Assembly (NCBI GenBank): GCA_963668625.2
Contig: CAXXKA010000006.1
Coordinates: 512,001 to 576,000, forward strand
Reading direction: 5' to 3'
Origin: an uncultured candidate division Zixibacteria bacterium
GTDB lineage: Bacteria; Zixibacteria; MSB-5A5; UBA10806; 4484-95
DNA length: 64,000 bases
Position numbers and translations under genes: made by a program. Below, piece by piece: positions 1 to 64,000 of this stretch (the first letter of the stretch is position 1; every line of letters begins with the position of its first letter). Below the pieces are notes generated by a model. The model ran no database searches and had not been told where the DNA came from. It worked only from the letters and a program-made list of their open reading frames with translations.

Positions 1-1845
1 TTCGCCGCCGAGGACACTGCAGTAGAACAAAGCTCGCTTAACCTGGCGGCCAAAGCCGACTACAAAACCGTCGAAGACCCGAAGGAATTCGAGAGAATTT
101 TGAATGAGGCGAAGAAGCTCGGCGAGATCGCGATTGATACCGAGACCACCTCGACCGTGGCGCTGGAGGCCAAACTGGTTGGTGTATCGCTGGCCTTGAA
201 AGAGAACGAGGCGTTTTACGTTCCCTTGAATCACGAGGGCGGCGAAAATAACTTGCCGTTCGAGAAATCGATTGAGCTGTTGCGAGACTTTTTCGAATCT
301 GGAACGAAATTGATCGGCCATAACTTGAAATACGATCGGCAGGTGTTCGCCAATCACGATCTTGTCATGGCGGATATCACTTTCGATACGATGATCGCCT
401 CGTACTTGATTAATCCCGGCAGGAGATCGCATAAGCTCGATGATTTAGCCGATGAGTATCTCGGTTATCGCATGCAGCCGATCACCGAGCTTATAGGCAG
501 CGGCAAAAAGCAGATCACATTCGATAAGGTTCCGGTGGGCTCAGCCTCGTTTTACGCCGCCGAGGACGCCGATTACACGCTGAAGCTTAAAAACGTATTA
601 GAGCCGCTCTTGAAAGAAAATAAGCTCGAATCGCTTTTCTACGATATGGAGATGCCTCTTCTGACCGTATTGGGCGATATGGAGGCCAACGGCGTATCTA
701 TCGATCTGAAATTCCTGAAAAATCTATCGGAGGATTTCGGCGAGAAACTGATCGGTGTGGAAAGCAAGATATACAAGGAAGCCGGCCGCGAGTTCAATAT
801 TAACTCGCCGTTGCAGCTCAGGGGCATATTGTTCGATGAGCTGCAGTTGCCATCATCCAAGAAAACCGCCAAGGGTGGTGAGAAGTCCACCGATATCGGC
901 GTGCTCGAGAAACTGGCCTTAATTCATCCGTTACCCAAATTGATACTCGAATACCGGCAATTGAACAAACTCAAATCAACCTATATAGATGCTATACCCA
1001 GCCTGGTAAATAAACATACCGGCCGGGTTCACACCAGTTTTAACCAGACCGTAGCCGCCACCGGCCGGTTATCCTCAACCGACCCGAACCTTCAAAATAT
1101 TCCTATCCGCACGGCCCAGGGACGAGAGATTCGCAAGGCGTTTACGGCCCGTGAGGGATTCAATATATTATCCGCCGACTACTCCCAGATAGAACTTCGC
1201 TTGATGGCCCATTATGCGGGCGACGAGGCGCTCATCGATTCATTCAATAAAGGCGAGGATATTCACAGCCGAACGGCAGCCGAAGTGTTCGGTGTCGATT
1301 TGAAGGATGTCACCTCCGACCAGAGGCGCGCCGCTAAAACCGCTAATTTCGCTATAATCTACGGTGTCTCGGCGTATGGCCTTTCGATGCAGTCGGAACT
1401 GAGCGTGGGTGAGGCCAAAGATTATATCGAGGCATATTTCGATCGTTACCCCGGCGTGAAAAAGTACATGGATGATATGAAAGAATATGCCAGGGGAAAA
1501 GGCTACGTGGAGACCCTGCTGGGTCGTCGGCGTTACCTGCCGGATATTAAAGCGAAATCCCGTCAGGCACGCGAGTTTGCCGAGCGTACCGCGATTAACA
1601 CCCCCATACAGGGCACGGCCGCCGATCTGATCAAGCTGGCTATGATAAAAATAGCGGATAAGCTTAAAGGCAAAAAATCCTGGATGATTTTACAGGTGCA
1701 TGATGAACTGGTGTTCGAGCAACATATTAAGGAGAAAATTTTCCTGAAAGAGATGGTAGCCGAGCAAATGGAGGGCGCACTCGAATTGAAAGTGCCGATT
1801 AAGGTTGATATGGGCGAGGGCGAAAATTGGCTGGAGGCTCATTGA
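1..1845 (+). CDS. polA: DNA polymerase I (5'-truncated by window edge; 3'-5' exonuclease + polymerase domains)
   Basis: Frame is open from base 1. Motifs: DTET (Exo I), HNLKYD, YAAED, TGRLSSTDPNLQNIP, DYSQIELR (motif A), RRAAKTANFAIIYG (motif B), QVHDEL (motif C). Confidence 0.98.
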   Translation, partial: FAAEDTAVEQSSLNLAAKADYKTVEDPKEFERILNEAKKLGEIAIDTETTSTVALEAKLVGVSLALKENEAFYVPLNHEGGENNLPFEKSIELLRDFFESGTKLIGHNLKYDRQVFANHDLVMADITFDTMIASYLINPGRRSHKLDDLADEYLGYRMQPITELIGSGKKQITFDKVPVGSASFYAAEDADYTLKLKNVLEPLLKENKLESLFYDMEMPLLTVLGDMEANGVSIDLKFLKNLSEDFGEKLIGVESKIYKEAGREFNINSPLQLRGILFDELQLPSSKKTAKGGEKSTDIGVLEKLALIHPLPKLILEYRQLNKLKSTYIDAIPSLVNKHTGRVHTSFNQTVAATGRLSSTDPNLQNIPIRTAQGREIRKAFTAREGFNILSADYSQIELRLMAHYAGDEALIDSFNKGEDIHSRTAAEVFGVDLKDVTSDQRRAAKTANFAIIYGVSAYGLSMQSELSVGEAKDYIEAYFDRYPGVKKYMDDMKEYARGKGYVETLLGRRRYLPDIKAKSRQAREFAERTAINTPIQGTAADLIKLAMIKIADKLKGKKSWMILQVHDELVFEQHIKEKIFLKEMVAEQMEGALELKVPIKVDMGEGENWLEAH

Positions 1846-2477
1846 TTCGGTTTACTAAAAACAACCCACTTACAATCGGTTTGACAGGCGGTCCGGGTGT
1901 AGGCAAATCGGAGGTGGCTGCTGAGCTCGAAAATATGGGGGTATATGTAATCAACGCCGATAAAATCGGCCATGAGTTGATTGAAAGTAACGGGACGGTT
2001 CGGCGTAAACTGATCAAACTTCTCGGAGGCGATATTGTCGGCCGAGATGGCTCGCTGCAACGTAAAATTATCGGCGGGATCGTGTTCAGCGATCGGCATA
2101 TGATGTCCGAGTTTAATGCGATTATTCATCCGGCGCTGCTTAAAGAGTTGAAAACAAGGTTAAAACAGGCAGCCCTGTCAGGAAGGTATAATGTAGTTGT
2201 CGTGGACGCCGCCCTTATTTTCGAATGGGGGATAGCCGACTGGTTCGAGATGATTCTGGTAGTAGATGCCCTTCGAGATTTAAGGTTATCCCGAATATCG
2301 AAAAACGGCGTCAGCAAGAGCCAGGCCGCCAGGCGGATTGGTTCGCAAATACCGCAAAGGGAGAAGATCGCCCTGGCCGATTATGTGATAGCAAATAATG
2401 CCACGAAAAGCGTATTGAGGAAAAAAGCAAAGTCTTTTTATGCCGAGTTGATAAAGTTATCTTTAATAAAAAAATGA
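1842..2477 (+). CDS. coaE: Dephospho-CoA kinase
   Basis: IGLTGGPGVGKS P-loop, DA(A)LIFE and ADYVI(A)NN motifs. Follows polA; probable TTG start overlaps the polA stop, with GGAGG upstream. Confidence 0.92.
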   Translation: MIRFTKNNPLTIGLTGGPGVGKSEVAAELENMGVYVINADKIGHELIESNGTVRRKLIKLLGGDIVGRDGSLQRKIIGGIVFSDRHMMSEFNAIIHPALLKELKTRLKQAALSGRYNVVVVDAALIFEWGIADWFEMILVVDALRDLRLSRISKNGVSKSQAARRIGSQIPQREKIALADYVIANNATKSVLRKKAKSFYAELIKLSLIKK

Positions 2478-2508
2478 GCACTATTTTACTTGATTTCGGA
2501 GCACACTC

Positions 2509-2871
2509 ATGATACATTCCAACATGCAATTAACGAAACTTTTCACATACAAATTCTGGATGGGATTCAACGGCTTCGTTCTCCTATTTTTATCGGTTAA
2601 CATTGCCACCATCGGGGTAGAGATCGATTCGGGTTTGCCTTTCCTTTTGGCGCTTGGTTATCTCGTTTACTTGTTCGTATATCTTTCCAAAAACGCTTAT
2701 TGGAAGATGGTTACTTTGCTGGGGATTGCCGTTGTCGGTGTTCTGGTATATCTGATTGGAATTATTTCCGGGATTACCGCCTCGGATATGGCGCCTCTGG
2801 CATGGACTCATATCGTTCTTTCGTTATTATTACTGGGCGGGGCTATAGCTCACTGGAAATCTGACAAATAG
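2509..2871 (+). CDS. Small integral membrane protein (about 4 TM), unknown function
   Basis: 120-aa ORF with four hydrophobic stretches and GGAG upstream. Confidence 0.65.
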   Translation: MIHSNMQLTKLFTYKFWMGFNGFVLLFLSVNIATIGVEIDSGLPFLLALGYLVYLFVYLSKNAYWKMVTLLGIAVVGVLVYLIGIISGITASDMAPLAWTHIVLSLLLLGGAIAHWKSDK

Positions 2872-3031
2872 TTTTCCCCGAGTAATTTATTTGACAATAA
2901 AAAATTGCGATTTATATCATCTATAGTAATTTTGATGGTATAACTGTTTTTGAATAAATTCTCTGTTTTTTAGGGGGATAAAACTGCGCGTACACGAGAC
3001 TTATTTAATATAAACGAAAAGTGAGGGATAA

Positions 3032-4195
3032 ATGCGACTTGCTGAAAGGCTCGATCACTTGGGCACGGAGACGGCTTTCATCGTATTCTCGAAAGCTCTG
3101 GAGCTCGAAAGACAAGGCAAGGATATAGTTCACCTGGAGATTGGAGAGCCTGATTTCGATACTCCCCGCAATATTATCGATTCTGCCATAGATGCGTTAA
3201 ATAATCACTGGACACATTATTGTCCATCAGCCGGTGTATACGAGTTACGAGAGGCGGTTGCCGAGGATTTCAGCAAACGCCGTAATGTGAATGTCAAGCC
3301 GGAAAACGTTGTCATCGCGCCCGGTGGCAAGCCGGTGATTATTTTTACCTTGCTCGCCCTGATCAATCCCGGCGAGGAGGTCATTTACCCCAATCCCGGA
3401 TATCCCATCTATGAATCAGTTATTGATTTCATAGGAGCAAAGGCTGTTCCTATCAAAATGAGGGAGGAGCGTGATTTTCGCCTGGATGTCGATGAGTTGA
3501 AATCACTGGTGACGCCGAAGACGAAAATGATTGTTATCAACTCTCCTCATAATCCTACCGGCTCTGTGCTTACCGAAGATGATTTGAAAGCAATCGCTGA
3601 GATAGCCGTCGAAAACGATTTGTACGTACTTTCCGATGAAATCTACAGTCGTATTATATATAACGGAGAGCATACTTCGATAACCCAATTCCCGGGGATG
3701 CTGGAGCGGACTATTGTTCTGGACGGCTTTTCCAAAACCTATGCTATGACCGGCTGGCGAGCGGGATATGGTATCATGCCGGAGGAGTTGACCTCGCATG
3801 TTTCCAAGCTCGAGACGAATATCAATTCCTGTACATCGACTTTCACGCAGGTTGCCTGCATCGAGGCGATCAAAGGCGATCAGAGCGCGGTTGATATGAT
3901 GGTATCTCAATTCAAGAAGAGGCGTGATTTCTTCCATGAGGGATTGAATGACATAAAAGGATTCAACTGCCACAAGCCGCACGGAGCATTTTATCTTTTC
4001 CCGAACATCCGGGAGTATGGCATTAAGTCATCCGAGATGGAGGACAAGTTGATGCATGATGGTGGTATAGCGGCGCTTACCGGCACTTCATTCGGAGAAT
4101 ATGGCGAGGGGTATGTGCGTTTTTCGTATGCTACCTCATTGGAAAACATAGAAAAGGCTCTTTCAAAGCTGGCTGACTTTGTTAAGAAATTTTGA
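3032..4195 (+). CDS. PLP-dependent class I/II aminotransferase (aspartate aminotransferase-like)
   Basis: GEPDF, NSPHNPTG, SDEIY and GFSKTYAMTGWRAG (PLP lysine) motifs. Confidence 0.95.
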   Translation: MRLAERLDHLGTETAFIVFSKALELERQGKDIVHLEIGEPDFDTPRNIIDSAIDALNNHWTHYCPSAGVYELREAVAEDFSKRRNVNVKPENVVIAPGGKPVIIFTLLALINPGEEVIYPNPGYPIYESVIDFIGAKAVPIKMREERDFRLDVDELKSLVTPKTKMIVINSPHNPTGSVLTEDDLKAIAEIAVENDLYVLSDEIYSRIIYNGEHTSITQFPGMLERTIVLDGFSKTYAMTGWRAGYGIMPEELTSHVSKLETNINSCTSTFTQVACIEAIKGDQSAVDMMVSQFKKRRDFFHEGLNDIKGFNCHKPHGAFYLFPNIREYGIKSSEMEDKLMHDGGIAALTGTSFGEYGEGYVRFSYATSLENIEKALSKLADFVKKF

Positions 4196-4495
4196 TATTA
4201 ATCGCCTAACCAGCTGTTATATCAATAGCTTACATTCATTTGTATGGCAATTGATTCTATCCTTTTTACGATTTAGGGGAATAAATACTGTAATATTTAA
4301 TATTTAATGTAGTGTTAAGAATTAAATGGTTATTCCGAAAAGTTTATTAGGTAACAGATATCTAACTGGTTTTTGCGTAAAATGTTAAATAAAAAATTGT
4401 ACTTTTTTCCCTTGACAGGGATCAGTCATCACTCATATATCCGAATAATGAAATGGGAATATATTACTTATGAAATTGTATCAGATAGTGTGGGT

Positions 4496-4516
4496 AATTG
4501 TGATAACATCACTATT
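4496..4516. promoter_or_regulatory. Imperfect palindrome (candidate operator) upstream of the TonB receptor locus
   Basis: AATTGTGAT-AAC-ATCACTATT (8/9 inverted repeat) in an AT-rich intergenic region, downstream of a TTGACA at about 4412. Confidence 0.4.
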
Positions 4517-4623
4517 AATTAAAAGCGTTAAAAGGAGGTATATATAGTTTAAACGCTAGAAGTTTGTTTGATTAGGAAAATCAATTCATTAAACAGTTAA
4601 CTCTAATCAAGGAGGGAGAAGAC

Positions 4624-7600
4624 TTGTTGGTGAAACTATTGGCAAGGCTTTCGGTCGTGTTAGTGGTAGTATTACTTGCTGCAGCAGCATTTGCCGGTAC
4701 TACCGGTAAAATTGCGGGTACTATTACCGATAAACAGACCGGCGAGCCACTTCCCGGTGTAAACGTACTGATATCCGGGACTAACATAGGAGCCGCCACC
4801 AACATCAAGGGCGAATTCTTTATAATCAACGTTCCTCCAGGTGAGTATCTTCTTAAAGTGAACCTTATTGGTTATCGTCCCTTAGAGGTGACCAATGTTC
4901 TGGTGACTTTGGATCTTACTACTAATCTGGATCTCGAACTCGAAACCGAGACTATCGACATGGGTACAATCACTGTCGAAGCGGAACGCCCGATGATTGA
5001 GAAGGACGTGACACATACTCGTTTACGTCTATCGCCAGATGAAATTACCAATTCGGCGGTTAGTGGTCTGATTAATCGTGTTGCGATTAATGCAGGCAAT
5101 GTTTTAGGTTCATTTCGTGGTAGTCGTGATGGCACCGGTGAAGTCGTATATCTTCTCGACGGTGTAAACATGGCTAACCCGCTGGGCGCTTATTCCGGTG
5201 TTGGTCCGGGATCGGGTCCAGATGACGCTTTGGCCGCTTATGTACCCGATGAGGGTATTGCCGAGGCTGAGGTGTTAACAGGTGGGTTCGGCGCCGAGTA
5301 TCCGAGCGTGCAGTCGGCGGTGGTTAATGTCGTTACCAAAGAGGGTTCCAAAACCTTCACCGGTAAGGTCAAGTCACAATCATCGTTGGATGCTATTCTC
5401 GGCTGGGATTATTTCGGTGATCGTACTTACAACAGTCAGGGCGACGCTGTTCGCCTGATGGAAGTTAAGGACTCGACCGGAGCTATAACCGGTTACGAGT
5501 GGACCGATGATCCGGTGCTCGATGATCACAGACGTTACAAAGTCAGAGATCAACGCAGACACGACTGGTCGTTAAGCGGTCCTCTTCCGCTCGCCAGCCT
5601 GGACATTCCCGGCGAGATGAGTTTCTCGACATCCGGTATGTACGAGTTCATTCGCGACTACCGTGATCCTTCATACTGGCGGGAATCGCAATCGTTCCAG
5701 GGAAAACTCAGCTATCAAGTTAGCTCGAGCAAGAAATTGACGATTTCCGGTTTGTCGTCGACCTCAGATCAGCTTCCCTACGATTTCAGTAGGGCGCCGA
5801 TTCTTACCTGGGGTCAGACATACAATTTCAGCGGCCCCGTTTACTGGGCCGGTTCGACCGACCAGTATTACAGGCCCGATACCATACCCGAAGGTTTGGA
5901 GCAGTATTATGTCATGACCAATGACGGGTTGGATTCCGTTTATTCTTATACGCCTTATGGATGGATCGTATCCCAGGGTTATACCTTTGTGGATGCCGAT
6001 ACTACATTCTTTAACCTGTTAAACGGTGAACTCGGATTAGCCGAGGGTGATGACGGTTATTGGGATGATTTCCCCGATGGCGAATTCGATGACAGCGATA
6101 CTCTTCTGATGGCCGCCGTTCAATCGGCTACCGATAGCCTCGAGGCTCTTGGTATAGCTCGTACTTATTCGAATTACGAGATGGCCAGTACCAGGTTTAA
6201 AACCGAGGGTAAGTCGAGCAAGATTGCTCTTAACTTTACGAATAATTTGAGTCCCAGAAGTTTCTATACTCTTATTTTTTCGCGTTTCAATACCGAGGAA
6301 TCACATCGCCAGTACGATCCCTGGGATGGTCACCCGTTAAGCTACGATGAGATGCAGGAAGCTCGTTTCCTGAGTATGGGGACCACTCAGTATCAGGAAT
6401 TCTTCGTTAACCCGATGTACCTTGGCCGCCGCCGTACCGGTGATGACAAACAAACTGTCTACACCTTCAAGGGCGACTTTACCAGCCAGGTCAATTCGAT
6501 GAACTTGATGAAGATGGGATTCGAGTATAAGAACTTCGATCTGTTTAAAGATCATACCTCGATTGCTTCCGGGGGTAACGACTATAACGATCAGTTTGCC
6601 GTTAAGCCGTTCCAGGTTGGCGCTTATGTGCAGAACAAGCTGGAAACCGAAGGCATGATTTTGAATGTTGGTTTGCGTTACGATTTCTTCGACCCGAAGA
6701 CTTTCGTACCTGCCAATCCTAACGATCCGCTTCTTCAGGATTATCTTAAAGATCCGCAGGATGTATCGACATTGTTCGATCTTCCCAAACGTCTTAAAGG
6801 CGCTGTTGATGCGAAGACCAAACAGCAGATTTCTCCTCGTATCGGTGTCAGCTATCCTATCAGCGAGAGAGACGTATTGCATATAACTTATGGCCATTAC
6901 TTCCAGCTTCCCAAGATGTACTACATGTACCAGAACCAGGGATACGATTTAAGAGGCGCGCATAAGTATATGGGCAATCCGGATCTTAAAGAAGAGAAGA
7001 CCATTGCTTATGAGGCCGGTTTAGAACACGGTTTCTCCGACTATCTCAAGTTGGCGGTAACCGGTTTCTATAAGGATATCTCGAATCTTATCACTTACCA
7101 GAAGGTTTACTACGGTAATGCTTTCTATTGGCTGTATACCAACTCGGATTACGCCAGGGTGAAAGGTTTCGAGTTAACCATGTCTCAACGCAGATGGCGT
7201 GGTTTTTCCGGTAGGGTAACTTATACTTACCAGATCGCTACCGGTAGGGCCTCCGATGGTTATCAGACATTCCAGGATGACTATGACAATCGTAAGCCTA
7301 GAACCGAAGATTTCCCGCTCGAGTGGGATCAACGTCATACCGCCAGGATTAATGTCAATTATCGCGTGCCGTTCGATTGGGGTCCGACGATAGGTGATTA
7401 TAATTTCCTTGGTGATTGGGCCGTTGACTTCTTATGGCAATACGGATCGGGTGTTCCTTATACCAGCTCGGAAAGCGTTCCGCAGCCGGAGATTCCTCCG
7501 ATCAACAACAAGAACTTCCCGGAATCATGGACGATGGATTTACGATTCGATAAAGCCTTCAAGCTGTACAAAACTTACAGGGCTAATTTCTTCGTAATCG

Positions 7601-7758
7601 TAGATAATCTTACCAACCGTGCAAACATAGTGGATGAATACACAGAGTTCGATGCCGAACGTTATGGCTTAACCGGCGATCCGGGCGGACAGTTTAACGA
7701 TCCGGATACTTATGATGCTCCGCGTAAAATCATGCTTGGAATGGAGTTCATGTTCTAG
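4624..7758 (+). CDS. TonB-dependent outer membrane receptor with N-terminal carboxypeptidase-regulatory-like domain
   Basis: Signal peptide; GKIAGTITD..TGEPLPGVNV domain; plug motifs LLDGV and GGFGAEY..VVNVVTKEG; SPRIGVSYP, GNPDLKEEK; C-terminal beta-signal ending in F. Confidence 0.93.
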   Translation: MLVKLLARLSVVLVVVLLAAAAFAGTTGKIAGTITDKQTGEPLPGVNVLISGTNIGAATNIKGEFFIINVPPGEYLLKVNLIGYRPLEVTNVLVTLDLTTNLDLELETETIDMGTITVEAERPMIEKDVTHTRLRLSPDEITNSAVSGLINRVAINAGNVLGSFRGSRDGTGEVVYLLDGVNMANPLGAYSGVGPGSGPDDALAAYVPDEGIAEAEVLTGGFGAEYPSVQSAVVNVVTKEGSKTFTGKVKSQSSLDAILGWDYFGDRTYNSQGDAVRLMEVKDSTGAITGYEWTDDPVLDDHRRYKVRDQRRHDWSLSGPLPLASLDIPGEMSFSTSGMYEFIRDYRDPSYWRESQSFQGKLSYQVSSSKKLTISGLSSTSDQLPYDFSRAPILTWGQTYNFSGPVYWAGSTDQYYRPDTIPEGLEQYYVMTNDGLDSVYSYTPYGWIVSQGYTFVDADTTFFNLLNGELGLAEGDDGYWDDFPDGEFDDSDTLLMAAVQSATDSLEALGIARTYSNYEMASTRFKTEGKSSKIALNFTNNLSPRSFYTLIFSRFNTEESHRQYDPWDGHPLSYDEMQEARFLSMGTTQYQEFFVNPMYLGRRRTGDDKQTVYTFKGDFTSQVNSMNLMKMGFEYKNFDLFKDHTSIASGGNDYNDQFAVKPFQVGAYVQNKLETEGMILNVGLRYDFFDPKTFVPANPNDPLLQDYLKDPQDVSTLFDLPKRLKGAVDAKTKQQISPRIGVSYPISERDVLHITYGHYFQLPKMYYMYQNQGYDLRGAHKYMGNPDLKEEKTIAYEAGLEHGFSDYLKLAVTGFYKDISNLITYQKVYYGNAFYWLYTNSDYARVKGFELTMSQRRWRGFSGRVTYTYQIATGRASDGYQTFQDDYDNRKPRTEDFPLEWDQRHTARINVNYRVPFDWGPTIGDYNFLGDWAVDFLWQYGSGVPYTSSESVPQPEIPPINNKNFPESWTMDLRFDKAFKLYKTYRANFFVIVDNLTNRANIVDEYTEFDAERYGLTGDPGGQFNDPDTYDAPRKIMLGMEFMF

Positions 7759-7823
7759 CACCTGACACCGGTCTAGTTGCTTGTTGAATTGTTTAAGAAG
7801 AAATTATGGAGGATTACCTTAAG

Positions 7824-9668
7824 ATGAGAAGATTTAACCCGGGAAATAAAGCCGGTCTTCTGTTTATCCTGGCACTGTTTGCTATCTGCCTGATAGGGGC
7901 GGAAGCAATGGCCATGGATAAAGAAGTGGCTGAAAACCCGCTTCGTGATCATCAGGGCCTGGGAAAGACGGCGGCGATCGATGAAGTAGTTTGTGAGATT
8001 GGAAATGTTTCTAATCTTATCACGAACAGTACTTCGGAGAAAGCCACCGGTACGAATGACTGGACTATCATCGTAGGTGATGATTCGGCCGAGTTGCCAT
8101 CAATGATATGGAAAACTCCGAGCCAGTATGCGAGTAATAACCATTACTTGTATTTTGCCAGTATGCGTGTCGCTTACAACGGACACAACATTCGTCTTTC
8201 GAATGATCAGGCCACTAATATCACGGTATTAGAAGGCGGGACTGATCCTAATTCTATTAGTTTATTCGATACCGAATTCTATATTGACGACCAGTCGGCG
8301 TTGGTGCCTGCTCAGTATAAAGTAGGCGTCGGCGTTCGTCAAAAAACATACGCCTGGTCGGAATCCTATCGTGATGATTTCATCATCTACGATTGGTGGA
8401 TTTACAACCTGAACGAAACCGGAATACTGGAAGATGTCTATATCGGTGTGCACGCGGATGCCGATATCTCGACTGCTGAAGGTGGTACCGGTACTCAGGC
8501 GTGGTCGCGCGATGATTTACCGGGATATTACCGGGATGATGTCAACAAAGAGTATATCTCGTATATGTTCGATGGCGACAACCCGACCGTACCCGGTAAC
8601 GATATCGGCGGTAGACTTTCACCTAAGGAAAGCGCCGGCTATATCGGTAGCCGTTTGATCTATGCTTCGGCTAATGCCGATGGTGTCGAGACGGTCCAAA
8701 CAGGCCATGCCTGGTGGGATTGGAACTCCGATCCCTCGGACGATGATGCTCAGGCGGAGTGGGCGGCACTGATTAGCGACGGTATCTGGATGGACCCGCC
8801 GCCGTCACCGCACGATTTCCGTTATTTGCAGAAATTCGGACCCTTCGACATTGAGTATGGTGATTCTATCAGAATCATGGTTGCTTTTGGTATTGGCGAG
8901 GGTTTCGATGGTTTAAAAGCCAATCTTGCCTGGGGCGACAGTTTGTTCAATAACAACTGGATCGGCCCCTCGGCCCCTACAGCTCCCAGTTTTTCGGTGG
9001 AGCCGGGCAACCAGGAAGTTACAATCACCTGGGATAATTTAGCAGAGTCCTCTCTTGACCCTGCTACGGGTGATGCCGACTTCGAAGGTTATCGTCTTTA
9101 CAGAGAGACCGCAACCGGATGGGCTCTCCTGATGGAATGCGATATTGTGGACGATCAGGGTTTCAATACCGGCCTGGTTCACTCTTATGTCGACTATGAT
9201 GTGCAGAACTATTTCCAATACACTTATGTTGTGACTTCATACGACAAGGGTGATCCCGCGAACGGTATCGAATCACTGGAGTCCGGACGTGGAAGTGGAG
9301 TTTCCGCAGAACCGGGAACTTTTGATTTAACTGCAAACGCTGAGGAGACAGAAATTCATGTGGTTCCGAACCCATTCGTGGCTCAGTCCGCTCCGAATTT
9401 CGGTTTCTCTCCTACCCAGGATAATCCGTCAACCGAAAGAATCGTCTTCGTTAATTTGCCGGATCAGTCTACGATCAGGATATATACCTTAACTGGCGAT
9501 CTCATTACCACGATTCGTAATGAGGGAAGCGACGATATTTACGCTAAAACGGCCAGTTGGGATCTTATCACTGATAATATGCAGACAATTGTAACCGGAC
9601 TTTATCTCTATGTAGTTGAAGCTCCCGGTGAAGATGATTTCATTGGCAAATTCGCGGTAATCCGCTAG
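7824..9668 (+). CDS. Secreted protein with FN3-like domain and T9SS-type C-terminal sorting domain
   Basis: Signal peptide; PSAPTAP..VTITWD..FEGYRLYR FN3; C-terminal IHVVPNPF..IRIYTLTGD..WDL..GLYLYVV..GKFAVIR. ATG 7824 follows GGAGG; the ORF is open from 7806. Confidence 0.8.
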   Translation: MRRFNPGNKAGLLFILALFAICLIGAEAMAMDKEVAENPLRDHQGLGKTAAIDEVVCEIGNVSNLITNSTSEKATGTNDWTIIVGDDSAELPSMIWKTPSQYASNNHYLYFASMRVAYNGHNIRLSNDQATNITVLEGGTDPNSISLFDTEFYIDDQSALVPAQYKVGVGVRQKTYAWSESYRDDFIIYDWWIYNLNETGILEDVYIGVHADADISTAEGGTGTQAWSRDDLPGYYRDDVNKEYISYMFDGDNPTVPGNDIGGRLSPKESAGYIGSRLIYASANADGVETVQTGHAWWDWNSDPSDDDAQAEWAALISDGIWMDPPPSPHDFRYLQKFGPFDIEYGDSIRIMVAFGIGEGFDGLKANLAWGDSLFNNNWIGPSAPTAPSFSVEPGNQEVTITWDNLAESSLDPATGDADFEGYRLYRETATGWALLMECDIVDDQGFNTGLVHSYVDYDVQNYFQYTYVVTSYDKGDPANGIESLESGRGSGVSAEPGTFDLTANAEETEIHVVPNPFVAQSAPNFGFSPTQDNPSTERIVFVNLPDQSTIRIYTLTGDLITTIRNEGSDDIYAKTASWDLITDNMQTIVTGLYLYVVEAPGEDDFIGKFAVIR

Positions 9669-9694
9669 ACGAGATGATTGGAGGATTTGAGGAT

Positions 9695-10759
9695 ATGAAA
9701 AAAATCAACCTTGTTATGGTAGCAATTGCCTTGGTGCTTCTTATAGTACCGGCTCATAGCCAGAACAACAAGGTCGGAACAGTCGGTTTCAAGTTTTTAG
9801 ATATTGGAGTCGGCGGCCGAGCTCAGGCTATGGGGGAGGCATATGCTGCTTTAGGTACTGATGCCTCGGCGGTGTTTTGGAACCCTGCGGGTGTTGCCAA
9901 TATCCAGGGTGGAGATTTGTTTGCTGGTTTTACGAAATGGCCGGCTGACATCAGTCTTACCTCGGTGGCCTTGGCATATCGCGTATCGTTACCGGCAATA
10001 GGTCCGGGCACCATGGCGCTGTCAGGTACAGTGTTAAATACAGGTTTAATGAACCGTACTTCCGAATATGATCCGGATGGCGATTACTCAGGTACATTTG
10101 CCTACGAGGATTATGCTTTCGGCGTGACATTAGGTAAATACCTAACCGACCGATTCGCTTTTGGCGGAACATTTAAAGTAATCCATGAAAAAATCGCTGA
10201 TTGGGATGAGACCAGTTGGGCTTTCGATGTCGGTACTTATTATGAGACCGGTTTCAAGTCTATTCGTATTGGTATCTCTATCCTGAATTTCGGCCCCGAT
10301 GTAACATTCTCGGTCGATGATGACGGCGATGGTCGTGTGGATGAAGATCCGGTTGATGGTATCAGCCAGGATGATGACAATAATGATGGTGTTATCGATG
10401 GTCTTGATCTGGATGGTGAAGACGTAGAGCAAAAAGCTACTCCTTTACCATTAACTTTCAGGGCCGGTATTGCTATGGATGTTCTCCAGACGGAGTCATC
10501 CAGAGCTACGATTGTCGCCGAATTGGCACATCCTCCGGATAACGAAGAGCGCTATCAACTCGGCGGCGAGTACTGGCTTGCCGAGATGTTGGCTGTTAGG
10601 GCTGGATATAGACTCAATATGGACGAGGGTGGATTTACGGCCGGCGCCGGATTTAAATTCCCCTTCAGTGGTTCGAGCGCCTTCTCGGTGGATTATGCTT
10701 TCACCGATTTAGGCAGACTCTCCTCTACCCATAGAGTCTCAACCAATATTTCGTTTTAA
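9695..10759 (+). CDS. PorV/PorQ-family outer membrane beta-barrel
   Basis: FLDIGVGGRAQAMGEAY..DASAVFWNPAG signature, PLTFRAG, C-terminal HRVSTNISF. Confidence 0.88.
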   Translation: MKKINLVMVAIALVLLIVPAHSQNNKVGTVGFKFLDIGVGGRAQAMGEAYAALGTDASAVFWNPAGVANIQGGDLFAGFTKWPADISLTSVALAYRVSLPAIGPGTMALSGTVLNTGLMNRTSEYDPDGDYSGTFAYEDYAFGVTLGKYLTDRFAFGGTFKVIHEKIADWDETSWAFDVGTYYETGFKSIRIGISILNFGPDVTFSVDDDGDGRVDEDPVDGISQDDDNNDGVIDGLDLDGEDVEQKATPLPLTFRAGIAMDVLQTESSRATIVAELAHPPDNEERYQLGGEYWLAEMLAVRAGYRLNMDEGGFTAGAGFKFPFSGSSAFSVDYAFTDLGRLSSTHRVSTNISF

Positions 10760-10789
10760 TTAACCGCTGAAAGATGATGGAGGAAAGAA

Positions 10790-12538
10790 GTGAATATGAA
10801 GAAAAAACTGGGTTTTAAGGTTTTAGGCCTGGTGGTTTTCTCGCTCCTCTTGGCGGTTAACTGTGCAGAAGAAGGAACCGCACCGGACGAGAATATTCCA
10901 CCTAATACCTTTATAACCAACTACCAGATCGAGATTGGCCCTGATTCGGCAACCGCTTATACGACTGATATCTATTGGAGCGGAAATGACGTTGACGGCG
11001 CTATTTTCTGGTATGAGTGGAGTGCAATTAATGCCACTGGAGATAGCTTGAAATGGTACATCGATACCGATGGTGTCATTGATACGGTAAATATCTCCGA
11101 ATGGCAGACAACCAATACCCTGAGCATGTCGATATTGCTTGATTTCCCGAATTTCGACACCAAGTACATCTTCAGGGTCAGGGCAATGGATAACGATCGA
11201 GAAGTCGATCCGACTCCTGCTGTCGATACGATTTCGATCGACAGAATTCGTGATTTTAACTACGCACCTAATACGGATATCGTAGAAGGCCCGAAAGTCG
11301 AATCGCAACCTAATATAACCACCTCCGGCATTCATTTCATTGTCAGGGGAATGGATATTGATGGTGCAGTCGAATTTATCGAGTATATGGTAGATACGCA
11401 AGCTGAATGGACACAGGAAAGCACTGATATCACAACCAGTACCCTGACATTCGATATCACCGACTTGACTGAAGGTCCTCATACGATATCATTCAGATCG
11501 GTTGACAATTTCGGAAAAGTCGATCCATCGCCATACACTGTCAGTGTTGTGGTTGATACGACTCTAAGACCTGATCTTACAATCGTATCCGGACCTATTC
11601 CGAATGCATACTATTACCTGCCTGCCGGTGGGACTTCATTGGACCTTGCAGCCGAATGGAGTGGATCGGCCGCCTGGTATTTCAGCTCGGTACAATATCA
11701 GTATGCCGTAGATGATACCACAACCTGGTCTGATCTCATGGATGGATCCACGGCCACCTTAATGGGGCTTTCCGCTACGAGCCATGAATTCTATGTTAAA
11801 GCCATAGATCTGGCAGGGAATGCTTCAGTCTATAAAACCGATTTCGCGGTTGGTGCCTTTGTCGGCGATCAAGGCGTTCTGGTTATGAATGGCATACATC
11901 AGGGCGCTTATGGGGCCGAATTCGATGATTTCTGGAATGGAGTCGATTTTGAATTCGATTTCGATTTCTGGGATGCTTTTGGCGGCCAGGATTATTCGAG
12001 TATACCTACGCTAGATGATGCTTATATCGGTAATGGGATATTAGATGGTTCGACACTGTCGCATTACAGCTCGTTCGTGATGATCATGAATGGCTATAAC
12101 GGCGACCTTGAAGTCTACCAGGCTATGTTTCCGCTTATCATGTCGTACTTGAATGCCGGTGGTAACGTTTACCTCGGAACTCGTTACGCCACTAGTAATA
12201 TTTATGGTGATCTTGAAACTTACGCTCACATCGATAGTTGGGATCAAGAAGGGGTTATCCTTGACCCGGGTATTGTGGCGGCTGTTGAGGGATTGATAAA
12301 TATCGATGGCGCCGACCTAGCGGGATCTGATCTACCTGCTATTCCAACCGATCCTGAAGTGACTGTAATTTTCACTCACCCATCTTATCCCAATGCCGCT
12401 GCCGGGATATATGTTGAACCGAGTGCAACTGGTAAATTCGCTTTTATTTCCGGCAGGCCTTATCGTTACAATCAGGCGGCTTATGGGGATAATGTGAATT
12501 ATATAGTCGATAACTACTTTGGCGAAGGTGCCGAATAA
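10790..12538 (+). CDS. Acidic lipoprotein with Ig/FN3-like repeats and a C-terminal alpha/beta domain
   Basis: Signal ending LLAVN-C; repeated P(N)T.I..W.G.D.DG and FRVRA.D..G.VDP(T/S)P modules; YLNAGGNVYL motif. Confidence 0.75.
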   Translation: MNMKKKLGFKVLGLVVFSLLLAVNCAEEGTAPDENIPPNTFITNYQIEIGPDSATAYTTDIYWSGNDVDGAIFWYEWSAINATGDSLKWYIDTDGVIDTVNISEWQTTNTLSMSILLDFPNFDTKYIFRVRAMDNDREVDPTPAVDTISIDRIRDFNYAPNTDIVEGPKVESQPNITTSGIHFIVRGMDIDGAVEFIEYMVDTQAEWTQESTDITTSTLTFDITDLTEGPHTISFRSVDNFGKVDPSPYTVSVVVDTTLRPDLTIVSGPIPNAYYYLPAGGTSLDLAAEWSGSAAWYFSSVQYQYAVDDTTTWSDLMDGSTATLMGLSATSHEFYVKAIDLAGNASVYKTDFAVGAFVGDQGVLVMNGIHQGAYGAEFDDFWNGVDFEFDFDFWDAFGGQDYSSIPTLDDAYIGNGILDGSTLSHYSSFVMIMNGYNGDLEVYQAMFPLIMSYLNAGGNVYLGTRYATSNIYGDLETYAHIDSWDQEGVILDPGIVAAVEGLINIDGADLAGSDLPAIPTDPEVTVIFTHPSYPNAAAGIYVEPSATGKFAFISGRPYRYNQAAYGDNVNYIVDNYFGEGAE

Positions 12539-12566
12539 CCATTAACCGGATGAAAGGAGTAAAGAA

Positions 12567-14123
12567 ATGAAGAAATTACTAGCCTTGCTTACTGCCGGTT
12601 TGATGGTTATGATCATCATAGCCGGTTGTACCGAAGATCCGTGGGAACCTGAACCATCAAGGCCTTTGGATTTGTTTATCGTGTCCGCGCCAGGTGACTC
12701 TACTGACGTGCCAGCCTATTCGACCGTGAATTTTACATGGGCGGCTAATGGCGGCAGCGGTGATATTGAATATCGGTGGTCTTTGGTACTTGCAGATAGT
12801 GCTGCGGATTACAACGATTACAATGACTTTACCAGCGCTATGTATGATAGTGTTGGTGACGTTGATACAACGAACTATGAATTTTCGGTGATGGCACGGG
12901 ATGAAGATGGAAATACCGATACCGAAACAACGACCTTTATGGTTAGCCCTTATTCGGCGCCACCTGCGGATGTCGATACGCCTACAGTCGAAATTACCAT
13001 GAGTCCCGCGGCAGGGGCTTATGTCGCTGTTGGCTCTAATATCTCATTCGCCTGGGAAGGTGATGATGGCAATAGCAACGATGATCAGTTGCTTTATCAA
13101 TACGCCTTCCCGACAGCTGCAGATACTATTAATACCTGGGTACAGTCCACAGCGGTATCATTCAGTAATGTTGCTGCAATTGTTAATGCCGGATTCTATA
13201 TTAGGGTAAAAGACCAAGCTGGTAATATGTCTGGTTGGGTTTCTGTTTTGTTCGTTATCCAGAACGCTAATATCCTGTACATAGACGATTATCAGTTCCA
13301 TGATGATTGGGGTGATGTTGACAATGTCAAGGAGCGCGATCAGAAACAATTCTATCGTGATGCTCTTGAGGGGTATGCTTTTGCCGAGTGGGATAACGAT
13401 GTTCAGGGAACTCCTACCATTGGCGACTTAGCAGGTTTCGATGTCGTAATATGGTGTGCAGACTCAGAAATCGGTTCCGCTGATCCCAGCTACCGCTTAT
13501 GGTTTGATGTTGGTGTTTTAGGTGGAGGTGTACTTAAAGACTTCATGGATGGTGGCGGTAAGCTGCTTATCACGGGGTCAGAGGTGCTAAACTACGTTAA
13601 TAACTCGGTTCCACCATCTGCCGGTGATTTTGAATCACAATATCTAGGTGTTGCCGATTATGACGCTACACCCAGCGAGATAGATACGACATGGTGGTTG
13701 GACGAAGAACAGTATGATACCTTGGTCGTGACTCCCGATTCGGTAATTGTCGATACTACATGGGAAGATCCCTGGGCAACTGAATGGACGTTTACCTGGG
13801 CTGTTAAACACCCGGATACGCCGTTTGATTTACCTGATTCGATGAAAATCGACGTCGCTAAACAAGCTGATCAGGATGATTATGCTACCGGTATATTCTA
13901 TTTCCGTGATGATGCCACTGTTACTACTGAACCTTTATACGCATGGGGTTTATGGGTAGATGGTTCAGCTCCGGATCCTCCTTACTATGGATCAACAGTG
14001 GGGCATATTACATATTGGAGTAGTAATGCTGTTTCAGCAATGCTTAACTTCGATACTTACTCTATGCCACCTACCGCTATTCGTCAGACATTCCAGACTA
14101 TTCTTACCGAATTCGGTGAATAA
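12567..14123 (+). CDS. Acidic lipoprotein, architecture parallel to the upstream lipoprotein
   Basis: Lipobox IIAG-C; Ig-like F.W.G..D / F.V.A.D..GN repeats; ILYIDD, FDVVIW and FMDGGGKLLITG motifs. Confidence 0.8.
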   Translation: MKKLLALLTAGLMVMIIIAGCTEDPWEPEPSRPLDLFIVSAPGDSTDVPAYSTVNFTWAANGGSGDIEYRWSLVLADSAADYNDYNDFTSAMYDSVGDVDTTNYEFSVMARDEDGNTDTETTTFMVSPYSAPPADVDTPTVEITMSPAAGAYVAVGSNISFAWEGDDGNSNDDQLLYQYAFPTAADTINTWVQSTAVSFSNVAAIVNAGFYIRVKDQAGNMSGWVSVLFVIQNANILYIDDYQFHDDWGDVDNVKERDQKQFYRDALEGYAFAEWDNDVQGTPTIGDLAGFDVVIWCADSEIGSADPSYRLWFDVGVLGGGVLKDFMDGGGKLLITGSEVLNYVNNSVPPSAGDFESQYLGVADYDATPSEIDTTWWLDEEQYDTLVVTPDSVIVDTTWEDPWATEWTFTWAVKHPDTPFDLPDSMKIDVAKQADQDDYATGIFYFRDDATVTTEPLYAWGLWVDGSAPDPPYYGSTVGHITYWSSNAVSAMLNFDTYSMPPTAIRQTFQTILTEFGE

Positions 14124-14144
14124 TCGATTCACTAGCTGAAAACA

Positions 14145-14176
14145 AAGCCCATCCGCATTATGTGGGTGGGCTTTTT
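14145..14176 (+). terminator. Intrinsic terminator ending the TonB receptor/PorV/lipoprotein operon
   Basis: AAAGCCCATCCGCAT-T-ATGTGGGTGGGCTTTTT hairpin followed by a U tract. Confidence 0.8.
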
Positions 14177-14188
14177 AAATGAGGTAAA

Positions 14189-15637
14189 ATGAATAAAATA
14201 ACTGCAGCACTTATTATAACGATATTAATCTCAAGCATGACATCAGCCCAAAACGCCATAAAGGATTTCATGAGCGATCCTCGACTGGAGGGAGCATCGT
14301 ATGGAGTGATGTTCAAGGATGTCAAAACTGATTCTATGATTTATGCTTATAATGAAAATAACAGATATACGACCGCCTCGAATTTAAAGCTTTTCACATC
14401 CGCCGCGGCAATCGAGTTATTAGGCTCGGATTTCAGATTTTACACTCGTTTTTATACGAACGGTAATATCGCTAAGGGAGGAGAACTGTCAGGTGACCTG
14501 ATAATAGTGGGTGGGGGAGACCCGCTTATCTCCGGCAGGTTCCGTGACTCGATTACCGAGGTACTAGAGCTATGGGCCGACAGCCTGAAAGACGCCGGTA
14601 TCAAGCTTATTAAAGGTAATATCGCTGTAGATAATAACTATTTCGAGACTGATGATCTGGGCCCCGGTTGGTCATTCGATTATCTGAGCTACTGGTATGC
14701 TTGCCCGATATCGTCGCTATCGTTCAACGATAATTGTGTGGATTTCCGGTCATACCCGGGGAAGAATATAGGCGATACCTGCCGATTCGAATTCAAACCC
14801 GAAAACGATTATCTCACCGTAATAAATAATACGACTACTTTACCCGCCGGCCTGACAAATACTCTGGATTACTACCGTCACCCCGAAACCAACACGGTTG
14901 AATTCACCGGCGGCGTGGATATTAATGACAAAAACGGTACGGTCGATTATGTCTCGGTGTATAGACCGCATCTTTACTGTGCGCATATATTCAACGATAT
15001 ACTAAAAAGCAAAGGAATCGCGGTTGATGGTGAGATCCTGAATATTGAAGCTGATGATAAGAATCAAGACTACCGGTATAATGATTTAACTGCGCTTTTC
15101 GAGTGGCAATCCGAACCGATGAGTATTATCGCTAAGGTCATCAATAAAAACAGCCAGAATTTTTTCGCCGAACAGACATTAAAAACCATAGGCGCTGAAT
15201 ATGCGGGCGAGGGATCATATGCTGTATCTACGAAAATAGTCAGCGATTGGCTGGTTTCCATCGGTATTCCCGAGGATGATGTATTTTACTACGATGGTTC
15301 CGGGCTTGCGCATATGAACCTGGCCACACCCTCTTCAATAGTAAATCTTATGGAACATATGTACCATTCCGGGAATTTCGATATATATTATGAGTCGATG
15401 GCGATACCCGGTGTCGATCGATCTGTTCGCGGCAGGATGGAGGGGCAACCACTGGCCGAGAAGATGCGCACGAAAACCGGCACGATCGCTAATACTCGCA
15501 CATTTTCGGGATATTTGACGACCTCGAGTAGCAGGTTAGTGGCATTTTCGATCCTGGTAAATAACTATGGATCGACTCGGGATGAAATAGATCACTGGAC
15601 AGACGCATTCTGTGGATATATAATAAGCACTTATTGA
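14189..15637 (+). CDS. dacB: D-Ala-D-Ala carboxypeptidase/endopeptidase (PBP4, peptidase S13)
   Basis: Signal peptide; SxxK (ASNLK), SxN (SQN) and KTG motifs; GGGDP, DGSGL. Confidence 0.93.
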   Translation: MNKITAALIITILISSMTSAQNAIKDFMSDPRLEGASYGVMFKDVKTDSMIYAYNENNRYTTASNLKLFTSAAAIELLGSDFRFYTRFYTNGNIAKGGELSGDLIIVGGGDPLISGRFRDSITEVLELWADSLKDAGIKLIKGNIAVDNNYFETDDLGPGWSFDYLSYWYACPISSLSFNDNCVDFRSYPGKNIGDTCRFEFKPENDYLTVINNTTTLPAGLTNTLDYYRHPETNTVEFTGGVDINDKNGTVDYVSVYRPHLYCAHIFNDILKSKGIAVDGEILNIEADDKNQDYRYNDLTALFEWQSEPMSIIAKVINKNSQNFFAEQTLKTIGAEYAGEGSYAVSTKIVSDWLVSIGIPEDDVFYYDGSGLAHMNLATPSSIVNLMEHMYHSGNFDIYYESMAIPGVDRSVRGRMEGQPLAEKMRTKTGTIANTRTFSGYLTTSSSRLVAFSILVNNYGSTRDEIDHWTDAFCGYIISTY

Positions 15638-15638
15638 A

Positions 15639-16910
15639 ATGGATTATTTCGTAAGAAAAAATGGCAGGCTTCACTGCGAATCGGTTCCGCTGGCAAAGCT
15701 GGCGTCTAAATACGGCACGCCGCTTTATGTCTACAGCTTGCGGACATTCGTCCGTCATTTCAAAATTGCTTCCCGGGCTTTTGGCAAAATACCTCATGCT
15801 ATATTTTACTCGGCCAAGGCAAATTCAAATCTATCAATACTTTCTGCAATCGCCAGGCTTGATGGCGGGTGTGATGTTGTCTCGATAGGCGAATATCTTT
15901 CGGCTCGCAAAGCGGGTATCAAGCGGATAATATTCTCCGGCGCGGGCAAGCAAGAGCATGAGATAGAGGAGACGCTTGGCAAAGGGCTCGAGTTCTATGG
16001 CGTGGAATCGGAAAACGAGCTGAACTTGATCGAGAAAGTAGCTAAAAAAATCGGTAAAACCGCCCCAATATCATTAAGGGTAAATCCGGATGTTGATCCC
16101 AAGACTCATAAACATATCGCGACAGGTTTGAAAACCGAGAAATTCGGTATAGATTATAAAAAGATACTGGCTATCTATAAAAGATGCGCCAAGTCTGACA
16201 ATCTCAAGCCGGTGGCTATCTCTATGCATCTGGGATCTCAGATTCAAACTACCAAACCGTTTGTCGAGGGATTTAAGGTATTAAAAGATATCTATTTAAG
16301 ATTACTGGAACAAAGTATCATTTTAAAGCATATTGACTTAGGAGGGGGATGGGCAGCCCCGTTCGATAGATATCAGAAGCTACCCGGACCCTCCGACTAT
16401 ATCAAGGCGTTAATCCCATATATGAAAGGGTTGGATGTCGAGTTTATAGTCGAGCCAGGCAGATCTCTTGTTGGCAATGCCGGTGTGCTTTTAAGCAGAA
16501 TAGTATATATAAAGGATGGTTTCGGTAAGAAATTCGTCATTATCGATGCCGGTATGAACGATTTGATCAGGCCTGCCCTTTATAGCGCATATCATAGGGT
16601 AGAGCCTGTAATAGAGAGACCGGGGCAGTCGTTTAAGGCGGATGTTGTCGGGCCGATATGTGAAAGCTCCGATACTTTCGCCCGCAAGATAAAGCTTAGT
16701 GGGCTTAAAGAGGGGGATTTACTTTGCATGTTCACCACCGGGGCCTATGGACATTCTATGTCCTCGACTTACAACAGCAGACCCCGTTCGGCGGAGGTGC
16801 TAGTTAAAGGCAGCAAGGATTATCTAATACGTGAAAGAGAGAGTTATTCCGATCTATGGAAGAAACAAAAATTAATAGACTTGAAGAATATAAATCGCGT
16901 GAAAATATAG
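15639..16910 (+). CDS. lysA: Diaminopimelate decarboxylase
   Basis: YGTPLYVY, YSAKAN (PLP Lys), HLGSQ, DLGGG, EPGR, GPICES, GAYG..SSTYNSRP. Confidence 0.95.
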   Translation: MDYFVRKNGRLHCESVPLAKLASKYGTPLYVYSLRTFVRHFKIASRAFGKIPHAIFYSAKANSNLSILSAIARLDGGCDVVSIGEYLSARKAGIKRIIFSGAGKQEHEIEETLGKGLEFYGVESENELNLIEKVAKKIGKTAPISLRVNPDVDPKTHKHIATGLKTEKFGIDYKKILAIYKRCAKSDNLKPVAISMHLGSQIQTTKPFVEGFKVLKDIYLRLLEQSIILKHIDLGGGWAAPFDRYQKLPGPSDYIKALIPYMKGLDVEFIVEPGRSLVGNAGVLLSRIVYIKDGFGKKFVIIDAGMNDLIRPALYSAYHRVEPVIERPGQSFKADVVGPICESSDTFARKIKLSGLKEGDLLCMFTTGAYGHSMSSTYNSRPRSAEVLVKGSKDYLIRERESYSDLWKKQKLIDLKNINRVKI

Positions 16911-18019
16911 CTACCTCAAGGCCATCATACCTGGAAATCGACCTGGGAGCGTTTCAGCGTAATTTTAACAGGATTAAAATGCTGGCCGGGAAGAATACCT
17001 CCATTATGGCGGTAGTCAAGGCTAATGCTTATGGTCATGGGTTGGTAGAGATAGCCCGAAGCGCGATTAAGATGGGCGCGAATCTTCTGGGTGTTGCCCT
17101 GGTAGAGGAGGCAGTCAAACTTCAGGAGGCGGGTGTACGAGCGCCTATCGTAGTGCTATATCCTGATATCCCCGAACGCGCCTCGAACCTGGTGCAGGCC
17201 GGTTTGGTCGCTACGGTCGATTCCGGAGAGTATTTGCAGGCTCTATCGAGACAATCGGTGGAACAGGGAAAACGAACCGAGGTGTTCGTAAAGATCGAAA
17301 CAGGCATGGGGCGTTTTGGCGTCACCGAGTCGGGATTGCAAGATTTGGTTGAGACGGCCAATAATTTGCCCGGTATTAAGGTAATCGGGCTTTCGACTAA
17401 TTTAGCAGATTCCTCCAACGGAGATACCTCATTTACCGATGGTCAGTTCGATCGATTCAAATTTTTAAGCGATTTATGCAATCTTAACGATATCAAGTAC
17501 TTAAGCATTGAAAACTCTAGCGGCTTGCTTTTCCATCACCATAACTATTATAATCTTGTCAGGGTTGGTTTACTGATGTATGGTTATTACCCGAAACAGG
17601 CGGCCGAGGCCGAATTCGAGCCGGTGATGAGCTTGAAAAGCAAAATCGTCCAGATACGTAATTGGCCTGCCGGTAAACCGATTGGTTACGGCGGTAAGTA
17701 TGTTCCCAGAGAGGATATACTTCTGGCAACCGTTGGTGTGGGCTATGCTGATGGTTATCCGTGGGCTTTGTCGAATGAAAGCCAGGTGCTGATCAGGGGA
17801 AGACGCGCGCCTGTCGTGGGCAGGGTTTGCATGGATGCTTTGATGATTGATGTTAGTAGTATATCCGGCGTAAGTAAAGGTGATGAGGTCGTGCTCCTGG
17901 GCAAATCTGGAGATGAGTTTATCGACGCCAATGAGCTGGGCGAGTTGGCCGGGTCGTTTTCATATGAAATAATAGCCGGTATGTCCGAAAGACTGCCGAG
18001 AGTGTACGTGGGAGGATAA
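16856..18019 (+). CDS. alr: Alanine racemase family protein (divergent active site)
   Basis: AVVKANAYGHG, ETGMGRFG, IGYG, GYADG, GRVCMD. Start overlaps the lysA 3' end. Confidence 0.85.
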   Translation: MEETKINRLEEYKSRENIATSRPSYLEIDLGAFQRNFNRIKMLAGKNTSIMAVVKANAYGHGLVEIARSAIKMGANLLGVALVEEAVKLQEAGVRAPIVVLYPDIPERASNLVQAGLVATVDSGEYLQALSRQSVEQGKRTEVFVKIETGMGRFGVTESGLQDLVETANNLPGIKVIGLSTNLADSSNGDTSFTDGQFDRFKFLSDLCNLNDIKYLSIENSSGLLFHHHNYYNLVRVGLLMYGYYPKQAAEAEFEPVMSLKSKIVQIRNWPAGKPIGYGGKYVPREDILLATVGVGYADGYPWALSNESQVLIRGRRAPVVGRVCMDALMIDVSSISGVSKGDEVVLLGKSGDEFIDANELGELAGSFSYEIIAGMSERLPRVYVGG

Positions 18020-18804
18020 TGTCTTACAGAGTTAATATCAATATAGCAAATATCAGGCTCGAGCCGAAATTCCGCTCCGAGCGGATCAGCCAGGCCCTGT
18101 TTAACGAGCCGGTGGAGATACTCGAAAAAGGTGAGGATTTCTCGAAAGTCAAATTGCCCGATCAGTACGAGGGATATATCAGGAATAGTTTTTTATCCTC
18201 GGATGATGTCCAGAAAGAGGGCGATTTCATGGTTTCGGCCACTATCGCCATAGGCTATATCGGGGCTGATGAACGCGCGCCCTCGGCTACTATGCTGCCT
18301 TTTACCTCGGTAGTTAAAGCCGCCCGTATGGCCAATAATTTCGTGGTGATAGAGACGCCACGTTATGGCGATATCTATATCATGCAGGATGATTTAATCC
18401 CGCTGACACATCGCCCGAAACTTACCCGCGAGGATACCCGGACGTTTCTGGAGAGCGCCAGACGGTTCATTGGCGTGCCTTATTTATGGGGCGGCAAGAG
18501 CTTTTTCGGTATAGACTGTTCGGGATTAACTCAGGTTAATTTCAAGTTTTTCGGAATTGATCTTCCACGGGATACCAAGGACCAACGTCATGTCGGCAGG
18601 GAGATCGAGCGTAAGGATATCCTACCGGGTGATCTTCTGTTTTTCGAACGTCATGTAGCAATTGCCATCAATGAGATGACCTTTATCCATTCCAGCAATA
18701 AAACCGGCGGGGTATATATCAACAGTTTAGACCCAGAGCAGGATAATTACCTGGAGCATCTGGATAAAGGGCTTCAAGCCGTAAGGCGGGTTATTGAGGA
18801 CTAA
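18019..18804 (+). CDS. SH3b-NlpC/P60 gamma-D-glutamyl-diamino acid endopeptidase (YkfC-like)
   Basis: SQALFNEPV SH3-like start, PYLWGG, DCSG (catalytic Cys), LPRD, GDLLFF..HVAI..FIHS. No signal peptide. Confidence 0.9.
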   Translation: MSYRVNINIANIRLEPKFRSERISQALFNEPVEILEKGEDFSKVKLPDQYEGYIRNSFLSSDDVQKEGDFMVSATIAIGYIGADERAPSATMLPFTSVVKAARMANNFVVIETPRYGDIYIMQDDLIPLTHRPKLTREDTRTFLESARRFIGVPYLWGGKSFFGIDCSGLTQVNFKFFGIDLPRDTKDQRHVGREIERKDILPGDLLFFERHVAIAINEMTFIHSSNKTGGVYINSLDPEQDNYLEHLDKGLQAVRRVIED

Positions 18805-19918
18805 AGCCATACTGGTACTCGCTGCGTTTATCATCTGCCTGATAATAGTGGTGATGATACGGCAGTCATGCGAGGGAACCATAAAGCTCCACCATCACGA
18901 CTTTTACGAACAAAAAGCTGATTGGAGCGGTTATACGCTCGAGAATATGCGGTTTGATGACCGTAAGGATTTGCTTGTCTCTGAGGTTCTAAAGCTACCA
19001 TCTCAGCTCCGATCCGGAGAACATCACACAGTTTATGAATTCTATGAGATATTGTTATCGTGGAACATGATGGTTGAGCCGGGTGGCGGTGTTTTCGTGG
19101 AATTATCAGTTAGTCCGGATAGCCTTAAGTGGTATGACTTTCACTATCAGGTATGGGGGGATATGAACCCCGATACGCTGGATTTGCCAGAGTTACCTGC
19201 GAGAATAGAAAATGTAGGCTACGTGGATGAGGATATAATACGCTTGAAGCAACCGATGAATTATTACAGGTATGCCTTATACATGTATCCTGGCGAGCCT
19301 GCCGGTAATATCAGTTTCCGTCGGGCGGTGGTTTGCTATACTAAAACCGAGGCGAGTATGAGGGAGTATCGTAAGTTCACCGGTGATTTCCCCGACATTC
19401 AGCCTGTCAAGCTTTCAGTACCGTATAAATCTCAGCAATGGCTGCCAGATTCTATCTCGGGTAGAACATGCAGCCCCACCAGCGTGACCATGGTGTTAAA
19501 CCATCATTTGCTGGACTACGACCACCTGGAGGTAAGCGATGAACTGTACGATCGCTACAATGATATTTACGGAAACTGGCTTTACAACGTACAGGGGGCT
19601 TACATGCTGGGTATGAAACGAACCTGGGTTGGCAGGCACAACTCGTTTAATGAGTTAGTGCCGGAAATCCTGGATGGCAAGCCGGTTGCTATAAGCATTG
19701 CCGTTAGAGGCGATCAGGCGCTAACCGGCGCTCCGTATGAGAAGACCAGCGGCCATTTGATAGTGGTACGTGGTTTTGATGAGGCGGGCAACGTGCTGGT
19801 TAACGATCCGGCGGCCTCTAATCAAGATGATGGAATAGTGACTTATGATATAAACGAGCTAACCGATGTCTGGGTCGGTCACGAGGGGGTGGCGTATCAT
19901 TTATGGCCAACAGAATGA
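18794..19918 (+). CDS. Peptidase C39-like protein with N-terminal membrane anchor/signal
   Basis: VPYKSQ..CSPTS (Gln/Cys), GHLIVVRGFD (His), VNDP (Asp). Confidence 0.85.
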   Translation: MRTKAILVLAAFIICLIIVVMIRQSCEGTIKLHHHDFYEQKADWSGYTLENMRFDDRKDLLVSEVLKLPSQLRSGEHHTVYEFYEILLSWNMMVEPGGGVFVELSVSPDSLKWYDFHYQVWGDMNPDTLDLPELPARIENVGYVDEDIIRLKQPMNYYRYALYMYPGEPAGNISFRRAVVCYTKTEASMREYRKFTGDFPDIQPVKLSVPYKSQQWLPDSISGRTCSPTSVTMVLNHHLLDYDHLEVSDELYDRYNDIYGNWLYNVQGAYMLGMKRTWVGRHNSFNELVPEILDGKPVAISIAVRGDQALTGAPYEKTSGHLIVVRGFDEAGNVLVNDPAASNQDDGIVTYDINELTDVWVGHEGVAYHLWPTE

Positions 19919-20847
19919 GAAAACCAAAAGCGCTCGAACCGGGCGATAAAATAGCTATAGTGGCTCCGGCATCCTCGGCGCCGAAAGATAAGCTGACACT
20001 GGGAGCTAACCGTCTACGGGAGGCCGGCTACGAGGTGTATATTCATCCGCAGTGCTACAAAAAACGCGGTTACCTGGCGGGCGAGGACAAAGTGCGGGCG
20101 GCGGCTCTGATGGAGGTGTTCACTGATGATCAATATAGCGCTGTTGTTTGTGCTCGAGGTGGTTTCGGTTGCCATCGACTGTTAAAGCATCTTGATCTGG
20201 ATCTGATAAGGAAACATCCCAAGGTATTCGTGGGCTACTCCGATATCACCGTACTACACGCGGCTTTTCAAAAAAATGGCTTCGTCACATTCCATGGCGC
20301 GATGCCCTCGATTGATATCTGCAGCAGAAATTATCATTATAACCTGGTCAATTTCATTAACGCGGTTAGTTTTAACGAACCAATAGGCCTGCTGGAAAAT
20401 CCTGATTCACTCGGTGCCATGAGAAAATATCACGATGGGCAAGCAGAGGGCGTGCTGGTTGGCGGTAATATCTCTCTTCTGGATAAGCTGATTGGCTCGA
20501 AGTATGTACCATCATTTAAAAATAAAATAGTGCTTTTGGAGGATACAGATGAGGAGCCATACCGCATTGACGGTTACCTCGGGCATCTTTTCCAGAATAC
20601 TGATATAGAGAGTGCGGCCGGTTTCGTTATTGGCGAGTGGGTGAAAGTTGGGATTACTCATCGCAACAAGGTAAGCCTGACACTTGCTCAGGTATTCGAT
20701 GACTATTTCAAAACGATGAAAGTGCCGATAATAACTAATGTGGCCTGCGGCCACGGAAAAAATGTCTTAACCATCCCGCTGGGTGTGAAGGCTCGTATTG
20801 ATGGTGATAAGAAACGTTTCGAGATAGTCGAGAAGGCGGTTAGCTAA
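19915..20847 (+). CDS. LD-carboxypeptidase (peptidase S66, LdcA-like)
   Basis: IVAPAS, CARGGFG, GYSDIT (Ser), GGN, LED..E (Glu), GHG (His). ATGA overlap with the upstream gene. Confidence 0.92.
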   Translation: MRKPKALEPGDKIAIVAPASSAPKDKLTLGANRLREAGYEVYIHPQCYKKRGYLAGEDKVRAAALMEVFTDDQYSAVVCARGGFGCHRLLKHLDLDLIRKHPKVFVGYSDITVLHAAFQKNGFVTFHGAMPSIDICSRNYHYNLVNFINAVSFNEPIGLLENPDSLGAMRKYHDGQAEGVLVGGNISLLDKLIGSKYVPSFKNKIVLLEDTDEEPYRIDGYLGHLFQNTDIESAAGFVIGEWVKVGITHRNKVSLTLAQVFDDYFKTMKVPIITNVACGHGKNVLTIPLGVKARIDGDKKRFEIVEKAVS

Positions 20848-21846
20848 ATGAATATCGAACATAAGATTGTCAAAGTACATATGAAGGAGACGTTCAGGAT
20901 TGCCCATGGCGCCTCCGATGATAAAGACCTCGTGATAGTCAATATCGAGGGCGGTCTGGGTGAGGCCTCGCCGGTTCATTACTACGGCGAATCGGTTGAC
21001 ACTATCACCAGTTTCGTGAAAAAGGCCGGCGATGTCATCGGTGATGATATTTTCAAGCTTGAGGATATCGTTGATAATCTTAGCAACATGATGGCTTACA
21101 ACACCGCCGCCAAGGCTGCCATAGACATGGCTCTTCATGATGCGGTTGGTAAGAAGTTGGGAATCCCGGTCTACAAGATGCTGGGAATTACGCCGCGTGA
21201 TGATATCCCTACCTCGTATACGATCTCGATAAATACACCCGATAAGGTGAAAAAGCAAACCGAGGCCAATCCCGGTTACCAGATATACAAGCTGAAAGTG
21301 GGAGTGCCTGGCGATATCGATATGGTCGCAGCCGTGCGGGATGTTACCGATGCCCGTATCCGTGTGGATGCCAATGAGGGTTGGACGCTGAAAGAGGCTA
21401 TCCAGAAAATGAAGCATCTGGAGAAATACGATGTCGAGTTCATAGAGCAACCGTTGCATCGTCTCGATTTCGAGGGGATGCGCATACTCCGCGCGAAATC
21501 GAACCTGCCTATTATCGCAGATGAGGGCATTTTCAATGCGGCAAGCATCCCGATATACAAAGACCTGGTTGACGGCGTTAATATCAAGCTGCAGAAATCA
21601 GGAGGTATCCGCGAGGCATTCAAGATGGTGGCCGTTGCTCGGGCGTTCAAGCTTAAGGTGATGATCGGCTGTATGGTGGAAAGCTCGGTCGGTATCTCGG
21701 CCGCCGCCCAGATAGCGCCGCTGGTGGATTATGTCGATCTCGATGGTAATTTGCTTATCGGTGATGATCCCTACGATGGCATTGGCGCGGTAAACGGCGT
21801 GCTTAAATATAACGATCGCCCCGGTATCGGCGTAGTGGAAAAATAA
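20848..21846 (+). CDS. L-Ala-D/L-Glu epimerase (enolase superfamily dipeptide epimerase)
   Basis: FRIAHG, KLKVG, DANEGW, EQP, IADE, NIKLQKSGG, GCMVES, DLDG. Confidence 0.92.
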   Translation: MNIEHKIVKVHMKETFRIAHGASDDKDLVIVNIEGGLGEASPVHYYGESVDTITSFVKKAGDVIGDDIFKLEDIVDNLSNMMAYNTAAKAAIDMALHDAVGKKLGIPVYKMLGITPRDDIPTSYTISINTPDKVKKQTEANPGYQIYKLKVGVPGDIDMVAAVRDVTDARIRVDANEGWTLKEAIQKMKHLEKYDVEFIEQPLHRLDFEGMRILRAKSNLPIIADEGIFNAASIPIYKDLVDGVNIKLQKSGGIREAFKMVAVARAFKLKVMIGCMVESSVGISAAAQIAPLVDYVDLDGNLLIGDDPYDGIGAVNGVLKYNDRPGIGVVEK

Positions 21847-21848
21847 TA

Positions 21849-23636
21849 ATGTATCGAATAATATTTATCATACTTGTTTTATCATCTATATGCTACGCTC
21901 AAAATCATATCGAGGTTGTTTATCCCAAAGATGGCCGGCAAATTGCGGCGGTCGATTCGACATTTATTTTCGGTAATACTAATCCCAAAGCTAAACTCAC
22001 TATCAACGGCTATCGGGTTGAGGTGCATAAAAGCGGCGGATTCCTGGCGTTCCTGCCCGTAAATCGAGGTGAATTCGAGTTCGAGTTGATATCAGATTAT
22101 AAAGGCGAGATAGCTATCTGCCATACCCGGGTGCATATAGGTAACGGTTTCAGTGAATCGGACAGTGGCCTAATCGATCACAGCTCTGTATCACCCTTGG
22201 GAGAAACTATTCTCTTGCGTGATGATGTTTTAGAATTCAGTATCCGGGCAAAATCCGGGCTCAACCTGTATTGCTTTTTCGAGAGTGATTCTATTTGGAC
22301 AAGAATGTACGGACAAAACAACGGACAATTGAGTTCGGTGTTCGGCGAGGTGGCTGATTTTCATAATAACGGTGGCATTGATACTTATACGGGCTACTTG
22401 TCGATAAGCTCTATTCCCGACTCCTCGAAAGTGTATTATATGTACGATAGCGAGGTTTACGATACCACCGGCGAGCTTGAATACACCGAATTCGAGATTT
22501 TCGAGACCGAGTATTATGTTAAAGCCTTAGATGAGCTTCCGTATCGCACGTTGGCGCTAACCGGTCGGCCTCATATAATCCGCGTTGGCGCGGGAAAGGG
22601 GAACAGGATGGTGAATTTGCCGGAGGGCGTGAGATTCCTTTATAGCGGCGAGACACCCGCGTATTACAGGGTGCGATTAGCTGATGCCGTAAGCGGCTAT
22701 ATTCGCAAATCCGATGCCAAGATGCAGCCGGAGGGTACGCCCGTACCGGAGGGCGAGGTTGCGTTTGTTACACTGGATAATTACGATGATCATATTCTGC
22801 TAAAAATGAAAACTGGCGATATGCTACCGTATGAGATTCACACCGATGGCAATATCATGACAATAGATTTCTACTACCTGATATCCGATACAGACTGGAT
22901 TCGTTTCAACGATAACTCGCAGGAGTACATCGAATCGATCTGGTGGAGCCAGCCTGTCGATGGTGTCTACCGTCTGCATTTAAAGTGGTGTGATTCGCAT
23001 TTCTGGGGTTATGCTCCGGGTTATGATAATAATACGTTTACATTGAGGCTTCAAAAGAATCTGGCTTCGCAATCTGTTTTCAACTCGCCTGTTAAGGGGG
23101 TGCGTATAGTACTCGATCCGGGGCACTCGCATGATAACGGCGCGGTCGGACCAACCGGACTGACCGAGAAAAACGCTAATTTATGGCTAGCTTACGAGCT
23201 GCGAAGAATCCTTCAGGATAAAGGCGCTGAGGTGTTGATGACCCGTATGGGCCATGAGCATCTGGGGATTTACGACAGGGTAGACAGCGCTAATGTATGG
23301 GATGCCGACCTCTTGATCAGCATACATAATAATGCTCTGCCTGATGGTATCAATCCATACGAGCATAACGGTACCTCGACATTTTACTATTTCAATCAGG
23401 CGCGGCCGCTGGCGCAGGCGATTCATCGAAATATGATCAAAGCAACCGGTCTGCCTGATCATGGATTATACTATGGCAATCTGGCTTTATGCCGGGTGAC
23501 CGAATGCCCTTCTGTATTAGTTGAGTGCGCTTTTATGATGATACCCGAACAGGAAGCGGCGCTCAAAACCGATAAGTTCCAGCGTAAATGCGCTAAGGCG
23601 ATTTATAAAGGGATATGTGAATATCTGCGGCCGTGA
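21849..23636 (+). CDS. N-acetylmuramoyl-L-alanine amidase (Amidase_3) with long N-terminal extension
   Basis: Signal peptide; C-terminal LDPGH..EK..LISIHNNA..SVLVE zinc-amidase motifs. Confidence 0.9.
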   Translation: MYRIIFIILVLSSICYAQNHIEVVYPKDGRQIAAVDSTFIFGNTNPKAKLTINGYRVEVHKSGGFLAFLPVNRGEFEFELISDYKGEIAICHTRVHIGNGFSESDSGLIDHSSVSPLGETILLRDDVLEFSIRAKSGLNLYCFFESDSIWTRMYGQNNGQLSSVFGEVADFHNNGGIDTYTGYLSISSIPDSSKVYYMYDSEVYDTTGELEYTEFEIFETEYYVKALDELPYRTLALTGRPHIIRVGAGKGNRMVNLPEGVRFLYSGETPAYYRVRLADAVSGYIRKSDAKMQPEGTPVPEGEVAFVTLDNYDDHILLKMKTGDMLPYEIHTDGNIMTIDFYYLISDTDWIRFNDNSQEYIESIWWSQPVDGVYRLHLKWCDSHFWGYAPGYDNNTFTLRLQKNLASQSVFNSPVKGVRIVLDPGHSHDNGAVGPTGLTEKNANLWLAYELRRILQDKGAEVLMTRMGHEHLGIYDRVDSANVWDADLLISIHNNALPDGINPYEHNGTSTFYYFNQARPLAQAIHRNMIKATGLPDHGLYYGNLALCRVTECPSVLVECAFMMIPEQEAALKTDKFQRKCAKAIYKGICEYLRP

Positions 23637-23666
23637 TTATTTTATTATCAATTGGAAATATCTCCT

Positions 23667-24230
23667 ATGGGCATTTTAATTCAAAACGATAGCATTATCA
23701 TTCGTGAGTATCTGCAATCTGATGTTGAGACCTACACGCGCTGGATGATATCAGAACGGTGGCGCAAAACAGATGGCCCCTAGCACAAGAATGATGATGA
23801 GACTCCTGATATAGATGAGATACGCCGTAGTTTCCTTGATATTTGCAGCACCGAGCAACCGACGCCTGTACGAAAAGCACTGATAGCAACCTCTGAAAAT
23901 AAGCTGATCGGGAGGTTGAGTCGCTACCCGCATAACGGCTCGGAGGATGCCTGGTTGATCGGCATCGCTATTTGTGAGGATAGTTATCTCGGCAAAGGCT
24001 AAGGCGCTTCAATACTACGACTGTGGTCTGATTATCTGTTTGCTAACTCTGGGGTACATCGCCTGGGGCTGGAGACCTGGTCGTTCAACAAACCGATGAT
24101 TAGAGTGGCCGAGAAAGCAGGTTACAAGCTCGAGGGGATATAACGAGAGGTGCGCAATTGGGAAGGGAAGTGGCTGGATTTGTATCATTATGGTTTGATG
24201 CGGGAGAGTTAGCGGAAGCTTACGCTATAG
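23667..24230 (+). pseudogene. RimJ/RimL-type GNAT acetyltransferase pseudogene (4 in-frame stops, no frameshift)
   Basis: A single frame from ATG 23667 reads ..WRKTDGP*..IGIAICEDSYLGKG*G..HRLGLETWSFNKPMIRVAEKAGYKLEGI*REVR..YGLMRES*. Stops at 23781 (TAG), 24000 (TAA), 24141 (TAA), 24210 (TAG). Confidence 0.85.
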
Positions 24231-24290
24231 CTAATTGATTGAGTATGTACTATTTCTTAGTATAAGATTGTATATATGATCTAAGTTATA

Positions 24291-25058
24291 TTAATTGTTT
24301 TTATAATAGTCATAGTAATCATCTATACCTTTGGGGAGTACAGGATGTGAAGTTTCCAAGAGTCCTATTGGAGTGGATATTTTAATATTTAGATATGGCA
24401 TAATTAAAAATAGGTTCCCTACTACAATAGGTACTAAAAATAGCCAGTTATTAAATCCACATATGTAAATATAAATACTTGATAACCATAAAACTATAAA
24501 TTGAATGATAAAAGCTACTTTAATATATTTAGGTATAATTTTACTTATGTTTAATTTGTAATTTTTGTCTTTTTCTTTGATTTCCTTTTTAGGGGATGTG
24601 ATCAATGAAATTAAGTTTGAAAACAGGTTTTCATAATTTTGACGAGCATTCCCATATGGATTTCCTGTTAAAAGGTCATATCTATAAGCTTGTTCGATAG
24701 CAATTAAAGAATCCGCAGTTTTTCCCATTCTGCTAAGTACCACAGCTAAATTATTCCAAGGTGTTCCGACTGGTGGTATCCCATTATAAGGATCTTTATA
24801 AGCTACTTCGTGCGCAATTTGAAGTAGAGCTTCCCATAATTTCTTTGATTCATCAAGTCTGTTATTTTCTAATAAATATAGTCCTATCCAATTCCAGGGT
24901 CTTACATTAGGTTTTCCCGTTTCATCACTAGCTAAATTTATTCCACTTTCTTTTGGTGGTTTACGAGTTAATTCTTTAAGATGCTTAATTATAGAATCAA
25001 TCGATTTGCCACCTTGATATCTTCTTATTATGTTTCTTGCTAAATCATCTCCGGACAC
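24291..25058 (-). CDS. Low-GC orphan protein with TPR-like helices and two C-terminal TM segments
   Basis: PWNWIGLYL and PWNNLAVVLSRMG TPR-like motifs; hydrophobic C-terminus; AAGGAG RBS before GTG; very AT-rich. Confidence 0.7.
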   Translation of the reverse strand: MSGDDLARNIIRRYQGGKSIDSIIKHLKELTRKPPKESGINLASDETGKPNVRPWNWIGLYLLENNRLDESKKLWEALLQIAHEVAYKDPYNGIPPVGTPWNNLAVVLSRMGKTADSLIAIEQAYRYDLLTGNPYGNARQNYENLFSNLISLITSPKKEIKEKDKNYKLNISKIIPKYIKVAFIIQFIVLWLSSIYIYICGFNNWLFLVPIVVGNLFLIMPYLNIKISTPIGLLETSHPVLPKGIDDYYDYYKNN

Positions 25059-25080
25059 TTTAAGCTCCTTTTTAAACTAT

Positions 25081-25899
25081 TTACCCTTTCACCGCGCCGG
25101 CGGTTATGCCCTCAGTAATTTGTCTCTGGAAGAATAAAAATACTATAATCACCGGCAACGCTGCGATTGTCGAACCGGCCATAAGCTGTCCTAAATTAAT
25201 TTGCTGCAAGCCCTGTATCATCGCCAGACCAACAGGCAATGTATATAGCTTGGGGGAGGATACCAGTATAAACGGGTAGAGAAAAGAGTTCCAGCTTGTC
25301 AGGAACACCTGCACCGCTAGCACTGCTATAGCGGGTTTGCAAAGCGGCATAACTATCCGGAACAGAATCGTGAACTCGCCCGCGCCATCGATACGAGCCG
25401 CTTGCTCGCACTCATCGGGGAGATTCGAGATATACTGTTTCATGAGGAAGACCCCCAGTGGATTAACCAGCCAGGGGAGTATCAACGCCCAGTAGGTGTT
25501 GTGAAGACCAAGTTTGCTTATCAGTATGTACACCGGTATGATAACTACATGTTGGGGGATCATCAAAACGGCGGTGGCCGCTATAAATAGAAACTTATTG
25601 CCGATGAATTTCTTGCGAGCCAGTGCATAGCCCACCATCAAACAGAAAACCATATTGCCTGCAGTAACGACTGTCGAAACTAAAATGCTGTTTAGCACGA
25701 ACCGGGTGATACCGCCGTGCGAGAATATATCGAAATAATTCCCTAACGTGAAAACGCCGCTGAGCAATCCTGTCATGCTGCCGGCGAACTCTATCTCTTT
25801 GAATGAGGTGATAATCATATAGATAAGAGGGAATAACATTCCGATCATCACGACGGATAACACCACACTCAGCATTATTTTAGTTGTTCTGGTTCTCAT
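25081..25899 (-). CDS. Carbohydrate ABC transporter permease (CUT1, MalG-like)
   Basis: EQAARIDGAG EAA motif, WNSFLYP, FFQRQITEG..GAVKG. Confidence 0.93.
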   Translation of the reverse strand: MRTRTTKIMLSVVLSVVMIGMLFPLIYMIITSFKEIEFAGSMTGLLSGVFTLGNYFDIFSHGGITRFVLNSILVSTVVTAGNMVFCLMVGYALARKKFIGNKFLFIAATAVLMIPQHVVIIPVYILISKLGLHNTYWALILPWLVNPLGVFLMKQYISNLPDECEQAARIDGAGEFTILFRIVMPLCKPAIAVLAVQVFLTSWNSFLYPFILVSSPKLYTLPVGLAMIQGLQQINLGQLMAGSTIAALPVIIVFLFFQRQITEGITAGAVKG

Positions 25900-26756
25900 A
25901 CGGCGTTCTTTCTCGATACTAATTTCATCTGCAGCAACGAGAATAGCAATATTATCACGAATAGAATATATGCCGCCGCCGAGGCGTAACCGATATTGAA
26001 TTTCTGTAAGCCCTCATCGAATACGAAATAGACGACAGTCGAGGTCGAACCCAGCGGGCCGCCGCGTGTCATCACGTATATCTCGATAAAGACCTGGAAT
26101 GAGCGGATGGTGTTGATCACCAGTATGAATAAAAGCATCGGAGTTATTTGCGGCAGTGTCACGAGAATCAGCCTTCGCCAGAAACCCGCGCCATCGAGTT
26201 TAGCGGCCTCGTGTATCTCCTCGGGTATGCTTTTTATGCCGGCCAGAAACAGCAGCACATAATAACCGATAGCAACCCAGACATCCATGAGCATAATGGA
26301 TACCAGCGCGGTACCGGTAGAAAACAGGTATCCGTTTTCGGGTGGGTCGAGCCCGATCATGTCGCCTAGCAAATACAGGTAGCCGTTTTTGGCGTAAAGC
26401 GAGGTGAATATCAGGGCTATCACCACCATTGAGGTAATGGAGGGGATGAAATAACCGGCCTGAAATATCCTGTGTCCGGGTACTTTTTCGGAAATCAGAA
26501 ACGCCAGTACCAATGCTATTACCGTAGTGAATGGGATAGTGCCGAATACGAATACCGAGGTATTAATAAGCGCCTGTATGAACGAACTATCACTAAACAG
26601 CTTTATGAAATTATCGAATCCTACGAATGAAAACGAGCCGAATATCGTGTAGTCGGTGAATGCCAGGAACAGCGAATAACATACGGGAAACGCCCAGAAT
26701 ATCAAAAGGGTCAGTGCCCAGGGGGAAACCAGTATGGCGGTATTCGGACTTTTCAA
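25896..26756 (-). CDS. Carbohydrate ABC transporter permease (MalF-like)
   Basis: FVGFDNF, IPEEIHEAAKLDGA, MTRGGP, GYASA. Confidence 0.93.
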   Translation of the reverse strand: MKSPNTAILVSPWALTLLIFWAFPVCYSLFLAFTDYTIFGSFSFVGFDNFIKLFSDSSFIQALINTSVFVFGTIPFTTVIALVLAFLISEKVPGHRIFQAGYFIPSITSMVVIALIFTSLYAKNGYLYLLGDMIGLDPPENGYLFSTGTALVSIMLMDVWVAIGYYVLLFLAGIKSIPEEIHEAAKLDGAGFWRRLILVTLPQITPMLLFILVINTIRSFQVFIEIYVMTRGGPLGSTSTVVYFVFDEGLQKFNIGYASAAAYILFVIILLFSLLQMKLVSRKNAV

Positions 26757-27931
26757 TATTTCAGGGTCTCATCGATTTTATGCTGGGCGTCTTTGATTGC
26801 CTGTTCGGGGGTACTTTCTCCCAGCGTAACACTTTCAACCATCTGCTCGATTATTGCTTCGACATAAATCCATCTCGGATGAACCGGCGTGGAGCGCGAA
26901 TTATGCAATTGTTCGAATAGCATGTGTCGTTTCTCGGAAAGCTCCGGCCTCACTCTGGTTTTGTACGGCCCGAAACCGAAACCGACCGAATCGCACAAAG
27001 CAGCTAAATTCGCGGGTCTCAGGATAATATCTATTAATTTACGAGCGGCCTCTTTTTTCGATGATTTATATGGTATCACCAGATACTCGCCACCGGAAAA
27101 CGATAATCCGCGTGATTCGGCGTTTTCGGGAAGCATCGGAACCATGGCATACTCGAAATCGACCTGATCGCTTTCAAGTCGTTTGATAAACCAACCACCC
27201 GAGATAACAAAACCAAGCTTGCCCTCCAGGAAACTGTCCTCAAGGAAGCGTTGTTTTTCGATATGCGAGTACTCGGTCAGACTTCGGTAGAATTTCAGCG
27301 CTTTTAAAACCTCGGGATTGTCCAAATTAATTTTGCTATCTTCGATAATATCGCCGCCGCAGCTCCAGACAAACGGCAGGAATTTCTTGTACAGACGATG
27401 AGGTTCGGCCGAGTTTGCGCCGAAACCGGAGATCAATGGATCGAGGTTATCGATAGCCTTGCAGGCCTCGAGCATGCTTTGCCAATCGGTGGGGATATTA
27501 ACGCCCGCTCGATCGAGTAGTGTTTTGTTAAAATACAAAATACGCGAGGCTAAAAACCAGGGATGTGCATAAACCTCATCCTCGAACGTACCCGGCTCGG
27601 TCAGTAAAAATTGCGAGGTATCAAGCTCGATAGGGGAGAGCGCGTTACCGGCGGCGAACTCGGCGATCCAGTCTGAGCCAAGCTCCAGCAGGTCGGGCGG
27701 GTTGCCCGCGCCGAATGCCACTATTATTTTTTGATGACCATCCGACCAGGTTAAATCGGTTACGTTAACAGTCCAGCCGGGATTTTCCTGTTCGAACTGC
27801 TCGACTATCGATTCGATGACCGGTTTGGCTTTCGGGTCCGTCCAGAACTGCCAGAACTCCAGAGTTTGGTCTTGACTTCCGCCACCACAGGCGAGAAGTA
27901 TTGTTGCAAAAAGTAATATTGTTTTTTTCAT
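26753..27931 (-). CDS. Sugar ABC transporter substrate-binding lipoprotein
   Basis: Lipobox LLA-C; FEQENPG, PPDL, LYFNK, FLEGK, SFSGG motifs of SBP family 1. Confidence 0.9.
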   Translation of the reverse strand: MKKTILLFATILLACGGGSQDQTLEFWQFWTDPKAKPVIESIVEQFEQENPGWTVNVTDLTWSDGHQKIIVAFGAGNPPDLLELGSDWIAEFAAGNALSPIELDTSQFLLTEPGTFEDEVYAHPWFLASRILYFNKTLLDRAGVNIPTDWQSMLEACKAIDNLDPLISGFGANSAEPHRLYKKFLPFVWSCGGDIIEDSKINLDNPEVLKALKFYRSLTEYSHIEKQRFLEDSFLEGKLGFVISGGWFIKRLESDQVDFEYAMVPMLPENAESRGLSFSGGEYLVIPYKSSKKEAARKLIDIILRPANLAALCDSVGFGFGPYKTRVRPELSEKRHMLFEQLHNSRSTPVHPRWIYVEAIIEQMVESVTLGESTPEQAIKDAQHKIDETLKY

Positions 27932-28105
27932 GTGGCGATTTTAGAATAGATACGCAGTTCAGTCAAGGAAAGATTCGTGGTTAGCTGGAAAGCGTACTAT
28001 AAGAATAGGGATGTATCGAGTACGCCTTTGGCAGATAGTGGAAACTAACGGAATCAACCTTGCCGCGTGATCAACCTGTCTCATCTCAGGTTTAGCCGTG
28101 AGGAT

Positions 28106-28200
28106 GTAGGGACAGCCACACCAGTGCTGTCCGGGGGGATGGGGAAAACAGGCTGCATATTCTAAGCGGAGACTCGGACAGATCAGTGATCTGTCCCTAA
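28106..28200. repeat. Inverted pair of REP-like palindromes (REPIN-like)
   Basis: GTAGGGACAGC..GCTGTCC at 28106-28132 and GGACAGATCA-G-TGATCTGTCCCTA at 28176-28199, in opposite orientation. Confidence 0.55.
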
Positions 28201-28230
28201 GTTAATCCCGCGAGGACAGGTAGTTTAATT

Positions 28231-28611
28231 TCATCGCTTATGCTCGGCTAATGATTTCCCGCCAAAACCGATCGAGTCGTCATCCGGTTCTATGAAATAT
28301 ATCACCGGCGCCCAATCGGGATTGCCTAGAGTCTCTGTCAGCGATTTCGTGAACGCTCGAATCATTTTACTTTTTTCGGATTTAGTGCGAGCAGGGATTA
28401 ACATCTTGAAATGAATATAGGGTTTGCCGGTCTTACCATCCCACAACTTACCGGCATTTGCCGACTCTGAGACATCGTATTCATAGAATCGAATACCGAA
28501 CGCCTCGACATCATAGTTGGCGTACTGTTCGAAATCCGAGGTAAGGCGGCCAACCAGTTTCTCTTTTTGATCCGGTGATAATTTTGGTATTGAAATTTCA
28601 AGGCAAGGCAT
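28231..28611 (-). CDS. Tautomerase superfamily protein (tandem beta-alpha-beta, N-terminal Pro)
   Basis: Starts M-P; two 4-OT-like halves (QKEKLVGRLT..IRFYE / EKSKMIRAFT..IYFIE..IGFGG). Confidence 0.75.
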   Translation of the reverse strand: MPCLEISIPKLSPDQKEKLVGRLTSDFEQYANYDVEAFGIRFYEYDVSESANAGKLWDGKTGKPYIHFKMLIPARTKSEKSKMIRAFTKSLTETLGNPDWAPVIYFIEPDDDSIGFGGKSLAEHKR

Positions 28612-28711
28612 TGATTTTTTCCTGGTTTTCTGTAGTTAATCCAATGAATAGTGTGTTTCATATATAAAGATTGCTTCGTCCCTCCGGTGCTCGCAGTGAC
28701 CGGTTGTTGAA

Positions 28712-29449
28712 TTAGCAGTGGCCTTCAAATGTCTCCAGTTTGAACTCGCCGTTTTCCAGCACCACGTAGGTGTTATGTGTCAGCCAGTCGCCGGTGTTTA
28801 TATATAAACCATCCTCTAGATATTTCATTTCCGGGTAATGCGTGTGTCCCACCATGACGACATCCGCGCCTTCTCTTATCTTGCGGGCGGCATAATCGTA
28901 ATATCCCTGGAGGTCTTTCGGTTTATTGGAGGTGTACTGACGGGAGGTATGCGAACTCTTGTTGGCGATTCGATAAGCCAGATCGACCGGCAATAACTTG
29001 TATAAAGATATCAGGAAACGATTACGAAACAGTTTCTTGATAAAACGGTAGCCGTGATCGCCATAGGCTAAACCATCCCCGTGATAGAAATGTATTTTCT
29101 TGCCTGAATGCTCCGCCTCGTAGGTGTCATCGCAAAGCTTTATACCTGCCTGACGTTCCAGATAATCCATCATCCAGAAATCATGATTGCCGGGCAGATA
29201 GAAAATCTTTACGCCGCTTTCGGAAAGATTGAGAAGAGTGGAGAGAGTTTTGAGATAACCGGCTGGGATCACATGTTCGTACTCCAGCCAGAAATCGAAG
29301 AGATCGCCAAGAATGTATAAGTGACTTGCCTTATCTTTGATACTATTGAGGAATTTAACGACTAATTTTTCAACATCCCCATTATTTAATGATAGATGAA
29401 CATCGGAGAGGAAATATATTGCGTTTTTGTTTGTATTACTATTAGACAT
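28712..29449 (-). CDS. lpxH: UDP-2,3-diacylglucosamine hydrolase (LpxH-like metallophosphoesterase)
   Basis: SDVH, GDLFDFW, GNHD, HGD, GHTH, NTGDW. Confidence 0.82.
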   Translation of the reverse strand: MSNSNTNKNAIYFLSDVHLSLNNGDVEKLVVKFLNSIKDKASHLYILGDLFDFWLEYEHVIPAGYLKTLSTLLNLSESGVKIFYLPGNHDFWMMDYLERQAGIKLCDDTYEAEHSGKKIHFYHGDGLAYGDHGYRFIKKLFRNRFLISLYKLLPVDLAYRIANKSSHTSRQYTSNKPKDLQGYYDYAARKIREGADVVMVGHTHYPEMKYLEDGLYINTGDWLTHNTYVVLENGEFKLETFEGHC

Positions 29450-29578
29450 ATTTACCGTGATCGTTTGTTTGACAACTTTCAACTGCGAAAGTATAATCCA
29501 TTTGGATTAAACTTTCAAGGCTTTCGAATCAATTTAAGGCCTTGAATCGTATAAAAGATACCGGGAGCGGGAGTAATT

Positions 29579-30841
29579 ATGGATAAATTTGTCGTGAGAG
29601 GCGGGACTAAATTAAGCGGTTCCGTAACTATATCAGGTTCAAAAAACGCGGCTTTGCCGATATTGGTAGCCGGATTATTAGTTGAAAAAGGCGAGACAGT
29701 TATCAGGAACGTGCCTGATTTGGCTGATATCAGTACCGTATTAAACCTGCTTAAGCACCTCGGTGTCGAATATCATTGGCATAAGGATGAAAATACCGTC
29801 ACTCTGGATGCCTCGAATTTGAAAAGCCATGAGGCGCCTTACGATCTGGTTCGTAAGATGAGAGCCTCGTTTTTAGTGATGGGGCCTCTCCTGGCCAGGT
29901 TTGGCAAAGCGAAAGTATCAATGCCCGGAGGCTGCGTGTTAGGGCCGAGGCCAATCGATTATCATTTGATGGCTTTCATGAGATTGGGAGCGCAGGTTAT
30001 AGATAAACAGGGTTATGTAACAGCTAAAGTTAGCTCTTTAAAAGGCGCTGATATATTTTTCGACAGACCATCCCATACCGGCACAGAAAACGTAATGATG
30101 GCCGCCTGCTTAGCGAAAGGCAAAACCACGATAATAAACGCCGCCTGCGATCCTGAGGTTGTTGATGTAGCCGAGTTCCTGAAAAAAGCCGGCGCGAAAA
30201 TCAGCGGTGCGGGCAGTACCGTGATCGAGATCGAGGGTGTGAAAAAACTCAGAGGCGTGGAATATTCGGTCATGCCCGACAGGTTGGAGGCAGGCACGTT
30301 TATCATGGCCGTTGGCGCTACAGGTGGTGAGATAAGGATCAAACCCAATTGTGATAATATACTGGGTATGGTAAATGCCAAGATGCGCGATGCCGGCCTG
30401 AGTTTCAAATCCGGTAAGACCGGAACGACTGTCAGTTCCAACGGTAAACTGAAAGCTATCGATTTCACAACCTTCCCGTTTCCGGGATTTCCCACCGATT
30501 TACAGGCATCAGCAATGGCGATGTGCTGCCTGGGGGAGGGGACATCACATATAAAAGAAACTGTATTTACCGATAGATTCACTCATGTAATGGAATTAGT
30601 CCGCCTGGGCGCCGATATAAGAATAGCCGGTCAGGAGGCAATCGTTACCGGTGTCAAGGAATTACGCGGAGCGTCAATTATGGCCTCTGATATCAGGGCG
30701 GGAGCAGGTCTGGTCGTGGCCGCATTAGCAGCCCGGGGTGAGTCGGAGATACTGAGGATTTATCATATCGACCGGGGTTATGAGGCAATAGAGTTGAAGC
30801 TACAAGCCCTTAACGCCGATATAGTTAGACAAAAGGTTTAA
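29579..30841 (+). CDS. murA: UDP-N-acetylglucosamine 1-carboxyvinyltransferase
   Basis: SGSKNAALP, MRAS, PGGC..GPRP (catalytic Cys), PGFPTDLQ, DIRAGA, HIDRGY. Confidence 0.97.
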   Translation: MDKFVVRGGTKLSGSVTISGSKNAALPILVAGLLVEKGETVIRNVPDLADISTVLNLLKHLGVEYHWHKDENTVTLDASNLKSHEAPYDLVRKMRASFLVMGPLLARFGKAKVSMPGGCVLGPRPIDYHLMAFMRLGAQVIDKQGYVTAKVSSLKGADIFFDRPSHTGTENVMMAACLAKGKTTIINAACDPEVVDVAEFLKKAGAKISGAGSTVIEIEGVKKLRGVEYSVMPDRLEAGTFIMAVGATGGEIRIKPNCDNILGMVNAKMRDAGLSFKSGKTGTTVSSNGKLKAIDFTTFPFPGFPTDLQASAMAMCCLGEGTSHIKETVFTDRFTHVMELVRLGADIRIAGQEAIVTGVKELRGASIMASDIRAGAGLVVAALAARGESEILRIYHIDRGYEAIELKLQALNADIVRQKV

Positions 30842-30906
30842 AACACGGAGGAACCGCCCAAAATATACAGTGGTTACTTTATGTAAATACGGCAAAGGTG
30901 GTTAAC

Positions 30907-33900
30907 ATGAGAAAAATCGGTTTACTTGCATTAATATTGGCGTTGCCGGCGGTTGTTTTCGGACAAGTCGAGTACTTTGGCCAGAATAAGGTGCAATATA
31001 AGTCTTATGACTGGCATTATATACAAACTCATAATTTCGATATTTACTACGACCAGGGACAGGATTCGCTGGCTTATTTTGCCGCGGATGTTATGGAGAA
31101 GTCACATGAAATCATCGCCAATCAGCTCAATCATGAGCTAACCTCGCGAGTACCGGTTATAGTTTATACCTCTCCAAACGATTTCCAGCAAACTAACGTG
31201 ACCTCAGGCTTACTGCCGGAGGGCGTAGGCGGCTTCACCGAGGTATTTAAGACCCGTGTGGTAATTCCGTTTAACGGCTCCTACGAGGATTACCGTCATG
31301 TGCTTCACCATGAGCTAACCCATGCCGTATCGTTTAACCTTCTATACGAAAACGCTATTGGCTCGCTGATATCGAGAAACGCGTTTTTCCGCCAACCGCT
31401 ATGGCTGGCAGAGGGCTACGCCGAATACTCATCCCGTCTCGGCTGGACTTACGAGGCCGATATGAACGTCCGTGATGCCATTATAGAGGGCTACCTGCCG
31501 CCGATACAGGGCTTGTTCGGACTTCTTAATTACCGCGCAGGCCACGCCTTGATATTATACATAGCCGAAACTTACGGCGAACAGAAGATAGCCGAGATTA
31601 ATAATAAGGGTAAAGTTTTATTAACTATCGACAGAGCGGTTGACGCCGCGCTGGGAACCAGTATCGAGAAAATCTCGAAGGATTGGCATCGCGAGTTAAT
31701 GAGAATATACTGGCCCGAGCTGAACAAACGCCAAACTGTCGAGGAAGTTGGTAAGATGATGACCGACCATCAGAAGGACGGCTCTCTCGTGAACATGAAT
31801 CCTCAGTGGTCGCCGAGGGGAGACAGGATCGCGATTACCTCGGATAGAGGCAGCCCGGCGGACGGTTACAGCGACAGGTTTACCGACATGTTCGTGATCT
31901 CGGCCATTGACGGCGAAGTCATCGAGAAGCTGGTATCGGCGGAGAAAACCGGCGATTTGGAATCGCTGCACTCGTATTATTCGAGTATGTCATGGTCTCC
32001 CGATGGTTCGCAGTTGGTTTTCGTCTCAAAATCTCATGGGCAGGATGCTTTGTTTTTCGTCGAGGAAGAAACTAAAAATATATTCGATAAATACCGACCG
32101 AATATGAGTTCTCTTCAAAGCCCGAGCTGGTCGCCGGTGGGGGATAAAGTCGTTGTCAAGGGCGTATTCGAGAACCAATCGGATCTCTATGTTTACGATA
32201 TTAACAGCCGTGAATTTACCCAGCTCACCGATGACAAATACGATGATGCCGATCCCGATTTTTCACCCGATGGTACTTTGATAGCATTCAGCTCCGACAG
32301 GCCTGTCGGTTATGCCGAGGATGACAGCGTTTTTACCTACGGTCAGTACAATTTATTCATGTACGATATGGAAACCGGCGAGATTACCGCTTTAACCGAT
32401 GATGACACTAAAAGCTGGGATCCCGATTTTTCGCCCGATGGTACTATGCTGGCGTACTGCTCTTATCGTAACGGTATATCCAATATTTACGTGCATACTA
32501 TCGAAACCGGCGAGGATTTCCCGGTTACTGATATCATCTCCGGTGCGTTTTCGCCCAGTTGGTCTCCTGAGGGCGATAAGATCGCAGTCAGTGTTTATAA
32601 CTATTACGGCTACGATATCGCGACGATCAAGGATATCAAACCGATAGCCGAGGGCGAACTCGAGCCGACATTGTTCCGCGCCACCGGCCGTCTGTACCCC
32701 GAAAAAGATGTTGTTGTTGATGCAGAGGATGAGGAGAAGCCGGAACCTGAACAGAAAGCAGATTACTCCCGTTTCATATTCGAGGCCGGTAAAGAGTTCA
32801 CCGAGGCAAAAACCGATAGTATCAGCGAGAGAAAAGATATCGAGGGAGAAGAGCTTGCGGAGCTGGAGGCCGATACTCTTAAATATCTCGAACCTGACGG
32901 CTCATACGTTCAGAAAAAATACAAACCCAAGTTTTCTCCGGAGCTGATAGCCGGTGGTTTCAGCTATGATAATTTTTATGGTTTGCAGGGGCAATCGTAT
33001 ATCTCGATTTCAGATATGATGGGCAACCATCACTTTTATATCTTTACCGATGTTATCAATTCGCTCGATCAATCGAACATTCAGGTTGTTTATAATTACC
33101 TGGCAGATCGATTCGACTACTCGGTAGGCTTGTTCCATTTCAAAAATACTTACTGGGATGATCATAACCGTTGGTATTTTTCCGACAGGCTTTACGGTGG
33201 TTCCGGAGCGATAAGCTACCCGTTTTCCAGGTTCCGCCGCCTGGATTTGAATGTGAACTGGATCGGTATCGACAGGGAGGTTCTCGATTTTTACAATGAG
33301 GAACCCGAGCACACCACCAGTCTGACTACCGCCTCGCTGTCATATATCAACGATGGCGTGATCTGGGGAGTTGTCGGGCCCGTTTACGGCCAGAGATATA
33401 AATTCACGATCGATAAATCATTCAAAGCGGTAGATTCCGGTTTGGACTACACCTCGGTGGAGATGGATTACCGCAGATATCTCCATTTCGGCAGGGAATA
33501 TAATTTCGCGATCCGCTTCGCCGGTGGCGCCTCATTCGGGGATGACGCCCGTCAATATTACCTGGGCGGCACATCTTATTGGATAGATCCCAAGCAGCAA
33601 ACTCGGGATATTTACAGCGAGAAGGATATTTATGTTAACAAGCTGGCTGTTCCTCTGAGGGGTTATAGATATTTCGAGTTCAGTGGTGAAAAATATGCCT
33701 TGATGAACATGGAACTGAGATTTCCGTTTATCGACTATTTGAAGATGCGCTGGCCGCTGGGAATGACACTGGCTCAGGTGCGCGGTTCAATATTCTGGGA
33801 TGTTGGAGCGGCTTTCGACTCATTCGATGATTTCGGGCTGTTTGATCATTACAAGGGATTCCCGAAATTGAATGATAAGTATGTTAAAAGCGGTGTCGGA

Positions 33901-34020
33901 TTTTCGGCGCAAGCCAATCTGGGTATATTTGTGCTCAGATACGATTTAGCCTGGAAGACTAATATCAGTAAATTTTTCGGCAAGCCGGAGTTTTATTTCT
34001 CGTTCGGCGCAAACTATTGA
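30907..34020 (+). CDS. Omp85/BamA-family outer membrane protein with N-terminal gluzincin (peptidase MA-like) domain and TolB/PD40 propeller
   Basis: FGQNKVQY; HHELTH..WLAEGYAEY; many (W/F)SPDG PD40 repeats; PLRGY loop-6 motif, ELRFP, terminal FSFGANY. Confidence 0.85.
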   Translation: MRKIGLLALILALPAVVFGQVEYFGQNKVQYKSYDWHYIQTHNFDIYYDQGQDSLAYFAADVMEKSHEIIANQLNHELTSRVPVIVYTSPNDFQQTNVTSGLLPEGVGGFTEVFKTRVVIPFNGSYEDYRHVLHHELTHAVSFNLLYENAIGSLISRNAFFRQPLWLAEGYAEYSSRLGWTYEADMNVRDAIIEGYLPPIQGLFGLLNYRAGHALILYIAETYGEQKIAEINNKGKVLLTIDRAVDAALGTSIEKISKDWHRELMRIYWPELNKRQTVEEVGKMMTDHQKDGSLVNMNPQWSPRGDRIAITSDRGSPADGYSDRFTDMFVISAIDGEVIEKLVSAEKTGDLESLHSYYSSMSWSPDGSQLVFVSKSHGQDALFFVEEETKNIFDKYRPNMSSLQSPSWSPVGDKVVVKGVFENQSDLYVYDINSREFTQLTDDKYDDADPDFSPDGTLIAFSSDRPVGYAEDDSVFTYGQYNLFMYDMETGEITALTDDDTKSWDPDFSPDGTMLAYCSYRNGISNIYVHTIETGEDFPVTDIISGAFSPSWSPEGDKIAVSVYNYYGYDIATIKDIKPIAEGELEPTLFRATGRLYPEKDVVVDAEDEEKPEPEQKADYSRFIFEAGKEFTEAKTDSISERKDIEGEELAELEADTLKYLEPDGSYVQKKYKPKFSPELIAGGFSYDNFYGLQGQSYISISDMMGNHHFYIFTDVINSLDQSNIQVVYNYLADRFDYSVGLFHFKNTYWDDHNRWYFSDRLYGGSGAISYPFSRFRRLDLNVNWIGIDREVLDFYNEEPEHTTSLTTASLSYINDGVIWGVVGPVYGQRYKFTIDKSFKAVDSGLDYTSVEMDYRRYLHFGREYNFAIRFAGGASFGDDARQYYLGGTSYWIDPKQQTRDIYSEKDIYVNKLAVPLRGYRYFEFSGEKYALMNMELRFPFIDYLKMRWPLGMTLAQVRGSIFWDVGAAFDSFDDFGLFDHYKGFPKLNDKYVKSGVGFSAQANLGIFVLRYDLAWKTNISKFFGKPEFYFSFGANY

Positions 34021-34081
34021 TATTCCGAACGAAGATGAGCGAGAAATAGCATATTATCAATCATTGGCAAAATCATTCGAG

Positions 34082-34113
34082 CAGGGGCGTTCGCAAGAAC
34101 GCTCCTGATTTTT
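34082..34113 (+). terminator. Intrinsic terminator
   Basis: CAGGGGCGTTC-GCAA-GAACGCTCCTG followed by ATTTTT. Confidence 0.75.
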
Positions 34114-34114
34114 A

Positions 34115-34459
34115 TTGATCCTAAAAACCACCGGTTTAGCCGGTGTGTACGTTTAAAGCGAATCATTTGCAGAAAGTTTTATTATCAACAGCTACGATTG
34201 AGGTTCTAACTAGTGGCACTATCCTATATCTATCATTACCTCGGAAGGGATTGTTGAAAAAGTCATTTACATGAGTCGCTGGGCGGACGAAGTCCTTTGT
34301 TCATCCTTTCCCGGCGAAATACCGCATGATTTTCAGGTGGCAGGAAGGGATTCATGCCACCACCGTCATTCAACAAGGACTTTTTCAAGTTCAGGATGAT
34401 ATAGCCGGCTTAAGCCGGCAGGATAAAAGCCATCGGCCCTATGACAAGTGGCAGTTTAC
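34115..34459 (+). mobile_element. Non-autonomous element with IS200/IS605-like palindromic ends (copy 1)
   Basis: Left end TTGATCCTAAAAACCACCGGTTTAGCCGGTGTGTACGTTT and right end GCAGGATAAAAGCCATCGGCCCT..GTGGCAGTTT match the ends of 62630-62884. No transposase ORF. Confidence 0.55.
34247..34392. mobile_element. MITE-like palindromic element (copy A), nested in the element above
   Basis: GGGATTGTTGAAAAAG ... CTTTTTCAA terminal inverted repeats; internal ATCCTTTCCCGGCG..CCGCATGAT..CAGGTG.CAGGAA.GG shared with 61734-61880. Confidence 0.65.
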
Positions 34460-35132
34460 TTATTTAATTTGTATGGAAGGATATTATAACAGAATTTTTA
34501 GAATACAGTTGGCCACAAAATCGGAGTTTGGGAGCCAGAGATAAAAACCTCACTGAGCAGGGTGGAATCCTTTCCTGCCTGCGGTTTTCGTGCAGTATGT
34601 CGCCGGTGGTAGTTTATTTGCATTGAGCCATAAACTCTATTTCATCAATAAAGTACAATTATCGTTTTTACGCTATATCTCTATCAATTTAACATGAAAT
34701 ATATTGATCCGAAAAAAGCATGGAATAATTATCTGACTCGGTTGTACCAATCAGTGCAGAAAATGCGGATACATTTTTGACCTGTTAGGTAGTTAACAGC
34801 ATGGGGAGTCTAGCTATAATAGTTTTCATTTGATCTTGAGGTGTGTTTGCCGAGGAAAGCTTCGCCTATGCTTAAAACGGATAGAAAAATAAACACTTTC
34901 TACGGAATAGTTTCCCATAAAGCCCCGGGGGCCTGGTCGGTATCGGCCGGTCTAACCCAAGCCGGCCCAATATCTTTTCGATATAACCATTATAACACTA
35001 TTGGCTTTAGCGCAGAGCCATGCTCCGGTCGTGCCCCCTTTTTTGCTTTGAAATATTCATCGATTATTTATGTTTCGGCAGCACCGAAATCGAAGCAAAA
35101 CCGCGATAATTTATAATTGAATGGAGCTAGGT

Positions 35133-37445
35133 ATGAAACATACTATAATGATTTTATTGATTATAATATCACCCGTATTGTCATTTTCACAGATAACTTT
35201 CACTCGACATATACTTGAGGATAATTTCCCCCAGACCATGTCCGTCGGCTCATACGATATCGATGGCGATGGTGATGAGGATGTATTAGGATGCAGCTAC
35301 GGGTTGAATTCGTGTTGCTGGTGGGAAAATCAGGGCAGTGGTAATTTCGCGAAACATACTATCGCGATGATCTCAACTCCGCGAGTTATTTGTGCGGATG
35401 ATTTCGACGGGGACGGCTATGGCGATATCGTTGCGACATCATACGGAAACAGCAGCATATATCTATGGCTGAATGATGGAGATAACAATTTTACCGAATA
35501 TATAGTATCGAACGATTTCGCACTCGCTCACACGGTTTGTATCGAGGACCTCGATCGTGACGGCGATAAGGATATATTGGCCTCATCGTATTGCTCGATA
35601 GGAATATCATGGTTTGAAAATAACGGCGAGTACCAATTCGAGGAACACATTGTTTCTCAAGGCGGCGATAATTACCCCTGCGTATATGCCGCCGATATCG
35701 ACGGCGATAATGATACCGATATTCTCGGAACATTATTCGGCAACGGCCGGATCAGCTGGTGGTGCAATGACGGCGACAATAATTATTCCGAACGAATCAT
35801 AACTGTCGATTTCCCCGGCGCGCATTGGACACATGCCAACGATCTCGACGGTGACGGTGATATGGATGTCCTAGGAGCATCGTACACGAACTCGAAAATA
35901 AGCTGGTGGGAAAACGATGGCGAAGAATATTTTACCGAGCATGTTCTTGGAGACATGTTCTACGGAGCTACCTCCGTGTGGTCGGATGATTTCGATGGTG
36001 ATGGCGATATGGACGTGTTCGGGGCGGCCGAGGAAGCCGATGAAGTAAGGTGGTGGACGAATCTCGGTAATGGAGGTTTCGAGGAGCATATCATTTGTGG
36101 TGATTTCGACGGCGCCAGTCATGTTCATGTGGCTGATATCGATAACGACGGCGATAAGGATGTCATGTGTGCCGGAAGATTCGAGGGGAGTATAGCCTGG
36201 TGGGCTAACGATACCTTCCAGTTCGCTATCGATGCCTCGCCTCTTACCGGAAATTTCCCCCTGGATGTGCAATTTTCGGAAATGTGCAATGCAGATTGGC
36301 CGATCACCCAATGGGCCTGGGATTTCCAAGGTGACGGCAGCGTGGACTCCTACGATCAACACCCCTCGTTTACCTATAATACTCATGGTGATTACTCGGT
36401 TTACCTCACTGTTGGCGACGGCTTTCATAACCGCGAGATTCTTTACCATGAGTATATACATGTATTCGATGGATTCAGCGCTTTGGAGTTCGATGGCATG
36501 GAAAGCTACGCCGGCTGCGATGGCTCCGGGGAAAACAACATGACCGGCGAATTGACTTTGGAGGCATGGATCAAACCATATGGCTGGGGTGAAAATAGTT
36601 CGAACGGGTTGGGTAAAATAATCGAAAAAGAAAAATTCTCTCTTTACCTGATAACGGAAAACCTTTCACTTAATGATAATAGCCTGGTTTTCCAGATCAA
36701 AGATTCTACCGGTCGAACCTCCGTAATAAATACCGAAGCTTACTCGATCAACTTAAACCGGTGGCAGCATATCGCGGCTATTTATTCGGCTAATGGCGAT
36801 GTCAGCATATTTATCGATGATAACGAGCAGGAACTGGATTATATGAACCATCCAACGGGAGGTATAGAGGATAACTCCGGGTTCGATTTACTAATTGGAA
36901 ACTCCTACAATCGAGCGAGATCATTCGAGGGGGTAATAGACGAGGTCAGGATATGGGATATCGCTCGAAGCCGGGAAGATATTCAAGCGGCGATGAATTG
37001 CCGTCTTTCGGGAAGTGAGACGGGACTTAGAGTATACTGGCCACTCGATGAGGGAAACGGTGAGCTTATCGCGGATGAGTCCGGTGGCGGAAATGACGGT
37101 GAAATTTACCTGGCCAATTGGCTGCAGGGAATAAACCTGAATCCAACCGGTGTTAGTGAGACGATAGAGAATGTTTTACCGGATGATATCAGCGCATTAT
37201 ATGCTTACCCCAATCCGTTCAACGCCGCCACTATTATTAAATTCAATCTTAAAAAATCAATGCCTGTTAACCTGGATATTTATGATATTCAGGGCAGAAA
37301 AATATATGATGTTTTTGTTGACGAAACACGGCCGGGTGAAAATCAAATTTCCTGGAACGCCGAAAAGTTAGCGTCAGGAATCTATCTGTATCGTTTAACC
37401 GCCGGTGAATTAAGTCAGTCGAAAAAGTTGGTGTTAATCAAGTAG
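35133..37445 (+). CDS. Secreted FG-GAP/VCBS repeat protein with PKD, LamG and T9SS-type CTD
   Basis: Signal; seven DxDGDGDxD..WWEN repeats; WAWDFQGDG PKD; LTLEAWIKP..GVIDEVRIW LamG; YPNPFN..SGIYLYRL..KKLVLIK. Confidence 0.88.
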   Translation: MKHTIMILLIIISPVLSFSQITFTRHILEDNFPQTMSVGSYDIDGDGDEDVLGCSYGLNSCCWWENQGSGNFAKHTIAMISTPRVICADDFDGDGYGDIVATSYGNSSIYLWLNDGDNNFTEYIVSNDFALAHTVCIEDLDRDGDKDILASSYCSIGISWFENNGEYQFEEHIVSQGGDNYPCVYAADIDGDNDTDILGTLFGNGRISWWCNDGDNNYSERIITVDFPGAHWTHANDLDGDGDMDVLGASYTNSKISWWENDGEEYFTEHVLGDMFYGATSVWSDDFDGDGDMDVFGAAEEADEVRWWTNLGNGGFEEHIICGDFDGASHVHVADIDNDGDKDVMCAGRFEGSIAWWANDTFQFAIDASPLTGNFPLDVQFSEMCNADWPITQWAWDFQGDGSVDSYDQHPSFTYNTHGDYSVYLTVGDGFHNREILYHEYIHVFDGFSALEFDGMESYAGCDGSGENNMTGELTLEAWIKPYGWGENSSNGLGKIIEKEKFSLYLITENLSLNDNSLVFQIKDSTGRTSVINTEAYSINLNRWQHIAAIYSANGDVSIFIDDNEQELDYMNHPTGGIEDNSGFDLLIGNSYNRARSFEGVIDEVRIWDIARSREDIQAAMNCRLSGSETGLRVYWPLDEGNGELIADESGGGNDGEIYLANWLQGINLNPTGVSETIENVLPDDISALYAYPNPFNAATIIKFNLKKSMPVNLDIYDIQGRKIYDVFVDETRPGENQISWNAEKLASGIYLYRLTAGELSQSKKLVLIK

Positions 37446-37456
37446 AGAGGTGAAAC

Positions 37457-38545
37457 ATGAAAATTCTTAAGGCGATAATCTCACTGGCGATAATTATCGT
37501 TACGACCGCTGTTTGTACGGCTCAATATTCCGGGCCTGAAAGCGTAGTCTTCGACTATGCTAACGACCGTTATTTCGTTGCGAATTGCTCGAGTGGAAAA
37601 ATCCAGGTACTGGACATGAACTATAACCCGATAGATTCGATTACGGGGCAGGGCGCCTGCCTGGGCATGTGTATCGTTGATAATGTCCTGTATGTCTCAT
37701 GCAGTTCCAACGTGCGCGGTTTCGACCTCGATACTTTCGAGCGGGTGATGAATGTCTCCTGCATGTTGGCGGGTCATTTCGACGGCCAGACCTCGGCCGG
37801 GGATGGTTACCTTTACGTGATCGATACCGGAGGCTGGCTAATAAGGATCGATCTGGATGAGGGCGAGGCCGAACGCTATATGCCTCTGAATATGTCCGGA
37901 TATCCGCAGGATTGTGTTTATGATTTCATCAACAATAGAATCGTGGTCGTTACCTGGGGCCCCAGTTCCGAAATAAAAGCGGTCGATTTAGCCGACTCGT
38001 CCATAAGCACTATTTTACCGGTCAGTGTCGGCTACTGGGATGGTATCACTATTGATGATGAAGGCTCGTTCTATCTCGCATCGCATACTAATCTCGGATG
38101 CATATTCAAATATGATAACTTATTCGCCAATGAGCCTGAACTTATCTCGAGGGGGCATGACGAACCGGCGGGATTGGGGATTAATAACCGGGATGATATT
38201 TTAGCTGTTCCTAATTTCGGAGGTAACTCCGTGGATTTTATCCCGTTGGCCACCTCAATCGATGATAAGGATGTATTGCCGGATGATATATATTTAGCTT
38301 TCAACTACCCTAATCCGTTTAACGGTTCTACGACAATCAGGTATGGTCTTAAAACCGATAGCCACGTGACAATCGAGTTGTATGATATACTCGGCCGTAA
38401 GCTCCGGGAACTCTATGAGGGACGCCGTAGCGCGGGTGAATATTTACTAACCTGGAATGCCGATGGATATGCTACGGGTGTATATTATTGCAATATTCGT
38501 TTCGATGACACGAATCACTATTTGCGTATGACTTATATTAAGTAA
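37457..38545 (+). CDS. Secreted beta-propeller (SMP-30/NHL-like) protein with T9SS-type CTD
   Basis: Signal; GPESVV, WDGITID, EPAGLG blades; NYPNPFN..TGVYY..MTYIK. Confidence 0.8.
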   Translation: MKILKAIISLAIIIVTTAVCTAQYSGPESVVFDYANDRYFVANCSSGKIQVLDMNYNPIDSITGQGACLGMCIVDNVLYVSCSSNVRGFDLDTFERVMNVSCMLAGHFDGQTSAGDGYLYVIDTGGWLIRIDLDEGEAERYMPLNMSGYPQDCVYDFINNRIVVVTWGPSSEIKAVDLADSSISTILPVSVGYWDGITIDDEGSFYLASHTNLGCIFKYDNLFANEPELISRGHDEPAGLGINNRDDILAVPNFGGNSVDFIPLATSIDDKDVLPDDIYLAFNYPNPFNGSTTIRYGLKTDSHVTIELYDILGRKLRELYEGRRSAGEYLLTWNADGYATGVYYCNIRFDDTNHYLRMTYIK

Positions 38546-38634
38546 CCTCCCGGGTTATTATTTTCTCTATCAAAATCCCCGAAACCGCAGACTCCTGTCC
38601 TGAGTTATTTTAACGAAGGATAGGAGTCACTTCT

Positions 38635-38769
38635 ATGAACAAATTCATGTTTTACGCCATTGCTGTTTTATCGATATTATATTCCCTACCGGTATCGTCC
38701 CGGAACCTTACCTGTATTGAATCCATCGAGACCGGGGGAGAGGCGTGCAGTATCAATTTTATGATCTGA
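38635..38769 (+). pseudogene. 44-aa signal-peptide-bearing fragment (probable remnant of a secreted-protein gene, or a small peptide)
   Basis: AGGAG RBS then MNKFMFYAIAVLSILYSLPVSSRNLTCIESIETGGEACSINFMI*. Confidence 0.4.
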
Positions 38770-38783
38770 CATTAATCAAATAG

Positions 38784-38808
38784 AAAAGGGAGCTGGTCGC
38801 TCCCTCTT
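38784..38808. terminator. Hairpin terminator between convergent genes
   Basis: AAAAGGGAGC-TGGTC-GCTCCCTCTT. Confidence 0.6.
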
Positions 38809-38854
38809 GAAATCTATACTCATCCAGTAAAAGAATATTTGAATTGAAATAAAA

Positions 38855-40210
38855 TCAACTCACCGGTTTGCTATGCATAACCGGTTTTTGAGCTTTGATC
38901 TTGATATATCCGCCCCTGCCGATTGTCAGGAAATTGTATTCAAGCTTGACCAGGTGTTTCAGGTTAAACATGTTCCTGGTATCGAACAGGTTCGGCTCGG
39001 CCATTAACTCTTTGAGGCGATTGAGATTGATATTGCGGAACTCGTTCCAGTCGGTGGCAACGATAGCCAGGTTAGCCTGGTTGCAAGCGCTGAAAGCATC
39101 CTCGCAGTAGGTAATATCATCGATAATTCGTTTTGCCGCCGGCATGGCTATCGGGTCGTAGGCGTGAATGTCAGCACCGGCTCTTTTGAGGTTGTTGATA
39201 ATCGATATCGCCGGCGATTCGCGCATATCATCCGTGTTTTGCTTGAAGGCCAGTCCTAACAGGGCGACTTTTTTGCCTTTCAAGCTGCCGAAAAATTGCT
39301 CCGCTTTAGCCACGATATTATCTTTCTGAAGCCTGTTGACGTTCAGTACCGCTCGAGCGAGCTGGAAATCGTAATTGTGATCCTCGGCTATTTTATTCAA
39401 TGCGGCGACATCCTTGGGTAAGCACGAACCACCGAATCCCGGTCCGGGATGCAAGAATTTCGGGCCGATACGTTTGTCCATGCCTACTGCTCGAGCGACA
39501 TCGTAAACATCCGCGCCGACCTTATCACAAAGGTTGGCAATCTCGTTGATAAACGATATACGAAGCGCCAGCATCATGTTGGATGAATACTTGATCATCT
39601 CGGCGGTTTCATTGTTGGTGATAATAAACGGAGTTTCCAGAAGGTATAGCGGCCGGTAAATATCTTTCAGGATTGCCAGCGCGCGCGCCGAGTCGGAGCC
39701 CAGGATAATTCGATCAGGGTGAGTGAAATCCTGTACGGCCGATCCCTCGCGCAAGAATTCAGGATTCGAAACGACATCGAACTCTATCGGTTCGGTTTGG
39801 CTTTTACGGATAATCTCCGTTAGATGTTTGGCCGAACCTACCGGCACGGTGCTTTTATTGACAATCACCTTGTAGTCGTTCATGGTTTTGCCGATTTGCT
39901 CACCGACTTTTTCGAAATACTCGAGGTTGACACTGCCATTATCCTGCTCGGGCGTGCCCACGGCGATATAGATAACCAGGCTCTTATCGATAGCATCAGC
40001 TAAATCCGTGGAGAAAGCTAGCCGTCTCTGGCGAACGTTTCTCTCGATCAGATCAGCCAGGCCTATTTCATAGATGGGAACCTTGCCATTATTCAAGGCA
40101 TCGATTTTTGCTGCATCCGTATCGACGCATATAACATTCATGCCGAAATCAGCTAACCCGGTACCAGCTACCAGACCAACATAACCTGTACCGACAACGC
40201 AGATATTCAT
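38855..40210 (-). CDS. ugd: UDP-glucose/GDP-mannose 6-dehydrogenase
   Basis: GTGYVG Rossmann, KSTVPVG, SNPEFLREG, GFGGSCLPKD (catalytic Cys), GLAFKQNTDDMRES. Confidence 0.93.
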   Translation of the reverse strand: MNICVVGTGYVGLVAGTGLADFGMNVICVDTDAAKIDALNNGKVPIYEIGLADLIERNVRQRRLAFSTDLADAIDKSLVIYIAVGTPEQDNGSVNLEYFEKVGEQIGKTMNDYKVIVNKSTVPVGSAKHLTEIIRKSQTEPIEFDVVSNPEFLREGSAVQDFTHPDRIILGSDSARALAILKDIYRPLYLLETPFIITNNETAEMIKYSSNMMLALRISFINEIANLCDKVGADVYDVARAVGMDKRIGPKFLHPGPGFGGSCLPKDVAALNKIAEDHNYDFQLARAVLNVNRLQKDNIVAKAEQFFGSLKGKKVALLGLAFKQNTDDMRESPAISIINNLKRAGADIHAYDPIAMPAAKRIIDDITYCEDAFSACNQANLAIVATDWNEFRNINLNRLKELMAEPNLFDTRNMFNLKHLVKLEYNFLTIGRGGYIKIKAQKPVMHSKPVS

Positions 40211-40742
40211 TTATTTACCTTTCTTTCCATCTCTCCGCCTATTTTCGTATTCTACCTACGAATGTATATTGTACGTTTAAAAATAGCAAAAGATTAAACA
40301 AATATTAGTATTGCATTTTGAATATTTCTCTATCGATCATATGTCTCTTGCTTACATGGAAAGGATGTTTACCGATGGAGGCGGGGCGAGATCGGGAAAC
40401 ACTGACTGTATAAATATATCGAATCACTACTGTCCGGCTTTTCCATCTCGTTGCGAAGCGCTGCTTGGCAACGTAGCTTGTTTGCCGGCAGGATGCGCAT
40501 TCTACATTACTCAAGAAGGTTTCCAGGCAGCGCTTGGAAACCAGGAAACTAAGCCTAACATCGGCAGGACATGTCAGGATGCATGACATGCTCAATTCCA
40601 TGGAGAAATTTTAAATTTACCGAAAAACACCGGACACTAGTAATATCGAGGAATATTTTTTGCCAATAGATAAAGGTGATATAAAATCAATTAACGGAAA
40701 CATCGGATAAAAAAATATGAATCGATTCGATAAATTTGCCGC

Positions 40743-43154
40743 TTATTTAGTGATCCCGTTAGAACCCGGCACGAGTTCCTCGCGCGTTAGCTGTTTTAGT
40801 ACTGCCTCCCAGCCGGACATCTTAACCGCTCTCTGGCGCGCTATCGTGCGAATCTGCTTGTATTCCTCGGGACGGTTCATGACCAGGTCGTTCATATCGA
40901 GTATCGCATTAACCCAGCTATCGAGTTTGAGAGCCGGTAACACCGAACCCGTTTTACCATCCTCGATTATCTCTTTCGGGCCACCCTGATCGGAGACTAT
41001 AGCGGGCAACTCGCAGCACTGTGCCTCGAGTACCGCCATGCCGTAAGTGTCGGTAATGCTGGGAAATACCAGTGTATGAGCCTGGGAATATATCATCGGC
41101 ATCGTTTCGTTAGGCAGGCGGCCGGTGAATACGACGCGTTTGTCGTTTAAAGCTGCTTTCATCTCCTCGAGATAAGGCCCGCTGCCGGCAACGATGAGGT
41201 TGATATCATCACACTGTTTCCTGACCTCGCGATAGACGTTGATCAAAAATTCGAGGTTCTTGTCTTTTGATACGCGCCCCACATAAATCAGGTTTAAGCC
41301 GTCGGGCAGGTGAAGATTAGAGCCGTTCCATTTCTCCGGCGGATGGTAGGCGAAAATATCGTTGTCAAGGTGGCGGGGGAATATACTCATCTTGCTACGG
41401 TCGAGCCCGCGCTCCTCGAGAATATCCATATACGATTCGGTAGGAACCTTGATCTCATCCATGATAGAGTAATACCAGCGCGAATAGCCCTCCATCGCCT
41501 CGACTATATTATCCTCCTCGACCAGTTCATCGAGTTCCATCGAAAAATCGGTGTGGTATATGCCGGTTAGCGGAATCGAAAATAGCTTAGCTGTTATTAC
41601 GCCCAGCATTCCGATCGGTCCGGGGGTCGATACGAAAATCTCATCCGGCTCGTATTCGTTTATCTCTCTTAACGCCTTGAGAATCGAGGGAACTTTGAAC
41701 TTGTATTGGTTGTAGTATGGTATTTCGAAATGATAACAGGTTTTTAAATTCATCACGTTCGGCGGGAGTTCATCGCTTAACTCATCCTCTAAAAGCGCGA
41801 CCGCGAAACGTACGTTGATATCATTGGCCCAGAATTTCCAACCGAGTTTCTTGAGAGTGACCGTGACCCCGTTTAACTCGCTGAAAGTGTCGGAGAACCA
41901 GAGTATCTTTTTGTCGGATTTTATAGGAATCGATTTTTCCACCTTGCTTATCAGGGGACGGTCGTCGTTTGAGTTTTTCAAACTGGAGAAAAACGGAACG
42001 AGCAAAAATAGCGCCGGCAGTATGGAGGAGATATCGGCAACGATCTTATCGAAATTTCCATTCGTCAGATTTTTCCTGAGCGCGTCGATATGCTTGGCGA
42101 TAACCTCATCGGATATTTCGCTTACCTTGGCGTAAAATAAATCGAGGTTCTTATCTATCGAGGATGCTTCCTGTTTCCTGATCTCCTCGATCAATTCCGC
42201 CAGGTGGCGCTTGACACTGTTCGAGCTGTCCGTTTTCAGCATGGCCAAACTGAAACGATCCATAAGCGAGGGTTTTCTCTCGCTGAAAATGAAATCGAGC
42301 AAATTGTACAGGGGGAGCGCCGTGTTTATCTGACGGCTTTTATTTTTGGAAAACTCTAAGGCAACTTTGTATACAGTGAACACCAGGCCCGTGAAATCTC
42401 CGGACCTGCCCTCGGCGAATGATTTACCTGTTCGGATTTGCGTCAGGAAATCATCGGCGGCAGTGGCGTTTGCCAGGGTATATGTTTTACCGATATGTAG
42501 CCCGGCATGATCATCCGAACCCCCGGTAAAGCTTTTGGCCCAGGAATCATCGGAGATGGGGATTATCCCGTGTTTTTGTTGAAGCTCGTGGAATTTATCC
42601 CGGTTGAGGTGTTTTAGATATTGATACCAGACATTGTTGCCCGCCCGCCCTCGGGCGCCGTTAATCGTTTCGAACACATCGAACAATAATGACAGTTTCT
42701 CCAGATGATTGATACTCAGCTTGCCATCCACGGAGGAAAGGCCGTGAGCGACTGAATATGTCAGGCCCTGGTCTACTACGTATTCGCGAAGAGTATAGAT
42801 ATTTCGGCGGATATTTTGTATCTCCTCGAATTGAGACGGAGTCAAGCCGTATATCAGCAGATGTATCTTACAATTGTCCTCCGGGAAATAGGTGGTTGTC
42901 TCGACCCCGGTGAAAGCATCACTGTATTTCTCCGCCAGTTTCAGCGAGCCCTCGATTTCGTTGTGGTCGGTAATGGTTACGAAATTCATACTTCGTTCTT
43001 TAGCCATCTGGTAGATGGTCTCGGGTTCGGTATATGATTCCGACGTGCCCATTTTTTTCAAAAACCACTCTGAGGGACGGTTGGAATATTTACTGTGGCA
43101 ATGTAAATCAGCTTTAGCCATGTCCTGTTGCCTTTTCACTTGTAATGTTTTCAC
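40743..43154 (-). CDS. PHP-domain + GT4 glycosyltransferase fusion
   Basis: DLHCHS, TITDHN, GGSDDH (PHP metal ligands); YHTD, YVGRVSKDKN, FPSITDTYGMAVLEAQ (GT4). Confidence 0.88.
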   Translation of the reverse strand: MKTLQVKRQQDMAKADLHCHSKYSNRPSEWFLKKMGTSESYTEPETIYQMAKERSMNFVTITDHNEIEGSLKLAEKYSDAFTGVETTTYFPEDNCKIHLLIYGLTPSQFEEIQNIRRNIYTLREYVVDQGLTYSVAHGLSSVDGKLSINHLEKLSLLFDVFETINGARGRAGNNVWYQYLKHLNRDKFHELQQKHGIIPISDDSWAKSFTGGSDDHAGLHIGKTYTLANATAADDFLTQIRTGKSFAEGRSGDFTGLVFTVYKVALEFSKNKSRQINTALPLYNLLDFIFSERKPSLMDRFSLAMLKTDSSNSVKRHLAELIEEIRKQEASSIDKNLDLFYAKVSEISDEVIAKHIDALRKNLTNGNFDKIVADISSILPALFLLVPFFSSLKNSNDDRPLISKVEKSIPIKSDKKILWFSDTFSELNGVTVTLKKLGWKFWANDINVRFAVALLEDELSDELPPNVMNLKTCYHFEIPYYNQYKFKVPSILKALREINEYEPDEIFVSTPGPIGMLGVITAKLFSIPLTGIYHTDFSMELDELVEEDNIVEAMEGYSRWYYSIMDEIKVPTESYMDILEERGLDRSKMSIFPRHLDNDIFAYHPPEKWNGSNLHLPDGLNLIYVGRVSKDKNLEFLINVYREVRKQCDDINLIVAGSGPYLEEMKAALNDKRVVFTGRLPNETMPMIYSQAHTLVFPSITDTYGMAVLEAQCCELPAIVSDQGGPKEIIEDGKTGSVLPALKLDSWVNAILDMNDLVMNRPEEYKQIRTIARQRAVKMSGWEAVLKQLTREELVPGSNGITK

Positions 43155-43687
43155 CGATGAACTTCTATTCCCGCTTAAGATACATGGGATAACTTAATGC
43201 AAGAACCGTTCACTATCAATATAATTTTTAACACCGAGTACATGGTACGGTTCCTTTTGTTAAACTAGAATTCAAGTTGAACTAATTAATCATTAAACCT
43301 TACATTAATAAGTATATGGGTATATGTTTAAATAGTTCAGGTCAAAAGATATGTAAATGAAATGTTTTGATTGAGTTAATAGCTCCATGTTAACCATAAT
43401 ACATTTATATTGACAATGCGACATATAAGTATAAATTTGTATGATTAGCTGAAAATGAATTGGCTGTTCGGACAATAATTACGGAGTTAAGAGTAATGTT
43501 TGATCATTTTCGCAATATCGAGGTATAACCAACAAGCCCATAATGTTCACGCTCGAATTTTAAAATGTTAAACCAAGCTAAATTCGGGTAAATTGTCCTG
43601 TGGATCATTATCGGAAAAACAGGCGGCTAAAGAGCAAGTGCAAGAAAGTATGAATCGAAAACAAGCAAAATTAAATAGGAGAGAAGT

Positions 43688-44257
43688 GTGAGAAAATTAG
43701 CAACATTATCATTGATTCTGGTTTTCATCATTAGTTCATTGACTATGGCTCAGTTCAAAGAGGGACAGAAAGCCCCTGATTTTACTTTACCTGATCTGGA
43801 TGGCAATTATGTCACTTTATCTGAAATAGTCGGCGATGGCCCCGTTTATATCAATTTCTGGGCAACCTGGTGCGGTCCGTGTAAAAAAGAGATTCCACAT
43901 CTGATTGAGCTATACCACGAATATCAGGATCGCGGCTTCAAGGTGCTGGCAATTTCCACGGATAACGCCAGAACCGCTGGTAAGGTAAGAGCTTTCGTAA
44001 AAGATCGCGGCATGGATTTCACTATTTTGCTCGATAGCAGTAAAGAGGTATTCGGTCGTAAATATAAAGGTCGGGGTATCCCATATGGATTCCTGATCGA
44101 TAACGACGGTAATATCGTTTATTCCGCCCGTGGTTTCATGCCTGGCCTGGATAAAATCATAGAAGAAAAAATGATGCCCTATTTGCAGAGTGATTCCGAG
44201 GAAAGTGGTTCGGAAGCTGAGGGAGAAGAGATCGAAGGGGAATCCGAGGAAAAATAG
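43688..44257 (+). CDS. TlpA/ResA-like periplasmic thiol-disulfide oxidoreductase
   Basis: Signal; APDFTL; INFWATWCGPC; GIP..FLID..G; acidic tail. Confidence 0.93.
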   Translation: MRKLATLSLILVFIISSLTMAQFKEGQKAPDFTLPDLDGNYVTLSEIVGDGPVYINFWATWCGPCKKEIPHLIELYHEYQDRGFKVLAISTDNARTAGKVRAFVKDRGMDFTILLDSSKEVFGRKYKGRGIPYGFLIDNDGNIVYSARGFMPGLDKIIEEKMMPYLQSDSEESGSEAEGEEIEGESEEK

Positions 44258-44287
44258 CAGTTATTAACTATAGCAGTAGAGTAGGGA

Positions 44288-45850
44288 ATGAAAAAAACAT
44301 ATCTGTGTCTTCTATTAACGGGGATTGCACTTATCTCTCTGGCATCGGAGGCGTTTGCCTGGGGAGATGACTGGTACGTGTCCGCGGCGAATTACGGCCG
44401 CTATTATCATTTCAAGGAAACAGCCACCGACTCGGCGGCAACGAGATTTCAGTACGATATTTACATGGGGGATTTCTATTCCGGAGGTTGGTACGAGGTC
44501 AAGCATGTCATGAACGAGACCGGCTTTACCTCCACCGAAAATGAGTTAACCAGGCGCTATTTCGGCTGGGAAAACAACGATTTGACAGTGCATGTCGGTC
44601 ATTTCTACGAGGTGTACGACCGGGGGCTGGTTCTGAATACGTTCCGGGATGATGAGGTAAGCGTCGACCTGGTGTTGGACGGTATTAAACTTAACTGGCG
44701 CAAGAAATATTTTGATCTCGACTTTTTATCCGCCGTCCAAAACAGTGACGCTACATTCCGGCCTATTATTCGTGGCGCGCACGGTAAGTTGAAACCTTTA
44801 AATATGTTCCATTTTGGCGGCGCTTATGTTTCCTATATAGGTATAGATAATAATCGCCAGAATATCAGCCAGGTAAATCAGCGATTCATGCTGGATTTCC
44901 TCGATATTTACGCTGAGTATGCCCGTCGCAAATACGATATTATAGATATATTCGATCCCACTATTAAAGAGTCAAAAACAGGGGATGCTCTCTACGTGAA
45001 TTCTACCGCCTATTATTCTTATTTCTCGGCCTTATTCGAGTATAAAAATTATTACGATATGCTCTATCCCTCGGGCGGCAATCTCAATACGCCGCCGGCT
45101 GTTAATCCGCAGGATAGATTGCTTTCTACGGAGGCCGCTAACGTGTTTAATCCCATAAAAGGTGAACGCGGTTATCGCCTCAATCTCGGATTCGCGTTGA
45201 ATGATTACTGGGGCGCCGAATTCGATTATTCGGCGGCTAAAAGCAGATCGCCTGAAACGGTGGAGAGTAGCGAGCTGTTCGCCGAAATCAGGGGTAGCCT
45301 TCTGGATGACAGGATGTCGTTCAAAGCCGGGATCGATTTTTTCGATTTCTCGTTTAAGGATTCTTACGATTCTGTTTATGTCGATACCTTTCCGCCGGTT
45401 TATATCGCCGGTGGGCCGGTCAAATTCGAACGAAACGAGATCAAACCGGAATTCGATATCGAATACCTGTTCGATGATTATCATTCTATCGAACTCGACG
45501 CTTATTTGATAAAATACGATTATAAAGTGCCCTCCATGCCGAATGAACTGCCTGACTCGCTTGAAACTCACAGTATGGCCGACTCATCAGATTTTACCGA
45601 GAAATTCCTGAACCTGACATTTTCACGTATACCGAGTTTCAGGTTAACGATCGGCGGCAGTCTCTCGGATAAAGATCCCTCGCCCGATCCTGATAATATG
45701 GCTTTCATCGAGGTCTCTTATATCTGGGGTAATCATGAGTTGATCGTGTTCCAGGGCGAGCAGCGAGGCGGACTCGTATGTTCTGGTGGTGTTTGTTCTT
45801 TCCACCCGACATTTAAAGGATTAAGAGTAACCTTGCTGAGTCGTCTATAA
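44288..45850 (+). CDS. Outer membrane beta-barrel with C-terminal CxxxxC motif (DUF6029-like)
   Basis: Signal; VGHFYEVYDRGLVL, EYKNY and NTPP motifs; C-terminal QRGGLVCSGGVCSFHPTFKGLRVTL. Confidence 0.7.
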   Translation: MKKTYLCLLLTGIALISLASEAFAWGDDWYVSAANYGRYYHFKETATDSAATRFQYDIYMGDFYSGGWYEVKHVMNETGFTSTENELTRRYFGWENNDLTVHVGHFYEVYDRGLVLNTFRDDEVSVDLVLDGIKLNWRKKYFDLDFLSAVQNSDATFRPIIRGAHGKLKPLNMFHFGGAYVSYIGIDNNRQNISQVNQRFMLDFLDIYAEYARRKYDIIDIFDPTIKESKTGDALYVNSTAYYSYFSALFEYKNYYDMLYPSGGNLNTPPAVNPQDRLLSTEAANVFNPIKGERGYRLNLGFALNDYWGAEFDYSAAKSRSPETVESSELFAEIRGSLLDDRMSFKAGIDFFDFSFKDSYDSVYVDTFPPVYIAGGPVKFERNEIKPEFDIEYLFDDYHSIELDAYLIKYDYKVPSMPNELPDSLETHSMADSSDFTEKFLNLTFSRIPSFRLTIGGSLSDKDPSPDPDNMAFIEVSYIWGNHELIVFQGEQRGGLVCSGGVCSFHPTFKGLRVTLLSRL

Positions 45851-45995
45851 TATATGTGATGATTGCCTGACGAATCATCATGTCAGGAACCTTTATATAT
45901 TATAATACAGTTACAGTAAACGACTGTTAAGTGATGATCTTTTATAATCTTATAACTAGCTAGCAAGTAATTGTAGGTTCTATGCTAATTAGGAG

Positions 45996-46023
45996 TTGAC
46001 AAATTCGACAAACAGGTTATATT
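45996..46023 (+). promoter_or_regulatory. sigma70-like promoter of the first Omp28-like gene
   Basis: TTGACA-N16-TATATT. Confidence 0.55.
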
Positions 46024-46084
46024 AGACTATCTAAGATTAAGAGAGTTAGTAGGTTACAAAAATAGATGAATGGAAGGATTTAAA

Positions 46085-47152
46085 ATGAATAGAGTGAAAG
46101 GGTTAGCGGTAGCTGCCGGATTGTTTTGTCTAGTATTGACCAGTGGAGCAGTAGCCAGTGACAGAATGGTGTTGGTTGAGATGTACACTAACACATCATG
46201 CACGTATTGCCCGCCTGCTGAAACTGCTTTAGATGGTATAGCCGATAATTATCCCGACACTGTAGTTGCGATCAGGTATCATACCTGGTGGCCTGGTGCT
46301 AGTGATCCTTATTACACTTATAACACCTCGGAGAATAGAACCAGGACAAACTATTATGGAGTTGCCCAACAGGGTGTTCCGGCTGTCAGGGTTGATGGTT
46401 TCATAGATGCCAATTATTCGGCACTCTGGAATATCGTATCAAACCGTTATCACATGGAAGCACCGATAGAACTTAACCTTAGCGGTACTTATAATCAAAC
46501 ATCCAATACCGGAACTCTAAACGTAGAGATAGTGGCTACTGATTTAGCATATTTCGAGGAATTATATCTTCGCTGTGCCATAACCGAATCGGATCTGTAC
46601 TATTCAGCTCCTAATGGCGTTACTTGGCATCATCAGACTATGAGGGATATGGTTCCCAACGCAACGGGTACCTCGGTTGAGATCGAATATGGGGAGACAG
46701 TGAACGTATCGTTACCGTTTTCTGCGCCGGCGCCGCTTAATGTGGATAATCTCGAACTGGTTGTTTGGCTTCAGACAGATTTTTTCCAGACCCTTGAGGT
46801 ATATCAAGCCGCACGTATTAAGCCATCCGAACTTGTTAGAGTAAGCGTGGATGATGAACCGGTATCATTGCCTGAGTCATTCACTTTAAGTCAGAATTAT
46901 CCCAATCCGTTCAACGCAACAACCAATATCTCGTACTCTCTAGAAAACCAGACCTCTGTCGATCTGGCAGTCTATGATCTTTCCGGACGCAAGGTCGCTC
47001 AGTTAGTTAATAGCGTACAAGGCGCTGGTGAGCATAGAGTTGTTTGGAATGCTCTGGATAATGATGGCGATGCTGTTGCCACTGGTATCTATTTTTACAG
47101 ACTAAAAACTGATACTGAAAATACTACAAAGAGAATGGTATTATTGAAATAA
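46085..47152 (+). CDS. Omp28-related thioredoxin-fold protein (CTYC) with T9SS/FlgD CTD, paralog 1
   Basis: Signal; RMVLVEMYTNTSCTYCPPA, YHTWWP, GVP, HHQTMRDM; SQNYPNPFN..GIYFYRL..KRMVLLK. Confidence 0.85.
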   Translation: MNRVKGLAVAAGLFCLVLTSGAVASDRMVLVEMYTNTSCTYCPPAETALDGIADNYPDTVVAIRYHTWWPGASDPYYTYNTSENRTRTNYYGVAQQGVPAVRVDGFIDANYSALWNIVSNRYHMEAPIELNLSGTYNQTSNTGTLNVEIVATDLAYFEELYLRCAITESDLYYSAPNGVTWHHQTMRDMVPNATGTSVEIEYGETVNVSLPFSAPAPLNVDNLELVVWLQTDFFQTLEVYQAARIKPSELVRVSVDDEPVSLPESFTLSQNYPNPFNATTNISYSLENQTSVDLAVYDLSGRKVAQLVNSVQGAGEHRVVWNALDNDGDAVATGIYFYRLKTDTENTTKRMVLLK

Positions 47153-47174
47153 GAGTTTTTTTAAAAAAGAATAT

Positions 47175-47201
47175 AAGCGGGTTTATCAGCCCGCTTTTTT
47201 T
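47175..47201 (+). terminator. Intrinsic terminator
   Basis: AAGCGGG-TTTATCAG-CCCGCTT followed by a T tract. Confidence 0.75.
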
Positions 47202-47216
47202 ATATGAATATGTTCG

Positions 47217-47244
47217 TTGACAACATTGTAATAAATGGTATATT
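47217..47244 (+). promoter_or_regulatory. sigma70-like promoter of Omp28-like paralogs 2 and 3
   Basis: TTGACA-N16-TATATT. Confidence 0.55.
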
Positions 47245-47302
47245 TAGGAAAATAAGGGACTGCCTTAAATTAGATATTGATATAGAGGAAAGGATGTTCA
47301 AG

Positions 47303-48355
47303 ATGAGGATAAAGGTTATTTTTATATTTCTAGCATTATTGTTTATTTCCGGGGCAGCCAATGCCACACAACGCCTGGTATTATGCGAAAAATATACTAA
47401 TACCTCATGTGGCCCATGTTATAACGCCAACCAGACCATGGATCAACTTATCGCCGCTTATCCCGATCATATGGCGGTGATTCGGTATCATGTTGATTGG
47501 CCCTCGGACTTGGATCCTTTCTATCTGTACAATCCGAGCGAAAATGGTATTCGAACGAATTATTACGGCATAGGCTCCGTGCCTCACCTGCAGGTGGGAG
47601 GTATTCATGATGCCGGTTCGCATACTCAGTACTGGAGCGTGATTTCGAATCGCTATACCGTGCCCTCGGCACTGGAGATAGTAATCGATGGTACTTTCAA
47701 TGAATCATCCCGAACCGGTAATCTCAGTGTCACGGCCACGGCTACGGATGCTATTTCACTCGAGGGCTTGTTCCTGAGGGTAGTCCTTACCGAATCTGGT
47801 ATCCCGTTCAATGCGCCTAATGGTATCAATTATCACCATCAGACAATGCGTTATATGTTCCCGTATTCGCTTGGAACGAGAGTGTATTTAACTAATCCCG
47901 GTGATGTTGCGGAAGTGGAGCTTGATATCTGGGCGCCTGAGCCGTTGAATTTGGAAAATTGTGAGCTGGTGGCTTTCGTGCAGTCGGAGTCGAATCGAGA
48001 GGTACTGCAGGCAGCGAAATTACCCCTGATGGGCCTGACTTTAGTAGATATCGAGGATGAGCAGGTCGAGTTGCCAACTGATTTCCGTTTAGAGCAGAAT
48101 TACCCAAACCCGTTTAATGCCGGTACGGTAATCAGCTATCGGTTGTCATCGGATAGCCCCGTTGAGCTTACCATTTATGATATTTTAGGCAAGAAAATCA
48201 TGACTTTAATCGATGAAAATCAGGCTGCAGGCCATTATAGTGTTAACTGGAATGGCTTAGATAGTGATGGTAAATCAGTGGCCAGCGGTGTATACTTATA
48301 CAGGTTGAAATCCGAGGGGAGAAGCCAGAGCAAACGGATGATGCTGGTGAAATAA
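47303..48355 (+). CDS. Omp28-related thioredoxin-fold protein (CGPC) with T9SS/FlgD CTD, paralog 2
   Basis: Signal; RLVLCEKYTNTSCGPCYNA, YHVDWP, SVP, HHQTMR; QNYPNPFN..KRMMLVK. Start is 47294 or 47303. Confidence 0.85.
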   Translation: MRIKVIFIFLALLFISGAANATQRLVLCEKYTNTSCGPCYNANQTMDQLIAAYPDHMAVIRYHVDWPSDLDPFYLYNPSENGIRTNYYGIGSVPHLQVGGIHDAGSHTQYWSVISNRYTVPSALEIVIDGTFNESSRTGNLSVTATATDAISLEGLFLRVVLTESGIPFNAPNGINYHHQTMRYMFPYSLGTRVYLTNPGDVAEVELDIWAPEPLNLENCELVAFVQSESNREVLQAAKLPLMGLTLVDIEDEQVELPTDFRLEQNYPNPFNAGTVISYRLSSDSPVELTIYDILGKKIMTLIDENQAAGHYSVNWNGLDSDGKSVASGVYLYRLKSEGRSQSKRMMLVK

Positions 48356-48380
48356 TAATAGCAAAAGCTTTGGAGGTTTT

Positions 48381-49445
48381 ATGAAACATGGCTTTCGAGT
48401 ATCAATAGTATCATTGGCAATGATACTTGCCTTAAGCTTCTCTGCCGATGCCGCACGGCGGCTGGTTATTTTTGAAAATCAAACATCCACAGGCTGAGGT
48501 GGTTGTCACGGCGCTGATCTGGTCTTAGATCAGCTTTATGATGCAAATTCCAATTTATTCGTGCCAATCACGTATCATAGTGGTGATATATTCTGGCAGT
48601 ACAATCAAGATGACAATACCAACAGAATATACTATTACCCACCTCATGGCGATGGCAGTTACTATACTCCTTATGCCTGGATTGATGGATGTGTACGTGG
48701 TGGTTACACTTACAGTAGCTGGTGGGCGCTAACCAACCCACGGGTGGAGTTGGGGGCGCCCCTGGATATAACGCTCGAGGGGACTTACGATATTGATGCG
48801 AAAACCGGTAATCTTCATATAAGCATTTACGCCGAGGAAGCTATCACGCTTCAGAGCTTGAAACTCAGGGTAGCCCTGACCGAGGATAGCATCTATTATT
48901 CAGCCCCTAATGGTACTATGTATCACAACTACACTTTAAGGGATATGATCCCGAACGCCGCCGGCGAGGCAATCTCGATCAGCCAGGGGCAGACTCTCGA
49001 GTTCGATAAAGCTTTTGCGCTCGGTAATACGCCGGTACCGCATTTCTGCAGACTCGTGGTTTGGGTTCAAACCGATTCCGAAAACCTGGAGATTTTACAG
49101 GGAGCGGCTATCGATATCGAGGAGTTGGATGACGGTACGGGTATCGATGACAAAGTCGAGCTTCCCCGGAAATTCAGTTTAGCTCAGAACTATCCCAATC
49201 CATTTAATGCCGGTACACTCATAGGCTACGATCTTAAAGTAGATAGCCATGTCGAACTGTGCATTTACGATATCCTGGGCAAGAAAATAGCCACCCTGGT
49301 TAATAACGAACAATTCGCCGGGGAGAAGCAGATAACCTGGAACGGATTCGATGATGAAGGTCGGTCTGTCGCCAGCGGTGTTTATTTCTACAAGCTCTCC
49401 GCTGACGGTATTTCGGAAACCAGGCAAATGATGCTGGTGAAATAA
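48381..49445 (+). CDS. Omp28-related thioredoxin-fold selenoprotein (UGGC, Sec at codon 39) with T9SS/FlgD CTD, paralog 3
   Basis: GGAGG RBS + ATG 48381; signal peptide; RRLVIFENQTSTG-TGA-GGCHGAD in frame with ORF 48561..49445. The TGA at 48495 aligns with the first Cys of the paralog CxxC; SECIS-like hairpin follows. Confidence 0.85.
48498..48534 (+). promoter_or_regulatory. Candidate bacterial SECIS element
   Basis: Perfect 8-bp stem GCTGATCT (48513-48520) / AGATCAGC (48527-48534) with loop GGTCTT starting with G, 23 nt after the UGA. Confidence 0.75.
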
Positions 49446-49469
49446 CAATTTAATGATATGGATAATGCG

Positions 49470-49497
49470 AGCGAGTCGGAAACGGCTCGCTTTTTTT
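49470..49497 (+). terminator. Intrinsic terminator
   Basis: AGCGAGTCG-GAAA-CGGCTCGCT followed by a T tract. Confidence 0.8.
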
Positions 49498-49586
49498 GTA
49501 GGCGGCACATGTCCCCGTGTGTCCCTTAGCAGAAAATGTGAGGTGGTAAATGCACCAGACGAAGAAGTATGCCAGCCACGGAATAG

Positions 49587-49619
49587 AAAGCCATCGGGCC
49601 TGCGGTCGGTGAAAGTTTA
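49587..49619 (+). repeat. Isolated copy of the IS200/IS605-like right-end motif
   Basis: AAAGCCATCGGGCCTGCGGTCGGTGAAAGTTTA resembles 34426-34458 and 62853-62884. Confidence 0.45.
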
Positions 49620-50789
49620 TTCTACGATAATACGGGGAAGGTAATGGGGCAAGCGAGCAAGTACTTCGTAGTTCTGGAATCTGGATAAATCGGAAAACGA
49701 ACCCACCGTTATTTCCGACTTGCATTGTTTGCCGATGATAACCACTTCATCGCCTTTTTGTATATGCTTAATGCGGGAGACATCAACCAAAACGATATGC
49801 ATGTTCACCATACCGACAACAGGCGCTCTTTTGCCGCGTATCAAGACATAACCGACATTCGAAAGACTCCGCGCGAAACCGTAGTGATAACCAACCGGTA
49901 TCGAGGCAATTCTTTGTTTCATCGAGGTGAGATATGAGGTACCGTAGCCGATGAACTCGCCGGGATTGATCTCCTTGATACTCAGGATTTTCGTTTTCCA
50001 GGACAACACACGCTTTAAAGGATCTATAAATCGTTTGGTACCGTTACTCTGATGTTTTATTATGTACTGCATACGTGTCTCGTGGCTGGGCCAGAATCCG
50101 AATTGCGCTATGCCGATCCTGACCATATCGAAACGTGTTTCTGGGTACGAGAGAGCTGCGGCCGAACAAGCGGCGTGTTTCATGCCCAGGTCGAGCCCTT
50201 GCTGCTCGAGCCATTTGCATTCGCGCTTGAACTCCTCTATCTGGTTGCTTATACGAAGGTAATTGCTGACACTTTCCGCCCCGGCGAAATGCGTGCAAAC
50301 ACCCTCTAGTTTAACGTAATGCTTATTTTGTTTGATTAATCGGGCAGTCTCAATCAATTCCTCACCCTGAAGACCGGTTCTATTCAAGCCGGTTTCAAGT
50401 TCCATGTGTACCCGGGCAGGGATATCTAATTTTTTAGCGGCATCGATAGCGGCAATTAACCTGTCGGTATCGAAGATGTAAAACGAGATATCGTTCTCTA
50501 TCGCCCAGCCCAGCTCATCGTTGTCGATTGATCCCATAATACAGATGTGGCTGTTCCCGGTTCTGCTGTTTAAGGCGGTGTAACCCTCGTAGGCGCTGAA
50601 AACGGAGAAGTGATCGATACCACATTCCTCCGCCATCGGTACGAACTGCTCGATACCGTGGCCGTAGGCGTTACCCTTAATTACCGAGGAGAATTTTATA
50701 TCCTCACCGATATGTTTCCTGATAAACTTGATGTTTTTATTGAACGCGGATTTGCTTAGTTCTATGTGAGAGGAGTGAAACATATCCAA
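49617..50789 (-). CDS. alr: Alanine racemase family protein (second copy)
   Basis: SVIKGNAYGHG, ETGLNRTG, THFAG, VRIGI, IGYG. Atypical GMVNMH in place of GRVCMD. Confidence 0.85.
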   Translation of the reverse strand: MDMFHSSHIELSKSAFNKNIKFIRKHIGEDIKFSSVIKGNAYGHGIEQFVPMAEECGIDHFSVFSAYEGYTALNSRTGNSHICIMGSIDNDELGWAIENDISFYIFDTDRLIAAIDAAKKLDIPARVHMELETGLNRTGLQGEELIETARLIKQNKHYVKLEGVCTHFAGAESVSNYLRISNQIEEFKRECKWLEQQGLDLGMKHAACSAAALSYPETRFDMVRIGIAQFGFWPSHETRMQYIIKHQSNGTKRFIDPLKRVLSWKTKILSIKEINPGEFIGYGTSYLTSMKQRIASIPVGYHYGFARSLSNVGYVLIRGKRAPVVGMVNMHIVLVDVSRIKHIQKGDEVVIIGKQCKSEITVGSFSDLSRFQNYEVLARLPHYLPRIIVE

Positions 50790-50870
50790 TAGTCCTGACA
50801 GTTTTTAATCTGGTATTATCGTATTGCTAATATGATTGTCGGACATATGCTATTGTGTTTTACAAATTTA

Positions 50871-52718
50871 TTATATTTCATTAGATGAGACTAATTTCTT
50901 ATATAATAACAGGGTAAAAAACACTATACATGAGGCCAGTACGCCCACTACCGATGTGTCCATTTGATTCATGAATTCGTAAACGTTTTCGCTGAATATG
51001 GCGATACCGTATTTACTGTGTAGAAACAGGATGAAACGGTACGACATGCTTATCCCGATAGCAAAAAGCATAGTAATGAATATATTGGTGGTAAGCTCTT
51101 TAGCCCGGGTTTTGTATAGCGCTCCGACAATTACGGGAAGTATAACCGCCGGCGCCCAGAGGTGATACGTAAAAAGCAGTAAACCGATGATATCAGACCA
51201 GAGTATTGCTATGAGAATCGCCGCTATTCCCAGCAAAGCTGAGCATATTCGGGCGATCAGCAGTTTCTTTTGGTCTGGCATGTCGTGCAATCCAAGTTGA
51301 TGTTCGAACAGGTCTTTGACGAAAATAGCCGTAGAGGAGTTTAATGCCGAATCAGCAGAGGACATTACGGCCATCAGGAGCGCGCCGATAATCAGTCCGC
51401 CGATAATAGGATTGTTCAATTGATGAACAACCATCGGTAAAGCCTGTTGCGGATCGATATCCGGGAAGTGAATACGAGCATATAATGCTATAAAAAACAG
51501 GATCACCGGGAATGTTATCGCCAGGAAGAAACCTACTCCGGCGATACCTATTTTAGTATGACGGGCATCCTTGCCGATACAGTACCGGGTAGCATAGCCC
51601 GGCGCGAATGTTTCACCTAGAAGGAATGCCAAAAAGGTTGTGATCAAAAACAGCCAGCCTTTACCTCCCTCCAATCGGAAGAAATCTGCAGGAAGCGTTC
51701 TGTTTTTAGTGATATCGTTCCGATAGGTATCCTGAATTAAAGATAGGTTCAACCGCCTCAACTTCCACTCACCGTTTATATCATCACTTAGGTATTCTCT
51801 GGTTTGCGGGCTTAAAGTTACCTGCGAGAAGCGAGCGGTATTATACAGGTTCTTATCCTCGATTAGCGAGTTTAGTTTATCTTTCAGGAAAGCCTGTGTA
51901 TGCTTTATTGTCGTTGAATCGTGTTGAGTAGCCTTTAATGTTGCCATATCTTCATCAGTCATTCCGGCGCGTATGTAAGCAGACAACGAGTCATCGGAGG
52001 CTAATACCTTGTTCGCAAGATCGGGTGGATTGATAAAGTCAATGGAACCGAAACGGGTAGGTACGAATTCGTGCGTTTCGGAATTATAGGAATTCGAGAT
52101 ATCGGGAATGCAGAAACCGAGGGTGATAACAAATCCCAGAAGAAGCACGATGAATTGATACACATCGGTTTGGATTACAGCTAACAAGCCACCGGCCGTG
52201 CTATAGATTACGACCATAGCTCCACCGATTAAAATAGCCCATTTCAGGATTGATACCGAACTGGAGTACTGCGGCGCGATCGAGGCCAATACAGTGCCGA
52301 ATGCCGCCATCTGGGCGGCTACGATGAACACGGAAAACAGTAATGAAAGTATAAGCATCACGAACCGGGGCTTCTCGCCGAATCTGTATCCGAAAAAGCC
52401 GGCTACCGTGTAAAGCTCGGCCTCGCGGAATTGCGGAGCGACTACAAGTCCGGAGAAAATGAAATGGAAATAGCCGCCGGTGGATACAAGCAGCATCAGG
52501 ATGCCCCACTCATAAGTTTTGCCGATTGCCCCGATAGAATAGCCGCCGCCAATTACGGTAGCGCCCATCGTAGCAAACAGGAAAAACCATTTAACGTTAC
52601 GCCCGGCAACCAGGAAGTCATCAGAGGTACCGATTTTTTTAACTTTGAGCACACCCTTGATAAAAACAAAAGCCATATAGGCGATGACAATAGCCCAGAG
52701 CAATAATCGGTCTGACAT
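50871..52718 (-). CDS. Sodium:solute symporter (SSS/PutP family) with inserted soluble domain
   Basis: DFLVAGR, YSTAGGLLAVIQTD..Q, AVMSSADS; about 130-aa hydrophilic insertion mid-protein. Confidence 0.88.
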   Translation of the reverse strand: MSDRLLLWAIVIAYMAFVFIKGVLKVKKIGTSDDFLVAGRNVKWFFLFATMGATVIGGGYSIGAIGKTYEWGILMLLVSTGGYFHFIFSGLVVAPQFREAELYTVAGFFGYRFGEKPRFVMLILSLLFSVFIVAAQMAAFGTVLASIAPQYSSSVSILKWAILIGGAMVVIYSTAGGLLAVIQTDVYQFIVLLLGFVITLGFCIPDISNSYNSETHEFVPTRFGSIDFINPPDLANKVLASDDSLSAYIRAGMTDEDMATLKATQHDSTTIKHTQAFLKDKLNSLIEDKNLYNTARFSQVTLSPQTREYLSDDINGEWKLRRLNLSLIQDTYRNDITKNRTLPADFFRLEGGKGWLFLITTFLAFLLGETFAPGYATRYCIGKDARHTKIGIAGVGFFLAITFPVILFFIALYARIHFPDIDPQQALPMVVHQLNNPIIGGLIIGALLMAVMSSADSALNSSTAIFVKDLFEHQLGLHDMPDQKKLLIARICSALLGIAAILIAILWSDIIGLLLFTYHLWAPAVILPVIVGALYKTRAKELTTNIFITMLFAIGISMSYRFILFLHSKYGIAIFSENVYEFMNQMDTSVVGVLASCIVFFTLLLYKKLVSSNEI

Positions 52719-52809
52719 GTTTATACCTCCTCGGATTTGGTTGGCTGGGAAATAAAAACGCGAATAAATGATTTATCTGGTATCAAAAAAAAACATAAAG
52801 AACATTCTA

Positions 52810-53967
52810 TCAGTTAATATCCTCAAATTGATCCATAGCCGGTTGTACCTCGAATAACTCAGGATCGAGTTCATCTCGGAAAATATCAAGGGCTGGATAT
52901 ACCTGCTTATTGACATATCTGCCGTTCATCAGCCGTAGAAGCGCGGAGTAATTTACCTTGAATTGAATCGTATCACCAACACTAAGATCGCCTTTGTCCT
53001 CACCGATATTGATCACCGCAATATCACTCGAGGCTCCCGCTATTCTGTATTCGGGATTGACCGGCGTTAAGCCGTTGATATCGGTATCAAGTTGGCCGAT
53101 GCTTACAAGCGCCCTGTAACCTCGTTGGCCCGGCTGAGTTTCCTCATCGGAGTCGGAGTCGAACGGCGCTACACCGGAGCTTGTCTCTCCCAGCGGCACG
53201 AGCCCTTTCTCCTTGATCTCGGCAATCTCTGCCTCCAGGAGCATAACCTCGTTGCTGAGATAGGGGAGAGTACCGCCATTGATCAGATCGGTGCCTAAAA
53301 AAACAGCTTCGCCTATACGGAAATGGTTGATTGCGGGTGGAAGCTTATTATCAAGTACCAATGGTAGAACGACTGTCGAACCGGCGGAGGTCAACGGTAA
53401 TATCTGCTTGAATTTCAGCTCAAGCAACTCTTTGTATAGTACAAGCTGCATGAATTGATCGACACTGGGGACAGTACCTGCCAGACAACCGAGATTGGAG
53501 CCGATTCCCAACACCTCAATGTTAGGCAGCTCGAAAACCTTCTGGTAGAATTTCACCAGTGAGCCGGGAAGAATCCCCTCGCGCAAATCGCCAAGCTCTA
53601 TCATTATAATGATACGGTGAGTTTTATTTTGACGTTGTGCCTCTCGGCCAAGTTCCTTGATTATCTCGATCTCGCTATTTAAGCTGACATCGGAATAATT
53701 TATCACATCGGGGATGGAGGATATATCCGGTACGCGCATATACCAGGCCTCGAAATCGGGTATGATTCTGTCGATAGCTTTCAAATTTTCCAGACGGGAA
53801 TCGCCCATCGAACGTACTCCCAGGTATTGCAGAGCTTTGATTGTATCCACATGACCACACAGCACCTTCGTTACCAGTGTCCAGGTGGCATTGTGACGGT
53901 CCATCCATTTATTGATGACAGCTATGTTATATTTTAACGCCTCCAGGTTTATAATAAGCCTGTTCAT
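52810..53967 (-). CDS. Alanine/ornithine racemase-family PLP enzyme (Orr/YhfX-like)
   Basis: LVTKVLCG (PLP Lys), GDSRLENL, SLNSE, ELGDLREG, NHFRIGE, GASSD. Confidence 0.85.
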   Translation of the reverse strand: MNRLIINLEALKYNIAVINKWMDRHNATWTLVTKVLCGHVDTIKALQYLGVRSMGDSRLENLKAIDRIIPDFEAWYMRVPDISSIPDVINYSDVSLNSEIEIIKELGREAQRQNKTHRIIIMIELGDLREGILPGSLVKFYQKVFELPNIEVLGIGSNLGCLAGTVPSVDQFMQLVLYKELLELKFKQILPLTSAGSTVVLPLVLDNKLPPAINHFRIGEAVFLGTDLINGGTLPYLSNEVMLLEAEIAEIKEKGLVPLGETSSGVAPFDSDSDEETQPGQRGYRALVSIGQLDTDINGLTPVNPEYRIAGASSDIAVINIGEDKGDLSVGDTIQFKVNYSALLRLMNGRYVNKQVYPALDIFRDELDPELFEVQPAMDQFEDIN

Positions 53968-54416
53968 TTCAGATACCTCATCTCGGCATATTTCGTAGTA
54001 AAGCCGATTTTTTCGTAAATTTGCTTGGCCGGATTATCATATTCGACATGAAGTTTCACGTCGCCATCGGCCAACTCGATACCTTTTCTGATTAGCTTAC
54101 CGCCGACACCACTGCCGCGGGCATCAGGAGCAACACAGACCATTAGCAGGAGATTTTCCGGGATGTAGCCTTTCATTTGCGTTCGAAGCATGATAAGCGC
54201 GCCTAAGGGGTTTTGATCCTTTTCGGCTAAAAGCACGAAAGCGCCTTTGGCTTCATCGGGGGCAATCGCTTTCAAGACGGCTCTTTTCGTGTCCTCCAGG
54301 GTGTCCTCGTAGGGCTTGATATTCTCGTATATGAATACCGAAAGGCTATCAACGCTTACCCAGGAGGGGAAATCTTTAACATCTCTTAAAACATGTATTT
54401 TAATTTCAGATGACAT
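53964..54416 (-). CDS. GNAT family N-acetyltransferase
   Basis: GYIPEN.L, V.PDARGSGVG (acetyl-CoA binding), LHVEYDNPA..YEKIGF..KYAEMR. Confidence 0.9.
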   Translation of the reverse strand: MSSEIKIHVLRDVKDFPSWVSVDSLSVFIYENIKPYEDTLEDTKRAVLKAIAPDEAKGAFVLLAEKDQNPLGALIMLRTQMKGYIPENLLLMVCVAPDARGSGVGGKLIRKGIELADGDVKLHVEYDNPAKQIYEKIGFTTKYAEMRYLK

Positions 54417-54457
54417 TTTACTACCTTTTAGTTTGCTGATTCGTGTTGTACTTGTTT

Positions 54458-54964
54458 TTACTGACCGTTGTGGTCGATTTGACGACCATTTCCGGAAATT
54501 GGCCCACTATCTAGCAGGGGCGCTACATCCAGATGCTCGGCATCCATGATTTTGGCAACGGTTTCCAGCGCATTCATGATATTCTTCTGCTCCGTTAAGT
54601 TTAAGCTCTCAAAGGCTTTCACGAACTCCTCCTGAAGGGGAGAGGGAGCGTTTTTTAGAAGCTCCTTACCGGCTGAGGTGGATTTCACGAGCACCTGGCG
54701 ACGATCGTTCGAGCCTCTGATTCGCTCGGCCAATTGCTGTTTCTCCAGCCTATCCACTATGCCGGTAACCGTGGCGCTGCTTAAGCTTACACTTTTTGCC
54801 AGTGAACCGATTGGTATCTCGTCCCGGGCCGCTATCTCTTTCAACAGGATTAGCTGGGGAACCGTAAGTTTGTGTCGTTTATGTAGCTTCTTCGAGTTGA
54901 GGTCGACCGCCCTCATGATTTTTCTCAAAGCGATTAAAACATTCGAACTAATTTCACTATCCAT
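54458..54964 (-). CDS. MarR family regulator, EctR-like
   Basis: LIALRKIMRAVDLNSKKL..LTVPQL..SLSSATVTGIVDRLE..DRRQV..APSPLQE.F..M.AE.LD.APLL, characteristic of the EctR subgroup. Confidence 0.88.
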   Translation of the reverse strand: MDSEISSNVLIALRKIMRAVDLNSKKLHKRHKLTVPQLILLKEIAARDEIPIGSLAKSVSLSSATVTGIVDRLEKQQLAERIRGSNDRRQVLVKSTSAGKELLKNAPSPLQEEFVKAFESLNLTEQKNIMNALETVAKIMDAEHLDVAPLLDSGPISGNGRQIDHNGQ

Positions 54965-54980
54965 TATCTTTCACCCTGAT

Positions 54981-55024
54981 TAATTTGTGTACTAATATTT
55001 AGTGTACAAAATAAATTATGTCAA
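54981..55024 (-). promoter_or_regulatory. Promoter with two overlapping EctR-type operator pseudopalindromes
   Basis: TAATTTGT-GT-ACTAATAT (54981-54998) and TATTTAGT-GT-ACAAAATA (54996-55013); TTGACA on the minus strand at 55024-55019. Confidence 0.7.
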
Positions 55025-55096
55025 GGGATAAAATATTATATTTTTATTTAAATCAATGTGTTAGGTGTCCAGAAAAGGGGATGGGGGGAGGAGTGG

Positions 55097-55132
55097 TTGT
55101 GGTTGACGGGCGTCCCGGCCTGCCAACAGGTT
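55097..55132 (+). repeat. REP-like repeat, left of the low-GC island
   Basis: 26/36 ungapped identity with 58260-58295; both end CTGCCAACAGGTT. Confidence 0.5.
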
Positions 55133-55312
55133 GATGCAGTTACAATCGAATTCCAAATAAACATTGACAATTAGATTTATTACAGTACTTTACAACTGAA
55201 TATCTGAATATTTATTTTTTGACATTATAATATTGGGGGAATGATATCGTGAAAGGGCATCTATTATTTAATCCGAATACAGAAACATTCTTATTCCTGA
55301 TAATAATGAATC

Positions 55313-55324
55313 GGGGGGGGGGGG
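55313..55324 (+). repeat. Poly-G (G12) homopolymer tract
   Basis: 12 consecutive G in an AT-rich upstream region. Confidence 0.9.
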
Positions 55325-55414
55325 CAGAAGTCCACCTTTCTTTCAAATAAACATCAGTTTGGTTTAATCGTTTTTAGTTGTTAATTAAGATGTTTAATTT
55401 GAAAGGAAAACGTA

Positions 55415-55846
55415 ATGAATCGTTTTTGCATATTAGCAGTATTATGCTGCCTGGTATTTATTTTGGGGGCTGGGTTTTGTAATGAAGCATCCGCGCAGTG
55501 TAAGCATCAAGAAAGTATTGATGTTTTTTGTACGTGGACAAGTACTTACACTTCATGTGATAAATATGTAAGAAACGCTCTGGAAACAACAATAGTAAAT
55601 GGCGGCTATCGTACTATAAAACCAACGCTTAGTGTAAACAACTATACCTATGAACACATACTTTATGGAGCAGACTTACCCTATGGGGATACAACTATAG
55701 TCTGGGATTTAGCGGCCCCTGTAGATACGACAGTCAATCATAAAATAATGATGGATATAATTTCAGGAAGCGGTAGCTTTTCCAGAGGTTTTTGCGATAC
55801 AAGTACTGTGTACACTGTTTATTACTTAGCAAATCAGGCGAATTAG
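55415..55846 (+). CDS. Small secreted Cys-containing protein, unknown function (low GC)
   Basis: AAAGGAAA RBS; signal peptide ending ASA; 143 aa. Confidence 0.7.
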   Translation: MNRFCILAVLCCLVFILGAGFCNEASAQCKHQESIDVFCTWTSTYTSCDKYVRNALETTIVNGGYRTIKPTLSVNNYTYEHILYGADLPYGDTTIVWDLAAPVDTTVNHKIMMDIISGSGSFSRGFCDTSTVYTVYYLANQAN

Positions 55847-55866
55847 TAACAGATTGAATGACGTTT

Positions 55867-55912
55867 AATGTGAAGCTGGTAATACAAGCAGTTTAATTAC
55901 TAGCTTCACATT
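55867..55912. other. Long intergenic hairpin
   Basis: AATGTGAAGCTGGTAAT ... ATTACTAGCTTCACATT, a 17-bp stem with one G-U pair. Confidence 0.6.
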
Positions 55913-55939
55913 TATAGATATAGTTTAAGGAGAAAAATC

Positions 55940-58213
55940 GTGTTTTTTAAGAAAATCTTGTTTATTGCATCTATTATAATTATTGTTTTAAAAGTTTCAA
56001 GTGCCGGTGAGAATTTTTGGTCAACAAGCGGACCATATAATTGCCGAGCTAAGGATATTGTGATTAATCCTGTTAATAGAAGTAATATATTCATAGGAAC
56101 AATTGAATATGGCATCTATCGAACCGAAAATTATGGATTCTATTGGGATCATATCGATAGCGATTCTCTTGCTAGCACTCAGAGGGAAATAATAATAAAT
56201 CCTCATAATCCGGATACAATGTTTGCTACAACTACAAGAGGTATGTTTAAGAGCATTAATGGTGGTGATGATTGGGAAAGAGTTGACTTTCCGGCGGGTA
56301 ATAGCTACGAGATTGTTGGCGCTTGTATTCATCCACAATGGACGAATATTATGTTTGTACCCGGTCCATTCTTTTCAGGAATTAATTATAGAAGCGTTGA
56401 TGGAGGCGATACCTGGGAGCAGTTAAGCTTGGTTGAAGTTGTAGCCAACGATTTTAAAATAGATCCGCTTAATGACAGCACTGTATATGCTATATCGCAT
56501 TGTGCAACTACTAGAAGATCATTATTAAAAAGTGAAGATTTAGGAAATACCTGGATAAACAGTCACGGCGATCTGGATACAACTATGTATGTCCATGGAT
56601 TTGATATAGATTATATAGACAACCAGGTTTTGTATGTCTGCGGGCATGATGCGACACAATCAGACCGTTGTGTTTTTAAATCCATAAACGGAGGTGAAAC
56701 TTGGCAGAATATTACTCCGCCTGGATTACCGAGCGATATAGTATGGGAAATTGATATTTCTCCTTTCGATCATAACACTGTATACATTTGTACCGACGCT
56801 AATGGTTTAATGAAAAGCACGGATGGAGGCCAGACATGGGAGGAGAAAAATGAAGGCATAAATGGCCGATATACTGTAAGTCTAGCTATTGATGAAGTAA
56901 ACAACATCATGTATATATGTTTGATGTTCGGTGGCGTATATCGTTCTTATGATGGCGGCGAAACTTGGGAAAAGATTACTAAGGAAATCTCTCACTCTGA
57001 GTGTTTCGATATTGTTTGTAACCCAGAATACCCTGATGAGATATATACATGTTCGATGAATGGCATATACAAAATCGAACCTGGTCAAGATGAATGGGAA
57101 GTCATTGATGTTTTATATCCTGATTATAACCGATATGTTAGTTGCATAGATATAGATAAAGAATATCCAGATCAGATATTTGCTGGATTAAGCTCATGGT
57201 GGTCTATCTCTCCTCAAACAAGCATCGCCCGGTCAATTGATGGGGGAGATACATGGGATTATTTTGGGGATGACTTTAATGAATCAACGGAATTTTCGCG
57301 CCTGAAAATCGGTTACTTTGGAGATGAAAGAAAGATATTCGCTTCTTCATCGGATGGATTATATATTTCTGATGATTATGGAGAAAATTGGGATTTGATT
57401 AATGAAATTCCACAGCAAGCGTATTTTGCTCTTGATATTTCACCATCTAACAATAATTACATTTATATTGGAATGAATCAGATGTATAAATCAACGGATG
57501 GTGGATATTTCTGGGAGCAGATCGAGTTGCCATCAGGTGGAAATTATATTAATGAAATAAAATGCCATCCTTATGATTCACTTAAAGTTTATATAGCTAT
57601 ATATGGATCAGGAATTTATAAAAGCGAAGATGGTGGTGATAGTTGGATAAATATTACCAATAATATACCCTATACTGATTTTTATATCTGGTTTTCAGGT
57701 ATAGCAATTAATCCGTTGAATACTGATAATATTTACGTGAATTCAAACCATTATAGTGTTTTTCAATCTCATAACGATGGAGATTCCTGGGAGCCATTCA
57801 GCGATAGCCTTATAGTATCATATAGTAATGGAATAACTTTAATTGACCCATCGGATACGAATAAAATATATGTCGCCACCGATCAACAATCAGTTTGGTC
57901 AATCACCCGCACCCCTGCCGGCATTGATGATAATGAAGTCACCACCCTCCCCACGCAGTACGATCTCTCCGCCTATCCCAATCCATTCAACGCTACCACC
58001 AGCATATCATTCACGCTAATCCAGCCCTCGCAGGTAACGCTGGATATCTACGATATCCTCGGCCGCCGGGCTGAGAGCCTGGTTGACTGGTACCTGCCCG
58101 CCGGTAACCACTCGGTGTTATGGCAGGCGGGGGAGATGCCCTCGGGGATATATTTCTATCGCCTGGCTGCCGGGGATTATCAGGATTCGCGAAAGATTAC
58201 GCTGTTGAAGTGA
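55940..58213 (+). CDS. Secreted BNR/Asp-box (sortilin/VPS10-like) beta-propeller protein with T9SS-type CTD
   Basis: Signal; many (K/R)SxDGGxTW Asp-box repeats; YPNPFN..SGIYFYRL..RKITLLK. Confidence 0.88.
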   Translation: MFFKKILFIASIIIIVLKVSSAGENFWSTSGPYNCRAKDIVINPVNRSNIFIGTIEYGIYRTENYGFYWDHIDSDSLASTQREIIINPHNPDTMFATTTRGMFKSINGGDDWERVDFPAGNSYEIVGACIHPQWTNIMFVPGPFFSGINYRSVDGGDTWEQLSLVEVVANDFKIDPLNDSTVYAISHCATTRRSLLKSEDLGNTWINSHGDLDTTMYVHGFDIDYIDNQVLYVCGHDATQSDRCVFKSINGGETWQNITPPGLPSDIVWEIDISPFDHNTVYICTDANGLMKSTDGGQTWEEKNEGINGRYTVSLAIDEVNNIMYICLMFGGVYRSYDGGETWEKITKEISHSECFDIVCNPEYPDEIYTCSMNGIYKIEPGQDEWEVIDVLYPDYNRYVSCIDIDKEYPDQIFAGLSSWWSISPQTSIARSIDGGDTWDYFGDDFNESTEFSRLKIGYFGDERKIFASSSDGLYISDDYGENWDLINEIPQQAYFALDISPSNNNYIYIGMNQMYKSTDGGYFWEQIELPSGGNYINEIKCHPYDSLKVYIAIYGSGIYKSEDGGDSWINITNNIPYTDFYIWFSGIAINPLNTDNIYVNSNHYSVFQSHNDGDSWEPFSDSLIVSYSNGITLIDPSDTNKIYVATDQQSVWSITRTPAGIDDNEVTTLPTQYDLSAYPNPFNATTSISFTLIQPSQVTLDIYDILGRRAESLVDWYLPAGNHSVLWQAGEMPSGIYFYRLAAGDYQDSRKITLLK

Positions 58214-58259
58214 TATACCACCCGGATTCCCTTTTTTAAGGGAATGACAGCCCTACCTA

Positions 58260-58295
58260 TTGTGGCTGGTAAGTGTTCCTATCTGCCAACAGGTT
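58260..58295 (+). repeat. REP-like repeat, right of the low-GC island
   Basis: Direct-orientation match to 55097-55132. Confidence 0.5.
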
Positions 58296-58400
58296 AATAA
58301 ATCTACCCCAAAACCTACAATAATCGAATCGTAACTTAGTCATTTATTGACTTTCTATCCGTTTAATTCTATACTATCCATCTATTTGAAAGGAGAGGTT

Positions 58401-60623
58401 ATGCGAGAGCCGGAAATTACACCGGAATTGATTAAAGATCATGGGCTATCGGAGGAGGAATGGACCTGGATATGGGAGTATCTGGGCAGAGAACCCAACT
58501 ATACCGAGTTGGGCATATTTTCCGTAATGTGGTCGGAGCATTGCTCTTACAAGAACTCGATCGCACAGCTTAAGACATTACCGCAAACCGGCAGCAAGCT
58601 TCTAACCGGAGCCGGCGAGGAGAACGCCGGGGCGGTGGATATCGGTGATGGCCTGGCCTGTGTTTTCAAGATAGAATCGCATAATCATCCCTCGGCTATC
58701 GAGCCGTACCAGGGTGCGGCTACGGGTATAGGTGGAATCCTTCGCGATATATTCACCATGGGGGCTCGCCCCGAGGCGACATTCAACTCGCTTCGTTTCG
58801 GCCCGTTAGATATCCCACATGTGCGTTATATTTTCGATGGCGTAGTGCGCGGCGCCGGCGATTACGGTAACTGTTTCGGCGTGCCCGATATCGGTGGCGA
58901 GGTCTGGTTCGAGCCCGCTTATCAGGGTAATCCTCTTATTAATGTGATGGCTTTAGGAATCGCGAAAACCGGGGAACTGCTTTCGGCAACGGCAAAAGGC
59001 GCGGGCAATCCCGTGCTTATCGTTGGCGCGAGCACCGGCCGGGACGGCATACACGGAGCGACATTCGCCTCCGAGGAGCTTTCGGAGAAATCGCAGGCAA
59101 AACGTCCCGCAGTGCAAATAGGCGACCCGTTCACAGAGAAACTGCTGCTGGAGGCTACGCTAGAGATAATCAAGAAAGAACTTGCGGTTGGTATCCAGGA
59201 TATGGGCGCAGCTGGTATAACCTGCTCGACCTCCGAAATGTCGGCGCGCGGGGCGTGTGGCATGGAGATCGATCTGGATAAGGTGCCCGTTCGTGAGGAG
59301 AACATGACCCCCTATGAGATCATGTTATCGGAGTCGCAGGAGAGAATGCTGGTGGTGGCAACACCGGAAACTCTCGATGAGATACAGGCGATATTCGAGA
59401 AATGGGGACTTCACGCCGCCGTTATCGGCAAGGTAATCGATGAGAATGTCATAAGGGTATATTTCGAGGGGTATCTATATGCCGAGATACCTCCTGATAT
59501 TTTGGTACTGGGCGGCAAAGCCCCGATATATATTCGTGAGCAAGCCAAACCGGATTACATAGATGAACTCAGGACATTCGATCCGCTAACCATGCCTGAG
59601 CCATCCGATTACAATGATATATTGAAGCAACTTCTCAGCTCGCCAAATATCGCCTCCAAGCGATGGGTATACAATCAGTACGATACCTCGGTGAGAACGG
59701 CCGTGGCCATAGGGCCCGGCAGTGATGCCGCTGTGATTCGCATCCGTAAATCTAAAAAAGGCCTGGCTATCGCTACCGATTGTAATGGCAGATGGTGCTA
59801 TCTGAATCCTCGATTGGGAGCTACTCATGCGGTTTGCGAGTCGGCGTTGAATGTCGCTTGCTCGGGAGCGGATCCGGCGGCGATTACCAATTGCCTCAAT
59901 TTCGGCAATCCATATCACCCGGATGTTTACTATACGTTTGCCGAGTGTGTTGCCGGGATGGGGGAGGCCTGCCGTAAGCTCGATACGCCGGTTACAGGCG
60001 GTAATGTCAGTTTTTATAATGAACATAAGGATGTAGCCGTTTATCCCTCGCCGGTTATCGGAATGGTGGGAGTGCTGGAAAACGTCAAACATCGCATGAC
60101 CTCGTTTTTTAAACATAACGGCAATAAGATAGCTCTTCTGGGAGTAAACCGGGGCGAACTTGGTGGAAGCGAATACCTTAAAATAGTACATAATAAAGTC
60201 GCGGGCGAATTACCGCAGGTTTCACTGGATGAGGTAAGCAATACGATTAAGGCGCTCAATAAACTTTGCTCGAAATCGCTTATCAAGTCGGCTCATGATA
60301 TCTCGGACGGAGGTTTGGCGGTTGCAGTGGCGGAATGCTGTTTCGAAAATAATATCGGGGCAAATCTGAGAATGTGGTCGGATCATCGCCCGGATGCCAT
60401 GCTGTTCGGAGAATCGAGGCCGCTGGTAGTCATCTCCCTGACCGAAGATAATATTCACGAGGTAGACAATATTTGTGATGAGTACGATATCGCCTTTGGA
60501 GTAATCGGTGAAACAGGTGGTAGTAATCTTATTATAGATAATTACATAGCATGCTCCGTGGAGGAACTCAAGCAATTATACGAATCGGCTATTCCCGGTA
60601 TGATGGATACTATCAGTCACTGA
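58401..60623 (+). CDS. purL: Phosphoribosylformylglycinamidine synthase subunit PurL
   Basis: [69 protein letters not shown] before ATG 58401. Confidence 0.97.
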
Positions 60624-60908
60624 TTTTTAGTTATCTTTACTTTTCATATTTCGGAAATGTGTATAAGCGGTGTAATTACATGTAATGCTAGCATTAAATT
60701 ATCTTATTGATAATTGGTGTATTTGACAATAATTTTGAAAAATATTCATAAAACCTATTGACATGATACTTCTAAAAAGCTATAAAAGTGCGGCTTTTAA
60801 GAAGAGAGGTTTTTTTTAGGAAGGAGGTTTTAGGGCGAATTGAATTTTAATGATTCTTAGAACATTGCGAAAGTTAGTTAAATATAAATTAATTTCAGGA
60901 GAAGACAA

Positions 60909-61496
60909 ATGAACAAGATCTTAGTTACAGTTTTAGCTCTCATGTTAGTATTCGCTATCAGCGCCTCGGCCCAGATGCCGACTGACAAAGGCAACATGTA
61001 TATCGGTGGCGGTCTCTCGTTCACTTCATTCAGCGGTGACCTTTATGAAGTTGGTGACGATTCCCCGTCCTCGTTCCAGATTTATCCCGAATTCTATTAT
61101 TTCCTTCAGAACAACCTTGCTGTTGGCGGTACCGTTGGTTATAGCAAATACTCCCTGGGTGATTACTCCGATTCCGAAATGGGTTTCGGTGTTGGCGGCA
61201 AATACTATTTCAACTTGAATTCCGAGCTTACCGAAGCTAAAGGCGCTATCCTGCCTTACGCCGCTGCCAATTTCATGTATGTTTCTATGAAAGAGGATGA
61301 TGGCACTAACGAGATAAAGCATACCGGTTACGATATCAATTTAGCCGGTGGCGCTGTTTACATGCTCTCCAACAGCGTTGGCGCTTATGGCCAGGTCGGT
61401 TACACCATGGAAAGCCGCAGCCCCGAGGAAGGCGATTCCGTTGATGGCGCTCATTTCGGTTTCATGATCGGTGTCACCTACTTCATCATCAAGTAA
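60909..61496 (+). CDS. Small 8-stranded outer membrane beta-barrel (OmpA/porin-like)
   Basis: Signal ending ASA; alternating aromatic strands, ILPYA, terminal IGVTYF. Confidence 0.8.
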   Translation: MNKILVTVLALMLVFAISASAQMPTDKGNMYIGGGLSFTSFSGDLYEVGDDSPSSFQIYPEFYYFLQNNLAVGGTVGYSKYSLGDYSDSEMGFGVGGKYYFNLNSELTEAKGAILPYAAANFMYVSMKEDDGTNEIKHTGYDINLAGGAVYMLSNSVGAYGQVGYTMESRSPEEGDSVDGAHFGFMIGVTYFIIK

Positions 61497-61547
61497 TACC
61501 TGCTTTATTGCATGTAAATAGATGCTCGTAAAAATCGAGCGATTTTT

Positions 61548-61575
61548 AGCCGGAGATCATTCTCCGGCTTTTTTT
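61548..61575 (+). terminator. Intrinsic terminator
   Basis: AGCCGGAGA-TCAT-TCTCCGGCT followed by a T tract. Confidence 0.85.
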
Positions 61576-61733
61576 ATCAACATTTTAATCTATCTTATTA
61601 ATATTTTTGACAATTTCCGGTTGAACGGAAACAATATATTATCATAAATGTATTGATTAATAAGGTCGTATAATCCCGGAGATGTCTCAGCTTGTTTAAT
61701 TCAGGTTGAATCAGGGAGGAAAACTATAGTAAA

Positions 61734-61880
61734 GAGATTGTTGAAAAAATCATTTACACATGTCACTGGGAATCCTTTCCCGGCGGCATTCCGCATGATA
61801 TCAGGTGCCAGGAAAGGATGAACAAAGGGTTCTGTCCACCTGATATCTATCTGTTCAATAAGGGCTTTTTCAACGATCCC
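61734..61880. mobile_element. MITE-like palindromic element (copy B)
   Basis: TIRs GAGATTGTTGAAAAA / TTTTTCAACGATCCC; internal homology to 34247-34392. Confidence 0.7.
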
Positions 61881-61975
61881 TAATAAGGAGGGAACCTAAA
61901 GATACTTAATATTGTATTCATTATTTCAGTAAACTGTCGATTTTAAATAGAAGAATAATTGTTCAAGGAGGAAAG

Positions 61976-62578
61976 ATGAAAAAGTTGTTAATGTTGAGTT
62001 TGGCCGCTATACTCGTGGCCTCGTTTGCCTCGGTTAGTTCCGCCCAGGTCGGTCCTATCGGTATCAAAGCAGGAATGAATATGGCTGATATAACCGGTGA
62101 TGCCGAGAACACGGACATGAAAGCAGGGCTTGTCGTGGGAGCTTTCGCCGAGTTAAATCTGGGCATGGTTAATATTCAACCCGAGCTGCTATACTCCATG
62201 AAAGGGGCTAAAAGTGATGATATCAGCAATGAATATAATTACTTCGAGATCCCTGTTCTGGTAAAGTATAAATTGCCGCTGCCGGGGAAATTAACTCCCA
62301 GTGTTTACGCCGGTCCCGTGTTTTCGCTTCTGTTGAGCGCTGAATCTGACGGAAATGATATCAAAGATCAGTTAAAAAATAATGATATTGGTATCATTAT
62401 CGGTGCCGGAATCAACATGGATATGAGTTCGTATGTGCTTACTTTCGATGCCCGCTACAATATGGGATTATCCGATATCAACAATTTGGATGATGCCTTG
62501 CCAGGCAGCGAAGATGAGTTTAAAAACTCTACGATCATGTTAATGGCCGGTATCGGATTTAACCTTCCCGGTAAGTAG
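61976..62578 (+). CDS. Porin-family/PorT-like outer membrane beta-barrel
   Basis: Signal; GIKAGMN, IQPELLYSMKG, YFEIPVLVKY, YAGP, DARYNMGL. Confidence 0.85.
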   Translation: MKKLLMLSLAAILVASFASVSSAQVGPIGIKAGMNMADITGDAENTDMKAGLVVGAFAELNLGMVNIQPELLYSMKGAKSDDISNEYNYFEIPVLVKYKLPLPGKLTPSVYAGPVFSLLLSAESDGNDIKDQLKNNDIGIIIGAGINMDMSSYVLTFDARYNMGLSDINNLDDALPGSEDEFKNSTIMLMAGIGFNLPGK

Positions 62579-62600
62579 AATTCTATATCTTGAATTTATT

Positions 62601-62628
62601 AAAGCCCGGTTGATTCCGGGCTTTTTTT
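62601..62628 (+). terminator. Intrinsic terminator
   Basis: AAAGCCCGG-TTGATT-CCGGGCTTTTTTT. Confidence 0.85.
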
Positions 62629-62629
62629 A

Positions 62630-62884
62630 TTGATCCTTAAAACAACCGGTTTATCCCGTGTACGTTTGAGGCGAAGCTTTGATAATCTTTTCTTGTTTCC
62701 CATTTCCGATTTAGAACCGGATGTATTCGAGAGACTTAGTTTCGATTTTGATTTGACTATCGATAGAATGTCAAGTCAAAGTTGTTGGGATGCGTTTGAC
62801 TCCATAATCGGAGTTTTGGAGCCAGTGATAGACAACTCAAGTCGGCAAGATAAAAGCCACTGGCCCTGTGGTCGATGGTAGTTG
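62630..62884 (+). mobile_element. Non-autonomous element with IS200/IS605-like palindromic ends (copy 2)
   Basis: Ends TTGATCCTTAAAACAACCGGTTTATCCCGTGTACGTTT and GCAAGATAAAAGCCACTGGCCCTGTGGTCGATGGTAGTT match 34115-34459. Confidence 0.55.
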
Positions 62885-63030
62885 ATAGCAGGTTTTTGTA
62901 TTGCATGCTATCTCATCAAGAAACGCCGATCTTTATCGTCGAAACCGACAAATATGGGTTAATCCAACAACCTGTTATTTTATCACTTTAATCCCTTGAC
63001 ATATTTTCCCGCCTGTCATAGAATTGGCGC

Positions 63031-64000
63031 ATGGTTAGGAGATTTGAAAGCGTTATCCTGTTTCTGGCATTAATGCTATTCGTTCCATCAATTGCCACAG
63101 CCGCTATAAATTTCGAGGTCAGGGACTATCCAAACGATAATGGTTTCGCTCTCGAGATCGAGTGGAATATTCCGAATCTGGCCGCCGGTGTCTCCGGTTT
63201 CAATTACCTCTATGTTATACAGAGATCGGCAAACAGCAATGAGGTATTCCAGGATGTCACCGAGATACTGGAGGACTCCGGAACTGTAATCGATGGCCAG
63301 TTAAGCGATGATATCGATTACTATTACAGGATAAAGATAGAAACCGAAACGGGCGAGACTTACTCGGATACCAAAGGGCCATATAGCCCCGAGAAAAACT
63401 ATTTCCATTACGGCCGGGTAAATGTTCTGATAGCAGTTTTGATTACAGGGATACTTGTCGGCATATTCATCATATACGGTAAGCGCGGCGGCAAGCTATA
63501 TATGCGACCCCTGTCCGGCCTTGAGGCTGTGGATGAGGCGATAGGCAGGGCAACCGAGATGGGCAAGCCTATCCTGTATTCCTCCGGACGCGGCAAGATG
63601 GAGCGTCCTGCTACGATAGCCAGTATGAACATACTGGGGTCGGTGGCCGAGAAAGTCGCCGAATACAACACACCGCTTATTTTCCCGAACAACGACCCGG
63701 TGACTATGGCGGTTGCCCAGGAGGTAACCTACGAGGGTTACACCCGGGCGGGGCATCCGGACAATTTCAATCCCGATAATATCTTTTTCGTTACAGATTC
63801 GCAGTTCGGATATGCGGCCGCCGTAGATGGTATAATCATGCGGCAGGAACCTGCCACCAACCTGTTTTTCGGCACGTTCGAGGCCGAATCGCTGATCCTT
63901 GCGGAAACCGGCAACACTATCGGCGCGATACAGATAGCCGGAACCGACTCTACAATTCAGATGTCGTTTTTCGTAGTTGCCTGCGATTACGTACTTTTGG
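63031..64000 (+). CDS. FN3 + membrane-anchored DUF6754-like protein (3'-truncated by window edge)
   Basis: Open frame from ATG 63031, absent from the ORF track: signal, DYPNDNG..IEW, YYYRI (FN3), TM, then YMRPLSGLEAVDEAIGRATEMGKP..QFGYAAAVDG..AESLILAETG..GAIQIAGT. Confidence 0.75.
   Translation, partial: MVRRFESVILFLALMLFVPSIATAAINFEVRDYPNDNGFALEIEWNIPNLAAGVSGFNYLYVIQRSANSNEVFQDVTEILEDSGTVIDGQLSDDIDYYYRIKIETETGETYSDTKGPYSPEKNYFHYGRVNVLIAVLITGILVGIFIIYGKRGGKLYMRPLSGLEAVDEAIGRATEMGKPILYSSGRGKMERPATIASMNILGSVAEKVAEYNTPLIFPNNDPVTMAVAQEVTYEGYTRAGHPDNFNPDNIFFVTDSQFGYAAAVDGIIMRQEPATNLFFGTFEAESLILAETGNTIGAIQIAGTDSTIQMSFFVVACDYVLL

Follow-up and report, generated by a model that had tools for sequence, protein, structure and literature searches.

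A conserved in-frame UGA and a dual-coding SECIS hairpin point to a type IX-exported, thioredoxin-like selenoprotein in an uncultured Zixibacteria bacterium

Does the TGA triplet near the 5' end of a gene from an uncultured candidate division Zixibacteria bacterium end translation, or does it encode selenocysteine (Sec)? The gene lies within a 64,000-nt stretch of a single contig (GCA_963668625.2 CAXXKA010000006.1:512001-576000), which we call the window; positions are counted from its first letter unless a contig or locus is named. From the ATG at 48381, the reading frame is open to 49445 with a sole interruption, the TGA at 48495–48497 (codon 39), and the read-through peptide around UGA-39 is ...RRLVIFENQTSTG-U-GGCHGAD, preceded by a hydrophobic leader that ends in A-D-A. 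The first-pass annotation of the window had described a GGAGG ribosome-binding site, this ATG, a signal peptide and the in-frame TGA in a 354-aa protein, and all of these elements were recovered at the same positions, the signal peptide by eye (Table 1). It had also remarked that the ORF track begins the gene at 48561, in agreement with our finding that under genetic code table 11 the longest ORF starts only at the GTG at 48561 and yields 294 aa. The evidence below leads us to conclude that the in-frame TGA almost certainly specifies an active-site Sec in a thioredoxin-like protein that is secreted to the cell surface.

The truncation by standard gene callers that had been anticipated is what public protein collections contain: the Sec forms of the family are present as truncated versions, the window's gene is available only as the 294-aa call, and the entries of the family are 271–306 aa long, with the NCBI name for the relatives being 'T9SS type A sorting domain-containing protein'. 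The sequence itself was compared with an independent source. Only one sequencing run (X1), probably the source sample, contains the stretch from 48300 to 48700, at a read depth of 4.8, and no RNA run is listed for it; an independent Logan assembly of X1, probably representing the same sample, matches the stretch with no difference.

Table 1. Coordinates of the selenoprotein gene, its elements and the other genes discussed in the text.
Feature	Position	Strand	Basis
Cassette gene 1, exported TlpA/ResA-like thiol-disulfide oxidoreductase with a WCGPC motif	43688..44257	+	Pfam, NCBIfam; PDB ResA 4nmu, E 2.7e-27
DUF6029 outer-membrane β-barrel	44288..45850	+	Pfam DUF6029; AlphaFold2 model
Cys paralog with CTYC, first of three tandem genes	46070..47152	+	reads ...YTNTS-CTYC; Pfam/NCBIfam
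Cys paralog with CGPC, 25 nt upstream of the selenoprotein gene	47204..48355	+	reads ...YTNTS-CGPC; real start probably near 47294
Shine-Dalgarno-like GGAGG, 4 nt 5' of the ATG	48372..48376	+	read directly
Full predicted selenoprotein gene with UGA-39 read as Sec, 354 codons, stop at 49443-49445	48381..49445	+	translation with TGA=U
Signal peptide, residues 1-24, cleavage likely after A-D-A	48381..48452	+	by eye; lone helix 3-19 in AlphaFold2 model; leaders of homologues
Thioredoxin-like domain, ~residues 26-125	48456..48755	+	AlphaFold2 model; PDB profile matches
UGA, predicted Sec39, position one of U-G-G-C (resolving Cys42, 48504-48506)	48495..48497	+	column in homologues
Predicted SECIS hairpin, 8-9 bp stem, apical GGUCUU; also codes A45-D-L-V-L-D-Q51 of helix α1	48513..48534	+	folding, covariation
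Omp28-type β-sandwich (Ig-like), ~residues 126-250	48756..49130	+	Pfam PF11551; structural match 2r2c
T9SS type A C-terminal sorting domain, residues 271-351	49191..49433	+	TIGR04183
Terminator-like hairpin and T-run, 3' of the selenoprotein gene	49469..49492	+	consensus scan only
HdrA-type genes and PrxU	L116:1742-4000, L117:1483-3966, L120:518-1225	L120 listed as minus	in-frame TGA, GGUC-loop hairpin

The Sec machinery, whose presence the first-pass annotation had proposed as a check, was found in the genome (4.3 Mb in 10 contigs, 95.9% complete). The selD, selA and selB genes are located side by side on contig C1 (353.8, 467.8 and 347.9 bits, respectively) and a tRNA-Sec gene on contig C2 (68 bits with Rfam; SeC(tca) by ARAGORN), each scoring above its curated cut-off. 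TGA is an ordinary stop codon in this organism, ending 415 of the 1834 open frames of at least 300 codons, and a genome-wide recoding of TGA is thereby ruled out. When the genome was scanned strictly for hairpins with a GGU(C/U) loop downstream of an in-frame TGA, SelD, a PrxU peroxiredoxin and two genes of the HdrA type came up. PrxU scores 381.7 bits and one of the HdrA genes 1168.6 bits with the HdrA2 model, both over the cut-offs. The selD gene carries one in-frame TGA of its own (L011, C1:154251-155174, UGA at C1:154281). The apical loops are GGUC in the HdrA and PrxU genes and GGUUC in SelD, 17–32 nt after the UGA; since the loop of our gene (GGUCUU at 23 nt) resembles those of the other selenoprotein genes of the genome, the gene looks like a client of the same SelB. 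A second SelD copy (L010:328-2532), which lacks a TGA, follows a class-V aminotransferase (NifS-like) domain in a fusion protein. We also noticed a second candidate family of T9SS-exported selenoproteins in this genome (L119:527-1528, that is C1:92026-93027, and C4:261517-262263). It combines a signal peptide with a C-D-E-U motif and a T9SS sorting domain (48 bits), and 30 nt past the UGA there is a hairpin whose loop is GGUUC; exactly one TGA was present in 18 of its 18 matches, from 10 of 26 related genomes.

We then turned to the relatives of the gene. With residues 1–255 as the query, 41 related genomes were searched in six frames, and 90 homologous matches were returned from 28 genomes. 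A single TGA interrupts 57 of these matches, 32 are free of it and one has a TAA; 26 of the 28 genomes bearing the family have at least one copy with TGA. The selA gene is present in 41 of the 41 genomes, so its occurrence does not discriminate between genomes with Sec forms and those with Cys forms only. When the 43 N-terminally complete copies from the first 30 loci were translated and aligned, the column of the first Cys of the CxxC motif held U in 30, C in 12 and N in one, and among 37 family genes in 20 operon stretches the same position was U in 29 and C in eight; the two sets overlap and the genomes are akin, which makes the samples dependent. The TGA is accordingly not unique to this assembly. 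In all 43 aligned copies, a similar hydrophobic, signal-peptide-like leader lies in frame upstream of the UxxC motif, and an N-terminus of signal peptide and UxxC is in frame in the homologues of 20 relatives. The two adjacent paralogs, which had been read as carrying CTYC and CGPC with the TGA at the place of their first redox Cys, do read YTNTS-CTYC and YTNTS-CGPC, and the TGA falls in the same column in the homologues. The dipeptide within UxxC varies (GG, GP, SY, PY and GA), and the only invariant chemistry of the alignment is the U/C-x-x-C pair together with a thioredoxin-type proline, P97.

The region immediately 3' of the TGA contains the hairpin that the first-pass annotation had described, with a perfect 8-bp stem and a G-initiated loop beginning 23 nt after UGA-39. 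In the DNA, it consists of GCTGATCT (48513–48520), the loop GGTCTT (48521–48526) and AGATCAGC (48527–48534); in the RNA, GCUGAUCU and AGAUCAGC flank the loop GGUCUU, and a closing G-U pair extends the stem to 9 bp around GUCU. On folding, the hairpin forms, and the 63 nt from the codon have an energy of −16.9 kcal/mol; the same folding of the two neighboring Cys paralogs gave −6.4 and −9.3 kcal/mol and no comparable hairpin, as had been judged by eye. The energy stays within the range of shuffled sequences, however, with z values of −0.90 and −1.35 for the 61–63-nt stretch and 32 and 14 of 200 shuffles folding as well. We compared 19,998 random TGA sites of the genome: a Watson-Crick stem of at least 8 bp occurs in the next 60 nt at 176 (0.9%) of them, and a stem of at least 9 bp at 765 when G-U pairs are allowed. 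On a single sequence, the hairpin is therefore uncommon but not rare and goes beyond chance only mildly, and because a lone hairpin is this common by chance, the weight of the case comes from the comparison of homologues. An Rfam search over 48350–48700 gave no match at E values up to 10. A consensus scan flagged the hairpin at 48513–48534 as a terminator; this reading was rejected, as the T-run is merely TTTAT and is unconserved in the homologues.

Conservation of the hairpin is where the proposal might have failed, and the comparison came out in its favor. Across 25 order-level Sec forms, 95.6% of the cells are paired over the nine proposed pairs, compared with 17–36% when the 3' partner is slid, and compensatory double changes occur at four pairs, a number reached by none of 500 shuffles; A-U is replaced by G-C, for example, and U-A by C-G, a replacement that turns a Q of the protein into R. 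The hairpin columns G27 and G28 are invariant in the Sec forms. Third codon positions of the seven hairpin codons are conserved at 0.95 in the Sec forms versus 0.43 in flanking codons, and in the Cys forms the corresponding values are 0.63 and 0.49. The peptide A-D-L-V-L-D-Q is exact in 15 of 25 Sec forms and in none of 12 Cys forms. Stems average 8.4 bp in the 30 Sec forms and 5.4 bp in the 12 Cys forms, with mean energies of −12.0 and −5.0 kcal/mol, respectively, a contrast for which P values overstate the case because the sequences are related. The hairpin is thus conserved with covariation in the Sec forms and decays in the Cys forms. The Sec reading is strongly supported, and the comparison identifies UGA-39 as a conserved, predicted Sec codon followed by a conserved, predicted SECIS hairpin.

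Two observations on hairpins elsewhere in the family deserve mention. One Cys form (L076:2501-2563, minus strand), a close sister of a Sec form, keeps an 8-bp stem with the loop AUCC instead of GUCC, and looks like a recent Sec-to-Cys switch with a remnant of the SECIS. In two more distant families (L082, L083, L109-L111 and L115), the Sec forms lack the hairpin at +16; theirs lies roughly 31 nt past the UGA and has a CUCGACC/GGUCGAG-type stem and the loop AGUU.

These comparisons bear on two explanations that do without Sec. The TGA could be a nonsense mutation or an assembly error in a dead paralog, whose function the two adjacent Cys paralogs could cover, and the low read depth of 4.8 in the single run X1 would leave room for an error. 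Against this stand the same bases in the independent assembly, the recurrence of TGA in this column across several genera and families (30 of 43 homologues), the intact frame on both sides of the TGA, and purifying selection at the synonymous sites of the hairpin; we regard such an origin of the TGA as scarcely credible. Alternatively, UGA-39 could terminate translation, and the functional product would arise from the GTG at 48561 or another internal start, as in the public annotation. Gene callers do produce the 294-aa protein, and HBP35 of Porphyromonas gingivalis, described below, is reported to give shorter forms of 29 and 27 kDa (PMC2907840), which makes a truncated by-product conceivable, for example under selenium shortage. 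An internal-start product, however, would begin inside strand β2 without the signal peptide, strand β1, the UxxC center and helix α1, while still carrying a T9SS sorting domain that needs prior export, and the 38 codons 5' of the UGA are conserved in frame in all homologues. As the account of the functional product, an internal start is very improbable. Read-through of UGA-39 as Sec is the interpretation that we carry forward.

Sec and Cys forms have replaced each other repeatedly in this family. In a quick maximum-likelihood tree of 42 N-terminal domains, built with the CxxC and hairpin columns excluded and one 130-aa fragment dropped, the two forms are interspersed, requiring at least nine changes, eight of which are forced by well-supported branches. 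A repeated loss of Sec to Cys appears to be the simpler reading of the tree, and is favored because the hairpin is recognizably the same across clades. In this genome, four of the five family paralogs use Cys, and with the at least eight to nine Sec/Cys switches this indicates that Sec is dispensable for the family. In two genomes of the same genus, all three tandem genes are Sec forms, of which this genome retains one, and the CGPC paralog is sister on the tree to two Sec forms from same-genus genomes. The ORF of this paralog is probably about 30 codons too long, since its homologues begin at an MFKM... leader near 47294, and a promoter-like site (47217–47244) lies inside the 5' extension (47204–47300).

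The architecture of the protein was analyzed with an AlphaFold2 model of residues 1–255 (36-row alignment, pLDDT 93.5). The model comprises a β-strand (29–35), the UxxC motif, an α-helix (42–56), a β-strand (60–66), P97, a β-strand (98–101) and an α-helix (111–122), followed by a β-sandwich at residues 128–245. U39xxC42 is located at the onset of helix 42–56 and P97 precedes strand 98–101; with U/C39, C42 and P97 invariant in the alignment, the domain has the characteristics of a thioredoxin fold, and a PDB profile search with it matches 2axo and thioredoxins. The Pfam Omp28 model (PF11551) scores 53.4 bits (gathering threshold 34.9) over residues 96–246. Of the 'Omp28-like thioredoxin fold' proposed in the first-pass annotation, the thioredoxin fold holds for the N-terminal domain, and the Omp28 part has to be moved, because the Pfam match covers the β-sandwich behind it. 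The signal peptide, assigned by eye, and the T9SS-type C-terminal domain that had been proposed both stand: TIGR04183 matches at 37.8 bits (cut-off 23), and the genome encodes T9SS machinery (PorU, 681.8 bits; SprA_N, 110.3 bits). The Pfam sorting domain PF18962, at 26.5 bits, is just below its threshold of 27. The C-terminal sorting-domain part of the protein has at least 150 matches genome-wide, and T9SS cargo thus appears to be very abundant in this organism.

The best structural match of the model is HBP35 of P. gingivalis (PDB 5y1a; VIA Z 26.0, rmsd 2.4 over 225 residues; Foldseek E 7e-14), which aligns with model residues 24–254 and shares the architecture of thioredoxin, Ig-like and T9SS C-terminal domains at 12–15% identity, with Cys in place of Sec. 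The entry 5y1a was not among the 18 sequence-profile matches at E values up to 1. Next comes 2axo (Z 19.0), whose function is unknown, followed by the Omp28 domain 2r2c (Z 9.8). According to the report on it (PMC2907840), HBP35 is a T9SS cargo with an insulin-reducing thioredoxin activity that is lost when its two motif cysteines are mutated (C48S/C51S); it also binds hemin and supports growth without hemin, and its 29- and 27-kDa forms are cytoplasmic and occur besides the full-length protein.

The neighborhood of the gene is conserved as well. The order of the ResA-like reductase, DUF6029 and one to four thioredoxin genes is kept in 20 of the 20 stretches fetched from relatives, which belong to four GTDB families, with DUF6029 directly 5' of the thioredoxin genes in each of them, and DUF6029 and the thioredoxin family co-occur in the same 28 of 41 genomes. 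The AlphaFold2 model of DUF6029 (pLDDT 79.8) consists entirely of long β-strands and matches outer-membrane barrels, and most DUF6029 homologues end in ...SRF. In a paper on polysaccharide export barrels (PMC9603273), HHpred ties DUF6029 to Wzi-like barrels. An invariant Cys pair, C498/C503 (45779–45796), is located in a short β-hairpin just before the last strand. It is tempting to speculate that the co-inherited periplasmic reductase and the DUF6029 barrel are likely partners of the surface selenoprotein and possibly supply it with electrons. That the cassette is a dedicated relay of reducing power across the outer membrane to a surface selenol enzyme, with C498/C503 as the link, is a doubtful extension of this idea, and no trans-outer-membrane thiol relay of this cassette type is described in the literature searched.

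Taken as a whole, the gene very likely encodes a 354-residue selenoprotein in which Sec39 is inserted via the SECIS, and which is exported to the surface by the T9SS and acts as a selenol/thiol-disulfide oxidoreductase. By the established bacterial mechanism, SelB with Sec-tRNA(Sec), held by the hairpin 15–37 nt downstream with its apical GGUC, would insert Sec at UGA-39. This insertion would create a U-G-G-C redox center at the start of helix α1 of the thioredoxin fold. Judging from the domains and the machinery of the genome, the signal peptide would direct the protein to the periplasm, and the C-terminal sorting domain would take it through type IX secretion to the surface, where PorU would remove the domain and anchor the protein. 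At the surface, the fold and the likeness to HBP35 suggest that the protein may work as a selenol/thiol-disulfide oxidoreductase, most likely as a reductase. We infer the surface location, the redox direction and the substrate; the surface-exported selenoprotein that the first-pass annotation had put forward is supported, with the machinery, the conservation of the TGA and the covariation of the hairpin in its favor.

A true selenoprotein might still have another job, such as binding of heme or metal, detoxification of peroxide or chalcogen, or a periplasmic role. The hemin phenotypes of HBP35 (PMC2907840), the unknown function of 2axo as the second-best structural match and the wide variation of the UxxC dipeptide, unusual for a single fixed redox potential, point in this direction. 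On the other side, the U/C-x-x-C pair and P97 are the only invariant chemistry, and the partner in the cassette is a ResA/TlpA-type reductase. We consider a different job unlikely, though it deserves to be kept in mind, and retain thiol-disulfide oxidoreduction as the preferred function.

This is, then, in all probability a genuine, mis-annotated selenoprotein gene with a dual-coding SECIS; it is of practical use in annotation and makes a good model of how Sec and Cys evolve. Gene callers reduce it, and most of its relatives across an uncultured phylum, to a fragment without a signal peptide or an active site. The gene would place a predicted Sec outside the cell, exported by the type IX system. 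With Sec and Cys swapped at least eight to nine times, the family offers a clean natural experiment, and because the SECIS hairpin also codes for seven residues of the active-site helix, the constraints on the RNA and on the protein can be separated. Meanwhile, the conserved cassette gives a functional context to the uncharacterized DUF6029 barrel. Our literature searches on selenoproteins with type IX secretion, Omp28 or HBP35 returned no discussion of a T9SS-exported Sec, and the work listed for Zixibacteria and selenoproteins concerns Deltaproteobacteria.

How does the gene compare with known selenoprotein systems? Bacterial SECIS elements of the SelB-dependent E. coli fdhF type lie inside the ORF, with a spacing of about 16–37 nt as the rule. 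As in the fdhF type, the hairpin here lies just past the UGA and within the coding frame and has G/U in the apical loop; unlike the fdhF type, it has a stem sequence that is particular to this family and at the same time encodes A-D-L-V-L-D-Q. Among curated families, the NCBIfam model NF045500, 'Omp28-related selenoprotein', has the same domain order and is named as a selenoprotein family. Residues 22–252 align with positions 34–274 of the model, and the tail of the model (about 272–376) matches T9SS sorting domains. With 34.9 bits, the protein stays below the cut-off of 200, as does the best match in the genome at 74.4 bits, and a search of 151 genomes from the phylum yielded no match above it. 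The gene appears from these scores to be a separate, divergent Zixibacteria branch related to NF045500. A UxxC family of similar look had been published earlier: 'hypothetical protein GOS_C', with a Trx-like fold, a conserved UxxC and SECIS-like hairpins, represented by 74 Sec sequences and 312 Cys homologues (Zhang & Gladyshev 2008, PLoS Genet, PMC2398784). A sequence in its supplementary file 2 resembles our protein, by eye only, in its leader, in a basic residue with a hydrophobic strand, in U-x-x-C and in later conserved blocks, while secretion, Omp28, T9SS and gene context are absent from the family description in the available text of the paper. With NF045500 in existence and the 2008 family of similar appearance by eye, the gene looks like a selenoprotein of a known kind, and is best described, from sequence comparison, as a divergent member, found in Zixibacteria, of a family that had been predicted before, rather than as a new kind of system.

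What the first reader, a model, noticed from the sequence alone, without database searches (positions are those of the whole stretch)
49617..55024. EctR-type regulator and operators drive an operon with no ectoine genes: possible novel osmolyte or D-amino-acid pathway
Seen: a minus-strand unit of MarR, GNAT, Orr/YhfX-like racemase, Na+:solute symporter and Alr, with GNAT and racemase overlapping (ATGA). The MarR has EctR-subgroup motifs. Upstream are two overlapping pseudopalindromes, one reading TATTTAGT-GT-ACAAAATA. From memory (to verify), the Methylomicrobium alcaliphilum EctR1 operator is TATTTAGT-GT-ACTATATA, a 16/18 match. EctR normally represses osmo-induced ectABC, which is absent from this window. 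Inference: salt-responsive synthesis or uptake of an N-acetylated, possibly D-configured, amino acid compatible solute.
Basis: partly seen in the sequence, partly recalled or inferred. Interest (0 to 1): 0.78.

Follow-up and report, generated by a model that had tools for sequence, protein, structure and literature searches.

The report
EctR-like regulator, uncharted amino-acid operon
A repressor of the family that controls salt-protective solutes in other bacteria sits in front of a conserved, uncharacterised gene set (an acetyltransferase, two amino-acid racemases and a sodium-driven transporter), so it may encode an undescribed way of making or handling a protective N-acetyl amino acid.

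Summary
On the minus strand lie MarR (54458-54964), GNAT (53964-54416), an ornithine-racemase-like PLP enzyme (52810-53967, ATGA overlap), a Na+:solute symporter (50871-52718) and an alanine racemase (49617-50789). The MarR belongs to the CosR/EctR family. Of its 77 labelled relatives from other genomes, 54 lie within 6 kb of ectABC, proV/opuA, BCCT, NAGGN, ablAB, trehalose or sucrose genes. It is 44-51% identical to bcct-linked Vibrio regulators and ectABC-linked regulators.

The two upstream pseudo-palindromes match a family consensus, TTTAGT-NN-ACTAAA, that I derived from those loci, with the same 15-bp two-site spacing. They overlap a conserved TTGACA-17-TAAATA promoter. The published EctR1 operator could not be checked.

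The operon recurs in five other genomes from at least three phyla. The enzyme core recurs, with an added M20D amidohydrolase and no MarR, in a cultured Persicobacter. The operon's Alr is a dedicated paralog; a second Alr lies in a cell-wall cluster at 16856-18019.

Best reading (0.45): an osmoregulated pathway that racemises a basic amino acid and N-acetylates it into a neutral solute, analogous to ablAB. The product and the salt response are inferred, not shown. Main rival: D-/N-acyl-amino-acid scavenging.

The parts
54458..54964 (-). MarR-family repressor of the CosR/EctR family (168 aa), first gene of the operon
   Evidence: PF01047. 44-51% identical to bcct-linked Vibrio regulators and ectABC-linked regulators. 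Forms one clade (SH-aLRT 97) with the MarRs of the five syntenic loci, nested among ect/opuA/BCCT-linked clades. Recognition helix SLSxATVTGIxDRLE and wing D(R/K)R(R/K)V are shared across the family.
53964..54416 (-). Small GNAT N-acetyltransferase (150 aa), stop overlapping the start of the racemase (ATGA)
   Evidence: PF13508/PF00583. R100-G101-x-G103-x-G105 acetyl-CoA loop is conserved in 60 homologs. 833 uncharacterised homologs. No similarity to EctA or AblB. Model pLDDT 88; fold matches are generic.
52810..53967 (-). Ornithine-racemase-like fold-type III PLP enzyme (385 aa)
   Evidence: racem_Orr 296 bits, full-length but under the 480 cut-off. K34, R129, N158, C161 and R217 are invariant and align with K36, R129, N161, C164 and R220 of Salmonella OrnR (residues from PMC13397332). 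30-34% identical to OrnR/Orr.
50871..52718 (-). Sodium:solute symporter (615 aa) with a hydrophilic insert of about 140 aa (residues about 232-375)
   Evidence: PF00474 in two stretches. Under every NCBIfam equivalog cut-off. The insert is conserved in L001, L005, L008 and L034 and absent from the Persicobacter SSS.
49617..50789 (-). Operon-specific alanine racemase paralog (390 aa)
   Evidence: TIGR00492 270 bits, above 168. 27% identical to the window's other Alr at 16856-18019. 70% identical to the L001 Alr and 46% to the Persicobacter module Alr.
54996..55013 (.). Operator site A: pseudo-palindrome TATTTAGT-GT-ACAAAATA (plus strand), 1 mismatch to the family core TTTAGTNNACTAAA
54981..54998 (.). 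Operator site B: weaker pseudo-palindrome (3 mismatches to the core), centre 15 bp from site A
   Evidence: The same 15-bp offset occurs in L001 and L043 and in 5 of 9 ectR loci checked.
55019..55024 (-). -35 box TTGACA (within the conserved CCCTTGAC)
   Evidence: TTGAC lies 56-60 nt upstream of the MarR start in 5 of 6 syntenic loci.
54996..55001 (-). -10 box TAAATA, 17 nt after the -35 box, inside operator site A
   Evidence: Read. The consensus scan did not list it, because that scan requires a T at position 6.

Best explanation
This is an autoregulated five-gene operon under a CosR/EctR-family repressor. I propose that it makes, and recaptures, an N-acetylated basic amino acid that serves as a compatible solute.

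Proposed steps:
1. At low ionic strength the MarR dimer occupies two overlapping pseudo-palindromes that cover the -10 box and the spacer of a sigma-70-type promoter, and shuts off the operon. This is inferred from family behaviour.
2. When derepressed, the ornithine-racemase-like enzyme converts an L-diamino acid (ornithine, lysine or similar) to the D-form.
3. The translationally coupled GNAT acetylates one amino group. This removes a charge and pulls the racemase equilibrium, yielding a neutral, metabolically inert zwitterion.
4. The symporter imports precursor or recaptures leaked solute.
5. The dedicated Alr paralog supplies or balances D-Ala.
6. In related loci an M20D amidohydrolase recycles or proofreads the N-acetyl compound.

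Shown: gene families, catalytic residues, conservation of the module, regulator family, operator and promoter conservation.

Inferred: salt response, substrates, stereochemistry of the product, and the role of each accessory gene.
For: Regulator.
- The search for related loci found 558 relatives and kept 79 loci.
- By cluster labels, 54 of the 77 loci that could be labelled have recognised compatible-solute genes within 6 kb: ect 13, proV/opuA-type ABC 18, BCCT 12, NAGGN-type 4, trehalose-P synthase/phosphatase 3, sucrose synthase 2, ablB 2.
- A representative of each class scored above NCBIfam cut-offs.
- The Vibrio loci show the bcct-divergent layout that defines cosR (preprint 10.1101/845297, passages).

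Tree. The six GNAT-racemase-linked MarRs form one clade, SH-aLRT 97, inside this family.

Operator.
- The consensus TTTAGTNNACTAAA is enriched: 6 of 78 regions against 0.15 expected at 1 mismatch or fewer.
- A perfect copy lies in an ectR-ectA spacer (L050).
- Paired sites 15 bp apart occur in the window, L001, L043 and 5 of 9 ect loci checked.
- The operator overlaps the -10 box, as a review reports for EctR1 (PMC5924519, passages).

Synteny.
- MarR-GNAT-racemase-SSS recurs in L001, L005, L008 and L034; L043 has MarR-GNAT-racemase-M20D-Alr with no SSS. Identities to the window proteins are 47-80%, and GNAT and racemase overlap in all of these loci.
- 35 contig lengths are shared between the two top-120 homolog lists. 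This is a proxy for linkage.
- Persicobacter carries SSS-GNAT-M20D-Alr-racemase.

Chemistry.
- The racemase has the OrnR catalytic set.
- The M20D's best named relative is the N-acetyl-diaminobutyrate deacetylase DoeB2.
- L005 adds an argD-like aminotransferase, and L005 and L008 have a KefC-like K+ efflux gene next door.

Precedents. MarR-ablA-ablB in L036 is an isomerase plus a GNAT on lysine. A single GNAT makes the solute N-alpha-acetyl-lysine (PMC9049628, abstract).
Against: - There are no expression, binding or metabolite data.
- A GNAT and an N-acyl-amino-acid amidohydrolase in one module (L043, L005, L081) could form a futile cycle, unless they differ in stereospecificity.
- The Persicobacter module has no MarR hit at E <= 1e-3 in the 15-kb locus held (about 7 kb on each side of the racemase) and uses a PutP-like SSS, which looks like nutrient uptake.
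- The GNAT has no detectable similarity to EctA or AblB, and its fold matches are generic.
- The racemase is under the Orr equivalog cut-off and only 30-34% identical to enzymes of known specificity.
- L034 lacks a recognisable operator.
- 15 of 77 labelled MarR relatives have no recognised solute gene nearby.
- The role of Alr is unexplained.
- No held paper pairs an N-acetyl-D-ornithine/lysine or D-amino-acid N-acetyltransferase term with 'osmolyte' or with each other, so there is no chemical precedent for a D-form solute.
Confidence: 0.45

Rival explanations
1. A scavenging module for D-amino acids or N-acyl amino acids. The symporter imports amino acids released from cell-wall debris. The two racemases convert D-Ala and D-Orn/D-Lys to L-forms. 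The M20D enzyme, where present, frees N-acetyl amino acids. The GNAT detoxifies D-amino acids that cannot be used. The MarR is then a local, ligand-responsive repressor that merely descends from the CosR/EctR family.
For: - The Persicobacter module has a PutP-like SSS and an M20D hydrolase, and no MarR hit in the 15-kb locus held.
- M20D-Alr pairs occur in L005 and L043.
- Other Orr-like racemases sit with amino-acid permeases or D-amino-acid dehydrogenase.
- Acetylation-dependent D-to-L routes exist. The DgcN-DgcA pathway is mentioned in PMC10845958 (passages); its enzymology is recalled, not read.
Against: - PLP racemases act on free amino acids, so acetylation and deacetylation are not needed for D-to-L conversion.
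- The GNAT is the gene most tightly coupled to the racemase (4-nt overlap in 6 of 6 loci), which is odd for a side-reaction detoxifier.
- The regulator's relatives are overwhelmingly linked to solute genes, and the operator type is retained.
Confidence: 0.25
2. An osmoprotectant-uptake operon. The regulated function is the symporter, an OpuE/PutP-like import of proline, alanine or a similar solute. The enzymes only trim or interconvert what is imported, and no new solute is made.
For: - CosR-family regulators often control transporters: BCCT in 12 loci and proV/opuA-type in 18 loci.
- The SSS family includes proline importers, and the C-terminal half of the window SSS matches PutP weakly (62 bits).
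Against: - L043 keeps MarR-GNAT-racemase-M20D-Alr without the SSS.
- The Persicobacter SSS is not an ortholog: 29% identity over 121 aa.
- The GNAT-racemase pair is therefore the invariant core, not the transporter.
Confidence: 0.12
3. Cell-envelope remodelling. The racemases supply D-Ala and D-Orn/D-Lys for peptidoglycan or another envelope polymer under stress.
For: Two racemases lie in one operon. D-amino acids are used in cell walls (general knowledge).
Against: - A separate Alr already sits in the peptidoglycan cluster at 14189-23636.
- No ligase or Mur-type gene occurs in any of the six syntenic loci or in L081.
- The GNAT, SSS and M20D have no role in this scheme.
Confidence: 0.08
4. 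The regulator-operon link is incidental. The palindromes are AT-rich chance matches, and the MarR regulates only itself or distant genes.
For: - The region is AT-rich.
- The window-wide count of the motif at 2 mismatches or fewer is not significant: 5 found against 2.73 expected.
- L034 lacks the motif.
Against: - Gene order, the -35 box, the operator and the two-site spacing are conserved across phyla.
- The gap to the GNAT is 41 nt with no terminator.
- In L034, MarR and GNAT are read as one 345-aa ORF.
Confidence: 0.03

Closest known systems
EctR1 (Methylomicrobium alcaliphilum) and CosR (Vibrio): MarR-type repressors of compatible-solute genes
   Same: - Same protein family: 44-51% identity to bcct-linked Vibrio regulators and ectABC-linked regulators, about as close as CosR is to EctR1 (~50%, preprint 10.1101/845297).
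- Shared recognition helix and wing.
- Operator pseudo-palindrome of the type found in ectR-ectA spacers, laid over the -10 box (PMC5924519).
   Different: - The regulated genes are not ect, bet or BCCT genes, but a GNAT, two racemases and an SSS.
- The regulator is co-directional and co-transcribed with its targets rather than divergent.
- The hosts are uncultured Ignavibacteriota, Zixibacteria and Acidobacteriota-type bacteria, not Proteobacteria.
- DNA binding and salt response are untested.
ablA-ablB (lysine 2,3-aminomutase plus beta-lysine N-acetyltransferase), which make N-epsilon-acetyl-beta-lysine
   Same: The logic is the same: isomerise a basic amino acid to a non-proteinogenic form, then acetylate it with a GNAT to give a neutral solute. 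In L036 ablA-ablB follow directly a MarR of this same family.
   Different: The isomerase here is a PLP racemase, not a radical-SAM aminomutase. The GNAT is half the size of AblB and unrelated to it in sequence. The product is unknown.
ShKAT, the lysine N-alpha-acetyltransferase of Salinicoccus halodurans
   Same: A small GNAT that acts on free basic amino acids and makes a compatible solute (PMC9049628, abstract).
   Different: No racemase partner is described in the abstract I read.
Ornithine racemases: Salmonella OrnR (with D-Orn/D-Lys decarboxylase) and clostridial Orr (ornithine fermentation)
   Same: Fold-type III PLP enzyme with Lys, Arg, Asn-x-x-Cys and Arg in the same positions. Full-length match to the racem_Orr model.
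   Different: - 30-34% identity, under the equivalog cut-off.
- An added C-terminal tail of about 30 aa.
- Different partners: a GNAT, not a decarboxylase or aminomutase.
EctA and DoeB2 of ectoine metabolism
   Same: An acetyltransferase acting on a diamino acid, plus an M20D N-acetyl-diamino-acid deacetylase. DoeB2 is the best named relative of the M20D in L005, L043 and L081.
   Different: The GNAT is not EctA. The M20D scores 181-205 bits against a 550 cut-off, and it is absent from the window itself.

Membership tests
CosR/EctR family of MarR regulators | MarR-type winged helix-turn-helix protein of about 150-180 aa | tested here: met
   PF01047 50.8 bits, residues 33-91; 168 aa.
CosR/EctR family of MarR regulators | Clusters by sequence with regulators adjacent to ectABC or divergent from bcct | tested here: met
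   44-51% identity to such loci. In the tree its clade is nested among ect, opuA and BCCT clades. No non-family MarR outgroup was included, so the root is not fixed.
CosR/EctR family of MarR regulators | Encoded next to, or controlling, ectoine, betaine or BCCT genes | tested here: not met
   None of these among 44 window ORFs. The neighbours are the GNAT, racemase, SSS and Alr.
CosR/EctR family of MarR regulators | Pseudo-palindromic operator overlapping the -10 box of the target promoter | tested here: met
   In silico only: sites at 54981-55013 over TAAATA. The published EctR1 sequence could not be read.
CosR/EctR family of MarR regulators | Binds that DNA and represses at low salinity | not testable with these tools
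   Needs EMSA or footprinting and expression assays.
Ornithine racemase (Orr/OrnR) | Catalytic Lys, two Arg, and Asn-x-x-Cys in place of the Alr His and Tyr | tested here: met
   K34, R129, N158, C161 and R217 are invariant in alignment with the Salmonella and Ilyobacter enzymes and in 60 homologs, where N158 is at least 90% conserved.
Ornithine racemase (Orr/OrnR) | Score above the NCBIfam racem_Orr cut-off | tested here: not met
   296 bits against 480.
Ornithine racemase (Orr/OrnR) | Racemises ornithine | not testable with these tools
   Needs an enzyme assay.
Alanine racemase | Both Alr domains and a score above the TIGR00492 cut-off | tested here: met
   PF01168 and PF00842; 270 bits against 168. 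The KGNAYGHG and GYG motifs are visible.
GNAT acetyltransferases | GNAT fold with an R/Q-x-x-G-x-G/A acetyl-CoA loop | tested here: met
   Pfam hits. R100, G101 and G105 are invariant and G103 is at least 90% conserved. Model pLDDT 88 with GNAT fold matches.
EctA / AblB solute acetyltransferases | Sequence membership in TIGR02406 or TIGR03827 | tested here: not met
   Neither model was hit at E <= 0.01. blastp against EctA of L057 and AblB of L036 and L020 found nothing better than E = 0.57.
Osmoprotectant SSS importers (OpuE/PutP) | Score above the PutP equivalog cut-off | tested here: not met
   62 bits against 515. Only the SSF superfamily is matched.
Compatible-solute biosynthetic operon | Osmotic induction and accumulation of the product | not testable with these tools
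   Needs transcript and metabolite measurements.

The most novel reading that the evidence does not exclude
The operon makes a D-configured N-acetyl diamino acid, for example N-acetyl-D-ornithine or N-acetyl-D-lysine. This would be the first D-amino-acid-derived compatible solute described in bacteria. Chirality would serve the purpose that the beta-shift serves in N-epsilon-acetyl-beta-lysine: it keeps the solute out of general metabolism. An L-specific M20D amidohydrolase in related loci would act as a chiral proofreader. The same CosR/EctR-type repressor family would then be a cross-phylum master switch for at least seven chemically different solute systems.
Probability: 0.2. Interest if true: 0.85.

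Novelty: new variant of a known kind. Interest (0 to 1): 0.62.

Why it matters
Compatible solutes are few in kind, and their pathways are prized in biotechnology and as markers of how microbes cope with salt and drying. Here a regulator family whose studied members (EctR, CosR) act on ectoine genes in methylotrophs and on ectoine, betaine and transporter genes in vibrios is linked to a conserved, unstudied enzyme set in poorly known phyla.

If the product is a new N-acetyl, possibly D-, amino acid, that would add a solute class and give a function to three groups of proteins: hundreds of 'RimI-like' GNATs (833 homologs), the subset of the 'alanine racemase' annotations that belongs to this clade (top hits 63-85% identical, out of 4545 homologs of the wider Orr-like family), and a second Alr paralog. 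It would also show that one repressor-operator pair has been reused across phyla for many solute systems.

The question is directly testable, because a cultured Persicobacter carries the enzyme module.

Tried and rejected
- Complex prediction of the racemase dimer with the GNAT: no verdict (score 0.00, mark 0.32). Not used either way.
- PDB sequence search with the racemase: no hit at E <= 0.001.
- PDB sequence search with the GNAT: only weak generic hits.
- PDB sequence search with the MarR: generic MarR structures. The best entries, 9vg2 and 8za5, are cited in a paper on C. difficile HsmR, seen only as a search listing. This gives no help on EctR.
- Fold search of the GNAT model: about 500 GNAT folds, TM 0.55-0.75, 12-22% identity, nothing substrate-specific.
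- Protein Atlas for the GNAT and the SSS: only generic family names.
- Rfam over 49300-55500 at E <= 1: nothing, so no riboswitch clue to the substrate.
- The consensus promoter scan did not list the promoter I propose, and it found no minus-strand terminator.
- The EctR1 primary paper is not held. Text searches for the motif found no ectoine paper, and a methylotroph review gave no sequence.
- The literature search for ablA/NAGGN links to CosR/EctR was swamped by unrelated words.
- The search pairing N-acetyl-D-Orn/Lys or D-amino-acid N-acetyltransferase terms with 'osmolyte' or each other found 0 papers.
- Considered and dropped: the more distant Orr-like genes on Vibrio, Aliiroseovarius and Roseateles replicons as context guides. 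They pair with DUF1611 or D-amino-acid dehydrogenase and belong to other subfamilies.

Full report
**What is there.**
Five minus-strand ORFs sit at the stated coordinates.
- MarR, 54458-54964.
- GNAT, 53964-54416.
- Ornithine-racemase-like PLP enzyme ('OrrL'), 52810-53967.
- Sodium:solute symporter, 50871-52718.
- Alanine racemase, 49617-50789.

OrrL matches the racem_Orr model end to end but scores 296 bits against a cut-off of 480. Alr passes TIGR00492 (270 against 168). The GNAT and the SSS reach no specific family.

The GNAT stop and the OrrL start overlap (ATGA). The MarR-GNAT gap is 41 nt; the other two gaps are 91 and 81 nt. No minus-strand terminator-like site was found inside the unit. 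No ectoine gene occurs among the 44 window ORFs of 100 aa or more.

**The regulator.**
A profile of 59 homologs found 558 relatives in one-genome-per-species contigs; 79 loci were kept. I called ORFs within 6 kb of each MarR and clustered them. Cluster representatives were annotated by Pfam and by NCBIfam for chosen representatives.

Seventy-seven loci could be labelled. Of these, 54 carry recognised compatible-solute genes:

| Context | Loci |
|---|---|
| ectA/B/C | 13 |
| proV/opuA-type ABC | 18 |
| BCCT | 12 |
| NAGGN-type asparagine-synthase clusters | 4 |
| fused trehalose-P synthase/phosphatase | 3 |
| sucrose synthase | 2 |
| beta-lysine acetyltransferase ablB | 2 |
| the GNAT-OrrL set | 5 |
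| an Opp-type ABC system | 2 |
| an MttB-like gene | 1 |
| nothing recognisable | 15 |

One representative of each solute class scored above its NCBIfam cut-off. These were EctA, EctB, EctC, ProV, BCCT, OtsA/B, sucrose synthase, the NAGGN trio, AblA and AblB.

The Vibrio loci show the MarR divergent from a bcct gene. The CosR preprint gives exactly this layout as the hallmark of cosR in more than 50 Vibrio species. It also states that CosR is about 50% identical to EctR1 (10.1101/845297, passages). The window's MarR is 44-48% identical to those Vibrio proteins and 46-51% identical to ectABC-adjacent ones.

In a quick IQ-TREE of 78 rows, the six GNAT-OrrL-linked MarRs form one clade (SH-aLRT 97). 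That clade sits among the ect-, opuA- and BCCT-linked clades. No outgroup MarR was included. The recognition helix and the wing are shared across the groups.

**The operator and promoter.**
Read in operon orientation, the upstream regions of the six syntenic loci share three elements:
- CCCTTGAC, a -35 box (TTGAC in 5 of 6 loci, 56-60 nt before the MarR start);
- 17 nt further, TAAATA;
- a pseudo-palindrome across that -10 box.

The window's 18-mer has 15 or more matches in 10 of the 77 other upstream regions. None of 1560 shuffles reached 15.

The ectR-ectA spacers gave the core TTTAGT-NN-ACTAAA, with a perfect copy in L050. It occurs at 1 mismatch or fewer in 6 of 78 regions against 0.15 expected. 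At 2 mismatches or fewer it occurs in 14 of 78 against 2.45 expected (100 dinucleotide shuffles).

Their 15-bp offset recurs in L001 and L043 and in 5 of the 9 ect loci examined. L034 has no recognisable site. Across the whole window the motif is not over-represented at 2 mismatches (5 found, 2.73 expected), but the promoter copy is the only one with 1 mismatch.

A review states that EctR1 protects a region overlapping the -10 box of the distal ect promoter (PMC5924519, passages). The published operator sequence itself could not be read. The '16/18' figure therefore stays unverified, though it is consistent with the consensus derived here.

**The operon is a conserved module.**
- L001 (Ignavibacteria) has all five genes, 60-80% identical to the window's.
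- L005 (Zixibacteria), L008 (Ignavibacteria) and L034 (Acidobacteriota) have MarR-GNAT-OrrL-SSS.
- L043 has MarR-GNAT-OrrL-M20D-Alr.

The GNAT/OrrL overlap is kept in all of these loci. In L034, MarR and GNAT read as one 345-aa ORF. That locus is a MAG, so an assembly error cannot be excluded.

OrrL has 4545 homologs at E <= 0.001, and the best 119 are 63-85% identical. The GNAT has 833 homologs. Thirty-five contig lengths are shared between the two top-120 lists, which is a proxy for linkage.

A tblastn against plasmid records found a cultured Persicobacter sp. replicon. It carries SSS-GNAT-M20D-Alr-OrrL on one strand. Identities are 40%, 46% and 42% to the window's GNAT, Alr and OrrL, and 41% to the L043 M20D. 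The SSS is not orthologous, and there is no MarR hit in the 15-kb locus held.

**The enzymes.**
- Aligned with the Salmonella OrnR ortholog (found in its permease/decarboxylase operon) and with Ilyobacter Orr, OrrL keeps K34, R129, N158, C161 and R217. These are the Lys, Arg, Asn, catalytic Cys and Arg of OrnR (PMC13397332, abstract and Results). It is therefore very probably an active racemase of the ornithine type, although specificity at 30-34% identity is open.
- The operon's Alr is a paralog. Another Alr, 27% identical, lies at 16856-18019 among a D-Ala-D-Ala carboxypeptidase, an LD-carboxypeptidase, NlpC/P60, an MR_MLE epimerase and an amidase.
- The M20D enzymes of L005, L043 and L081 pass the general amidohydrolase model. 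Their closest named relative is the N-acetyl-diaminobutyrate deacetylase DoeB2, far under its cut-off.
- L005 adds an argD-like aminotransferase. L005 and L008 have a KefC-like K+ efflux gene just upstream.
- The GNAT is unrelated in sequence to EctA and AblB, and its confident model gives only generic fold matches.

**Reading.**
Three observations point to repression at this promoter by a CosR/EctR-type mechanism: the regulator family, the retained operator type, and the operator's position over the -10 box. Such a mechanism is salt-relieved in the studied cases.

The invariant core is an isomerase of basic amino acids coupled to a GNAT. That is the logic of ablA-ablB, which in L036 directly follows a MarR of this same family. 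A lone GNAT is known to make the solute N-alpha-acetyl-lysine (PMC9049628, abstract).

I therefore favour synthesis of an N-acetylated, possibly D-, diamino acid, with the SSS for uptake or recapture (confidence 0.45). The points against this reading are:
- a hydrolase and an acetyltransferase occur in one module;
- the Persicobacter version has no MarR within the locus held and looks like nutrient uptake;
- the role of Alr is unexplained;
- there are no data on expression or products.

The main rival is a D-/N-acyl-amino-acid scavenging module whose MarR has been co-opted (0.25). An uptake-only role (0.12) and a cell-wall role (0.08) are less likely, for the reasons given under the rival explanations.

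**Novelty.**
Within the held library, no paper pairs N-acetyl-D-ornithine/lysine or D-amino-acid N-acetyltransferase terms with 'osmolyte' or with each other. No named family covers the GNAT. I rate this as a new variant of a known kind: a compatible-solute-type operon under an EctR/CosR-family repressor, with new enzyme content.

Noticed in passing
window 14189-23636 (+): A peptidoglycan-recycling style cluster: S13 D-Ala-D-Ala carboxypeptidase, Orn/DAP-type decarboxylase, a second alanine racemase (16856-18019), NlpC/P60, a C39-like peptidase, LD-carboxypeptidase, an MR_MLE-type epimerase and N-acetylmuramoyl-L-alanine amidase.
   Followed up: partly
window 50871-52718 (-), residues about 232-375 of the SSS: A hydrophilic insert of about 140 aa between the two halves of the symporter. 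It is conserved in L001, L005, L008 and L034, absent from the Persicobacter SSS and from typical 470-520-aa relatives, and has no Pfam match. It could be a regulatory or osmosensing domain.
   Followed up: partly
L034 9974-11011: MarR and GNAT are read as one 345-aa ORF with both domains. This is either a natural regulator-enzyme fusion or a MAG assembly error. This locus also lacks the operator.
   Followed up: partly
L036 10001-12925; L056; L020: MarRs of the same family sit directly before ablA-ablB (N-epsilon-acetyl-beta-lysine genes) in Acidobacteriota and beside ablB in a Cloacimonadota MAG. Others sit before the NAGGN trio, otsAB fusions and sucrose synthase. The family therefore looks like a cross-phylum regulator of many solute systems.
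   Followed up: partly
L081 2046-2840 (Persicobacter): Upstream of the MarR-less module there are two copies of a different palindrome (TGTAAAAATATTTTACA-like). This suggests another regulator in that organism.
   Followed up: no
window 55313-55324: A run of 12 G lies about 90 nt upstream of a small ORF with a hydrophobic N-terminus and no family match (55415-55846). It is a possible slipped-strand phase-variation tract.
   Followed up: no
window 46070-49445 (+): Three tandem paralogs with an Omp28-like domain. The first two also match the type IX secretion C-terminal sorting tail (Por_Secre_tail); the third matches Omp28 and FlgD_ig only. They lie directly downstream of the operon, and more Por_Secre_tail proteins lie at 35121-38545. 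This points to an FCB-group host.
   Followed up: no
L083 4805-7089; L084 4760-7131: More distant Orr-like racemases on Vibrio and Aliiroseovarius replicons are each fused in an operon with a DUF1611 protein. This is a different, also uncharacterised pairing.
   Followed up: no
window 7806-14123 (+): Four consecutive large ORFs (361-620 aa) after a TonB-dependent receptor have no Pfam match at E <= 1e-6.
   Followed up: no
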